Assembly: GCA_001552015.1 (NCBI GenBank) | Contig: CP010514.1 | Location: 510,001 to 542,000 of the forward strand | Source of the DNA: Candidatus Nanopusillus acidilobi | GTDB taxonomy: Archaea > Nanobdellota > Nanobdellia > Nanobdellales > Nanobdellaceae | Reading direction: 5' to 3' | DNA length: 32,000 nucleotides | In this document: one piece after another, positions 1-32,000 of the stretch | Layout: every line of letters starts with the position of its first letter | Position numbering within the stretch: position 1 is the first letter of the stretch | Notes under the pieces: model-generated | What the model was told of the DNA's origin: nothing | Database searches by the model: none | The model's input: only the letters and a program-made list of their open reading frames with translations | Translations under genes and position numbers: made by a program

Positions 1-271
1 ATACATTCCCAAAATTATATTCATCTTTAAAATCATTAAAATTTCTTATAGCAATATATTGTTCTGATAATGTATTTTTATCTTTTTCTCCTGCAAAATA
101 TATTTTTCTTTTTGAAATATGTAATTTCCTTGCAATTATTTTAATTGCATTTATTGTATTTATATTTCTTTTTCTCATTAAAAAATATCTAAATGTTTCC
201 CCCTCTTTCTTTTTATCTAAATCAATTATTTCTTTAACAATAAAATCCTCTGGTTTTTCTTTTATTTTCAT
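1..271 (-). CDS. truD: tRNA pseudouridine synthase TruD/Pus7 family, N-terminal part (gene continues past the window start)
   Basis: Manual minus-strand translation from the ATG at 271..269 gives MKIKEKPEDFIVKEIIDLDKKKEGETFRYFLMRKRNINTINAIKIIARKLHISKRKIYFAGEKDKNTLSEQYIAIRNF... The PEDFxVxE N-terminus and the AGxKDKxxxxxQ motif are TruD hallmarks. It is absent from the supplied ORF track because it is truncated. Confidence 0.7.
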   Translation of the reverse strand, partial: MKIKEKPEDFIVKEIIDLDKKKEGETFRYFLMRKRNINTINAIKIIARKLHISKRKIYFAGEKDKNTLSEQYIAIRNFNDFKDEYNFGNV

Positions 272-1423
272 TTATATTCTAAACTCCCATTCCCACATTT
301 CCTTTGCTAACTTTCCATCATACATAAACTTATCAATATTAATATTCTTTCTTCTTTCTTGTATTTTACTTAGAAATTCCCATATCTTATTAACAGTATA
401 TTCTTTCAATTCTCCTGTTGTTAATTCACCCATAATATATTTCTCCCTTATTTCCTTTAATTTATTATCATCTTCTTCAAATAATACAGATAACCAAAAA
501 TATGAAACATCAATATCAGGATTTCCTCCATATTTTCTATGTTCTTCTAATGTACTTCTTCCACCAGAAAATGCATATTTAAATATTTTATATTTTATTG
601 TATCATAATCATCATCAACAAATATAGCAGATTTTGGATCTGAGGCACTCATTTTTGTATATGGACCTTGTAATCCCCATACAAATTTTGATAAAATTGT
701 AGAAGCTTTATAATATCCAAATTTTTCCGCAATATCTCTTTGTAATCTAAAATATGGATCTTGATCAATTCCACATGGAATCAACGGAATATTTCTTTCA
801 AAGAATGTTGGAACAATTTGCAATGCAATATAAAATGGTAAACCAATTGTTGAACTATCATCAAATCCAAAAACAGATTTTGCAGTATTTAAATTTATTT
901 CTCTTGCAATATAAATTGCAGCTTTATACATGTTTTTTATATATTCTGAATCTATAAATATGAATGTTTTATCAGGATCAAATCCTAAAGCTGCTATTGT
1001 TTTTGCATCTTCTAATGCATATTCTCTTATTTCTTCATAATTATTCGCTTTCTTTTCCCAATATTTTTCTTCATCAGGTATTTGTATATATACATTTACA
1101 TTAAATTTTTCTTGAAACCATTTAGTTAATAAAAATGGAATTAAATGACCAATATGCATCTTACTTTTAGAAGGTGCCCTTCCAGTATATAGAAAAAACC
1201 TTTTTCCCTCAATATATTTATTTAATAATAAATCAAAATCTCTATGCGCATAGAAAAATTTTCTTCTTAATAAAACATGTAAATCACCAGTTAGATATTT
1301 TAAATTATTTAATATAACATCATCAATTTCTTTAACACCAAAGAATTTTATTAATCTTTCATAATCTTTTTCTTCCTTTATATTTACATCATATATATTT
1401 ATAATATCTTTATATTCATTCAT
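272..1423 (-). CDS. trpS: tryptophanyl-tRNA synthetase (archaeal/eukaryotic type)
   Basis: 383 aa. It has the HIGH motif (KMHIGHLIPF), a KMSAS loop (YTKMSASDPKSAI), and the TrpRS-typical LYTGRAPS and IPDEEKY segments. Confidence 0.93.
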   Translation of the reverse strand: MNEYKDIINIYDVNIKEEKDYERLIKFFGVKEIDDVILNNLKYLTGDLHVLLRRKFFYAHRDFDLLLNKYIEGKRFFLYTGRAPSKSKMHIGHLIPFLLTKWFQEKFNVNVYIQIPDEEKYWEKKANNYEEIREYALEDAKTIAALGFDPDKTFIFIDSEYIKNMYKAAIYIAREINLNTAKSVFGFDDSSTIGLPFYIALQIVPTFFERNIPLIPCGIDQDPYFRLQRDIAEKFGYYKASTILSKFVWGLQGPYTKMSASDPKSAIFVDDDYDTIKYKIFKYAFSGGRSTLEEHRKYGGNPDIDVSYFWLSVLFEEDDNKLKEIREKYIMGELTTGELKEYTVNKIWEFLSKIQERRKNINIDKFMYDGKLAKEMWEWEFRI

Positions 1424-1455
1424 TTATCAAATATCAAAATTAATTATATAAATAT

Positions 1456-1539
1456 GCCGCGGTGCCCGAGCGGACCAAGGGGTATGGCTCGAGACCATAT
1501 CCCCGAAAGGGGGCGTGGGTTCAAATCCCACCCGCGGCG
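1456..1539 (+). tRNA. tRNA-Ser (anticodon CGA), class II with long variable arm, no encoded CCA
   Basis: Hand-folded. Acceptor GCCGCGG/CCGCGGC; anticodon stem TATGG/CCATA with loop CTCGAGA; variable arm CCCC-GAAA-GGGG; T arm GTGGG-TTCAAAT-CCCAC; discriminator G. It is a G+C-rich island in AT-rich DNA. Confidence 0.9.
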
Positions 1540-1569
1540 CTTATAAAAATTTAAATTGAAAAATATAAA

Positions 1570-2169
1570 ATGGATGAAAATTTATCAGAATTCTTAAATA
1601 ACCTAAATATTTATTCAAAAATTGCATATATATCTAGTATTTTTGGTTTTTCATCATATTTATTATTTATAATTCTCTCTATTTTTTCCACATATAATAG
1701 TACTATGAGTCCATTTACATTAATATTTAGTCCATTTCTATCCTTATCAATATTATATATTTCTCTTAATTTAATTTCTCTAGGAACAATTTTAATTATA
1801 TTAATTATTATTTCAATTATTTCATACTTTATATCTATAGAATACTTAAAGAATATATTTAGGACAATTGAAAAAATAATAAATAAAGAATATTATCCAA
1901 ATAATTTGTTTTCAATAATATATATTGGAATACTTATATCTATTTTTATTACATATCCTGGATTAATAATTATTGGAATATCAAATTATTTAATATTAAA
2001 GAAATTATATAATATTGTTATTTATTTAAGAAACCAAAATATAAATAAATATTTTAAAATATCTATAATAGGATCAATATTTCCATTATTATTAATATTA
2101 TCATTTATTGGGTTTTATTATATTAATAAAGAATTAAGTAAATATAATTTATATAGTAATTCTTTTTAA
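1570..2169 (+). CDS. hypothetical multi-pass membrane protein
   Basis: 199-aa ORF with several long Ile/Leu/Phe-rich hydrophobic segments. I recognise no family. Its 3' end overlaps the convergent 2149..2688 gene by 21 nt. Confidence 0.5.
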   Translation: MDENLSEFLNNLNIYSKIAYISSIFGFSSYLLFIILSIFSTYNSTMSPFTLIFSPFLSLSILYISLNLISLGTILIILIIISIISYFISIEYLKNIFRTIEKIINKEYYPNNLFSIIYIGILISIFITYPGLIIIGISNYLILKKLYNIVIYLRNQNINKYFKISIIGSIFPLLLILSFIGFYYINKELSKYNLYSNSF

Positions 2170-2688
2170 TTCTTCTTCTATATCTTTTAATTTTTCTCCT
2201 AAATTATATATAGAATCTCTTCCCTTTACAGTTATTAAATTTCTATCTACTACATAATCTGCATTTGTTACTAATTTTACCCCATAATCTGAAAAATATT
2301 TTAAATATTGTGGATATTCATCATAATTATATGTTATTGTTCTTCCAGCCAATAAACCAGACTTTAAAAAAGCTATTTGGGATAAAGAGGATAATATAAC
2401 TGTCCTATATGAATCTATAAACCTTGTAAATATCGCTTGAGATTCTACATCCAAAAATTCTTTATATCCCTCATCAGAAATATATATTAACCTATCAAAA
2501 TGATTTTCTTTCATTAAAAATATTTCATGTACATCAAAATCTGGTAATACTTTACTTTTATATTTTCCTATTCCAATTTTTCTATTTTTTATAGCAATAT
2601 ATGTTCTGCCATCCAATATATCTAAGAAGTTAAAAAGGTCATCTTCATCAAATCCCTTACTTGGTAATATTATTAAATTCATTTTCAT
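2149..2688 (-). CDS. DJ-1/PfpI (class I glutamine amidotransferase-like) family protein, apparently lacking the nucleophile Cys
   Basis: 179 aa. The layout MNLIILPSKGFDEDDL ... VILSSLSQIAFLKSGLLAGRTITY ... VVDRNLITVKG matches the DJ-1/PfpI fold pattern (xxICxGpxxLaxAGlLxGrxxT ... vvDgnliTsrG). Ser sits where the Cys normally is. Confidence 0.55.
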   Translation of the reverse strand: MKMNLIILPSKGFDEDDLFNFLDILDGRTYIAIKNRKIGIGKYKSKVLPDFDVHEIFLMKENHFDRLIYISDEGYKEFLDVESQAIFTRFIDSYRTVILSSLSQIAFLKSGLLAGRTITYNYDEYPQYLKYFSDYGVKLVTNADYVVDRNLITVKGRDSIYNLGEKLKDIEEELKRITI

Positions 2689-2750
2689 TAAATATAAGTA
2701 TCTTCTAACATATTAAAATTTTTATTTTTCAAAATATTTTAAATGGATAT

Positions 2751-4439
2751 ATGCAAAACATAAGAATTGATGATTTAAGAAATGAAAATATTGAAGATAA
2801 TAAACATAAATTATTAGAAATAAAACTTATATTAGATAATCCAAATATAAAGATAGAACAAATATATTTTTGGCTAGTAGATTTTATTAGAGATAGTTTA
2901 AAAATGAATATTAATAAATTATCAGATGATTTCACATCATCTGTTGCATCTTCATTTTTTGGAGAAATGGGACAAAGATTAACAAATATACTAAATAATG
3001 CAAGATCATTGGCAGAATTAATTAATACATTGACAAGAACAATTATTTCTATTTTAAATGAATATAAACAACTATATTCAATATATGTTTTATATGAAAA
3101 TTTATTATCAAAAAAGTCTGAAGAAGCACTTGCAAGTTATTTAGCATTAAAAGATAGATGGTTATCAAATGTTGATTCTACAAGAGGTGCAGGTTCTTTA
3201 AGAAATTTACAGGCATCAAGATTCCCAAGTATTGTAGATTTATTTCTTCTAGCAGATCTAAAATCTGAACTAGAAAAATTTAAGAATAAAAAATTAATAG
3301 GAGAAGAATTATTTAATTCATTATTTAATAATCAAGAAAATACTGTTCCAAGAGATTTAAATGAATTACTTAATAATGGAATAATAAATAGAAGAATATA
3401 TAATTTATTAAATAGTAGGTTAATAGAATTTTATAGCTGGCTTGAAAATAATAAAAAAGTTTTATATGATAGAATTAATTTATTAAAATCTTATTTAAAA
3501 CATGAATTAAGTTCATTATTATATTATGTTGAATTTGCAAAACCGTATTTTAAATTTGCAAGAAAATTATTACAAAATCCGGATCAACCTGTAGATGTTG
3601 TAAATGCATTTGAAACAGCAATTATAAATATATCATTAATAGCAAATCAAAATGAAATAAAATTAAAAAGATATGATGAAAAAGAGGGAAAAGAAATAGA
3701 AAAATCTTACATACCATTATATGAAATTGATATGACAGCAAGGGCAATACCTACTATTGTTGGAACTGGAAGATTTGATACCTATACAAGAATGTATTCA
3801 TTCCTAGGAAGGATAGATATAATACTCAGAGCTTATTTAGTTGAAAAAGAAGAATATGATTCAATAATAATAAATCAAGAAAGTGAGGATTTAGCATATA
3901 TAACTGGATTAACAGATGATTATATAAAAAGTATGTCTGATTTAATTTTGGAGATGTTTCTATATGATATAATAAAAAATGATGAGAATTTATTAAAAAT
4001 AGTTGCTGAAAAATCCAATGCAAAACCTGAAGAAATAAAAAATGATCCTTATAAAATAATATGGACAAAAGAACTTGTAGAAGAATTGGAAAAGGATGAG
4101 AGAATAAAGAGAGCATTATCAAGTATTACTTGGATAAAAAAATATTTAGAAAGTGAAAAAAAGGAAGAAAAAGAAGAAAAAAAGGAAGAAAATAAAGAGG
4201 AAAAGAAAGAATCAGGTATTTCATTAATATTTCCAACCTTAGGAAATATTGTAATATGGTTACTTAAATTTATATCAACTTTTGGTAAAGATATTAGCAA
4301 TATTGAAAAAAATGTAAAAAAGAAAGTTATTGAAGAAGAAACAAAACCAATAATCGAAGATACAAAAGAAAAAACAATAGATACTGCATGGAAAATATAT
4401 ATGATATTTAAAAAGACCTTCAATATGTTAAACTATTAA
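2751..4439 (+). CDS. hypothetical protein: long helical/coiled-coil N-terminal region, Lys/Glu-rich segment and C-terminal hydrophobic segment
   Basis: 562-aa ORF with no recognisable catalytic motif. The run EKKEEKEEKKEENKEEKKE is followed by the hydrophobic stretch GISLIFPTLGNIVIWLLKFISTF. The next gene follows after 24 nt on the same strand. Confidence 0.6.
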   Translation: MQNIRIDDLRNENIEDNKHKLLEIKLILDNPNIKIEQIYFWLVDFIRDSLKMNINKLSDDFTSSVASSFFGEMGQRLTNILNNARSLAELINTLTRTIISILNEYKQLYSIYVLYENLLSKKSEEALASYLALKDRWLSNVDSTRGAGSLRNLQASRFPSIVDLFLLADLKSELEKFKNKKLIGEELFNSLFNNQENTVPRDLNELLNNGIINRRIYNLLNSRLIEFYSWLENNKKVLYDRINLLKSYLKHELSSLLYYVEFAKPYFKFARKLLQNPDQPVDVVNAFETAIINISLIANQNEIKLKRYDEKEGKEIEKSYIPLYEIDMTARAIPTIVGTGRFDTYTRMYSFLGRIDIILRAYLVEKEEYDSIIINQESEDLAYITGLTDDYIKSMSDLILEMFLYDIIKNDENLLKIVAEKSNAKPEEIKNDPYKIIWTKELVEELEKDERIKRALSSITWIKKYLESEKKEEKEEKKEENKEEKKESGISLIFPTLGNIVIWLLKFISTFGKDISNIEKNVKKKVIEEETKPIIEDTKEKTIDTAWKIYMIFKKTFNMLNY

Positions 4440-4463
4440 ATTCGGAGAGACCATTATATATAA

Positions 4464-6536
4464 ATGAATGAAGAAGATAAAAAACATCTTAATGAAAATG
4501 AAGAAAAAAAATATCCAAAGGAATTATATAATAGAAGGATATCTACTAGTACAAGTCCTCAAAACGTAAATCAATTACAAGAATATTTATCGAAGATATC
4601 TTCAGGATATCCTGGAGTAGAAATACAAACATTTTCTTTTTCCAGGCAATGGTCAAATATACCAAGACAAATATTTGAAGAAATTGCAAGAAATGCAAAA
4701 ATAAATAATGTAGAAGTTACAATTCATGCTCCTGAACAGGATTTCCAATTACCCGCAACGGATGAAAGAGGAAATATAAGAGAGGATAATATAAAACAGA
4801 TGGCTTATAAAACATCAGCAATATTGGAAAGCGCAGAAATAATGTCAAAAATTTATGGAGAACCAATTAAAGTAAATATGCATGCTGGAGATCTTACATT
4901 AACAGAATGGGATAAAGATTTTGAAAAGAGATTAAAAGATGAATTATTAAATAATTATGAATTTAGAAGATCTTTTGCAGAAAAATTATATAGATTAGGA
5001 TATATAACATCAGAACAATATAATATATTAACTAGTAAAAATATTGATATAGAAACATTAGAAAAAAATGTACCATCATGGGCTTTTGCAAAACAAGAAG
5101 CTGCATATATTAGTTTAGGTGGAAACTATGAATATTTAGGATTTGTTATGCCTGGAAGATATTTAACTGGTGCCGTAGAAAGGGCAATAAAACTTTCTGC
5201 TGTTGATGAAATTTATAAAGAAAATGAAAAAATCTGGATGAATATATTTAATGATATTGATAAAGATTTTAATTCAATAAAGAAATATTTATTAGATAAT
5301 AATCAATTAATAAGTTATTTTGGATATAGTACTGTAGATCAGAAAAAAATAGGAGAATTTTTATATAATCTAAATAGATATAAATCTTTTTTAGAAAAAG
5401 TAAAAGAATATATTGATGCAATAGAGAATAATATAAATGATATTGCAGATCCAAAGTTAAGAGATGCTGCAGAAAAAAAGATATTCTTCTATAAGCAACG
5501 TTTTGAAGAAAATTTGAAGAAAATAGAAAATTATGAAAATGAAATATCAAAATTTGCTAAGGAAATTATACAAAATAATAGTAGTTCAGCATATAAAGAT
5601 TATCTTATAAATAAAATGTTTGATTTTGTAAATGATATAAATTCATCTATAACAAACACAGATTACTTATTATCTCAACTAAAAACTACAGTATTTTCAG
5701 AATTTCCAATTCCAATTGTAAAACCATATCAAGAAGTTGCAATAAAAACAGCTCCAGAAGTAATAGCCGAGGGAGTTAGAATGCTAATTGAAAGGGAAAT
5801 AAGTAGAAATCCAAAAGAATGGTATAAAGATTTTGATAAGTATTTAAGTTATATAAATATTGAAGAATCGTATCCTGGAGCACCTGCTACAAGACCAGAT
5901 ATATGGAAAAAATTATTAAATAATATAAGAGAAGAAGTAAAAAAGGTAATAGAAGGTTATCCAAAATTGAAAGAAGAAATTGAGAAAAAATATGGTAGTT
6001 TAGATAATTTTGTCAAAGAAAGAATAGGAGCTACATTGGATGTAGGACATGTAAAAATGTTTGAAAAATATGGATATAAAAAGGATGATATATTAAAATG
6101 GGTTGAAGAAATTAAACCAGAAATTAGGCATTTGCATGTTCATGAAACACAAGCTGGAGAAGACACTCATTTACCATTGGGAATGGGATGGGATGATATA
6201 ATTGCATCAGAATTAGAGAAACTTAGAGATATATTAGAAAATAAAAAAGTAACAATTGTACATGAACCTGGTGGATATTATGCTAATCAATTTCATAAAA
6301 TGTATGGAAGTGAATATTCTAATTTATTAGCAGGTGCTGGGCCTTATGATATATATGGAAATATTCCATATCAATTTACTACATCATTACCATATGGAGG
6401 AACACAAGTTATTCCAGAATATATTCAATATACAAGATATTCTCCATATTCTGTTTCAATATTCTCACAGTTACCAACGGATCTTGGAGGAACTAGTAAA
6501 AGGCAAGAAACTTTTTCTGGAGAAAAAGCTGATTAA
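4464..6536 (+). CDS. xylose isomerase-like / endonuclease IV-like TIM-barrel protein with a large internal helical insertion and a Tyr-rich tail
   Basis: 690 aa. It contains motifs in the order expected for the AP_endonuc_2 fold: VTIHAPEQ, VNMHAG, NIEESYPG, TLDVGHV, HLHVHET, EDTHLPLGMG and VTIVHEPGG. About 320 aa of helical sequence lies between the MHAG and NIEES strands. Confidence 0.6.
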   Translation: MNEEDKKHLNENEEKKYPKELYNRRISTSTSPQNVNQLQEYLSKISSGYPGVEIQTFSFSRQWSNIPRQIFEEIARNAKINNVEVTIHAPEQDFQLPATDERGNIREDNIKQMAYKTSAILESAEIMSKIYGEPIKVNMHAGDLTLTEWDKDFEKRLKDELLNNYEFRRSFAEKLYRLGYITSEQYNILTSKNIDIETLEKNVPSWAFAKQEAAYISLGGNYEYLGFVMPGRYLTGAVERAIKLSAVDEIYKENEKIWMNIFNDIDKDFNSIKKYLLDNNQLISYFGYSTVDQKKIGEFLYNLNRYKSFLEKVKEYIDAIENNINDIADPKLRDAAEKKIFFYKQRFEENLKKIENYENEISKFAKEIIQNNSSSAYKDYLINKMFDFVNDINSSITNTDYLLSQLKTTVFSEFPIPIVKPYQEVAIKTAPEVIAEGVRMLIEREISRNPKEWYKDFDKYLSYINIEESYPGAPATRPDIWKKLLNNIREEVKKVIEGYPKLKEEIEKKYGSLDNFVKERIGATLDVGHVKMFEKYGYKKDDILKWVEEIKPEIRHLHVHETQAGEDTHLPLGMGWDDIIASELEKLRDILENKKVTIVHEPGGYYANQFHKMYGSEYSNLLAGAGPYDIYGNIPYQFTTSLPYGGTQVIPEYIQYTRYSPYSVSIFSQLPTDLGGTSKRQETFSGEKAD

Positions 6537-6568
6537 TAATTTAAAAATATTTTTAATTAGTTTTATTT

Positions 6569-7924
6569 ATGAGTATAATAGATAAAATAATCTCATATTT
6601 ACCAACTGTTGAGGAACCAAAAAAATTATTATCTTTAAGAGAAAGAGTATATAATACATTATTAGTAATTGCATTATATACTGTTTTAGCATCAATACCT
6701 TTATTTGGAATATCTCCAGAAGTTTCTGCAAGACTTGAACAATTTTTATGGTTATTTGGATCAAATTTAGGAACTTTAGCAAGTGTAGGAATTGCTCCAG
6801 TAGTTGTTGCTGGAATTTTTATGCAATTATTAGTTGGCCTTGGAATAATAAATATTAATATAAATAATGATGAAGGAAAAACAAAATTTGATAATTATAC
6901 AAGATTCATTGCATTAATATTTATTATATTAGAAAGTATAATTTTAATTGCAAGTGGAAATATAGCACCAAATATATTTTTGGGAATAAATCCAATAATT
7001 TTATACATTATTTTATTTTTACAATTATTTATTGGAGGATTTATTATATTATTATTAGATGATTTCTCATTTAAATATGGAATTACATCTGGAATAAATA
7101 TTATTATTTTAACTGTAATAAGTATTGCATTAGCTTTAAGATTATTTAACCCCCTTTCTCCTCCATCTAGCTCACCAAGTTTATTTGCACAACCAACAGG
7201 ATATATACCAGAAGGTATTTTATATTTATCACAAGGAAATATTAATTTAGGTCTTGCATTTTTATTTGCTGCAATAATTACTATTGGAATATTAATATTC
7301 GCAGTATACTTACAATCACTAAAAATAGAAGTCCCATTATTATATTTAAATATTAATGGAGAAATAATCAAATATCCAATACAATTATTATATACTTCTG
7401 TAATTCCTGCAATATTTATTTATGCATTAATAATTGAATTACAATCTTTATTTGGATTCAATCCTAATAATCCAATTGTACAATTATTATCTCCACCAAA
7501 TATAATAATAAACATTGGACAGTTTGGAATTAGTTATTTATACCTTCCATTCAATATATTTCATATAATATTTTATTTCTTATTATTTACAATTGGCGGA
7601 ATGTTTATATCTAAATTCTGGATATATGCTACTGGTTTAGATCCAAAAAATTTGGCAAATTATTTAACAAGCAATCCAAATTCTCCAGTATATACAAGAG
7701 ATCCAAGAATTGTAGAGGATATGTTAAAGAAATATATAGACCCTATAGGATATTTATCTGGATTTTTAATGGGATTACTAGCATCCTTGGGTGATATACT
7801 AAGTTCTGCAGTATCTGGAGTAAGCATATTATTATTAATAGTAATAGCTGGACAAATATATAATGACTTGAAGAGGGCAGATGCGTTATATTTAATACCA
7901 TTAATTGGAAAATATCTAAAATGA
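6569..7924 (+). CDS. secY: preprotein translocase subunit SecY
   Basis: 451 aa and about 10 TM segments. The archaeal SecY N-terminus is present (LPTVEEPKKLLSLRERVYNTLLVIALYTVLASIPLFGI). Confidence 0.93.
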   Translation: MSIIDKIISYLPTVEEPKKLLSLRERVYNTLLVIALYTVLASIPLFGISPEVSARLEQFLWLFGSNLGTLASVGIAPVVVAGIFMQLLVGLGIINININNDEGKTKFDNYTRFIALIFIILESIILIASGNIAPNIFLGINPIILYIILFLQLFIGGFIILLLDDFSFKYGITSGINIIILTVISIALALRLFNPLSPPSSSPSLFAQPTGYIPEGILYLSQGNINLGLAFLFAAIITIGILIFAVYLQSLKIEVPLLYLNINGEIIKYPIQLLYTSVIPAIFIYALIIELQSLFGFNPNNPIVQLLSPPNIIINIGQFGISYLYLPFNIFHIIFYFLLFTIGGMFISKFWIYATGLDPKNLANYLTSNPNSPVYTRDPRIVEDMLKKYIDPIGYLSGFLMGLLASLGDILSSAVSGVSILLLIVIAGQIYNDLKRADALYLIPLIGKYLK

Positions 7925-8544
7925 TAGATTTATTGTTCTTCTATGTATTATTTTTGGTTATATTAGTAACTATAGTAATAAAAATAATTGAAAGACTAAC
8001 TGGAATAAAAGAACATCAGAAAAAATTACAAGAAATACAGAAAAAATACATTGAAAGTTTTAAATCTGGAAAAATAGAGGAATTAAATAATATTATGGAA
8101 GAACTTACAAAAGTATATTCAAAAGTAATGAAACATACAATGATTGTTACTATAATTGGGATAATTATATTAATTTTTGTTATTTTCGGCTTTCAATCAG
8201 GGTTCTATGTTACAAATATAAATAATACAACAAGTGTACTAATAACAAATCCAATATTATATAACCAAGATTTTGCTATATATTATAATAAGAGTTTTCT
8301 AGGATTTTATCATGCAAATTACAATATAATAAGTTTAAATGGAACATACGAAGCAAAATTATTATCTATAAATTCTATAACAAACACATTACCATTTAAT
8401 TTGCCAATAATAAATATAAATTGGTTAAATCCTTTAATTCTATATATAATATTATATATTTTGGTACAGATTTTCTTATTAATATTTAATATCATTTACT
8501 CAAGATTTATAAAAAAATCTAAAATAGATAATAAAAATGGCTAA
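7921..8544 (+). CDS. DUF106 / archaeal YidC-Oxa1-EMC3-like membrane insertase candidate
   Basis: 207 aa with the order TM1, then a charged coiled-coil (KEHQKKLQEIQKKYIESFKSGKIEELNNIMEEL), then TM2, a loop and TM3 (LPFNLPIININWLNPLILYIILYILV). It occupies the conserved position downstream of secY. Its start overlaps the secY stop (ATGA). Confidence 0.6.
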   Translation: MIDLLFFYVLFLVILVTIVIKIIERLTGIKEHQKKLQEIQKKYIESFKSGKIEELNNIMEELTKVYSKVMKHTMIVTIIGIIILIFVIFGFQSGFYVTNINNTTSVLITNPILYNQDFAIYYNKSFLGFYHANYNIISLNGTYEAKLLSINSITNTLPFNLPIININWLNPLILYIILYILVQIFLLIFNIIYSRFIKKSKIDNKNG

Positions 8545-8806
8545 GACATATTTAATTAGAAAAACACCCTCTGGTAGAATATCCATAATTGTAAAATTAA
8601 GAAAAGGAAATGTACCAAGATGCGCAATATGCGGAAGAAAATTGCAAGGATTACCTGCATTGCATCCTTCAAAATATAGAAGATTAAATTTATCACAAAA
8701 AAGGGTTAGCAGAAAGTATGGAGGATATTTATGCCATAAATGCTTAGAAAATTTATTAAAGGAAAAGGTAAGGGAAAAAATAAAAATATTAAATTCTAAT
8801 CAATAA
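8537..8806 (+). CDS. rpl34e: 50S ribosomal protein L34e (eL34)
   Basis: 89 aa. Zinc-ribbon pattern CAICGRKL...YGGYLCHKC plus the basic N-terminus typical of eL34. It overlaps the upstream gene by 8 nt. Confidence 0.9.
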   Translation: MAKTYLIRKTPSGRISIIVKLRKGNVPRCAICGRKLQGLPALHPSKYRRLNLSQKRVSRKYGGYLCHKCLENLLKEKVREKIKILNSNQ

Positions 8807-8808
8807 AA

Positions 8809-9174
8809 ATGCTACTAGACATTGGTAGAGTATGTATAAAATTAAAGGGAAGAGAAGCTGGAAGATACTGCGTAGTAATCGATGTAATTGATAATAATTT
8901 TGTATTGGTAGATGGAGATATAAAAAGAAGAAGAATAAACATAAAACATTTAGAACCTACAGATAAGGTATTAAATATAAATAAAGGAATAAAAACTGAA
9001 GATTTAATAAAGGAAATGCTAAAAAATAAAATACCAGTATCATATTGGAAATTAAAAAGAGAAAATTTATTGACAAGTGAAATAATAGAATTATATAAAC
9101 AAAACTTTGGAGAAAAATGGGAAGAAATTGCAAAATCTGTTGGATCTCCAAGCAAAGGAAAATTGATAATATAA
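8809..9174 (+). CDS. rpl14e: 50S ribosomal protein L14e (eL14), KOW domain, with C-terminal extension
   Basis: 121 aa. IGRVCIKLKGREAGRYCVVIDVIDNNFVLVDG is the eL14 KOW motif. The start lies 2 nt after the rpl34e stop. Confidence 0.85.
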   Translation: MLLDIGRVCIKLKGREAGRYCVVIDVIDNNFVLVDGDIKRRRINIKHLEPTDKVLNINKGIKTEDLIKEMLKNKIPVSYWKLKRENLLTSEIIELYKQNFGEKWEEIAKSVGSPSKGKLII

Positions 9175-9245
9175 ATTTTTTATAATCTATATAAATCATA
9201 TTTGATAAGCATTAGCTTATATTTTCCAAATTTTATATACCATGC

Positions 9246-9413
9246 ATGGAAGGTAAATTATTAGCAAGTATATTTATAATAGTTGGTACATTAATAGAAC
9301 TATACTTATTATGGAATCCATCATTTTTTAGCAATGAATATATAAAATTCGCGGCTGGAAGTTTTGTTGTTTTAGATGTACTTGCACTTCTTCAGATTTT
9401 ATTAACTATATAA
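9246..9413 (+). CDS. possible small two-helix membrane protein (55 aa)
   Basis: Manual translation: MEGKLLASIFIIVGTLIELYLLWNPSFFSNEYIKFAAGSFVVLDVLALLQILLTI. It has two hydrophobic helices and falls below the ORF-track size cut-off. No homology is recognised. Confidence 0.3.
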   Translation: MEGKLLASIFIIVGTLIELYLLWNPSFFSNEYIKFAAGSFVVLDVLALLQILLTI

Positions 9414-9435
9414 TTTTTTGAATAATTATATTTTA

Positions 9436-9507
9436 GGGCCCGTAGTCTAGTGGTAGGATTCTGGCCTCGCTAGCCAGAGGTCCCGGGTTCAAATCCCGGC
9501 GGGTCCA
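9436..9507 (+). tRNA. tRNA-Ala (anticodon CGC), no encoded CCA
   Basis: Hand-folded. Acceptor GGGCCCG/CGGGTCC with the G3:U70 alanine identity pair; anticodon stem CTGGC/GCCAG with loop CTCGCTA; T arm CCGGG-TTCAAAT-CCCGG; discriminator A. Confidence 0.9.
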
Positions 9508-9559
9508 GATAAAATTAACAATTTCCAAATATTTAAAGTACTAAGAAAAATAAAATTAT

Positions 9560-9973
9560 ATGAATATATACCAAAAAGAAATAAAAGTAGAAACAAAAGG
9601 TCCATATGATTTTATAGATATAACAGATAAGGTTAATGAATTATTAAAAGAATCTGGAATAAAAAATGGAATAATATCATTATTTTCATTACATAATACT
9701 GCATGTATAATAATACAAGAAAATGATAAAACAATATTTAAGGATATTGAAGAATTCTTTAATAGAATATTACCATTAAATATAAAATATCATCATAGTT
9801 ATGAGGGAAATATTAATGCAACGGCACATATAAAAACAAATTTATTATCTCAATCTTTATGTATACCAATAAAGGATGGAAAACTCTTGTTGGGAACATG
9901 GCAAAGGATAATATTTTTAGAATTATTTGAATCTAGAGAAAGAAGAGTATTCATAACAATAATTGGAGAATAA
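9560..9973 (+). CDS. YjbQ/UPF0047 family protein (secondary thiamine-phosphate synthase enzyme family)
   Basis: 137 aa. The motifs FIDITDKV, LHNTACIIIQEND, NATAHIKTNLL, GKLLLGTWQRIIFLE and RERRVFITI match UPF0047. Confidence 0.85.
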   Translation: MNIYQKEIKVETKGPYDFIDITDKVNELLKESGIKNGIISLFSLHNTACIIIQENDKTIFKDIEEFFNRILPLNIKYHHSYEGNINATAHIKTNLLSQSLCIPIKDGKLLLGTWQRIIFLELFESRERRVFITIIGE

Positions 9974-9981
9974 AAAAATTA

Positions 9982-10422
9982 TTAATAATGTAAAAGCATC
10001 CTTTCTCTTTTATTATTAAGAGGATTCTCTCTAAATAAAAAATAATATGATTTACTATACACGCATCTATTAATAAGTTCCGCTACACGTTCTGGTCCAA
10101 TATCAAATATTTCTTCGATATAATTATACCTAAAATACTTTTCTGCAAATTCTCTTCCTGAATTTTCATAACGTTTATAATTTATATTCATATATTTTAG
10201 CATTTTTTTAATTGAGCTTCTCTTATTTTTAAATAGCATAATTAATTCCTCTCCATAACCCAAATATTCCAATACTTCTTCAATTTTTATTTCTCCTACT
10301 TCACATACTCTAAGATTTTCACATTCTTTTATAAATCCTTTTGTAAAATAATATATAGCTGCAGGATTTATATTTTCTATATCATCTCCTATTATACTAT
10401 CTAAACTATCTGATTTTCTCAT
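9982..10422 (-). CDS. hypothetical protein
   Basis: 146-aa ORF that fills the gap between neighbouring genes. No family is recognised. Confidence 0.45.
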   Translation of the reverse strand: MRKSDSLDSIIGDDIENINPAAIYYFTKGFIKECENLRVCEVGEIKIEEVLEYLGYGEELIMLFKNKRSSIKKMLKYMNINYKRYENSGREFAEKYFRYNYIEEIFDIGPERVAELINRCVYSKSYYFLFRENPLNNKRERMLLHY

Positions 10423-10473
10423 GATTATATCTTTAAAAGAAAGACAAATAAAAATATCCTTATATTATTTTCT

Positions 10474-11178
10474 ATGACTGAAAAACTTTTCTGGCAGGAT
10501 CAATATTTAAAGGAATTTGAAGGAAAAGTTGTTGAAATTAGAGGAAAAGAAGTTATTTTGGATAGAACTGCATTTTATGCAAGAAGCGGTGGTCAACCAG
10601 GAGATACTGGAGAAATAAATGGAATAAAAGTAATAGATACGTATTATGATGATAAAGGAAATATTATACATTTATTAGAAAAAGAACCAAATTTTAAAGC
10701 TGGAGATATTGTTAAAGGAAAAATAGATTGGGAAAGAAGGTATAAATTAATGAGATTACATACAGCTTTACATATATTGTCTGCAGTATTAAATAATATG
10801 TTCGGCAATGTAAAAATTACCGGAAGCCAAATATATGAAGATAAAGCAAGAATAGATTTCGATTTAGATAAATTAGATGATGAATTAGTAAAAAAGATTG
10901 AAGAAAAAGCAAATGAAATTATTAATAAAGATTTACCTGTATATGCAAAATTTGTAAGCAAAGAAGAAGTTGAAAAAATGCCACAATTAAAAAGATTAAT
11001 GGATGAAAAAAGATATGAAAAATATGATGTTCTAAGAGTAGTTGGTATTGGAGATATTGATATACAATTAGATGGGGGAACTCATGTAAAATCTACAAAG
11101 GAAGTGGGAAGAATAAAAATTATTGGAAGAGAAAATAAAGGAAAAAATAATAAAAGGTTAATTATTACAGTTGAATAG
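10474..11178 (+). CDS. alaX: alanyl-tRNA editing protein AlaX (AlaX-M type)
   Basis: 234 aa. N-terminal barrel (LDRTAFYARSGGQPGDTG), the HxxxH motif (RLHTALHIL) and a GGTHV motif. The usual Cys before GGTH is Asp here. Confidence 0.85.
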   Translation: MTEKLFWQDQYLKEFEGKVVEIRGKEVILDRTAFYARSGGQPGDTGEINGIKVIDTYYDDKGNIIHLLEKEPNFKAGDIVKGKIDWERRYKLMRLHTALHILSAVLNNMFGNVKITGSQIYEDKARIDFDLDKLDDELVKKIEEKANEIINKDLPVYAKFVSKEEVEKMPQLKRLMDEKRYEKYDVLRVVGIGDIDIQLDGGTHVKSTKEVGRIKIIGRENKGKNNKRLIITVE

Positions 11179-11285
11179 TTTCTCTTTTCTAATCTATACT
11201 ATCTAATTCCTATATTTAACCTCTTTTTTAATTTAAATGAACTTATAAAATTAGAAGTTTTTCCAATAATTAAAAAAATTAATAA

Positions 11286-11858
11286 CTATTGTATTGGCTG
11301 TTTTATTTCATAAGGTTTCCATCCCATTTCTTTTCTAAAATTATTTATTAATTCTATTGATTTTATCTTTTCTTCTTTAAGCATATCTCTTTTTCTTAAT
11401 ACACCCATAAATAATGCATATAATCTTGCATTAACTGTTTTTGGAGATAGACCATATTTCATATCTTCCCTTAATTCTTCTAATATCTCTTTAACCTCTT
11501 CTGATCTATCTAATCCTTTATTTCCTATATCTTTAACTTTCTTCCCCAAATATAAATGACCTTTATCAACTACCAAAACTTTTCCATCACTAAATGTTAT
11601 CCTTCCTTTAAATATTCTATCATAAAATTGCCAAGATTCTAGTACATCTGGTTCCAATACTCTTAACCTATTAAATATAAATCTTCTAATTTCATCAGTA
11701 GATATTTTTCCAAATCCTTCTATCTTTATCCAATCTTCTAATTCTTTTACAATTTGCTTTGCAACTTCTTCAGATGCTCCTGCATTAATTAATGAATTAT
11801 ATACTTTATCTTCTAAAAATTCCTCTTCTTCACCAGATCTTTTTATTACTTTTACCAT
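11286..11858 (-). CDS. ATP-cone domain protein
   Basis: 190 aa. The N-terminus VKVIKRSGEEEEFLEDKVYNSLINAGASEEVAKQIVKELE is a typical ATP-cone. The C-terminal half is unassigned. Confidence 0.7.
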   Translation of the reverse strand: MVKVIKRSGEEEEFLEDKVYNSLINAGASEEVAKQIVKELEDWIKIEGFGKISTDEIRRFIFNRLRVLEPDVLESWQFYDRIFKGRITFSDGKVLVVDKGHLYLGKKVKDIGNKGLDRSEEVKEILEELREDMKYGLSPKTVNARLYALFMGVLRKRDMLKEEKIKSIELINNFRKEMGWKPYEIKQPIQ

Positions 11859-12020
11859 AAATTTTTATTCTAAATTGATATTAATAAAATATTATTTATA
11901 ACAAAATTATAATTAAAATGAATATAACATAAATGATTCGAAAATTTCAATAAATGAATTTATAGAAAAATATTTGAATATAATAATTAAATTTAAAATA
12001 TTATAAAATAAATTATTTAA

Positions 12021-13070
12021 ATGGGTTTAGCAGAGATGAGAGAGCTAATAAAACCCGTAATAAAAGAAGTTGATTTTTCATATTTATCTGGAAAAGTTGT
12101 TGCATTAGATGCATTTAATGCTTTATATCAATTTTTAGCTGCAATAAGACAACCTGATGGTACACCTTTAAAAGATTCAAAGGGAAGGATTACTTCACAT
12201 TTATCAGGTTTATTTTATAGGACAAAGAATTTGATTGAGTATGGAATAAAGGTAATTTATGTATTTGATGGAAAGCATCCAGAATTTAAGAAAAAAGAAC
12301 AAGAATTAAGAGAGGAACAGAGAAAAAAGATGGAAGAAAAATATAAAAAAGCAATTGAAATGGGTATAAAAGGAGATTTAAAAAAATATGCAGAATTTAC
12401 ATCAAAATTGGAATTTAATATGGTGGATGAATCAAAAGAATTATTGGAAGCAATGGGAATCCCATACGTACAAGCTCCTTCTGAAGGAGAAGCACAGGCT
12501 GCATATTTAGTTAAGAAAGGAATTGCAGACTATGTTGGATCACAAGATTATGATTCATTATTATTTGGAGGATTGAGGGTTGCAAGAAATTTAACAATAA
12601 GTGGAAAGAGAAAAGTAAGAGGAGTAGAAGTTGAAATATCTCCAGAACTTGTTGAATTAAATGATATATTAAATTATTTAAAACTAGATTATAAAAAGTT
12701 AATATGGTTTGCTTTAATTGTCGGAACAGATTATAATCCTGATGGAATTCCTGGAATTGGAGTAAAAACTGCATATGAACTTGTAAAAAATAATGAAGAT
12801 CCTGAAAGATTATTTAAATATGTTGGATGGGAAAAATATTATAAAGAAATTTCATGGAAAGAACTTGAAGAATTCTTTGAAGATCCACCAGTAATTGAAA
12901 TAAATAAAGAAGATATAAAATTTGGAGAAGTTGATGAGGAAAAAATAAGAAAAATATTAATTGATGAACATGATTTTTCAGAAGATAGAGTAAATAAAGC
13001 TATTGAAGAATTAAAGAATGCATATAAAAAAGGTAGTCAAAAAAATATATTATCATTTTTTGGAAAATAG
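12021..13070 (+). CDS. fen: flap endonuclease 1 (FEN-1)
   Basis: 349 aa. XPG-N (VALDAFNALYQFLAAIRQPDGTPL) and XPG-I (PYVQAPSEGEAQAAYL, GSQDYDSLLFG) motifs, an H3TH segment (GTDYNPDGIPGIGVKTA) and a C-terminal PIP-like QKNILSFF. Confidence 0.93.
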   Translation: MGLAEMRELIKPVIKEVDFSYLSGKVVALDAFNALYQFLAAIRQPDGTPLKDSKGRITSHLSGLFYRTKNLIEYGIKVIYVFDGKHPEFKKKEQELREEQRKKMEEKYKKAIEMGIKGDLKKYAEFTSKLEFNMVDESKELLEAMGIPYVQAPSEGEAQAAYLVKKGIADYVGSQDYDSLLFGGLRVARNLTISGKRKVRGVEVEISPELVELNDILNYLKLDYKKLIWFALIVGTDYNPDGIPGIGVKTAYELVKNNEDPERLFKYVGWEKYYKEISWKELEEFFEDPPVIEINKEDIKFGEVDEEKIRKILIDEHDFSEDRVNKAIEELKNAYKKGSQKNILSFFGK

Positions 13071-13113
13071 TCAGAATGGGTAAAATTCATCACCTTTCAG
13101 TATACTTTTTTCA

Positions 13114-14715
13114 TCATCCATATGCTTTACTAATATATTCTTCAAAACATCTATAAGTATTAAATATTGGACCTACTGTTCTTATTGCATTTAATGATAC
13201 ATCTATATATTTATCATAATTATTTCTAAAGATATTTAATACATAATCTAACTTATTATAGAAATCTTCTACATCTTTTTCATCTGTATTTTTATTTATA
13301 TCATAATTATTTTCTCCAAAGAACCATCCATTATAATCATCAATTATTATTTCTAAAGGCGATCCATCTCTTGAAAATAATGTAGGAGTACCATTTAATG
13401 CAGCCCTCATCCATGAAGTACCTGAAGCTTCAAATGGAGGTCTTGGAATATGTAAAAATAAATCTGTACCTGCTAAAATTGTCCTTTCTTGTTCATATCC
13501 TCTATTTAATATTAATCCAATTGGTGTATTTAATGTTGACATAATATCTAAAATCCATCTAATTGTATTTTTTACAAATTCATCCTTTGGATGGAATGAA
13601 CCTGATAATAAAAATTGTATTTTATATTTTTTATCCAATTCTTCAAATCTTTCCAATCTCCATAATAACATATGAAATCTTTTATATTCAGTTAATCTTC
13701 TTTTTACAGTAATTAATATCCTATCTTCTCTAAATTCTTTATTTGAATATGAATTTACATTTATATAATCTATTAAATCTTTTCTTACAATATTTTTTAC
13801 TTTTATAAATTCTTTCCTATTTATAGATTGAGCATATGCAAATTTTCCAGGTTCATTTCTCCATCCATTTAAATATGTATCATATAAATATTCAATCTTT
13901 TTATTTACCCATCTTAAATGATATATACCATTTGTTACATAATCTATCTTTTTATTATATACACTTTCAGTAATTATTTTATGTTTATATGATACTGCAT
14001 TTACAAATCCAGATAATTCAAATAATATTTTTGTTAATGATAGTTTATTTGGAGAGATACTTTTTATTTCTCCAGGAATATCATAATATTTTTCTACTAA
14101 ATTATAATCAAATGAATCATGACCTGCAATAATTGAATGAGTAGTAAATACAACTTTTTCTTTTACCTTATTTATATCCCTATATCTTTTATATAATTCT
14201 ATTGCTAAAAAACCACCATGTGATTCATTTAAATGATATTTATCAATTTCTATTCCATAATTTTCAAAGAATTCTAATGCACCCAATCCTAATAATAAAT
14301 CTTTTAATAATTTTTCTTCCTCATTTTCTTCATAATATAATCTTCCAGTTAATTTCCTTATAATTGGATCATTTTCTTGTAAATCTGTATCAAATAAGAA
14401 TAATTTTGAATGGGATAATGGATATTGCCATACTTTAAAATATATTCTTTTATCTTTCAAATCTATATGAAATTTATCTTCAATTTCTAAAAAATATTCT
14501 AATGGATCATAACTTTCTTCTTCATATACTATTTCTTTATTTTTTATTTCATATTTTCCATATCCATTTTTATTTACAAATGTTACACCATATATTGGAT
14601 ATTTTAAATCATTTGATGAATAAAATAAATCTCCAGCCAAAATTCCCAATCCTCCAGCATATGTTGGTAATTTATCAATTGCAAATTCTTGAGATATAAA
14701 AGCAACTTTCTTCAT
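13114..14715 (-). CDS. glgP: alpha-glucan (glycogen/maltodextrin) phosphorylase family protein, short archaeal type
   Basis: 533 aa. AFISQEFAI..LPTYAGGLGILAGDL, HLNESHGGF, FTTHSIIAGHD and PPFEASGTSWMRAALNG match the GT35 alpha-glucan phosphorylase pattern. By-eye alignment puts Arg where the PLP-binding Lys normally is. Confidence 0.78.
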   Translation of the reverse strand: MKKVAFISQEFAIDKLPTYAGGLGILAGDLFYSSNDLKYPIYGVTFVNKNGYGKYEIKNKEIVYEEESYDPLEYFLEIEDKFHIDLKDKRIYFKVWQYPLSHSKLFLFDTDLQENDPIIRKLTGRLYYEENEEEKLLKDLLLGLGALEFFENYGIEIDKYHLNESHGGFLAIELYKRYRDINKVKEKVVFTTHSIIAGHDSFDYNLVEKYYDIPGEIKSISPNKLSLTKILFELSGFVNAVSYKHKIITESVYNKKIDYVTNGIYHLRWVNKKIEYLYDTYLNGWRNEPGKFAYAQSINRKEFIKVKNIVRKDLIDYINVNSYSNKEFREDRILITVKRRLTEYKRFHMLLWRLERFEELDKKYKIQFLLSGSFHPKDEFVKNTIRWILDIMSTLNTPIGLILNRGYEQERTILAGTDLFLHIPRPPFEASGTSWMRAALNGTPTLFSRDGSPLEIIIDDYNGWFFGENNYDINKNTDEKDVEDFYNKLDYVLNIFRNNYDKYIDVSLNAIRTVGPIFNTYRCFEEYISKAYG

Positions 14716-14775
14716 ATTCTTTATAATTTTAATAGAACTTTATATTTATTTAATACTACCTTCTCATGAAGAATG

Positions 14776-16695
14776 TTATAAAATTTTCCAAATATCAAAT
14801 TTTTCTTCAAAGAATTTTTCCAAATCATTTATATTTATCCTTATTTGTTCTTTTGTATCCCTAAATCTTACTGTAACTGTATTATCTTTTAATGTTTGAT
14901 CATCTACTGTAATACAATAATATGTCCCAATTTCATCCTGTCTTTTATATCTTATACCAATTCTTCCAGAATCATCATAATATACATCAAACTTTTTTCT
15001 TAATTTATTATATATTTCTTTTGCTAATTTTACCATATTTTCATTATTTTCTAATAATGGAAATACTGCAATTTGAATTGGAGATAAATAATCTGGTAAT
15101 CTTAATATTCTTCCATCATAATTAATTAATAATAATGAAAATATATTCCTATCAACTCCAAAAGATAATTCTAATTCAACTGGAATAAATTTTGATCCAT
15201 TTGGTCTTGTTAATATAAATCTTCTATCTTTTGATAATATAAAATGATTCCATAGATCATATCCAACATATATTTCATCCCCAATAAATAAATTTTCAAC
15301 ATCTTTTCTTATTTCTTCATCAACTTTATCAATTATTTCCCTATTAAATTTCAATACTCTGAAATGAATTCCTCCAACTTCTGTCCATCCAATTTCATCT
15401 AAATATATTTCTATATCAAAATGATACATATTATAGAAAGATTTTTCATTATCAGATAACTGATAAAATCTTATCCTTTCTTTTGGAATTTTTAATATAT
15501 TTATATAAAATTCAAATACTTTATACAAGAAATATAAATAAAATTTATCTATTTTTGTTTCATTATATATTTCTTCTAAGCTTTTTTCAATATAAGGTAA
15601 TTTCTTATCCCTATCTTTTACCAATAATACATTAATATATTTATCTTTATAAAATTCAAATTCATTTTCAAATGGATTATTATAATAATCAAAGAAAATT
15701 TGTAATTCTGCCTGTGTAAATTCCCTCATTCTTAATAATACATTTCTTGGAGATATTTCATTCCTAAATGCTTTTCCAATTACATATAATCCTAAAGGTA
15801 ATCTATATCTATTAATTATTATTTCGTTTGGAAAATTTACATATGGACCTTGTGCAGTTTCAGGTCTTAAAAACATTTCATTATTCTTTAATTCAATATA
15901 ATCTTTTATTAAATTATATAATTCATTTATATTAAAATCTATTTTTATTTCTTCGTTATTATTTAATATTTCCAAATAATTTATATCTTCTTCTTTTATT
16001 TCAATATTTTCTGGATAAACATAATATTCATTATCTTTAATCTTTATTATTATTTCTTTATTTTCATCAAAAATATATTTTTCATTATTTAAATTTATTG
16101 AATACAATTTTTTATTCTTCAAATAATTTTTTATTATATAGTTTAATTCTTTTTCATTTATTTTTCTATATTTTTTTATTAATAGATCTACTAAAAAACC
16201 ATATTTTCTTTTTATTTCTTCTAAGATTAAGAATAAATCATATACAGGTCCTACATATATTGGAAACATTAAATTGAATAATTTAACATTTGATAATTTT
16301 GATCCACATTCAGGACAAACAACCCTTTCTTCATCAAATATTTTATTCATTTCTTCAATTGTTAAACTTTCTGCCCTAATATTTAATTTTTCCTCAATTA
16401 ATTTATCTGCTCTAAATCTATGTCCATTTTTACATTCAACAATCGGATCATTAAATAATTCCAAATGTCTTGATGCAATAAATGTATTTTTATGCATTAT
16501 TTCTGAAGGTTGTATTTCATATATATTATCAAATAATTTTCCAAAATATATTCTCCATAAATTTTCAAATCTTCTTTTTAATAATGTACCTAAAGATCCA
16601 TAATCATAAAATCCAGATCTACTTCCATATATACTTTGAGATTCATAGAAAAATCCTCTATTAATAAAGAATTTTATTTTTTCATTTAAGTCCAT
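14776..16695 (-). CDS. glyS: glycyl-tRNA synthetase (archaeal/eukaryotic dimeric type)
   Basis: 639 aa. It has YGSRSGFYDYGSLG, the Zn-knuckle region (VECKNGH...CPECGS), RPETAQG, SFGVDR and a C-terminal anticodon-binding domain (IAVFPL...YYDDSGRIGIRYKRQDEIGT). Confidence 0.92.
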   Translation of the reverse strand: MDLNEKIKFFINRGFFYESQSIYGSRSGFYDYGSLGTLLKRRFENLWRIYFGKLFDNIYEIQPSEIMHKNTFIASRHLELFNDPIVECKNGHRFRADKLIEEKLNIRAESLTIEEMNKIFDEERVVCPECGSKLSNVKLFNLMFPIYVGPVYDLFLILEEIKRKYGFLVDLLIKKYRKINEKELNYIIKNYLKNKKLYSINLNNEKYIFDENKEIIIKIKDNEYYVYPENIEIKEEDINYLEILNNNEEIKIDFNINELYNLIKDYIELKNNEMFLRPETAQGPYVNFPNEIIINRYRLPLGLYVIGKAFRNEISPRNVLLRMREFTQAELQIFFDYYNNPFENEFEFYKDKYINVLLVKDRDKKLPYIEKSLEEIYNETKIDKFYLYFLYKVFEFYINILKIPKERIRFYQLSDNEKSFYNMYHFDIEIYLDEIGWTEVGGIHFRVLKFNREIIDKVDEEIRKDVENLFIGDEIYVGYDLWNHFILSKDRRFILTRPNGSKFIPVELELSFGVDRNIFSLLLINYDGRILRLPDYLSPIQIAVFPLLENNENMVKLAKEIYNKLRKKFDVYYDDSGRIGIRYKRQDEIGTYYCITVDDQTLKDNTVTVRFRDTKEQIRININDLEKFFEEKFDIWKIL

Positions 16696-16729
16696 CTAAA
16701 AAATATAATTAAAAAATTTTAATATTTTT

Positions 16730-19700
16730 CTAAATTAAAAATATTATTGATCCAATTATTCCTGCTAGTATTAATATATAATTAATATTTTCTGATACAA
16801 CCAATGAAGATTTATTTGAAGGTTCATTTACAATTAAATTATATTGTGCAGTTCCAATATTTTGTCCATTTACATTGAAGTTTAATAATAATGAAGAAGA
16901 TCCAATATATAATGGTAATACACTAAATTGTAATATATATGATTGATTTGGTTGTAATTGATCTATATTTATATTATTTGATGATTGTATTGGAATTTGA
17001 TTATATAATATTTCTGGTACATTTCCCATTTGTTGTAAATTTATTGTAATATTGTTTAATGTTGTATTTCCTATATTTGTTATATTTAATGCTAAAATAT
17101 ATTCTGGATAATCTAAACTAAATTCTAAATTATTTCCAATTGGTCCATATGTAGTATTTATATTAATTGGTTGAATATTTGCTTGTAATTTAATTATACC
17201 ATAATAAATGTATGTTTGAGTTACATTTAAATTAAATATTTCTGTTACACAATTAAATTGTCCATTTGTTAATGCAGAACATACAGTTATATTTCCATTA
17301 TTTGAATATGGTAAACTTAAATTAAATGAATAATAATTTGTATTTAAATTATTATTTGAATATACATTATTGTTATTATAATATACATTTATTGATTGAA
17401 TATTTTGATTTGATCCATTTACTGAAATTGTTGTATTTATATTTTGATTTGTTGCATTTAATATATTAATATCTATAATTGGAACCGTTATTCCTGATGA
17501 AGGTATATTTAAGTTAATTGTATTCGAATTAACACAATTTCCATTATAACATCCTTGTGCATATACTGAATAACTTCCTAGATATGAAACAATACATAAA
17601 GCATTTATATTTTGAAATTGATAATATGAATCGTAACAATATGGAGAATTATTTACATATAATGTATAATTTTGAGAACAACCTGTTATATAGATATTAT
17701 ATGAATTTTGAAAGTTTGAACTTTGCTGAGATGAGATAGAAATTTGCTGACCTACATTATAAGTATATGTTGATGATGCTGAAGATCCTGGTATTGAAGC
17801 TGTTACTGTTACTGAATATGAACCTGGAGATGTTGTTGGAGATGAATTTACATATAATGTTGCTGAACAGGAAGATCCACTAGTAGTACATGATGGATTA
17901 AGTGAACATGTTATACCAGAAGGTGCTGAACAATAAAAATTAACTGTTGTAGATAGTTCATAAGGATTATTTAAATTAACAGTCACTGTGGAATTCGTTT
18001 GAGTACCTGGACAAACTGGAGAAGAACTTGATGGATTTAATTGAACAGATGAGACTGAAACTACAGGCTGTATAGAAATACTAGGCATTATACCATTTGG
18101 GGGATATGATCTAGCAACTACCCATTCTACATATTGATAGGATTCAGAACCATCAGAATCCCCAGCACCTATTTCTAATGTACCATATTGGAAAGGATTA
18201 TAATTTAAATTAGAATATGTATATCCATTATTATTTACATTATATGTATTTAATAATGTTAATGGAACCCATACTTGATTAGAATTATAAATATAATATC
18301 CTGTTTGTGCATAAGATGAATTAACTATTAAATATGAATAAATCGTTCCTCCAGATGTTGGGAAAGGTGTATAATTTAAATATTGATCTGTTACTGCAGA
18401 TTTTAACATAGCCGCTCCACCAGTGGGGGGAGAACCATAATATTCAAATTGTACATATGTAGATAAATTAGATGCTGGTGTAACACCACCACAAGTAGTA
18501 TCCATTCCTCCTGTAATATTTACTCCACCACAGTAACCAGGAATAGTTGCAATTTGATAAGCCTCAATTTGTTGATTTGTATTTCCAAATAATGCTATTA
18601 CATTTGCATCTGAACTCTGAGTATAATACCAAGCTTCTTCAACAATCAAAGGTATTTCTGGAATATTCCAATTATTTGGAGGTAAAATATATGTACCTTC
18701 AGCAGTTTGATTGTTTAACATTTCAATACCGTTTGAAGTTGCTGTAGGAGACCAGGCCGCAGAAGTAACATATCCACTCCATCCATCAAATGTATTATCA
18801 AAATATCCATATACTATAAACACATCTTGTCCATTATCATATCCTGAAATTACCTGAGGAGATGTACCTACATATGGATAATACTGAGAATAATAATTAG
18901 CACTAGTAGGACCTATATACATATATATCGTTACATTACTATTAGCTGATATTCCTGTAGATATATTTATCCACCATACGTCACAGTATACTCCATTATA
19001 ATTTAATTGACCTTCATACCATGAATAGATTTTTGGGATACTCTCAAGAGTTGTTGTAAAGTATATATTTGATCCATTACTATTAATTTCATTAAATAAA
19101 TCAGCATTATTTATATATGCAAAACTATTACCAATATTTATACTTCCATTACATATTGCTATATCTTGTTGGAAAGGTGCTGGCGTTGCTTGAGATTGAG
19201 TATTTGTTATAGTAACTGCATACCAATTAACTTCTGAATCTAAAATAATTGAAGGCATTACACCATTTGGAGGATATGCTCTAGCTAATAAGTATTGAAA
19301 AACAGAACTAGAAGTGCCACTACTATGTGCTGTAACCAGTAATCCAATATATCCTTGTGATGCCATAGATGTAGGAGTTACGCAACTACCTTCTTGAGAT
19401 AAAACCCCTAAAGAACTTCCATAGAATCCACAAGCATAACTTGAATTTGGAAATACTAGTGCAAGAATTGTAGGATATGTTATACTATTACCATTATAAT
19501 TACCTGATGGCGCTATATAACTAGTTCCAGATTGCCATTGAATTGCATAGCCATTTCCATCAGTAACTATCATATCAACTTCTCCATTAGAATCTGATGA
19601 ATCAGTTACCTGATTTTGATAAAGTATTCCAGCTTTAGTCCAACCACTATCTCCAGAATTTCCTGTTAAAGATAAAACTTTTGCTTCTACAATTGCGGGT

Positions 19701-20377
19701 ATTGATATTGGCTGATTATAATACAAATATGTAATCATATAGTAATTATCCCAAAAATCTTGACCATTTGTATTAGATATTGTAACTCCATTATTTACTG
19801 AACACGATCCTGAAGCTCCTGAAGGATTACTCAGTACTGTACAAACTAAATTATTTGGTAAAGTTGCACCTGCGAAATTCCAATAATTATTAAATACGTA
19901 ATTACCATTATCATATTCTCCATAGGTAGGTGATAGCTGGGGAGCTTCTCCCACGTATGGAAAGTATTCGGCGTAATAATTAGCACTACTACTTCCTATA
20001 TACATATATATCGTTACATTACTATTAGCTGATATTCCTGTAGATATATTTATCCACCATACGTCACAGTATACTCCATTATAATTTAATTGACCTTCAT
20101 ACCATGAATATATATTTGGAGAACTTTCGTTTGTAGCAAAGTAAATGTTAGATCCATTAGCATTGATCTCATTAAATAATGTTGGATTATCCAAATAAGC
20201 AAATGATGAGCCAACACTTAAGGATCCATTACATATTGCTATATCTTGTTGGAAAGGTGCAGGAGTTGGCATATTTTGATTATTTGTTATAGTAACTGCA
20301 TACCATCCCTGTGAATATACAAATCTTGGTATTAAAATAACCATTAATCCAAATATAAATATCTTTAATAATTTCAT
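16730..20377 (-). CDS. large secreted surface protein, paralog 1: signal peptide, two DUF2341/ConA-like modules, Cys-rich block, C-terminal module, C-terminal TM anchor
   Basis: 1215 aa. Sec-type signal MKLLKIFIFGLMVILIPRFVYS|QG. The WYAVTITNxQ..PAPFQQDIAICNG...YSWYEGQLNYNGVYCDVWWINIS...TIYMYIG module occurs twice. It has many N-x-S/T sequons and ends in NINYILILAGIIGSIIFLI. Confidence 0.88.
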   Translation of the reverse strand: MKLLKIFIFGLMVILIPRFVYSQGWYAVTITNNQNMPTPAPFQQDIAICNGSLSVGSSFAYLDNPTLFNEINANGSNIYFATNESSPNIYSWYEGQLNYNGVYCDVWWINISTGISANSNVTIYMYIGSSSANYYAEYFPYVGEAPQLSPTYGEYDNGNYVFNNYWNFAGATLPNNLVCTVLSNPSGASGSCSVNNGVTISNTNGQDFWDNYYMITYLYYNQPISIPAIVEAKVLSLTGNSGDSGWTKAGILYQNQVTDSSDSNGEVDMIVTDGNGYAIQWQSGTSYIAPSGNYNGNSITYPTILALVFPNSSYACGFYGSSLGVLSQEGSCVTPTSMASQGYIGLLVTAHSSGTSSSVFQYLLARAYPPNGVMPSIILDSEVNWYAVTITNTQSQATPAPFQQDIAICNGSINIGNSFAYINNADLFNEINSNGSNIYFTTTLESIPKIYSWYEGQLNYNGVYCDVWWINISTGISANSNVTIYMYIGPTSANYYSQYYPYVGTSPQVISGYDNGQDVFIVYGYFDNTFDGWSGYVTSAAWSPTATSNGIEMLNNQTAEGTYILPPNNWNIPEIPLIVEEAWYYTQSSDANVIALFGNTNQQIEAYQIATIPGYCGGVNITGGMDTTCGGVTPASNLSTYVQFEYYGSPPTGGAAMLKSAVTDQYLNYTPFPTSGGTIYSYLIVNSSYAQTGYYIYNSNQVWVPLTLLNTYNVNNNGYTYSNLNYNPFQYGTLEIGAGDSDGSESYQYVEWVVARSYPPNGIMPSISIQPVVSVSSVQLNPSSSSPVCPGTQTNSTVTVNLNNPYELSTTVNFYCSAPSGITCSLNPSCTTSGSSCSATLYVNSSPTTSPGSYSVTVTASIPGSSASSTYTYNVGQQISISSQQSSNFQNSYNIYITGCSQNYTLYVNNSPYCYDSYYQFQNINALCIVSYLGSYSVYAQGCYNGNCVNSNTINLNIPSSGITVPIIDINILNATNQNINTTISVNGSNQNIQSINVYYNNNNVYSNNNLNTNYYSFNLSLPYSNNGNITVCSALTNGQFNCVTEIFNLNVTQTYIYYGIIKLQANIQPININTTYGPIGNNLEFSLDYPEYILALNITNIGNTTLNNITINLQQMGNVPEILYNQIPIQSSNNINIDQLQPNQSYILQFSVLPLYIGSSSLLLNFNVNGQNIGTAQYNLIVNEPSNKSSLVVSENINYILILAGIIGSIIFLI
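17249..17829. repeat. 581-bp block identical to 20520..21100 (C-terminal module of paralogs 1 and 2)
   Basis: Direct line-by-line comparison at an offset of 3271 bp. It also explains the identical spurious 60-aa ORFs at 17557..17739 and 20828..21010. Confidence 0.88.
17842..18138. repeat. 297-bp block identical to 22163..22459 (Cys-rich block plus end of the preceding module)
   Basis: Direct comparison at an offset of 4321 bp. It encodes ...YVEWVVARSYPPNGIMPSISIQPVVSVSSVQLNPSSSSPVCPGTQTNSTVTVNLNNPYELSTTVNFYCSAPSGITCSLNPSCTTSGSSCSATLYVNS. Confidence 0.88.
18913..19028. repeat. 116-bp intragenic block identical to 19995..20110 (between the two modules of paralog 1)
   Basis: Direct comparison at an offset of 1082 bp. 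Both copies encode IYSWYEGQLNYNGVYCDVWWINISTGISANSNVTIYMYIG. Confidence 0.85.
19995..20110. repeat. 116-bp intragenic block identical to 18913..19028
   Basis: Same comparison. Confidence 0.85.
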
Positions 20378-20597
20378 TTTTTATTATAGTATTATTTACT
20401 TATAAAATTTATCATAAAGTATAATTTACATAAATGGAAATTGAAATATTGTATCATCCTACAATTATCCCATAATATGTAACAATTTTTATTATATTAA
20501 AATATAGTAATTGAAGTATACAATTAAATTGTCCATTTGTTAATGCAGAACATACAGTTATATTTCCATTATTTGAATATGGTAAACTTAAATTAAA
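20226..20597. repeat. 372-bp cassette (3' tail of the upstream paralog, 76-bp intergenic promoter, first 152 nt of the next paralog) identical to 23461..23832
   Basis: Direct comparison at an offset of 3235 bp. Confidence 0.88.
20398..20424 (-). promoter_or_regulatory. putative archaeal promoter of paralog 1 (TATA-like TTTTATAA plus a conserved upstream ACTTTATGATAAA element)
   Basis: On the minus strand, TTTTATAA lies 23-30 nt upstream of the ATG. That spacing suggests a leaderless or very short-leader mRNA. A related element is conserved upstream of paralog 3. Confidence 0.4.
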
Positions 20598-23500
20598 TGA
20601 ATAATAATTTGTATTTAAATTATTATTTGAATATACATTATTGTTATTATAATATACATTTATTGATTGAATATTTTGATTTGATCCATTTACTGAAATT
20701 GTTGTATTTATATTTTGATTTGTTGCATTTAATATATTAATATCTATAATTGGAACCGTTATTCCTGATGAAGGTATATTTAAGTTAATTGTATTCGAAT
20801 TAACACAATTTCCATTATAACATCCTTGTGCATATACTGAATAACTTCCTAGATATGAAACAATACATAAAGCATTTATATTTTGAAATTGATAATATGA
20901 ATCGTAACAATATGGAGAATTATTTACATATAATGTATAATTTTGAGAACAACCTGTTATATAGATATTATATGAATTTTGAAAGTTTGAACTTTGCTGA
21001 GATGAGATAGAAATTTGCTGACCTACATTATAAGTATATGTTGATGATGCTGAAGATCCTGGTATTGAAGCTGTTACTGTTACTGAATATGAACCTGGAG
21101 TTAGAGCAGATAGTGATATGGAAATTGAAGGCATTACATCATTTGGGGGTAAAGATCTTAATAAAACCCAATACAAATAAATATTACCACCGTCCTCTTG
21201 TTGTCCTATTGTTATTGGTAAACTAAATGAACCAGGTATTATTGTAGTACTTAATACCTGAGTATAATTTACTAGGAAATATGTATTACTACTAGAAAAT
21301 CCAATACTATACATTGTAGGGACATAACTATAATTTACACTTCCCAAACTACTACTAGTTCCTACTACTAAACTAAATACACCAGTTCCCCCACCCGAAA
21401 ATGCAGCACCATCATTATTTCCTCCAGCTATTATTCCTCCACCTGGTCCCATAAAGTATGTATTCGGAATATTTGCTGCTCCTACTCCCAGAACCATCCA
21501 TTGATAACCTGTATTAGTGTTATAATTTGGAACAGATGCATAAATATCTACTACATTATTTTGTAAATTATAATTATTTGTAGTAGTTATACCATCGTTA
21601 CCGTGGTTAGAACTAAGAGGTAGAATAATTGTATAATCTGTAGAAAATGAAACATTCTTTTGATTACCACATATATATGTCCAACCTGAAGGTAAAGAAC
21701 TTAAACCCCCAAAATTTTGATAATAATTAAATACATAATTTCCATTATCATATTGAGATATACCTAAAACTTGTATTGGAGTACCAACATAAGGATAATA
21801 CTGAGAATAATAATTAGCATTATTTGGTCCTATATACATATATATAGTTATCTTTGAATTAGCAGGTATTCCATTTGGTAAATTTATCCACCAAATATCA
21901 CAATATACTCCATTATAATTTAATTGACCTTCATACCATGAATATATATTTGGTGTACTGTTATAAGGCGTAGCAAAATAAACATTTGATCCATTAATAT
22001 TAATTAAATTAAATAATGTTGCATTATCTATATATGCAAAATTAGGACCAATATTAATATTGCCATTACATATTGCTATATCTTGTTGGAAAGGTGCAGG
22101 AGTTGGAATAGATTGAGTATTTGTTATAAAAATAGGATACCATCCCGATGGTAATTGGATAAATGAATTTACATATAATGTTGCTGAACAGGAAGATCCA
22201 CTAGTAGTACATGATGGATTAAGTGAACATGTTATACCAGAAGGTGCTGAACAATAAAAATTAACTGTTGTAGATAGTTCATAAGGATTATTTAAATTAA
22301 CAGTCACTGTGGAATTCGTTTGAGTACCTGGACAAACTGGAGAAGAACTTGATGGATTTAATTGAACAGATGAGACTGAAACTACAGGCTGTATAGAAAT
22401 ACTAGGCATTATACCATTTGGGGGATATGATCTAGCAACTACCCATTCTACATATTGATCTGTAGATATATCACCAGTGCCATCTCCCGCACCTATTTCT
22501 AATGTACCATATTGGAATGGGTTATAATTTAAGCCTGCATAAGTATATCCAGAGATTCCATTATTTATATTAGTAGTATTATATACATTATAGGTATATG
22601 TATCTAATAATGTTAATGGAACCCATACTTGATAAAGAGAATTATAAATATAATATCCTGTTTGTGCATAAGATGAATTAACTATTAAATATGAATAAAC
22701 TGTTCCTCCATTTGGTGGAAAGTATGTATAATCTAAATATTGATCTGTTACTGCAGATTTTAGCATTGCTGCTTCAGAAGATGGTTGAGAAGCACCAATA
22801 TAATATTCAAATTGTGCAAATGTGGATGAACTAGATGCAGGTGTATCACCACCATAAGTAGATCCAATATTACGTGCATAAATTTGTTGACTTGTATTTC
22901 CAAATAATGCTATTACATTTGCATCTGCTCCCCCATTATTATACCAAGCTTCTTCAACAATTAAAGGTATTTTTGGAATATTCCAATTATTTGGAGGTAA
23001 AATATAAGTACCTCCATATTGTCCATCATTTATCATTTCAATACCGTTTGAAGTTGCTGTAGGAGACCAGGCCGCAGAAGTAACATATCCGCTCCATCCA
23101 TCAAATGTATTATCAAAATATCCATATACTATAAATACATCTTGACCATTATCATATTGCATAGTTCCAATAACTTGCTCATTAGTTCCTACATAAGGAT
23201 AATATTGAGAATAATAGTTTGTATTATAACTTCCAATTGCCATATATATAGTTATCTTTGAATTAGCAGGTATTCCATTTGATAAATTTATCCACCAAAT
23301 ATCACAATATACTCCATTATAATTTAATTGACCTTCATACCATGAATATAAAATATTTCCAGAACTATTTACAAAATATACATTTTGCCCATTTGGATTT
23401 ATTTCATTAAATAAAGCAGCATTATTTATATATGCAAAATTAGGACCTATATTAACATTGCCATTACATATTGCTATATCTTGTTGGAAAGGTGCAGGAG

Positions 23501-23612
23501 TTGGCATATTTTGATTATTTGTTATAGTAACTGCATACCATCCCTGTGAATATACAAATCTTGGTATTAAAATAACCATTAATCCAAATATAAATATCTT
23601 TAATAATTTCAT
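20454..23612 (-). CDS. large secreted surface protein, paralog 2: signal peptide, DUF2341-like module, Cys-rich block, second DUF2341-like module, truncated C-terminal module (no long TM-anchor extension)
   Basis: 1052 aa. The first 51 aa are identical to paralog 1, and it shares 581-bp and 297-bp blocks with paralog 1 at 100% identity. It ends ...TYYGIIVG. Confidence 0.88.
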   Translation of the reverse strand: MKLLKIFIFGLMVILIPRFVYSQGWYAVTITNNQNMPTPAPFQQDIAICNGNVNIGPNFAYINNAALFNEINPNGQNVYFVNSSGNILYSWYEGQLNYNGVYCDIWWINLSNGIPANSKITIYMAIGSYNTNYYSQYYPYVGTNEQVIGTMQYDNGQDVFIVYGYFDNTFDGWSGYVTSAAWSPTATSNGIEMINDGQYGGTYILPPNNWNIPKIPLIVEEAWYNNGGADANVIALFGNTSQQIYARNIGSTYGGDTPASSSSTFAQFEYYIGASQPSSEAAMLKSAVTDQYLDYTYFPPNGGTVYSYLIVNSSYAQTGYYIYNSLYQVWVPLTLLDTYTYNVYNTTNINNGISGYTYAGLNYNPFQYGTLEIGAGDGTGDISTDQYVEWVVARSYPPNGIMPSISIQPVVSVSSVQLNPSSSSPVCPGTQTNSTVTVNLNNPYELSTTVNFYCSAPSGITCSLNPSCTTSGSSCSATLYVNSFIQLPSGWYPIFITNTQSIPTPAPFQQDIAICNGNINIGPNFAYIDNATLFNLININGSNVYFATPYNSTPNIYSWYEGQLNYNGVYCDIWWINLPNGIPANSKITIYMYIGPNNANYYSQYYPYVGTPIQVLGISQYDNGNYVFNYYQNFGGLSSLPSGWTYICGNQKNVSFSTDYTIILPLSSNHGNDGITTTNNYNLQNNVVDIYASVPNYNTNTGYQWMVLGVGAANIPNTYFMGPGGGIIAGGNNDGAAFSGGGTGVFSLVVGTSSSLGSVNYSYVPTMYSIGFSSSNTYFLVNYTQVLSTTIIPGSFSLPITIGQQEDGGNIYLYWVLLRSLPPNDVMPSISISLSALTPGSYSVTVTASIPGSSASSTYTYNVGQQISISSQQSSNFQNSYNIYITGCSQNYTLYVNNSPYCYDSYYQFQNINALCIVSYLGSYSVYAQGCYNGNCVNSNTINLNIPSSGITVPIIDINILNATNQNINTTISVNGSNQNIQSINVYYNNNNVYSNNNLNTNYYSFNLSLPYSNNGNITVCSALTNGQFNCILQLLYFNIIKIVTYYGIIVG
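20520..21100. repeat. 581-bp block identical to 17249..17829
   Basis: Same comparison. Identity ends at ...gaacctggag, after which the two copies diverge. Confidence 0.88.
22163..22459. repeat. 297-bp block identical to 17842..18138
   Basis: Same comparison. Confidence 0.88.
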
Positions 23613-23832
23613 TTTTTATTATAGTATTATTTACTTATAAAATTTATCATAAAGTATAATTTACATAAATGGAAATTGAAATATTGTATCATCCTACAAT
23701 TATCCCATAATATGTAACAATTTTTATTATATTAAAATATAGTAATTGAAGTATACAATTAAATTGTCCATTTGTTAATGCAGAACATACAGTTATATTT
23801 CCATTATTTGAATATGGTAAACTTAAATTAAA
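23461..23832. repeat. 372-bp cassette identical to 20226..20597
   Basis: Same comparison. Confidence 0.88.
23633..23659 (-). promoter_or_regulatory. putative promoter of paralog 2 (identical copy of 20398..20424)
   Basis: It is part of the 372-bp identical cassette. Confidence 0.4.
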
Positions 23833-23930
23833 ATTGTTACTATTATTATAAGACTGAAGATTTACTATATTAAAGATATTAATATATAAATTTGGAATTT
23901 TTATTCCAATAGTTTTATATTTAAATTACT
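23689..23930 (-). pseudogene. decayed C-terminal module of paralog 3, separated from the 23931..25703 ORF by a TGA and a frameshift
   Basis: Manual translation: after the TGA the same frame reads SNLNIK, and the other frame reads ..TIGIKIPNLYINIFNIVNLQSYNNSNNFNLSLPYSNNGNITVCSALTNGQFNCILQLLYFNIIKIVTYYGIIVG*. This parallels NSNTINLNIPSSGITVPIIDINILN...FNLSLPYSNNGNITVC of paralogs 1 and 2. The last 144 nt are identical to the paralog 2 tail. Confidence 0.55.
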
Positions 23931-25703
23931 TCATGTCATATTAGATGAACAAGAATAAGTATAGCTTGTAGAAATATTAGAACTATTTAAATTAATTATT
24001 GTTATTGATGATATTTGATTTATAGGATAAATATAAGAAGTAGATGGAAGTGTTTGAGTAAATGAAGAACCTGTTAATGTTTGAGTTATGGAATAAATAG
24101 ATGAAGAAACGATAGAAGTTGTTGTTGATGTAGAAGTTACTGTAGTTGTTGCTGTTGTATAAACAGTACTAGTAACTGTTTGAGTACTTGTGATTGTTGA
24201 ATAAATTGTTGAAGTAGATGTTAATGTAGTGATTAAAGTAGTATATACAGTACTGATGACTGTATTTGTAGATGTTAATGTGGTTGTTACTGTACTAGTA
24301 ACTGTATTATAAACAGTACTAGTTGTTGTAGATGTAGCAGTAACTGAAGATGTAACAGTTGTTGTTGTAGTAATAGTAGAATAAACAGTTAACGTACTAG
24401 TGATTGTAGATGTAGAAGTCAATGTAGTGGTTACCGTAGTAGTTATTGTTGACGTCTGAGTTACTGTAGAAGTTGAGGTCGTAACTGTAGAAGTTGTTTG
24501 AGTAGATGAGACAGAGACTGGTTGTATAGAAATACTAGGCATTACATCATTTGGAGGATATACTCTAGCTATTACCCATTCTACATATTGATATGATGTT
24601 TCAGAATGAGACATTTCAAGATATCCATCTCCTGCACTTATTTCTAATGTGGGATATTGATAAGGATTATAATTTAAACTAGAATATGTATATCCATTAT
24701 TATTTACTGTATAAGTATCTAATAATGTTAAAGGAGCCCATACTATAGCAAAAGGAGAATAAATATAATATCCTGCTTGTGCATATGTTGAATTAATAAT
24801 TAAATATGAATAAATCGTTCCCCAATATTCATAAAAAGGTATAAAACTTAAAATTTGATTTGTTACTGCAGATTTCAAGTACGTTACACCACTATAATAA
24901 TCAAATTGTACAAATGTAGATAAATTGGATGCGGGAGTATTATCACTACTAGTATTTCCAATAAGACTTACATTAATTTGTTGATTTGTATTTCCAAATA
25001 ATGATATTGCATTTGACTGCCCTCCAAAAGTATACAACCAGGCTTCTTCAACAATTAATGGTATTTTTGGAATATTTCCATTATTTGGAGGTAAAATATA
25101 TGTACCTTCATTTTGCCCATTATTTAGCATTTCAATACCAAGTGGAGTTGCTTTAGGAGACCAAAATCCATAATAATTATATCCACTCCATCCATCAAAT
25201 GTATTATCAAAATATCCATATACTATAAATACATCTTGACCATTATCATATCCTGAAATTACTTGAGGAGAAGCACCTACATAAGGATAATATTGAGAAT
25301 AATAATTTGAAGAGCTATTTCCTATATACATATAAATAGTTACACCTGAATTTGCTGGAATTCCTTGAGGTATATTAATCCACCATACATCACATGTTAC
25401 TCCATTATAATTTAATTGACCTTCATACCATGAATATAAAATATTTCCAGAACTATTTACAAAATAAACATTCTGTCCATTTGAATCTATTTCATTAAAT
25501 AATGTTGCATTATCTATATATGCAAAATTAGGACCTATATTAACATTGCCATTACATATTGCTATATCTTGTTGGAAAGGCGCGGGTGTTGCCTGAGATT
25601 GATTATTTGTTATAGTAACTGCATACCAACCCTGTGAATATATAAATTTAACTACTAATAAGAAAATTATTGATGCAAATATAAATTTCTTTAACAACTT
25701 CAT
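23931..25703 (-). CDS. secreted surface protein, paralog 3: signal peptide, DUF2341/ConA-like module, Thr/Ser/Val-rich stalk
   Basis: 590 aa. Signal MKLLKKFIFASIIFLLVVKFIYS|QG, the same module architecture as paralogs 1 and 2, then about 140 aa of T/S/V low-complexity sequence. Confidence 0.82.
   Translation of the reverse strand: MKLLKKFIFASIIFLLVVKFIYSQGWYAVTITNNQSQATPAPFQQDIAICNGNVNIGPNFAYIDNATLFNEIDSNGQNVYFVNSSGNILYSWYEGQLNYNGVTCDVWWINIPQGIPANSGVTIYMYIGNSSSNYYSQYYPYVGASPQVISGYDNGQDVFIVYGYFDNTFDGWSGYNYYGFWSPKATPLGIEMLNNGQNEGTYILPPNNGNIPKIPLIVEEAWLYTFGGQSNAISLFGNTNQQINVSLIGNTSSDNTPASNLSTFVQFDYYSGVTYLKSAVTNQILSFIPFYEYWGTIYSYLIINSTYAQAGYYIYSPFAIVWAPLTLLDTYTVNNNGYTYSSLNYNPYQYPTLEISAGDGYLEMSHSETSYQYVEWVIARVYPPNDVMPSISIQPVSVSSTQTTSTVTTSTSTVTQTSTITTTVTTTLTSTSTITSTLTVYSTITTTTTVTSSVTATSTTTSTVYNTVTSTVTTTLTSTNTVISTVYTTLITTLTSTSTIYSTITSTQTVTSTVYTTATTTVTSTSTTTSIVSSSIYSITQTLTGSSFTQTLPSTSYIYPINQISSITIINLNSSNISTSYTYSCSSNMT
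24100..24515 (-). repeat. degenerate Thr/Ser/Val-coding low-complexity repeat inside paralog 3
   Basis: It encodes TTSTVTTSTSTVTQTSTITTTVTTTLTSTSTITSTLTVYSTITTTTTVTSS... The plus strand shows reiterated gttgt/agtag/tgtag units. Confidence 0.7.
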
Positions 25704-25724
25704 TGTTAATCATTATATTTTATT

Positions 25725-25749
25725 TTTATAAATCTATCGTAAAGTGTAA
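25725..25749 (-). promoter_or_regulatory. putative promoter of paralog 3 (TTTATAAA plus an ACTTTACGATAGA element)
   Basis: The minus strand reads TTACACTTTACGATAGATTTATAAA, against TTATACTTTATGATAAATTTTATAA upstream of paralogs 1 and 2. The TATA-like box lies 22-29 nt upstream of the ATG. Confidence 0.35.
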
Positions 25750-25791
25750 CCATTATTCATATATAAACCTTATATATTAATCTTATTAAAA

Positions 25792-27120
25792 ATGGAAATT
25801 GAAATTTTCCCAATAGGTGGATATTCATATATAGGAAAAAATATGAGTGCAATAAGAATTGATGATAAAATAATTATAATAGATATTGGAATAAATGTAG
25901 ATAAAATATCTCAATTTGGAGAAAGAGAAGATATAACAGATAAACCATTAAAGGAATTATATGATTTAGATATAATACCAGATGACTCAATTTTAGAAAA
26001 TTATAAAGATAAAGTAAAGGCAATAATATTAACACATGGGCATTTAGATCATATAGGAGCAGTAAATTTTATTGCACCAAAATATAATGCACCAATATAT
26101 GCATCTCCATATACAATTGAACTAATAAAACAACAAGAAAAAGAATATGGAATTGTCTTACCAAATGATTTAAAGAAAATATCTCCAAATTCTTCAATTA
26201 AAATTTCAGAAGATATTTCAATTAATTTTATCAATATTACTCATTCAATTCCACAATCATTAATGATTGATATTCAAACAAATAAAGGACATATAGTATT
26301 TTCAGGTGATTTTAAATTTGATAATTTCCCAATCATTGGTAAAAAACCTGACAAAGAAAAATTAAAGAAAATTGGAAAAGAAGGAGTTTTATTATTAATT
26401 TCTGAAACAACAAGAGCAGATGAAAATTCAAAATCTCAATCAGAAATTATTGAAAAATATATGTTATATGATGTATTAAATTCAATAGATACAAAAGGAA
26501 TAATTATAACAACATTTTCATCACATATTGCAAGATTAAAATCAATAATTGAATTATCAAAAGAAATAAATAGAAAACCAATATTTATTGGAAGAAGCTT
26601 AGGAAAATATATTAGCGCAGCAGAAAATATTAATTTGTATAATTTTTCTCAAGAAGCAGAAGTATATTTTGATCCAAGAGATTATAAAAAAGTTTTTGAA
26701 AGAGTAGAAAAAAATAAGGAAGAATATTTATTAATTGTTACCGGACATCAAGGGGAACCAGGTTCTGTTTTAGATAGATTAGCAAGAGGAGAATATAATT
26801 TTGATCTAAGTAATACAACAATAATATTTGCAAATAATGTAATTCCTCATCCAATAAATGAAGCAAATAGAAAAATATTGGAAGAAAGATTAAAGAGAAA
26901 AAAAGCAGAAATAATAAAGGATGTACATATATCTGGTCATGCAAAAAGTCAGGATCATATAATGTTATTAAAAATGCTAGATCCTGAATATATAATACCA
27001 AATCATGGAGATATAAATAAAAAAGCCTCATATTATAATATTGTATCAGATTATGGATATACATTGGGAGAAGATGTATTTTTCTTAGAAGATTATCAGA
27101 GAAAAATATTTAATATATAA
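25792..27120 (+). CDS. rnj: metallo-beta-lactamase / beta-CASP ribonuclease, archaeal RNase J-like
   Basis: 442 aa. HGHLDHIGA motif, GDFKFD, a beta-CASP region and C-terminal HISGHA and PNHGD motifs. Its size fits archaeal RNase J. Confidence 0.82.
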   Translation: MEIEIFPIGGYSYIGKNMSAIRIDDKIIIIDIGINVDKISQFGEREDITDKPLKELYDLDIIPDDSILENYKDKVKAIILTHGHLDHIGAVNFIAPKYNAPIYASPYTIELIKQQEKEYGIVLPNDLKKISPNSSIKISEDISINFINITHSIPQSLMIDIQTNKGHIVFSGDFKFDNFPIIGKKPDKEKLKKIGKEGVLLLISETTRADENSKSQSEIIEKYMLYDVLNSIDTKGIIITTFSSHIARLKSIIELSKEINRKPIFIGRSLGKYISAAENINLYNFSQEAEVYFDPRDYKKVFERVEKNKEEYLLIVTGHQGEPGSVLDRLARGEYNFDLSNTTIIFANNVIPHPINEANRKILEERLKRKKAEIIKDVHISGHAKSQDHIMLLKMLDPEYIIPNHGDINKKASYYNIVSDYGYTLGEDVFFLEDYQRKIFNI

Positions 27121-27135
27121 AGGTAATATATTTTT

Positions 27136-27654
27136 ATGAAATCTATACATATTTACATTGAATATATTTTAATAATCCTATTATCTGTATTTACATTTTA
27201 TTTTGTTTTTACATGGTGGAACAATAATAAAATATATGCAATAAATTTCAATAATCAAAATAAATTTCAATATGATTCAAATTATATAGAAAATGTATTA
27301 AATAATTTAGAAGATGACTTATATTTTAATATAAATTTTAATTTAAATGGATATTATATATATTGTTTAAATAATTTAACATTAATTAAATCAAATAATT
27401 TTTGTAAAACAACATTAAATAATCTAACATATCAGGGGGAATTAATATATTCATATGGAAACTATTATGTATATGATCCAAAGATGAATGGATATTATTT
27501 ATTAGAAAACAATAATAATATTACATTGTATGGATGTTTTGAGAATTATTTATCATTAATAATATTGACAAATAATTGTACAGGAGTATGTTATGGGAAT
27601 TGTAATTTAAATATAGTTAAAAATCAAACATCAATTTATTCAATAATACAATGA
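27136..27654 (+). CDS. small secreted/membrane protein with N-terminal hydrophobic helix (type IV pilin-like or FlaF/FlaG-like candidate), Cys/Asn/Tyr-rich
   Basis: 172 aa. The N-terminus MKSIHIYIEYILIILLSVFTFYFVF is followed by a polar Asn/Tyr-rich domain with 7 Cys. It is the first gene of an operon ending in the filament ATPase and platform genes. Its stop overlaps the next start (ATGA). Confidence 0.45.
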   Translation: MKSIHIYIEYILIILLSVFTFYFVFTWWNNNKIYAINFNNQNKFQYDSNYIENVLNNLEDDLYFNINFNLNGYYIYCLNNLTLIKSNNFCKTTLNNLTYQGELIYSYGNYYVYDPKMNGYYLLENNNNITLYGCFENYLSLIILTNNCTGVCYGNCNLNIVKNQTSIYSIIQ

Positions 27655-27890
27655 AAACTCAATTATTATTAGAACAAGTATTATTTATTTTTTTGGTTTT
27701 ATTATTTATATCTGGTTCTTTAATATTTTATTATAACTATCTAAATAATTTAAATTATAAAAATTCATTAATAAAAAACCAAATATATAATTTAACATTG
27801 GAAGATGCAAAATTAAATAATCAATCAAATTTATTCTATTATCAAGGTTATTACTATCCAGTTGGTACTATAATAATTAAAAATTCATAG
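27651..27890 (+). CDS. small protein with N-terminal hydrophobic helix (pilin-like candidate)
   Basis: 79 aa. MKTQLLLEQVLFIFLVLLFISGSLIF has a short basic N-terminus and then a hydrophobic helix with Glu near its start, reminiscent of a class III signal. Confidence 0.4.
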   Translation: MKTQLLLEQVLFIFLVLLFISGSLIFYYNYLNNLNYKNSLIKNQIYNLTLEDAKLNNQSNLFYYQGYYYPVGTIIIKNS

Positions 27891-27905
27891 ATAGGTTAAA
27901 ATTAT

Positions 27906-29453
27906 ATGAAAAAAATTGTTGCAGAAGAAATATTAAAATATTTTGATAATGAAATAAAAAATGAATCTTTTATACCAAATATAAAATCCGATATTGATAA
28001 ATCAAAAATTGATATAATTTATCCACTAATTGGGAAACTTGCATATGCACATGTTTATTATGATAATATATCTGAAGAACTTGTATATGAATTATTAGAG
28101 CCTGAATTATCTGATGAAGAAAGAATACTAATAGAAAAAATAAAACAATATGTTTTGGATGAAATGTACAAAGATCCTGAAGAATTTCTAAATAAAAATA
28201 AAGAATATGTATTAATAAAGAAATTGGAAGAATTTGTAAATAGATATAAGATAAAAATAAATAGAGATATGTTCATAAAATATTATTATTATTTATGGAG
28301 AGACATGCTGGGATTTGAAAAAATTCATCCATTATTTTATGATATATTTATTGAAGATATTTCATGTGATGGATATGATATACCAATATATGTACATCAT
28401 AATAAATTTGGAATATTAAGGACAAATATAATTTTATCTAGGGATGAATTAGATAAATTTATAGTAAAATTAGCTCAAAAGGCTGGAAAACATATATCAT
28501 ATGCAGAACCAATTCTAGATGCAACATTACCAGATGGATCAAGAATAAATGCAACATACTCACAAGAAATTACTACACAGGGTCCAACATTTACAATAAG
28601 AAAATTCAAAAAACAGATGCTATCATTAGTAGATCTAATAAAATTAAATATGCTAGATTCTGAAATTGCTGCATATTTATGGACATTAGTAGAATATAGA
28701 GCAAATATATTAATTGCAGGTTCTACATCTTCTGGAAAAACTACATTATTAAATTCAATTGCACAATTTATACCACCAGAAGCAAAGGTAATATCTATTG
28801 AAGATACAAGAGAATTACAGTTATATCATGAAAATTGGATTCCTGCAACAACAAGAAAAGGTTTCTTTGTTGGAGATAAATATTATGGGGAAATTGATAT
28901 GTATAAATTACTATCAGAATCTTTTAGACAAAACCCAGATTATGTAATTGTTGGAGAAGTAAGAGGAGAGGAAGCATATGTAATGTTCCAGGGTATGGCT
29001 TCTGGTCATTCTGCACTATCAACTATACATACTGATAGCTGGAGAGCATTAATAAGAAGATTAACAACAGCACCAATTAATTTAACTCCAGATCATATTG
29101 CATTATTAGATGCTGTAATATTTGCAATGAGAGCAAGGAATATTTCTCCATCTGCTAGAAGAATAAGGGAAATTATTGAAGTAGGAAAATATTTAAATGG
29201 AAAGATTGAAAATGAAACAGTCGTAAAATGGAATTTTGAAGATGATACATTTGAGAAAAAAGATCTTGGAAAATATACTGAAGAAACATTAAAATATAGG
29301 GTTGGATCGAATATAAGTTTTAAGGATTCAATAGAAGAGAAAAAAGAGGTAATAGATTATTTAGTAAATAAAAATATAAGAGAAAATAAAAAAATTGCTG
29401 AATATATAAAGCTATATTATACAGATAAAGATTCTTTATTGAAAAAAATATGA
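27906..29453 (+). CDS. type IV filament / secretion ATPase of the FlaI(ArlI)/PilB/GspE-VirB11 superfamily
   Basis: 515 aa. Walker A GSTSSGKTTLLN, Asp box VISIEDTRELQLYHENW, Walker B DYVIVGEVRGEEA, His box GHSALSTIH, and an archaeal FlaI-like N-terminal region (EDISCDG...IYVHH...DATLPDGSRINAT...FTIRKF). Confidence 0.88.
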   Translation: MKKIVAEEILKYFDNEIKNESFIPNIKSDIDKSKIDIIYPLIGKLAYAHVYYDNISEELVYELLEPELSDEERILIEKIKQYVLDEMYKDPEEFLNKNKEYVLIKKLEEFVNRYKIKINRDMFIKYYYYLWRDMLGFEKIHPLFYDIFIEDISCDGYDIPIYVHHNKFGILRTNIILSRDELDKFIVKLAQKAGKHISYAEPILDATLPDGSRINATYSQEITTQGPTFTIRKFKKQMLSLVDLIKLNMLDSEIAAYLWTLVEYRANILIAGSTSSGKTTLLNSIAQFIPPEAKVISIEDTRELQLYHENWIPATTRKGFFVGDKYYGEIDMYKLLSESFRQNPDYVIVGEVRGEEAYVMFQGMASGHSALSTIHTDSWRALIRRLTTAPINLTPDHIALLDAVIFAMRARNISPSARRIREIIEVGKYLNGKIENETVVKWNFEDDTFEKKDLGKYTEETLKYRVGSNISFKDSIEEKKEVIDYLVNKNIRENKKIAEYIKLYYTDKDSLLKKI

Positions 29454-30283
29454 ATTTTTTAGTAAAAAAACTATACCCATATTTTAAGGATAAAAAATAT
29501 GATATATTTTATACGCAATTTAAAACTTCAATTGAAGATTATATAAAAACAACATTAGAATACTCTTTCTTAACTTTTTTCTTATCTTTTCTATCTTTAT
29601 CATTAATATTTATTTTCTATCTAAATTTCTATAATATAGTATTATTTTCTGTAAGTATACTATTTGGGATTATTGTTGGTTTTTTAACATTTATTTATTT
29701 TTATATTTATCCATCATTAGCAAAAGCTGATTATATAAAAGATATAGAAGATAATTTACCATTCTTTGCATTATACTTTTATTCATATTCAGGTTCCCAA
29801 ATGAATATAATAGATATATTTAAATTATTAAATAAAGAAAAAAGATTTGGAGCAATAAATAAAGAAATTTCATATTTATTAATATTGATTAATAATTTTG
29901 GATATGATATTTTATCTGCATTATTAGAATTAGCTCAAAAAACTCCTTCAGAAAAATTCAAGGAATTTCTATATGGATTAATATCAGTAATTAGATCTGG
30001 AGGTTCTTTAAAAGATTTTGCAAGAATATATGCAAAACAAAATTTAGAAGATTATGAATTACAATTAAAGGAATATAATGAAAAAGTTAACTTATGGGTA
30101 ACATTATATGCATTTTTCTTTATAACATTCCCAATGGTATTACTAATTTTAGCATTTCTATTTTCAATTGCATCAGGAAATATGAATATTTTAAATTCAT
30201 TATTATTTTTCTTTATTGTAATTATACCATTTTCATATATTACATACTTATATATGATACATATATATCAACCAAAGATTTAG
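29450..30283 (+). CDS. type IV filament platform protein, FlaJ(ArlJ)/TadC-like, single T2SSF domain
   Basis: 277 aa. It has N-terminal TM helices, one cytoplasmic T2SSF-like domain (EDNLPFFALYFYSYSGSQMN...LLELAQKTPSEKFKEFLYGLISVIRSGGSLKDF) and C-terminal TM helices. Its start overlaps the ATPase stop (ATGA). Confidence 0.72.
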   Translation: MNFLVKKLYPYFKDKKYDIFYTQFKTSIEDYIKTTLEYSFLTFFLSFLSLSLIFIFYLNFYNIVLFSVSILFGIIVGFLTFIYFYIYPSLAKADYIKDIEDNLPFFALYFYSYSGSQMNIIDIFKLLNKEKRFGAINKEISYLLILINNFGYDILSALLELAQKTPSEKFKEFLYGLISVIRSGGSLKDFARIYAKQNLEDYELQLKEYNEKVNLWVTLYAFFFITFPMVLLILAFLFSIASGNMNILNSLLFFFIVIIPFSYITYLYMIHIYQPKI

Positions 30284-30450
30284 AAATTAACAAATCCTTT
30301 CTTTGCTAAATCAATTGCTTCCTTTTTTAATTTTCTAAAACATGATATATGAAAAATCATTTTTTCTCCATTTAAATTTAATATTTTATATTTTTCATTA
30401 TCATATACGGGTCTATTACAATATTTGCATTCCCCAATCTTATTTGCCAT
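30280..30450 (-). CDS. possible small zinc-ribbon-like protein (56 aa)
   Basis: Manual translation: MANKIGECKYCNRPVYDNEKYKILNLNGEKMIFHISCFRKLKKEAIDLAKKGFVNF, carrying CxxC...HxxC. It lies 30 nt downstream of aEF-2 on the same strand and is below the ORF-track cut-off. Confidence 0.35.
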   Translation of the reverse strand: MANKIGECKYCNRPVYDNEKYKILNLNGEKMIFHISCFRKLKKEAIDLAKKGFVNF

Positions 30451-30480
30451 AAAAAATAATTATTTTTATTATATAAAAAT

Positions 30481-32000
30481 TTAGTGAACCCCTTCAGGTA
30501 TTCCCTTTCTTTTCCTAATAGAATCTATTATTTGCTGTTGTAAATCTTTTGGTACTTTTTCATATACCTGATCTTCTAAGAACCAAACACCCTTTCCAGA
30601 TGTTGCAGATCTTAATTCATCTGTAAATCCAAACATATTTGCTACAGGTACTTTTGCTTTAATTGTTGCTCTTTCTTCTTCAATATTCATTTCCAATATT
30701 TGTCCTCTCCTTGACTGTAATATAGATGTTACATCTCCAACAGTTTCTGGAGGAGTATCAATTCTTATAACCTGCAATGGTTCATATAATGTTGGTTGTT
30801 CAAGAATAGCACTCTTAATTGCATCCTTTGTTGCAGGAATTATTTGAGCAGGACCTCTATGAATTGCATCTTCATGTAATACTGCATCAATCAATTTTAC
30901 TTTCATCATTATACCAGGTTCCCATGCTAATGGACCCTGATCCATTACTTCCTTAAATCCTTCTACAATATATTCTATTACTTCTGGTAAATGAACAATA
31001 CCCCTTGTCATATCAATCAATACATTTCCATTTTGTACCATTATAATTCTCCTTGCTTCTTCTTTATCAAATCCAATTTCATTAAATACTTTCCATAAAT
31101 CTTCCTTTTTAATCCTTCCTTCAGGTAATTTTCCTTCTCTAATATATTCCCTCATTTTTTCATATATTTCATATGGTAAAGGCTCAATTTGTATATATAT
31201 TTTATTATGTTTGTTTGGAGATTTCCCTTCATATACTTGTGTAACTCCATTAACAGATTCTCTATAAATTACTATTGGATCTCCAACCTTTACAGGTATT
31301 CCAAAATCGTTTTGTACTCTATATTCTATTATTTGTAAATGCAAATCTCCTAAACCAGATACTAAAATCTCTCCAGTATCCTTTTTCTGTTCAACTTTTA
31401 TTGTAGGATCTTCTCTTGTTAATAGATCCAATGTTTCAATTAATTTTGGTAGATCATTTGGATTCTTAGGTTCAAATGATTTTGTAACTACAGGATCTAA
31501 CCAATGTTTCATTTCTTCAAATGTTTCAACATTTTTTGGATCTTGAACTTTTCCAACAATTGTTTCTCCTGGATATAATCCTCTTATCCCAACTAAGGCA
31601 ATTATATTACCAGCCTTTACAGAATCTACATTTATTCTTTGTATTCCCTTCCATACAGCAACCTGTTGTATTTTTATTTGTTTTCCAGCTTGAATTAAAT
31701 ATACATCATCACCTTTTGATAATGTACCTGAAAATATTCTTGCAGTTGCAATTTCTTGCTTTGATACTTTATCAATTATTACATTTGTTACATTTATTAC
31801 TATTGGTCCATTTGAATCTAAATTTAACATTGCTTTTCCAATATCTGAATTTACATCTCCCTTCCATATATGAGGAATTCTATATTTTTGCGCTTCAATT
31901 GGAGAAGGTAAATGCCTTATAACCATATCTAATACAACTTTTGCGACAGGTGCCTTTTTTCTCATTTCTTCCTTTAATTTCTCTTTATCTTCTGAATATT
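30481..32000 (-). CDS. fusA: translation elongation factor 2 (aEF-2), C-terminal ~500 aa; the 5' end lies beyond the window
   Basis: The reading frame stays open upstream of the listed Met (..YSEDKEKLKEEMRKKAP..). Domains II-V are recognisable (EPVVT-like DPVVTKSFEPKNPNDLPKLIETL, GDLHLQI), as is the diphthamide-region motif HEDAIHRGPAQ. Confidence 0.93.
   Translation of the reverse strand, partial: YSEDKEKLKEEMRKKAPVAKVVLDMVIRHLPSPIEAQKYRIPHIWKGDVNSDIGKAMLNLDSNGPIVINVTNVIIDKVSKQEIATARIFSGTLSKGDDVYLIQAGKQIKIQQVAVWKGIQRINVDSVKAGNIIALVGIRGLYPGETIVGKVQDPKNVETFEEMKHWLDPVVTKSFEPKNPNDLPKLIETLDLLTREDPTIKVEQKKDTGEILVSGLGDLHLQIIEYRVQNDFGIPVKVGDPIVIYRESVNGVTQVYEGKSPNKHNKIYIQIEPLPYEIYEKMREYIREGKLPEGRIKKEDLWKVFNEIGFDKEEARRIIMVQNGNVLIDMTRGIVHLPEVIEYIVEGFKEVMDQGPLAWEPGIMMKVKLIDAVLHEDAIHRGPAQIIPATKDAIKSAILEQPTLYEPLQVIRIDTPPETVGDVTSILQSRRGQILEMNIEEERATIKAKVPVANMFGFTDELRSATSGKGVWFLEDQVYEKVPKDLQQQIIDSIRKRKGIPEGVH

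What the first reader, a model, noticed from the sequence alone, without database searches (positions are those of the whole stretch)
16730..25703. Head-to-tail array of three modular, secreted, sequon-rich paralogs: candidate variable surface / host-contact system
About 9 kb, over a quarter of the window, is occupied by three same-strand genes with near-identical Sec signal peptides. All three are built from a recurring module of about 380 aa: GWYAVTITNxQ..PAPFQQDIAICNG ... YSWYEGQLNYNGVYCDVWWIN ... TIYMYIG ... YVEWVxAR.YPPNGxMPSI. The pattern W-x-E ... VWV/WWI ... YxYxG resembles DUF2341/concanavalin-A-like lectin modules. That module is combined differently in each copy with a 6-Cys block, a C-terminal Asn-rich module, a Thr-rich stalk and a TM anchor. 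The proteins carry many N-x-S/T sequons (more than 20 by eye in paralog 1). In an otherwise compact, housekeeping-dominated genome, this much investment in one paralogous extracellular family suggests adhesion or host recognition. Function and fold are unassigned.
Basis: partly seen in the sequence, partly recalled or inferred. Interest (0 to 1): 0.8.

Follow-up and report, generated by a model that had tools for sequence, protein, structure and literature searches.

The report
Swappable-head surface adhesin gene array
Three neighbouring genes of the tiny parasitic archaeon Nanopusillus acidilobi encode sugar-coated surface proteins whose lectin-like "heads" are swapped by recombination between gene copies, related strains and the archaeon's own viruses; this makes them the best candidates for how the parasite (or its virus) recognises a partner cell.

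Summary
The window is from the closed genome of Candidatus Nanopusillus acidilobi. The three minus-strand genes are Nps_03070, Nps_03075 and Nps_03080, all annotated "hypothetical".

They hold five copies of a 347-391 aa module. Each module is a conserved DUF2341-type beta-sandwich ("An") plus a variable concanavalin-A-like jelly roll (classes S1, S2, L). The AlphaFold model of one module has pLDDT 90. The modules sit on stalks: a Cys-rich Ig-like domain, two further beta domains and a C-terminal TM helix in P1, or a Thr-rich stalk in P3.

The slot between RNase J and GlyRS holds 1-3 genes in related genomes, with at least four head classes on one anchor. Heads average 54% identity, anchors 89% and flanking proteins 92-97%. 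Perfect DNA runs of 297-581 bp between P1 and P2, and a 60-fold dS contrast within P3, show recombination.

The module also occurs in rudivirus minor virion protein gp39 (phrog_7548, E 3e-41). It also occurs in gp37 of Nanoarchaeotal virus 1 and its relatives, which carry the same head classes.

Most likely these are exchangeable ligand-binding (probably glycan-binding) adhesins. Host contact is inferred, not shown. Sequon density is only what the composition predicts.

The parts
16730..20377 (-). P1 = Nps_03070 (AMD30013.1), 1215 aa. Architecture: SP-An-S1-An-L-K-C1-C2-TM. It is the only copy with the full anchor.
   Evidence: ORF; exact match to the NCBI protein; module map.
20309..20377 (-). 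P1 Sec-type signal peptide MKLLKIFIFGLMVILIPRFVYSQ.
   Evidence: Read from the sequence; identical to the P2 signal peptide. No SignalP-type tool was available.
19928..20308 (-). P1 head 1, An domain (DUF2341-type beta-sandwich), aa 24-150.
   Evidence: AF2 model m329128f22a41 has pLDDT about 96 over this part. Homologues pass the Pfam DUF2341 threshold.
19226..19927 (-). P1 head 1, variable body class S1 (ConA-like jelly roll), aa 151-384.
   Evidence: Foldseek hits to ERGIC-53, Emp46p, legume lectins and GH16 glucanases at E 6e-6 to 1e-4. The S1 class is 60-65% identical in Marsarchaeota and Conexivisphaerales proteins.
18851..19225 (-). P1 head 2, An domain, aa 385-509.
18065..18850 (-). 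P1 head 2, variable body class L, aa 510-771.
   Evidence: AF2 model m355ca1ea3feb has pLDDT about 85 here. dN/dS is 0.55-0.70.
17723..18064 (-). P1 K domain: Cys-rich (5 Cys), Ser/Thr-rich, Ig/PKD-like beta-sandwich, aa 772-885.
   Evidence: pLDDT about 90. The Pfam PKD match is sub-threshold.
17192..17722 (-). P1 C1 module: 7 Cys, Asn-rich, 8 sequons, aa 886-1062.
   Evidence: The model is all-beta but low confidence, pLDDT 50-65.
16733..17191 (-). P1 C2 beta domain (aa 1063-1190) plus the C-terminal TM helix (aa 1191-1215).
   Evidence: C2 has pLDDT about 80, and a helix is predicted at model residues 815-830. The hydrophobic window scores 2.2. This part is 83-94% conserved among 12 homologues.
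20378..20453 (-). P2-P1 intergenic region with a TATA-like TTTTATAA about 26 nt before the P1 ATG. It is 100% identical to 23613-23688, upstream of P2.
   Evidence: The promoter role is inferred from the sequence only.
20454..23612 (-). P2 = Nps_03075 (AMD30014.1), 1052 aa. Architecture: SP-An-L-K(5' part)-[An-S2 inserted]-K(3' part)-C1-short tail. It has no C2 or TM.
21105..22160 (-). P2 second head (An plus class S2 body). In the alignment with P1, P2 carries 1,062 extra bases here (21101-22162), and they fall in the loop SSPTTSP of the K domain.
   Evidence: P1 and P2 are 100% identical on both sides: 17842-18138 = 22163-22459 and 17249-17829 = 20520-21100. The loop position comes from the strands of model 1 and. 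P0005 has the same architecture with S2, and P0001 has it with S1.
20457..20519 (-). P2 alternative C-terminal tail, ILQLLYFNIIKIVTYYGIIVG*.
   Evidence: The tail is conserved with conservative substitutions in P0001, P0005, P0018, P0023 and P0026.
23689..23832 (-). Untranslated remnant of the C1 3' end. It is identical to P2's last 144 nt and lies between P3 and P2.
   Evidence: 372-bp perfect run 20226-20597 = 23461-23832.
23931..25703 (-). P3 = Nps_03080 (AMD30015.1), 590 aa. Architecture: SP-An-L-Thr/Ser-rich stalk (63% S+T), ending SCSSNMT*. It has no TM.
   Evidence: The same architecture and ending occur in Nanopusillus sp. DS.bin.8 (L004).
24519..25634 (-). P3 head (An plus class L body).
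   Evidence: Against L004, An has dS 0.37 and L has dS 0.36, while the stalk has dS 0.006.
23934..24518 (-). P3 Thr/Ser-rich stalk with degenerate 12- and 39-nt repeats.
   Evidence: It is 99% nt identical to L004.

Best explanation
Shown.
- The locus encodes three paralogous, Sec-exported, all-beta, Asn/Ser/Thr-rich proteins that are almost free of Lys and Arg. This is the composition expected of glycosylated proteins exposed to acid outside the cell.
- Each protein displays one or two distal "heads". A head is a conserved DUF2341-type beta-sandwich (An) packed against a concanavalin-A-like jelly roll. The body of the jelly roll comes in interchangeable classes: S1, S2, L, and more in relatives.
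- The heads sit on conserved stalks.
- P1 is anchored by a C-terminal TM helix. P2 and P3 are conserved forms without an anchor.
- Heads are reshuffled by homologous recombination at the conserved module borders (start GWY..ITN..PFQQ, linker YDNG..VF, end R..PPNG.MPSI). Meanwhile stalks and promoters are homogenised by gene conversion.
- The same head classes are found in other strains at this locus, in NAV1-like viruses of Nanopusillus and, for S1, in other hot-spring archaeal phyla.

Inferred.
- The heads are ligand-binding units, most likely lectins. They would project beyond the S-layer and mediate recognition of and attachment to a partner surface. The most probable partner is the glycosylated envelope of the host crenarchaeote Acidilobus.
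- Several heads in one array, and their exchange, would tune or broaden specificity.
- P2 and P3 would be retained non-covalently or released.
For: Identity and export.
- Exact matches to Nps_03070, Nps_03075 and Nps_03080.
- Signal peptides, plus a TM helix in P1.
- K+R is 0.9-1.4%, against 13-19% in most neighbouring (probably cytoplasmic) proteins. Sequon density is 1.8-2.6 per 100 aa.
- N. acidilobi cells bind wheat-germ agglutinin, and glycosylation enzymes are abundant in its proteome (PMC4935971).

Fold.
- The An+S1 model has pLDDT 90.4 and pTM 0.90.
- Foldseek hits are L-type lectins, legume lectins, the Aap/SasG lectin domains and GH16 enzymes.
- The rest of P1 is a string of beta-sandwiches followed by a terminal helix.

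Homology to attachment-related proteins.
- phrog_7548, the family of SIRV2 gp39, matches at E 3e-41. gp39 is a minor virion protein encoded next to the tail-fibre gene gp38 (PMC5537682).
- In the viral structure library, the next hits after NV1_37 and a rudivirus DUF2341 protein include an SEV1 'signal peptide protein', an SPV2 'putative viral structural protein', TTV1 TPX and phage proteins named minor tail proteins.
- DUF2341 proteins lie in archaeal pilus loci and have been proposed as tip adhesins (PMC4858521). A DUF2341 gene in the M. maripaludis epd pilus locus took transposon hits in a screen for transformation-defective mutants (PMC10133366).

Variation at the locus.
- It holds one gene in RSNS12, RHS.bin.5, Nst1 and two metagenome contigs; at least two in DS.bin.8; and three here. 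Head classes found are L, S2, a P0016-type and a P0020-type.
- Among 12 homologues, heads average 54% identity, K 71% and the anchor 89%.
- Flanking genes have dN 0.012-0.031 and dS 0.14-0.21. An has dN 0.17-0.20. L has dN/dS 0.55-0.70.

Recombination.
- Perfect runs of 297, 372 and 581 bp lie inside alignments that are 81-88% identical overall.
- P3 against L004: stalk dS 0.006, head dS 0.36.
- An and the body have different histories.

Conserved architectures.
- The P2 and P3 architectures and their exact C-termini recur in other populations.
Against: - No experiment places these proteins on the cell or at the contact site.
- They were not detected in the published proteome. Only 1-2 usable tryptic peptides per protein makes that uninformative.
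- No ligand-binding residues could be identified, and no sugar or metal site was tested.
- P2 and P3 lack a membrane anchor.
- Gene-wide dN/dS stays below 1, so positive selection is not demonstrated.
- The sharing of heads with viruses that infect Nanopusillus itself suggests the relevant ligand may be on Nanopusillus rather than on Acidilobus.
- Sequon excess is purely compositional.
Confidence: 0.55

Rival explanations
1. Virus interface rather than host interface. The heads are receptors, decoys or homotypic partners for NAV1-like viruses. The diversity and shuffling result from a virus-nanoarchaeon arms race. The virus repeatedly re-acquires the current head class to keep binding.
For: - NV1_37 carries a signal peptide, an An domain 74% identical to the window's, and a ConA-like body. 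Its model matches ours at TMq 0.81.
- Fifteen gp37 homologues share its C-terminal body at 46-81% identity. Two of them were checked and lie on contigs with NAV1 gene order.
- These homologues carry heads of the cellular classes. The best match of a viral head is often cellular rather than viral, 69-78% against 55-62%.
- DUF2341 proteins are among the commonest cell-derived genes in Yellowstone hot-spring viruses (PMC11003980).
Against: - Virus-cell nucleotide identity is only 70-81%, so no exchange is very recent.
- The same module occurs in rudiviruses, which infect Sulfolobales, and in free-standing DPANN proteins. A general adhesion role therefore explains the sharing as well.
- No data exist on the NAV1 receptor.
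Confidence: 0.2
2. Pilus-associated adhesins. The proteins work with the adjacent type IV pilus-like system, as PilY1-like or epd-locus DUF2341 proteins do. The anchorless P2 and P3 would be carried on the filament.
For: - A T4P-like operon lies 1.5 kb from the array: two pilin-like ORFs, a T2SSE ATPase and a T2SSF/TadC protein at 27136-30283.
- This neighbourhood is conserved in Nanopusillus and Nanobsidianus, and loosely in YN1 and Nanobdella.
- DUF2341 proteins occur in methanococcal pilus loci (PMC4858521; PMC10133366).
Against: - The signal peptides are Sec-type, not class III.
- P1 has its own TM anchor.
- RNase J lies between the two gene sets, and they are divergently oriented.
- Three of three distant family members checked have no T4P gene within 8 kb.
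- In a 606-kb genome, adjacency is weak evidence.
Confidence: 0.12
3. Non-specific glycoprotein coat. The proteins are structural, S-layer-associated or protective glycocalyx components. Their variability reflects relaxed constraint, not ligand specificity.
For: - The composition is typical of acid-exposed envelope proteins.
- dN/dS is below 1 everywhere.
- No binding site was identified.
Against: - The S-layer proteins of this group are other genes: Nps760, MJ1_0160/0707 and YN1_5000/2560.
- Relaxed constraint does not explain discrete head classes kept intact and moved between anchors, viruses and phyla.
- It also does not explain intact 590-1215-codon ORFs in 25% GC DNA.
Confidence: 0.08
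4. Secreted glycanases. The jelly roll would be a GH16-type enzyme that cuts host envelope glycans.
For: GH16 beta-1,3-glucanases and O-glycanases are among the best fold matches.
Against: - No ExDx(x)E catalytic motif occurs in any of the three proteins.
- There is no Pfam glycosyl hydrolase hit.
- The body is hypervariable, whereas an active site would be conserved.
Confidence: 0.03
5. P2 and P3 are decaying duplicates or assembly artefacts of one real gene (P1).
For: - P2 and P3 lack the anchor.
- A C1 remnant lies after P3.
- Long perfect repeats could mislead an assembler.
Against: - The genome is a closed PacBio (8-10 kb inserts) plus MiSeq hybrid assembly.
- The ORFs are intact.
- The P2-type and P3-type architectures, with their exact C-termini, recur in independent metagenomes and MAGs.
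- The P2 insertion falls precisely in a loop between beta-strands.
Confidence: 0.04

Closest known systems
SIRV2 gp39 / ORF564 and its rudivirus homologues (phrog_7548; annotated 'DUF2341 domain-containing protein' or 'structural protein')
   Same: The whole An + ConA-like module aligns. tblastn gives 29-33% identity at E down to 3e-21. The PHROG profile matches at E 3e-41 over positions 236-581 of 591. The SBRV1 homologue's model matches at TMq 0.64. gp39 is a minor virion protein encoded next to the tail-fibre gene (PMC5537682).
   Different: The viral protein has one module preceded by about 235 unrelated residues. It has no stalk, no K/C1/C2 and no TM anchor. Its function is also unknown. 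It belongs to viruses of Sulfolobales, not to a cell.
Nanoarchaeotal virus 1 NV1_37 (gp37) and homologues on NAV1-like contigs
   Same: It has a signal peptide, an An domain 74% identical, and a ConA-like body of the same set of classes (TMq 0.81). Heads are exchanged on a conserved body, as in the cellular genes.
   Different: The C-terminal 880 aa (Ig-like repeats plus a multi-TM region) are unrelated to K/C1/C2. The gene lies in a viral structural-looking gene block.
DUF2341 (PF10102) proteins of archaeal type IV pilus loci (arCOG03508; M. maripaludis MMJJ_08210), which Makarova et al. liken to PilY-type adhesins
   Same: They share the DUF2341 domain, a proposed adhesive role and, here, a pilus-like operon next door.
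   Different: Those proteins are encoded inside pilus operons. Here the genes are divergent from the operon and separated from it by RNase J. They have Sec signal peptides, and P1 has a TM anchor. The link to pili was not found for three distant relatives.
L-type (legume-like) lectins: ERGIC-53, Emp46p/47p, VIP36, and the M. jannaschii legume-lectin domain (7elv)
   Same: The body is predicted to have the same jelly-roll fold (Foldseek E 6e-6 to 1e-4, TM 0.45-0.5 on the target).
   Different: Sequence identity is 9-14%. No Pfam lectin match was found. The Ca2+ and sugar-binding residues were not examined. The body is fused to a DUF2341 domain.
Recombining, multi-copy variable surface adhesin and antigen loci of reduced-genome parasites (for example the Mycoplasma genitalium MgPa repeats; from general knowledge)
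   Same: There is a conserved anchor and promoter, variable distal parts exchanged between tandem or dispersed paralogous copies, and high non-synonymous diversity. Jarett et al. reported excess nSNPs in hypothetical surface proteins of Nanoarchaeota (PMC6142677).
   Different: No silent-cassette archive, invertible promoter or phase-variable repeat was found. All three copies look expressible. Exchange also involves viruses and other phyla.

Membership tests
Pfam DUF2341 (PF10102) | Match to the Pfam HMM at or above the gathering score (23.4 bits). | tested here: not met
   Window proteins score 17.3 bits (P3, aa 75-133) and 11 bits (P2).
Pfam DUF2341 (PF10102) | Significant homology of the same region to proteins that do pass the threshold. 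| tested here: met
   P0004 (93.6 bits), P0059, P0088, P0072 and SIRV2 gp39 (26.7 bits) pass. They are homologues of the module at E 1e-20 to 0.
Concanavalin A-like lectin/glucanase fold | Two-sheet jelly-roll beta-sandwich. | tested here: met
   This rests on a predicted structure only (pLDDT 90.4). Foldseek probability is 1.0 for L-type lectins and GH16 enzymes, with TMt 0.45-0.65. Pfam Laminin_G_3 is found only in a distant relative, P0093.
L-type lectins | Conserved Ca2+/Mn2+ and carbohydrate-binding residues. | not tested
   No residue-level structural alignment or coordinates were available. The body is too variable for a conserved site to stand out.
GH16 glycoside hydrolases | Catalytic motif E-x-D-x(1,2)-E on the concave sheet. 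| tested here: not met
   A regex scan, strict and loose, found none in P1-P3.
phrog_7548 (rudivirus P564/gp39 family) | Match to the family profile. | tested here: met
   P1 E 3e-41, P3 5e-19, NV1_37 1.6e-27. Only profile positions about 236-585 of 591 are covered; the N-terminal third is absent.
PKD domain (PF00801) for module K | Pfam match at or above 23.5 bits. | tested here: not met
   17.1 bits (P2) and 11.5 bits (P1). The YN1 homologue P0029 reaches 27.8 bits. The predicted fold is an Ig-like sandwich with pLDDT about 90.
Archaeal S-layer proteins | Being the lattice-forming envelope protein or carrying S-layer domains. | tested here: not met
   No S-layer Pfam or NCBIfam hit. The predicted S-layer proteins of this group are other genes (Nps760, MJ1_0160/0707, YN1_5000/2560).
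Diversity-generating retroelement targets | Template/variable repeat pair with adenine-specific mismatches, plus a reverse transcriptase nearby. | tested here: not met
   The mismatch spectra of four repeat pairs are not A-biased. No RT domain was found among the window ORFs at E<=1e-5.
Type IV pilins / class III signal peptide proteins | Short charged N-terminus, a prepilin-peptidase site, and a hydrophobic N-terminus on the mature protein. | not testable with these tools
   By eye the leader is Sec-like (MKLLK + hydrophobic core + VYSQ|GWY), and the mature N-terminus is the conserved beta-strand GWYAVTITN. No FlaFind or SignalP tool was available.
Pilus-locus DUF2341 adhesins | Encoded within or next to a T4P gene cluster. 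| tested here: inconclusive
   They are adjacent here and in close relatives. They are absent around three distant family members.

The most novel reading that the evidence does not exclude
A three-level parasite chain shares one pool of exchangeable attachment heads: crenarchaeal host, nanoarchaeal ectoparasite, and the nanoarchaeon's virus. Nanopusillus surface proteins and gp37 of NAV1-like viruses would repeatedly swap DUF2341 + ConA-like head cassettes. Related modules sit in virions of crenarchaeal viruses (rudiviruses; by predicted fold also SEV1, SPV2 and TTV1) and in other hot-spring archaeal phyla. The module would then be a mobile, general-purpose "archaeal-envelope-binding" device. 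The variable array would record an arms race, for example through homotypic head-head recognition or competition for the same glycan ligand.
Probability: 0.3. Interest if true: 0.8.

Novelty: new variant of a known kind. Interest (0 to 1): 0.62.

Why it matters
How DPANN and Nanoarchaeota ectoparasites recognise and hold on to their hosts is an open question. Recent cryo-ET papers state that the molecular basis is unknown (PMC11329633, PMC11420986).

This locus offers concrete, testable candidates. It is a small set of surface proteins with predicted lectin-like heads. The heads differ between otherwise near-identical strains and are exchanged by recombination. That allows direct tests of host range against head class in the existing N. 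acidilobi-Acidilobus co-culture.

The unexpected sharing of head classes with NAV1-like viruses, and the homology to a rudivirus virion protein of unknown role, also point to a candidate receptor-binding module for several families of archaeal viruses.

Tried and rejected
- The whole 831-aa model against PDB gave only generic strings of beta-sandwiches (RPTPmu, complement, transglutaminase; TM below 0.2). This was uninformative.
- Profile searches of A3 and A1 against PDB sequences found nothing significant.
- NCBIfam gave no hit.
- The first IMG/VR scan, with patterns from the five window modules, was too narrow and found nothing. The broader A3 scan found 15 loci on viral contigs, five of which have the lengths of sequenced rudivirus genomes.
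- The sigma-70 promoter and terminator scan is not applicable to archaea, and its counts were below shuffled expectation.
- The NAV1 paper (PMC7000964) is not held, so I could not check what its authors said about gp37. One literature search was wasted on "NAV1", which matches sodium channels.
- A provirus explanation for the array is rejected. Only NV1_37 of 16 NAV1 ORFs tested has similarity to any nanoarchaeal locus, and the array is flanked by housekeeping genes with conserved synteny.
- Foreign origin by composition is rejected. The higher GC of the heads lies in codon positions 1 and 2, and GC3 is native-like.
- The DGR mechanism is rejected.
- The GH16 enzyme reading is rejected.
- Sequon enrichment beyond composition is rejected.
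- A general T4P linkage of the family is not supported.

Full report
**1. What is there**

The region holds three ORFs on the minus strand:
- P1, 16730-20377, 1215 aa
- P2, 20454-23612, 1052 aa
- P3, 23931-25703, 590 aa

Exact-sequence look-up identifies them as Nps_03070, Nps_03075 and Nps_03080 of Candidatus Nanopusillus acidilobi, on its 605,887-bp genome. This organism is the cultivated ectoparasite of the crenarchaeote Acidilobus. All three are "hypothetical" at NCBI.

In the genome paper's table they are "Uncharacterized protein" with 2, 1 and 1 TM segments. None was detected in the proteome. All three are mapped to a single Nst1 gene, Nst1_264 (PMC4935971 Supplementary Data 1).

The genome is a closed PacBio + MiSeq hybrid assembly. 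A 9-kb array with repeats of at most 581 bp is therefore unlikely to be an assembly artefact.

**2. Anatomy**

Self-comparison and alignment define these parts:
- A Sec-like signal peptide. It is identical in P1 and P2.
- A recurring module of 347-391 aa, present five times.
- A Cys-rich, Ser/Thr-rich domain K (5 Cys).
- A Cys- and Asn-rich module C1 (7 Cys, 8 sequons).
- A domain C2 followed by a C-terminal TM helix.
- In P3, a 195-aa stalk that is 63% Ser+Thr.

The module has three conserved stretches:
- About 125-150 aa at the start ("An": GWYAVTITN..TPAPFQQDIAICNG..YSWYEGQLNYNG..WWIN..IYMYIG..YPYVG).
- A linker (YDNG..VF..Y.NF).
- An end (W..R.YPPNG.MPSI).

Between linker and end lies a variable body of 200-260 aa that comes in discrete classes, which I call S1, S2 and L.

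The three architectures are:

| Protein | Architecture |
|---|---|
| P1 | SP-An-S1-An-L-K-C1-C2-TM |
| P2 | SP-An-L-K(first two thirds)-An-S2-K(last third)-C1-short tail |
| P3 | SP-An-L-Thr stalk |

A 144-nt untranslated remnant follows P3 at 23689-23832. It is identical to the 3' end of P2.

**3. Composition**

K+R is 0.9-1.4%, against 13-19% in most of the neighbouring proteins, which are probably cytoplasmic. Only 1-2 tryptic peptides of measurable size exist per protein. This explains the proteomic silence. The genome paper gives the same reason for missing the S-layer protein.

Sequons number 31, 19 and 11. That is 1.8-2.6 per 100 aa, against 0-0.4 in most neighbours. It equals what shuffled sequences of the same composition give (29.6+-4.7, 23.9+-4.1, 14.5+-3.0).

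The higher GC of the heads (about 30-33%, against 20-25%) lies in codon positions 1 and 2. GC3 is 0.09-0.12 (0.20 in one An), against 0.07-0.105 in housekeeping genes. Composition gives no sign of recent foreign origin.

**4. Fold**

AlphaFold2 on P1 24-384 (An+S1), with a 51-sequence alignment, gave pLDDT 90.4 and pTM 0.90. Foldseek against the PDB matches the S1 half to concanavalin-A-like jelly rolls:
- ERGIC-53 (E 6e-6), Emp46p/47p and VIP36
- legume lectins, including the M. jannaschii legume-lectin domain
- the Aap/SasG lectin domains
- GH16 glucanases such as the P. furiosus laminarinase
- TM on the target is 0.45-0.65

No GH16 catalytic motif is present.

P1 385-1215 was modelled at mean pLDDT 73.7. 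By region:

| Region | pLDDT | Note |
|---|---|---|
| An | about 75 | |
| L | about 85 | |
| K | about 90 | Ig-like sandwich |
| C1 | 50-65 | low confidence |
| C2 | about 80 | |
| C-terminus | n/a | predicted helix |

Searched as a whole, this model matched only generic multi-sandwich ectodomains.

Pfam gives sub-threshold DUF2341 (17.3 bits against 23.4) and PKD (17.1 against 23.5) in the window proteins. Homologues of the same regions pass both thresholds.

**5. Family and locus variation**

The family is small. A profile of the five modules finds 1,251 proteins at E<=1e-3 and 74 at E<=1e-30 among 1.84 billion representatives. Many of these carry several copies. Members are mostly from Nanopusillaceae and other DPANN.

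The slot between RNase J and GlyRS varies as follows:

| Genome or contig | Genes in the slot |
|---|---|
| N. acidilobi (this window) | 3 (P3, P2, P1) |
| Nanopusillus sp. RSNS12 (L001) | 1: An-L-K-C1-C2 |
| RHS.bin.5 (L002) | 1: An-S2-K-C1-C2 |
| Nst1 (L005) | 1: An-L-K-K-C2 |
| Metagenome contig L065 (P0009) | 1: L-class head |
| Metagenome contig L066 (P0016) | 1: a further head class |
| DS.bin.8 (L003, L004) | at least 2: P3-like, then canonical |

In YN1 and Nanobdella, RNase J and GlyRS are adjacent and family genes lie a few kb away.

Flanking proteins are 92-97% identical. Among 12 canonical proteins, heads average 54% identity (range 38-82), K 71%, and the last 310 aa 89% (range 83-94). 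At least four head classes sit on one anchor.

Nei-Gojobori estimates:

| Region | dN | dS | dN/dS |
|---|---|---|---|
| Flanking genes | 0.012-0.031 | 0.14-0.21 | about 0.07-0.15 |
| C1, C2 | 0.04-0.07 | 0.14-0.19 | n/a |
| An | 0.17-0.20 | 0.39-0.55 | about 0.3 |
| L | n/a | n/a | 0.55-0.70 |

Positive selection is not demonstrated. The heads evolve far faster than the rest and have older coalescence.

**6. Recombination**

P1 and P2 share three perfect runs, embedded in alignments that are otherwise 60-87% identical:
- 372 bp: 20226-20597 = 23461-23832. This covers the C1 end, the whole intergenic region with a TATA-like box, the signal peptide and the start of An.
- 297 bp: 17842-18138 = 22163-22459.
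- 581 bp: 17249-17829 = 20520-21100.

By my own estimate, not a tool result, chance runs at that identity would be about 25-35 bp.

The 297-bp and 581-bp blocks are separated by 12 nt in P1 and by 1,062 bases in P2 (21101-22162), which hold P2's second head, An-S2. This falls in the loop SSPTTSP between two predicted strands of K. P0005 has the same nested architecture with S2, and P0001 has it with S1.

P3 and its counterpart in DS.bin.8 have a 99%-identical stalk (dS 0.006) but heads with dS 0.36-0.37. An and the body also have separate histories: P1 against L038 gives An 65% and S1 83%.

Mismatch spectra show no adenine bias, and no reverse transcriptase is nearby, so this is not a DGR.

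The anchorless ends of P2 (…QLLYFNIIKIVTYYGIIVG*) and P3 (…SCSSNMT*) recur with conservative substitutions elsewhere. They are therefore conserved forms and not fresh pseudogenes.

**7. Links to viruses**

*Rudiviruses.* tblastn of P1 against phage and virus genomes hits 46 records. By organism name these are viruses of Sulfolobales, and the fifteen rows shown are rudiviruses. Identity is 29-33% over the module, with E down to 3e-21.

In SIRV2 the hit is ORF564 = gp39, annotated "DUF2341 domain-containing protein". It is the gene after the tail-fibre gene gp38/ORF1070. gp39 is a minor virion component (PMC5537682). The PHROG family of gp39 (phrog_7548, unknown function) matches P1 at E 3e-41.

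*Viral structure library.* The An+S1 model best matches the following:
- NV1_37 of Nanoarchaeotal virus 1 (TMq 0.81)
- the SBRV1 DUF2341 protein (TMq 0.64)
- an SEV1 "signal peptide protein"
- an SPV2 "putative viral structural protein"
- TTV1 TPX
- Caudovirales minor tail and ConA-like proteins

*NAV1-like viruses.* NV1_37 (1,311 aa) has a signal peptide, an An domain 74% identical to the window's, a ConA-like body, and an unrelated 880-aa C-terminal part.

Fifteen metagenomic proteins share that C-terminal part at 46-81% identity. The two checked, P0049 and P0061, lie on contigs with NAV1 gene order. Their heads belong to the cellular classes. Several are closer to a cellular head than to any viral one:
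- P0069 to P0016, 74%
- P0046 to P0003, 69%
- P0050 to P0009, 69%
- P0070 to P0015, 71%
- best viral match in each case, 55-62%

Virus-cell nucleotide identity is 70-81%. No other NAV1 gene tested resembles the nanoarchaeal loci, so the array is not a provirus.

*Other phyla.* The S1 body is 60-65% identical in proteins of a Marsarchaeota genome and a Conexivisphaerales MAG. The Marsarchaeota contig is 180 kb at 47% GC and the gene is 46.6% GC, so it is native there. The An domains of these proteins are only 33-36% identical. This points to cassette-level sharing across phyla.

**8. Interpretation**

Shown:
- The proteins are exported, all-beta, multi-domain and probably heavily glycosylated.
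- They carry predicted lectin-fold heads on conserved stalks.
- The locus is a hot spot of copy-number change, head-class replacement and gene conversion.
- The heads belong to a pool shared with viruses.

Inferred: the heads bind a surface ligand, most likely a glycan. The most economical target is the host Acidilobus envelope. That envelope carries glycans different from those of Nanopusillus: ConA and DBA label the host, and WGA labels Nanopusillus.

The sharing with viruses of Nanopusillus itself keeps open a second reading, that the relevant interaction is between virus and nanoarchaeon.

A third reading is pilus-linked adhesion. It rests on the adjacent T4P-like operon and on DUF2341 genes in methanococcal pilus loci. 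It is weakened by the Sec leaders, by P1's own anchor, and by the lack of T4P neighbours around three distant relatives.

**9. Novelty**

The genes are deposited but uncharacterised. Jarett et al. reported excess non-synonymous SNPs in hypothetical surface proteins of Nanoarchaeota in general terms (PMC6142677).

Nine papers in the library mention DUF2341, and I opened five of them. Together with the other papers I read, they do not describe the following:
- this family's module structure
- the hot-spot locus
- the homology to rudiviral gp39
- the shared virus-cell head pool

I could not read the NAV1 paper, so its authors may have noted the gp37 similarity.

I rate this a new variant of a known kind: recombining variable surface adhesins. 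It adds a virus-exchange dimension.

Noticed in passing
window 27136-30283 (+), after RNase J at 25792-27120: A type IV pilus-like operon lies directly beside the array. It holds a 172-aa Asn-rich (19.8%), Cys-rich ORF with an N-terminal hydrophobic segment. Next come a 79-aa pilin-like ORF (MKTQLLLEQVLFIF...), a T2SSE/PilB-type ATPase (27906-29453) and a T2SSF/TadC-type platform protein (29450-30283). The neighbourhood is conserved in L001, L002, L005 and L065, and loosely in YN1 and Nanobdella.
   Followed up: partly
window 23689-23832 (-): An untranslated 144-nt remnant of the C1 module end lies downstream of P3. It is identical to the 3' end of P2. It belongs to a 372-bp perfect duplication that also carries the intergenic promoter region and the first 152 nt of the next gene.
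   Followed up: yes
L061 10001-13936 (NAV1, MN056826.1); L062 10001-13879; L063 10001-13504; L064 826-4329: gp37 of NAV1-like viruses keeps a conserved 880-aa C-terminal body but carries different head classes (L-like, S2-like, P0016-like and others). Heads are therefore also swapped among the viruses. The gene follows a 1,614-2,082-aa ORF that has no Pfam hit.
   Followed up: partly
L070 1-2534 (Marsarchaeota contig JAMCZQ010000002.1) and P0057 (Conexivisphaerales): The S1-class body is 60-65% identical to P1's, while the An domain is only 33-36% identical. The Marsarchaeota gene sits in a 47% GC genome and has matching GC. This suggests old cross-phylum transfer of the body alone.
   Followed up: partly
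L003 224-1962 (Nanopusillus sp. DS.bin.8): The P3-like gene on this contig appears interrupted: An lies at 224-595, and the long ORF resumes at 748 without a start codon. A second contig of the same MAG (L004) has an intact copy with a different head. This points to strain-level head polymorphism that breaks the assembly.
   Followed up: no
L044 2311-4014 (SIRV2 ORF564/gp39), next to ORF1070/gp38: The rudiviral minor virion protein gp39 has no known function. It consists of about 235 unrelated residues followed by one An + ConA-like module. By analogy it is a candidate receptor-binding or fibre-associated protein.
   Followed up: partly
window 2751-4439 (+), 1570-2169 (+), 2149-2688 (-), 7921-8544 (+), 9982-10422 (-): Five ORFs of 146-562 aa have no Pfam match at E<=1e-5. 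The 562-aa ORF is the largest unexplained gene in the window outside the array.
   Followed up: no
window 24121-24419 (-): The Thr-rich stalk of P3 contains degenerate 12-nt and 39-nt tandem repeats (66-80% matches). It is a possible site of length variation.
   Followed up: no
window 6569-7924 (+); 1456-1540; 9436-9507: SecY, the translocon these proteins would use, is encoded 9 kb away. tRNA-Ser(CGA) and tRNA-Ala(CGC) genes are also present. This is ordinary context.
   Followed up: no

What the first reader, a model, noticed from the sequence alone, without database searches (positions are those of the whole stretch)
17249..22459. Blocks of 100% nucleotide identity embedded in diverged paralog sequence: signature of recent gene conversion or recombination
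Paralogs 1 and 2 share a 581-bp block (17249..17829 = 20520..21100) and a 297-bp block (17842..18138 = 22163..22459) with no mismatch I could find. The flanking homologous sequence, for example the N-terminal modules, is clearly diverged at both DNA and protein level. Paralog 1 also holds a 116-bp perfect repeat between its own two modules (18913..19028 = 19995..20110). Sharp identity boundaries inside otherwise diverged homologs are what gene conversion or cassette exchange produces. Simple ancient duplication would not give this pattern.
Basis: seen in the sequence. Interest (0 to 1): 0.7.

Follow-up and report, generated by a model that had tools for sequence, protein, structure and literature searches.

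The report
Recombining lectin-like surface-protein gene array
Three neighbouring genes for sugar-binding-like surface proteins of the tiny parasitic archaeon Nanopusillus acidilobi have recently copied stretches of DNA into one another, a familiar way for host-dependent microbes to keep reshuffling their attachment proteins.

Summary
The 581-nt and 297-nt blocks are perfectly identical at the stated coordinates. The 116-nt repeat is real but sits one base lower (18912-19027 = 19995-20110).

The window is from the closed genome of Candidatus Nanopusillus acidilobi. The paralogs are Nps_03070, Nps_03075 and Nps_03080, annotated "uncharacterized". They sit between the glycyl-tRNA synthetase and RNase J genes.

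Permutation tests, sharp block edges and a sister-strain contig all point to gene conversion after the strains split. That contig has the same gene order. Its orthologous segments are only 87-92% identical to the window's blocks, against 98% for housekeeping genes. It also has its own perfect blocks at other positions.

The proteins are modular: a signal peptide, one or two heads (a DUF2341-like domain plus an L-type-lectin fold), an Ig-like linker, a stalk and an anchor. The perfect blocks fall mainly on the constant parts. Lectin heads are swapped between strains at this same locus. The module also occurs in archaeal virus structural proteins. A type IV pilus operon lies next to the array.

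This is a new example of a known kind of process. Interest is moderate.

The parts
16730..20377 (-). Paralog 1 (Nps_03070), 1215 aa. Order: Sec signal peptide, N-domain + X lectin core, N-domain + Y lectin core, Ig-like linker, stalk, long C-terminal domain ending in a TM anchor.
   Evidence: ORF. Gene name from the Wurch 2016 supplement. Module map.
20454..23612 (-). Paralog 2 (Nps_03075), 1052 aa. Order: signal peptide, N-domain + Y core, Ig-like linker, N-domain + X' core, stalk, short hydrophobic tail.
   Evidence: It is identical by eye, residue for residue, to P0002, which the source names Nps_03075. Blastp of its own modules returns 100% on P0002.
23931..25703 (-). Paralog 3 (Nps_03080), 590 aa. 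Order: signal peptide, N-domain + Y core, Thr/Ser-rich tail. No C-terminal anchor.
   Evidence: AlphaFold2 model of residues 1-397 with pLDDT 91.3.
17249..17829 (-). 581-nt perfect block, copy in paralog 1 (stalk region, aa 850-1043).
   Evidence: 0 mismatches. 0 of 10,000 shuffles reach it. Residue range.
20520..21100 (-). 581-nt perfect block, copy in paralog 2 (aa 838-1031).
   Evidence: It is 92.0% identical to the L001 ortholog.
17842..18138 (-). 297-nt perfect block, copy in paralog 1. It covers the end of the lectin module (YPPNGIMPS) plus the Ig-like linker (aa 747-846).
22163..22459 (-). 297-nt perfect block, copy in paralog 2 (aa 385-484).
   Evidence: It is 87.2% identical to the L001 ortholog.
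20226..20597 (-). It covers the last 47 codons and the stop codon of paralog 2, the 76-nt intergenic region with a TATA-like box, and codons 1-51 of paralog 1.
23461..23832 (-). 372-nt perfect block, copy 2. It covers the decayed 3'-tail remnant downstream of paralog 3 (23689-23832), the intergenic region, and codons 1-51 of paralog 2.
18912..19027 (-). 116-nt perfect intragenic repeat, copy in the second N-domain of paralog 1 (aa 451-489).
19995..20110 (-). 116-nt perfect intragenic repeat, copy in the first N-domain of paralog 1 (aa 90-128).
21101..22162 (-). Second head of paralog 2 (N-domain + X' core). It lies exactly between the two perfect blocks, where paralog 1 has only 12 nt (17830-17841).
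   Evidence: The X' core is 94.8% identical to L001.
19274..19927 (-). X lectin core of paralog 1. It has no counterpart in L001 or L002. It is 92% identical at protein level to cores in P0001 and P0013, which sit in other protein frames.
23934..24521 (-). Thr/Ser-rich tail of paralog 3, with a degenerate repeat spaced mostly 36-42 nt apart.
   Evidence: Repeat family D8. Translation.
27136..30283 (+). Neighbouring type IV pilus-like operon (context only). Two small proteins with an N-terminal hydrophobic helix, a PilB/FlaI-type ATPase and a PilC/FlaJ-type platform protein.
   Evidence: Pfam T2SSE and T2SSF matches. Sequences.

Best explanation
The region is a tandem array of three paralogous genes of Candidatus Nanopusillus acidilobi. 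They encode secreted or anchored, probably heavily N-glycosylated, modular surface proteins. Each head is a DUF2341-like beta-sandwich followed by an L-type-lectin (concanavalin-like) jelly roll. The heads sit on a shared chassis of promoter, signal peptide, Ig-like linker, stalk and anchor.

**Shown:**
- Homologous recombination inside the array repeatedly copies stretches from one paralog into another (non-reciprocal gene conversion).
- The most recent tracts cover mainly the chassis parts and are still 100% identical.
- The lectin cores stay diverged.

**Inferred:**
- The homogenised chassis segments act as homology arms. These let whole heads be inserted, deleted or replaced.
- That would explain why the same chromosomal site carries one gene with a Y head, one gene with an X' head, or three genes with five heads in closely related genomes.

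**Function, inferred and less certain:** the proteins are lectin-like adhesins used for attachment to the crenarchaeal host, possibly together with the adjacent type IV pilus system. The shuffling would diversify host or virus recognition.
For: **Identity of the locus**
- The window's paralog 2 has the same sequence as Nps_03075. The gene table in the Wurch 2016 supplement places Nps_03070, 03075 and 03080 between GlyRS and RNase J.

**Evidence for conversion**
- The perfect blocks are confirmed and highly non-random (0 of 10,000 shuffles for each).
- Block edges are sharp.
- Sister contig L001 is colinear over paralog 3, paralog 2 and the start of paralog 1. Housekeeping genes are 97.5-98.0% identical, whereas paralog 3 is 92.0%, paralog 2 is 87.9% and the first head of paralog 2 is 79.9%.
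- The window's blocks are 100% identical within the genome but 87.2%, 92.0% and 90.4% identical to L001.
- L001 has different perfect blocks: 382 nt, and 167 nt shared three ways.
- In the quartet of paralogs 2 and 3 from both strains, 109 sites support orthology and 16 support within-genome grouping. Thirteen of those 16, and no orthology sites, lie in alignment columns 200-500.
- In the 5' region quartet, the first 400 columns hold 17 within-genome sites and 0 orthology sites.
- A second complete genome shows the same behaviour. In Nanobdella aerobiophila, a 1439-nt head module is identical over its last 1416 nt in two otherwise unrelated genes.

**Evidence for head swapping**
- The architecture table shows Y, X', X and other cores on the same chassis.
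- The syntenic site carries an X'-type single gene in L038 and Y-type single genes in L015 and L016.

**Evidence on fold and function**
- The AlphaFold2 model has pLDDT 91.3.
- Foldseek against the PDB gives ERGIC-53, VIP36 and legume lectins at probability 1.0.
- All three proteins match phrog_7548, at E = 3e-41, 6e-37 and 5e-19.
- tblastn finds a 578-aa ORF of rudiviruses at 31% identity over 93% of the X module.
- Viral structure matches include the 1311-aa protein that matches NV1_37 in length, and structural proteins of Sulfolobus viruses.
- Type IV pilus genes lie 1.4-4.6 kb away.
- DUF2341 proteins in archaeal pilus loci have been proposed as PilY1-like adhesins (PMC4858521).
- Hypothetical surface proteins of Nanoarchaeota carry the highest non-synonymous SNP densities (PMC6142677).

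**Assembly quality**
- The genome is a closed hybrid PacBio and MiSeq assembly of a clonal co-culture (PMC4935971).
Against: - I could not inspect reads. Short-read polishing of a long-read assembly could have erased a few true differences inside near-identical paralog stretches, so 100% may overstate identity slightly.
- The L001 contig ends 582 nt into its paralog 1. The orthology test for the 297- and 581-nt blocks therefore has only one of the two orthologs, and the direction of transfer cannot be read.
- The single-gene versions of the locus come from short-read MAGs or from a draft assembly. Repeat collapse there cannot be fully excluded, although two samples gave the same contig and three separate genomes agree.
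- None of the three proteins has an abundance value in the published proteome table. This may be because they hold only 8-12 Lys+Arg each, which leaves few tryptic peptides.
- No binding or localisation data exist. The Pfam DUF2341 and PKD matches of the window proteins are below the curated cut-offs.
- A concanavalin-like fold does not prove sugar binding.
Confidence: 0.85

Rival explanations
1. Assembly or polishing artefact. The identical blocks would come from repeat collapse, chimeric joins, or consensus polishing with multi-mapped short reads, not from biology.
For: I could not examine the reads. Related short-read contigs break or end inside this family. L001 ends inside paralog 1, many metagenome contigs are 2-3 kb, and DS.bin.8 contigs share their ends.
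Against: - The genome was closed with 8-10 kb PacBio libraries plus 2x300 MiSeq reads from a clonal co-culture. The blocks (116-581 nt) are far shorter than such reads.
- The order paralog 3, remnant, paralog 2, start of paralog 1, including the X' insertion and the short tail, is reproduced in the independent contig L001 and in proteins P0005 and P0001.
- The flanks are only 58-73% identical, so reads there map uniquely.
- An independently sequenced complete genome, Nanobdella aerobiophila, shows the same kind of block.
Confidence: 0.05
2. A very recent segmental duplication, with module insertion or deletion by unequal crossing-over, made the identical segments. No conversion between pre-existing paralogs would be needed.
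For: The array is tandem and direct, and gene number differs between genomes, one versus three. The X' head sits exactly between two perfect blocks, as expected if a head had been inserted into, or deleted from, a recent copy.
Against: - The three-gene layout, the X' insertion, the short tail and the tail remnant after paralog 3 are all present in L001, whose housekeeping genes differ by 2-2.5%. The duplications therefore predate the split.
- The blocks carry no differences at all, and they differ by 8-13% from L001.
- The offsets of the blocks differ (3235, 3271, 4321 and 1083 nt), so one duplication cannot explain them.
- L001 has homogenised other segments.

Unequal crossing-over probably does contribute to the copy-number differences. 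This rival is therefore a partial complement rather than an alternative.
Confidence: 0.07
3. A programmed cassette (antigenic or phase variation) system. One expressed, anchored gene (paralog 1) would be rewritten at high frequency from partial donor copies (paralogs 2 and 3), as in Neisseria pilE/pilS or Borrelia vlsE.
For: - Only paralog 1 has the long C-terminal domain with a TM anchor.
- Conversion is recurrent and recent.
- Heads differ between strains at the same site.
- Surface proteins are the most polymorphic class in Nanoarchaeota populations.
Against: - All three genes are complete ORFs with their own start codon and signal peptide. Paralogs 1 and 2 have an identical upstream region with a TATA-like box. 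They are not silent cassettes.
- The C-termini of paralogs 2 and 3 are conserved in other strains (P0001, P0005, P0018, L006). These are maintained products, not decaying donors.
- The recent tracts lie mainly in constant parts rather than in the variable lectin cores.
- No within-culture variants are known.
Confidence: 0.03

Closest known systems
Helicobacter pylori babA/babB/babC adhesin paralogs (from my own knowledge, not tested here)
   Same: Paralogous genes for lectin-type surface adhesins with near-identical 5' and 3' parts and a divergent, ligand-defining middle. RecA-type gene conversion between loci makes chimeras and changes which head is displayed. Strains differ in which paralog occupies which locus.
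   Different: - The bab genes are dispersed, not tandem.
- The bab organism is a bacterium, and its proteins are outer-membrane beta-barrel anchored.
- The proteins here are multi-head and archaeal, with a different fold family (DUF2341-like plus L-type lectin).
- No binding data exist for them.
Programmed cassette systems: Neisseria pilE/pilS, Borrelia vlsE, Mycoplasma genitalium MgPa/MgPar (from my own knowledge)
   Same: Segmental, non-reciprocal copying between homologous surface-protein sequences, with conserved segments flanking variable ones.
   Different: - Those systems have one expression site and promoter-less, truncated donors, often with dedicated cis elements.
- Here every copy is a full gene with its own start codon and signal peptide, and paralogs 1 and 2 have an identical promoter-like upstream region.
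- The youngest tracts cover mainly constant parts.
DUF2341-containing large proteins of archaeal type IV pilus loci, proposed as PilY1-like tip adhesins (Makarova, Koonin and Albers 2016, PMC4858521)
   Same: - A DUF2341-like domain in large secreted archaeal proteins encoded near PilB/PilC-type genes.
- Relatives carry the same head behind hydrophobic N-termini that look like type IV pilin signals, a reading by eye only.
   Different: - The window proteins have Sec-type signal peptides and score below the Pfam cut-off for DUF2341 (17.3 vs 23.4 bits).
- RNase J lies between the array and the pilus genes.
- The adhesin role is a hypothesis in that paper too.
phrog_7548, the ~580-aa protein of rudiviruses (e.g. 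SIRV8 ORF44), and NV1_37 of Nanoarchaeotal virus 1
   Same: The whole head (N-domain plus lectin core) is homologous to the C-terminal 350 positions of phrog_7548, at E = 3e-41. It is 31% identical to rudivirus ORFs and 42% identical to NV1_37. The predicted structures match.
   Different: - The viral proteins have other N- or C-terminal parts and are virus-encoded.
- PHROGs lists their function as unknown.
- From memory, the SIRV2 counterpart (P564) is a minor virion protein. I could not confirm this in the library.

Membership tests
Gene conversion / concerted evolution among paralogs | Identical tracts far longer than the surrounding divergence allows | tested here: met
   Runs of 297, 581, 372 and 116 nt against maxima of 64, 307, 86 and 54 nt in 10,000 shuffles.
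Gene conversion / concerted evolution among paralogs | Abrupt tract boundaries inside otherwise diverged homologs | tested here: met
   Identity falls from 100% to 58-73% in the next 200 nt, or homology ends.
Gene conversion / concerted evolution among paralogs | Within the tract, paralogs of one genome group together against their orthologs, while the flanks group by orthology | tested here: met
   - 5' region: 17 within-genome sites and 0 orthology sites in the first 400 columns, then orthology.
- L001 tract: 13 within-genome and 0 orthology sites in columns 200-500, against 109 orthology sites overall.
- For the 297- and 581-nt blocks only one ortholog is available. It is 87.2% and 92.0% identical.
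Gene conversion / concerted evolution among paralogs | Non-reciprocal transfer with an identifiable donor and recipient | not testable with these tools
   This needs the complete paralog 1 ortholog of a sister strain, or experimental lineages. L001 ends 582 nt into that gene.
Gene conversion / concerted evolution among paralogs | The sequence is real, not an assembly product | not testable with these tools
   Reads were not available. The literature reports a closed PacBio and MiSeq hybrid assembly of a clonal co-culture. The independent contig L001 reproduces the layout.
Programmed cassette variation (pilE/pilS, vlsE type) | A single expression locus plus silent, promoter-less partial donors | tested here: not met
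   All three are complete ORFs with a start codon and a signal peptide. Paralogs 1 and 2 have identical upstream regions with a TATA-like box.
Programmed cassette variation (pilE/pilS, vlsE type) | Variants arising at high frequency within a clonal population | not testable with these tools
   This needs deep long-read sequencing of the culture.
Diversity-generating retroelement target | Template and variable repeats differing at adenines, with a reverse transcriptase nearby | tested here: not met
   The repeats have zero mismatches. No reverse-transcriptase domain appears in the Pfam scans of the 23 window ORFs tested.
DUF2341 (PF10102) domain proteins | A Pfam match above the gathering score | tested here: not met
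   Paralog 3 scores 17.3 bits against the 23.4 cut-off. Paralogs 1 and 2 have no DUF2341 match. Many database homologs carry precomputed PF10102, and P0004 scores 93.6 bits through a different head. The relationship is homologous but divergent.
L-type (legume/ERGIC-53) lectin fold | Structural match of a confident model to solved lectin domains | tested here: met
   Model pLDDT 91.3. Foldseek probability 1.0, with target-normalised TM-score 0.55-0.67 to ERGIC-53, VIP36 and legume lectins over about 250 columns.
L-type (legume/ERGIC-53) lectin fold | Carbohydrate binding | not testable with these tools
   This needs glycan arrays or binding assays. Sequence identity to the lectins is only 8-12%.
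phrog_7548 (rudivirus ~580-aa protein) | Significant profile match | tested here: met
   E = 3e-41, 6e-37 and 5e-19, but only to profile positions 236-585 of 591. The homology is at domain level, not full length.
Archaeal S-layer protein | Being the S-layer gene of the organism | tested here: not met
   Wurch 2016 names Nps760 as the predicted S-layer protein. The array genes are Nps_03070 to Nps_03080.

The most novel reading that the evidence does not exclude
The array, and the family as a whole in Nanopusillaceae and Nanobdellaceae, would be a dedicated head-swapping system. Conversion-homogenised chassis segments (promoter and signal peptide, the PFQQDIAICNG and YPPNGVMPS module edges, the Ig linker and the stalk) would serve as portable homology arms. 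Lectin heads would move freely between them: between tandem paralogs, between pilin-like and anchored frames, between strains, and between the cells and their viruses (NAV1, and more distantly the rudiviruses of the crenarchaeal hosts). This would set host range and virus susceptibility of an obligate archaeal ectosymbiont. It would give a concrete, testable genetic basis for host specificity in Nanoarchaeota and DPANN.
Probability: 0.25. Interest if true: 0.7.

Novelty: new member of a known kind. Interest (0 to 1): 0.45.

Why it matters
Nanoarchaeota are obligate ectosymbionts with genomes of about 0.6 Mb, and how they recognise their hosts is unknown.

This locus evolves roughly five to ten times faster than its housekeeping neighbours. 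It encodes lectin-fold heads on a conserved stalk and sits next to a type IV pilus operon. It also changes its head type and copy number between close relatives.

That makes Nps_03070 to Nps_03080 concrete candidates for host-attachment or virus-receptor proteins. It also shows that homologous recombination is actively remodelling a highly reduced archaeal genome.

In practice, the repeats explain why short-read MAGs break here (L001 ends inside paralog 1) and why these proteins are absent from tryptic proteomes (8-12 Lys+Arg each).

The process itself, gene conversion among surface-protein paralogs, is well known from bacteria and parasites. The finding extends a known principle and does not overturn anything.

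Tried and rejected
- **Exact-sequence look-ups.** Look-ups of paralog 2, paralog 3, FEN1 and P0002 in the contig index found nothing. The source genome was identified instead by the sequence identity of paralog 2 to Nps_03075 and by the paper's gene table.
- **NCBIfam.** No match for any of the three proteins.
- **IMG/VR viral contigs.** A scan with the module alignment found no relative. The viral link rests on NV1_37, the GenBank phage records, PHROGs and BFVD.
- **The NAV1 paper.** It could not be found in the library. A search for SIRV2 ORF564/P564 found only a review that mentions ORF1070. The virion-protein role of the rudivirus homolog is therefore from memory only.
- **DGR.** Rejected: zero mismatches in the repeats and no reverse-transcriptase domain found.
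- **S-layer identity.** Rejected: Nps760 is the predicted S-layer protein.
- **Purifying selection as the cause of identity.** Rejected: the same segments differ by 8-13% in the sister strain.
- **The cryo-tomography DPANN paper.** It concerns another organism and says nothing on these proteins.
- **The sigma-70 promoter scanner.** Not used, because archaeal promoters are outside its scope. The TATA-like box was read by eye.

Full report

An exhaustive search for exact repeats of 30 nt or more confirms two blocks exactly as reported:
- 17249-17829 = 20520-21100 (581 nt, 0 mismatches)
- 17842-18138 = 22163-22459 (297 nt, 0 mismatches)

The 116-nt repeat inside paralog 1 exists, but its first copy is one base lower than reported. 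The true pair is 18912-19027 = 19995-20110.

A 78-nt stretch is shared three ways: 17249-17326 = 20520-20597 = 23755-23832. No inverted copies exist.

I shuffled the variable columns of each pairwise alignment 10,000 times. The longest identical run never came close to what is seen:

| Observed run (nt) | Longest run in any shuffle (nt) |
|---|---|
| 297 | 64 |
| 581 | 307 |
| 372 | 86 |
| 116 | 54 |

The edges are abrupt. The next 200 homologous nucleotides are 58.5-72.9% identical, or homology stops altogether.

**2. What the genes are**

All genes lie on the minus strand:
- paralog 1: 16730-20377, 1215 aa
- paralog 2: 20454-23612, 1052 aa
- paralog 3: 23931-25703, 590 aa

The window has 24% G+C and archaeal housekeeping genes, including FEN1, glycyl-tRNA synthetase and RNase J.

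Paralog 2 has the same sequence as Nps_03075 of Candidatus Nanopusillus acidilobi. The supplement of Wurch et al. 2016 lists Nps_03070, 03075 and 03080 between GlyRS and RNase J as "Uncharacterized protein". All three are mapped to the single gene Nst1_264 of Nanobsidianus stetteri, and none has a proteome abundance value. The predicted S-layer protein is a different gene, Nps760.

**3. Protein anatomy**

Each protein starts with a Sec-type signal peptide. It then carries one or two heads that begin at ...TPAPFQQDIAICNG and end at ...YPPNG(I/V)MPS.

An AlphaFold2 model of the paralog 3 head has pLDDT 91.3. Its last 250 residues or so match L-type lectins (ERGIC-53, VIP36, legume lectins) with Foldseek probability 1.0. 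The first domain resembles DUF2341, but the Pfam score is below the cut-off.

Three lectin-core types occur in the window: X in paralog 1, X' in paralog 2, and Y in all three.

Behind the heads come several chassis parts:
- a Cys-rich Ig-like linker
- a stalk with a weak PKD match
- one of three endings: a long C-terminal domain with a TM anchor (paralog 1), a short hydrophobic tail (paralog 2) or a Thr/Ser-rich tail (paralog 3)

The proteins hold 11-31 N-glycosylation sequons and only 8-12 Lys+Arg each. That may explain why tryptic proteomics missed them.

**4. Where the perfect blocks lie**

- The 372-nt block covers the tail of the upstream gene, the 76-nt intergenic region with a TATA-like box about 27 nt before the ATG, and the signal peptide up to the ICNG motif.
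- The 297-nt block covers the YPPNGIMPS module end and the Ig-like linker.
- The 581-nt block covers the stalk.
- The 116-nt block is a conserved part of the N-domain in the two heads of paralog 1.

The youngest tracts therefore cover mainly the chassis, while the lectin cores remain 62-71% identical at protein level.

The second head of paralog 2 (1062 nt, 21101-22162) sits exactly between the 297- and 581-nt blocks. Paralog 1 has only 12 nt at that position.

**5. Test against a sister strain**

A JGI metagenome contig (L001) is colinear with window 27200 to 19938. It carries RNase J, a paralog 3 ortholog, the same decayed tail remnant, a paralog 2 ortholog with the same head order and short tail, and the start of a paralog 1 ortholog, where the contig ends.

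| Segment compared with L001 | Identity |
|---|---|
| Housekeeping genes | 97.5-98.0% |
| Paralog 3, whole gene | 92.0% |
| Paralog 2, whole gene | 87.9% |
| First head of paralog 2 | 79.9% |

The window's perfect blocks are only 87.2% (297 nt), 92.0% (581 nt) and 90.4% (372 nt) identical to the L001 segments. The architecture is thus older than the strain split, and the identity is younger.

L001 has its own perfect blocks elsewhere. One of 382 nt lies in the N-domains of its paralogs 3 and 2. One of 167 nt is shared three ways. At the 382-nt position the window's paralogs are 83.5% identical.

Quartet site counts localise the tracts:
- For paralogs 3 and 2 in both strains, 109 sites support orthology and 16 support within-genome grouping. 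Thirteen of those 16, with no orthology sites, fall in columns 200-500.
- For the 5' regions, the first 400 columns hold 17 within-genome and 0 orthology sites. Orthology then takes over.

This is the classical pattern of concerted evolution by gene conversion, acting independently in each lineage.

With 0 differences in 1366 nt of converted sequence, the 95% upper bound on divergence is about 0.2%. That is at least tenfold younger than the strain split.

**6. Beyond conversion: heads are exchanged**

In three other genomes the same site between RNase J and GlyRS holds a single gene. Two carry a Y head (L015/L002 and Nst1 L016) and one carries an X'-type head (L038).

Across metagenomic homologs, the same chassis carries Y, X', or other cores. 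The X core of paralog 1 has no match in L001 or L002. It recurs at 92% protein identity in the second position of a paralog-2-like gene (P0001), and also behind a different N-terminus (P0013).

X' and Y heads also occur behind hydrophobic N-termini that look pilin-like by eye, and in a family that shares its C-terminal part with the virus protein NV1_37.

In the complete genome of Nanobdella aerobiophila, a whole head is shared by two genes with no other detectable similarity: a 655-aa protein with a pilin-like N-terminus and a 1320-aa protein. The shared block is 1439 nt, and its last 1416 nt are identical. It ends at the YPPNGVMP motif.

**7. Function (inference)**

- The lectin fold is supported by the model and the PDB search.
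- The head is homologous to the C-terminal two thirds of a ~580-aa rudivirus protein (phrog_7548) and to NV1_37.
- Structural matches include structural proteins of several Sulfolobales viruses.
- A type IV pilus-like operon lies 1.4-4.6 kb from the array.
- Published work proposes that DUF2341 proteins of archaeal pilus loci are tip adhesins (PMC4858521).
- Hypothetical surface proteins are the most polymorphic genes in Nanoarchaeota populations (PMC6142677).
- The Acidilobus host surface is labelled by lectins.

Together these make an attachment or recognition role the best guess. I put it at about 0.5-0.6. No experiment supports it yet.

**8. Rivals**

- **Assembly artefact.** Unlikely, because the genome was closed with PacBio 8-10 kb libraries and 2x300 MiSeq reads from a clonal culture, and because L001 reproduces the layout. 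Polishing could at most have erased a few differences.
- **A single recent duplication.** It cannot explain four different offsets, nor an architecture shared with a strain that is 2% diverged. Unequal crossing-over probably does explain the copy-number differences.
- **A pilE/pilS-type programmed system.** Not supported, because all copies are complete genes with a start codon and a signal peptide, and the alternative C-termini are conserved in other strains.
- **DGR.** Excluded: zero mismatches in the repeats, and no reverse-transcriptase domain in the 23 window ORFs scanned.

**9. Verdict**

The region is a recombining tandem array of modular, lectin-like surface-protein genes in N. acidilobi.

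The mechanism is well known in bacterial and protozoan surface-protein families; H. pylori bab genes are the closest analogue I know. As far as the searched literature shows, it has not been described for this organism or family. It is a new member of a known kind, of moderate interest, with a more interesting head-swapping reading that remains to be tested.

Noticed in passing
window 27136-30283 (+): A type IV pilus-like operon lies next to the array, separated from it only by RNase J. It has two small proteins with N-terminal hydrophobic helices (172 aa and 79 aa; the latter starts MKTQLLLEQV...), a PilB/FlaI-type ATPase and a PilC/FlaJ-type platform protein. A FlaJ/TadC homologue was singled out for high non-synonymous SNP density by Jarett 2018. 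I did not check whether it is this gene.
   Followed up: partly
L057 6843-8810 and 9995-13957 (Nanobdella aerobiophila MJ1, complete genome): A complete head module of 1439 nt is shared by two genes, and its last 1416 nt are identical. One gene encodes a 655-aa protein with a pilin-like N-terminus. The other encodes a 1320-aa protein with a repetitive C-terminal region. BLAST finds no other similarity between them. This is the same phenomenon in another genus.
   Followed up: partly
window 19240-20377 (paralog 1, first head); L082 3254-4990 (SIRV8 ORF44): The head module is homologous to the C-terminal 350 positions of phrog_7548, a ~580-aa protein of Sulfolobus and Acidianus rudiviruses, at E = 3e-41. 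It is also homologous to NV1_37 of Nanoarchaeotal virus 1. One of the rudiviruses, SIRV8, comes from Norris Geyser Basin, the same basin as N. acidilobi.
   Followed up: partly
L038 10001-12440, L015 10001-12535, L016 10001-12460: In three related genomes the syntenic site between RNase J and GlyRS holds a single gene instead of three. The head is X'-type in one (RHS.bin.5) and Y-type in the other two (RSNS12, Nst1). Collapse in short-read MAGs cannot be fully excluded.
   Followed up: partly
window 23934-24521 (paralog 3 tail; repeats at 24112-24491): A Thr/Ser/Val-rich low-complexity tail with a degenerate repeat spaced mostly 36-42 nt apart. It looks like a mucin-type, possibly O-glycosylated spacer. 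The C-terminal peptide ...SCSSNMT is conserved in L006.
   Followed up: no
window 16730-25703 (all three proteins): The proteins hold only 8-12 Lys+Arg each and 11-31 N-x-S/T sequons. This is a likely technical reason for their absence from the published tryptic proteome.
   Followed up: yes
P0028, P0031, P0046, P0049, P0050 (metagenome proteins): A family starting MIKKFLKLFGIF... joins a Y- or X'-type head to a long C-terminal part with several hydrophobic segments. That part is shared with NV1_37. These may be viral or proviral proteins that carry cellular-type heads.
   Followed up: no
L006 63-899 and 7248-11911: Another strain has a two-gene version of the array (636 aa plus 817 aa) in a different genomic neighbourhood. 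An ORF further upstream looks by eye like a tyrosine recombinase. This was not tested.
   Followed up: no
window 10474-11178 (+): A 234-aa ORF matches only the C-terminal end of alanyl-tRNA synthetase plus the tRNA_SAD domain. It looks like one half of a split gene, as known in Nanoarchaeota.
   Followed up: no
window 1456-1540 and 9436-9507 (+): tRNA-Ser(CGA) and tRNA-Ala(CGC) genes.
   Followed up: no
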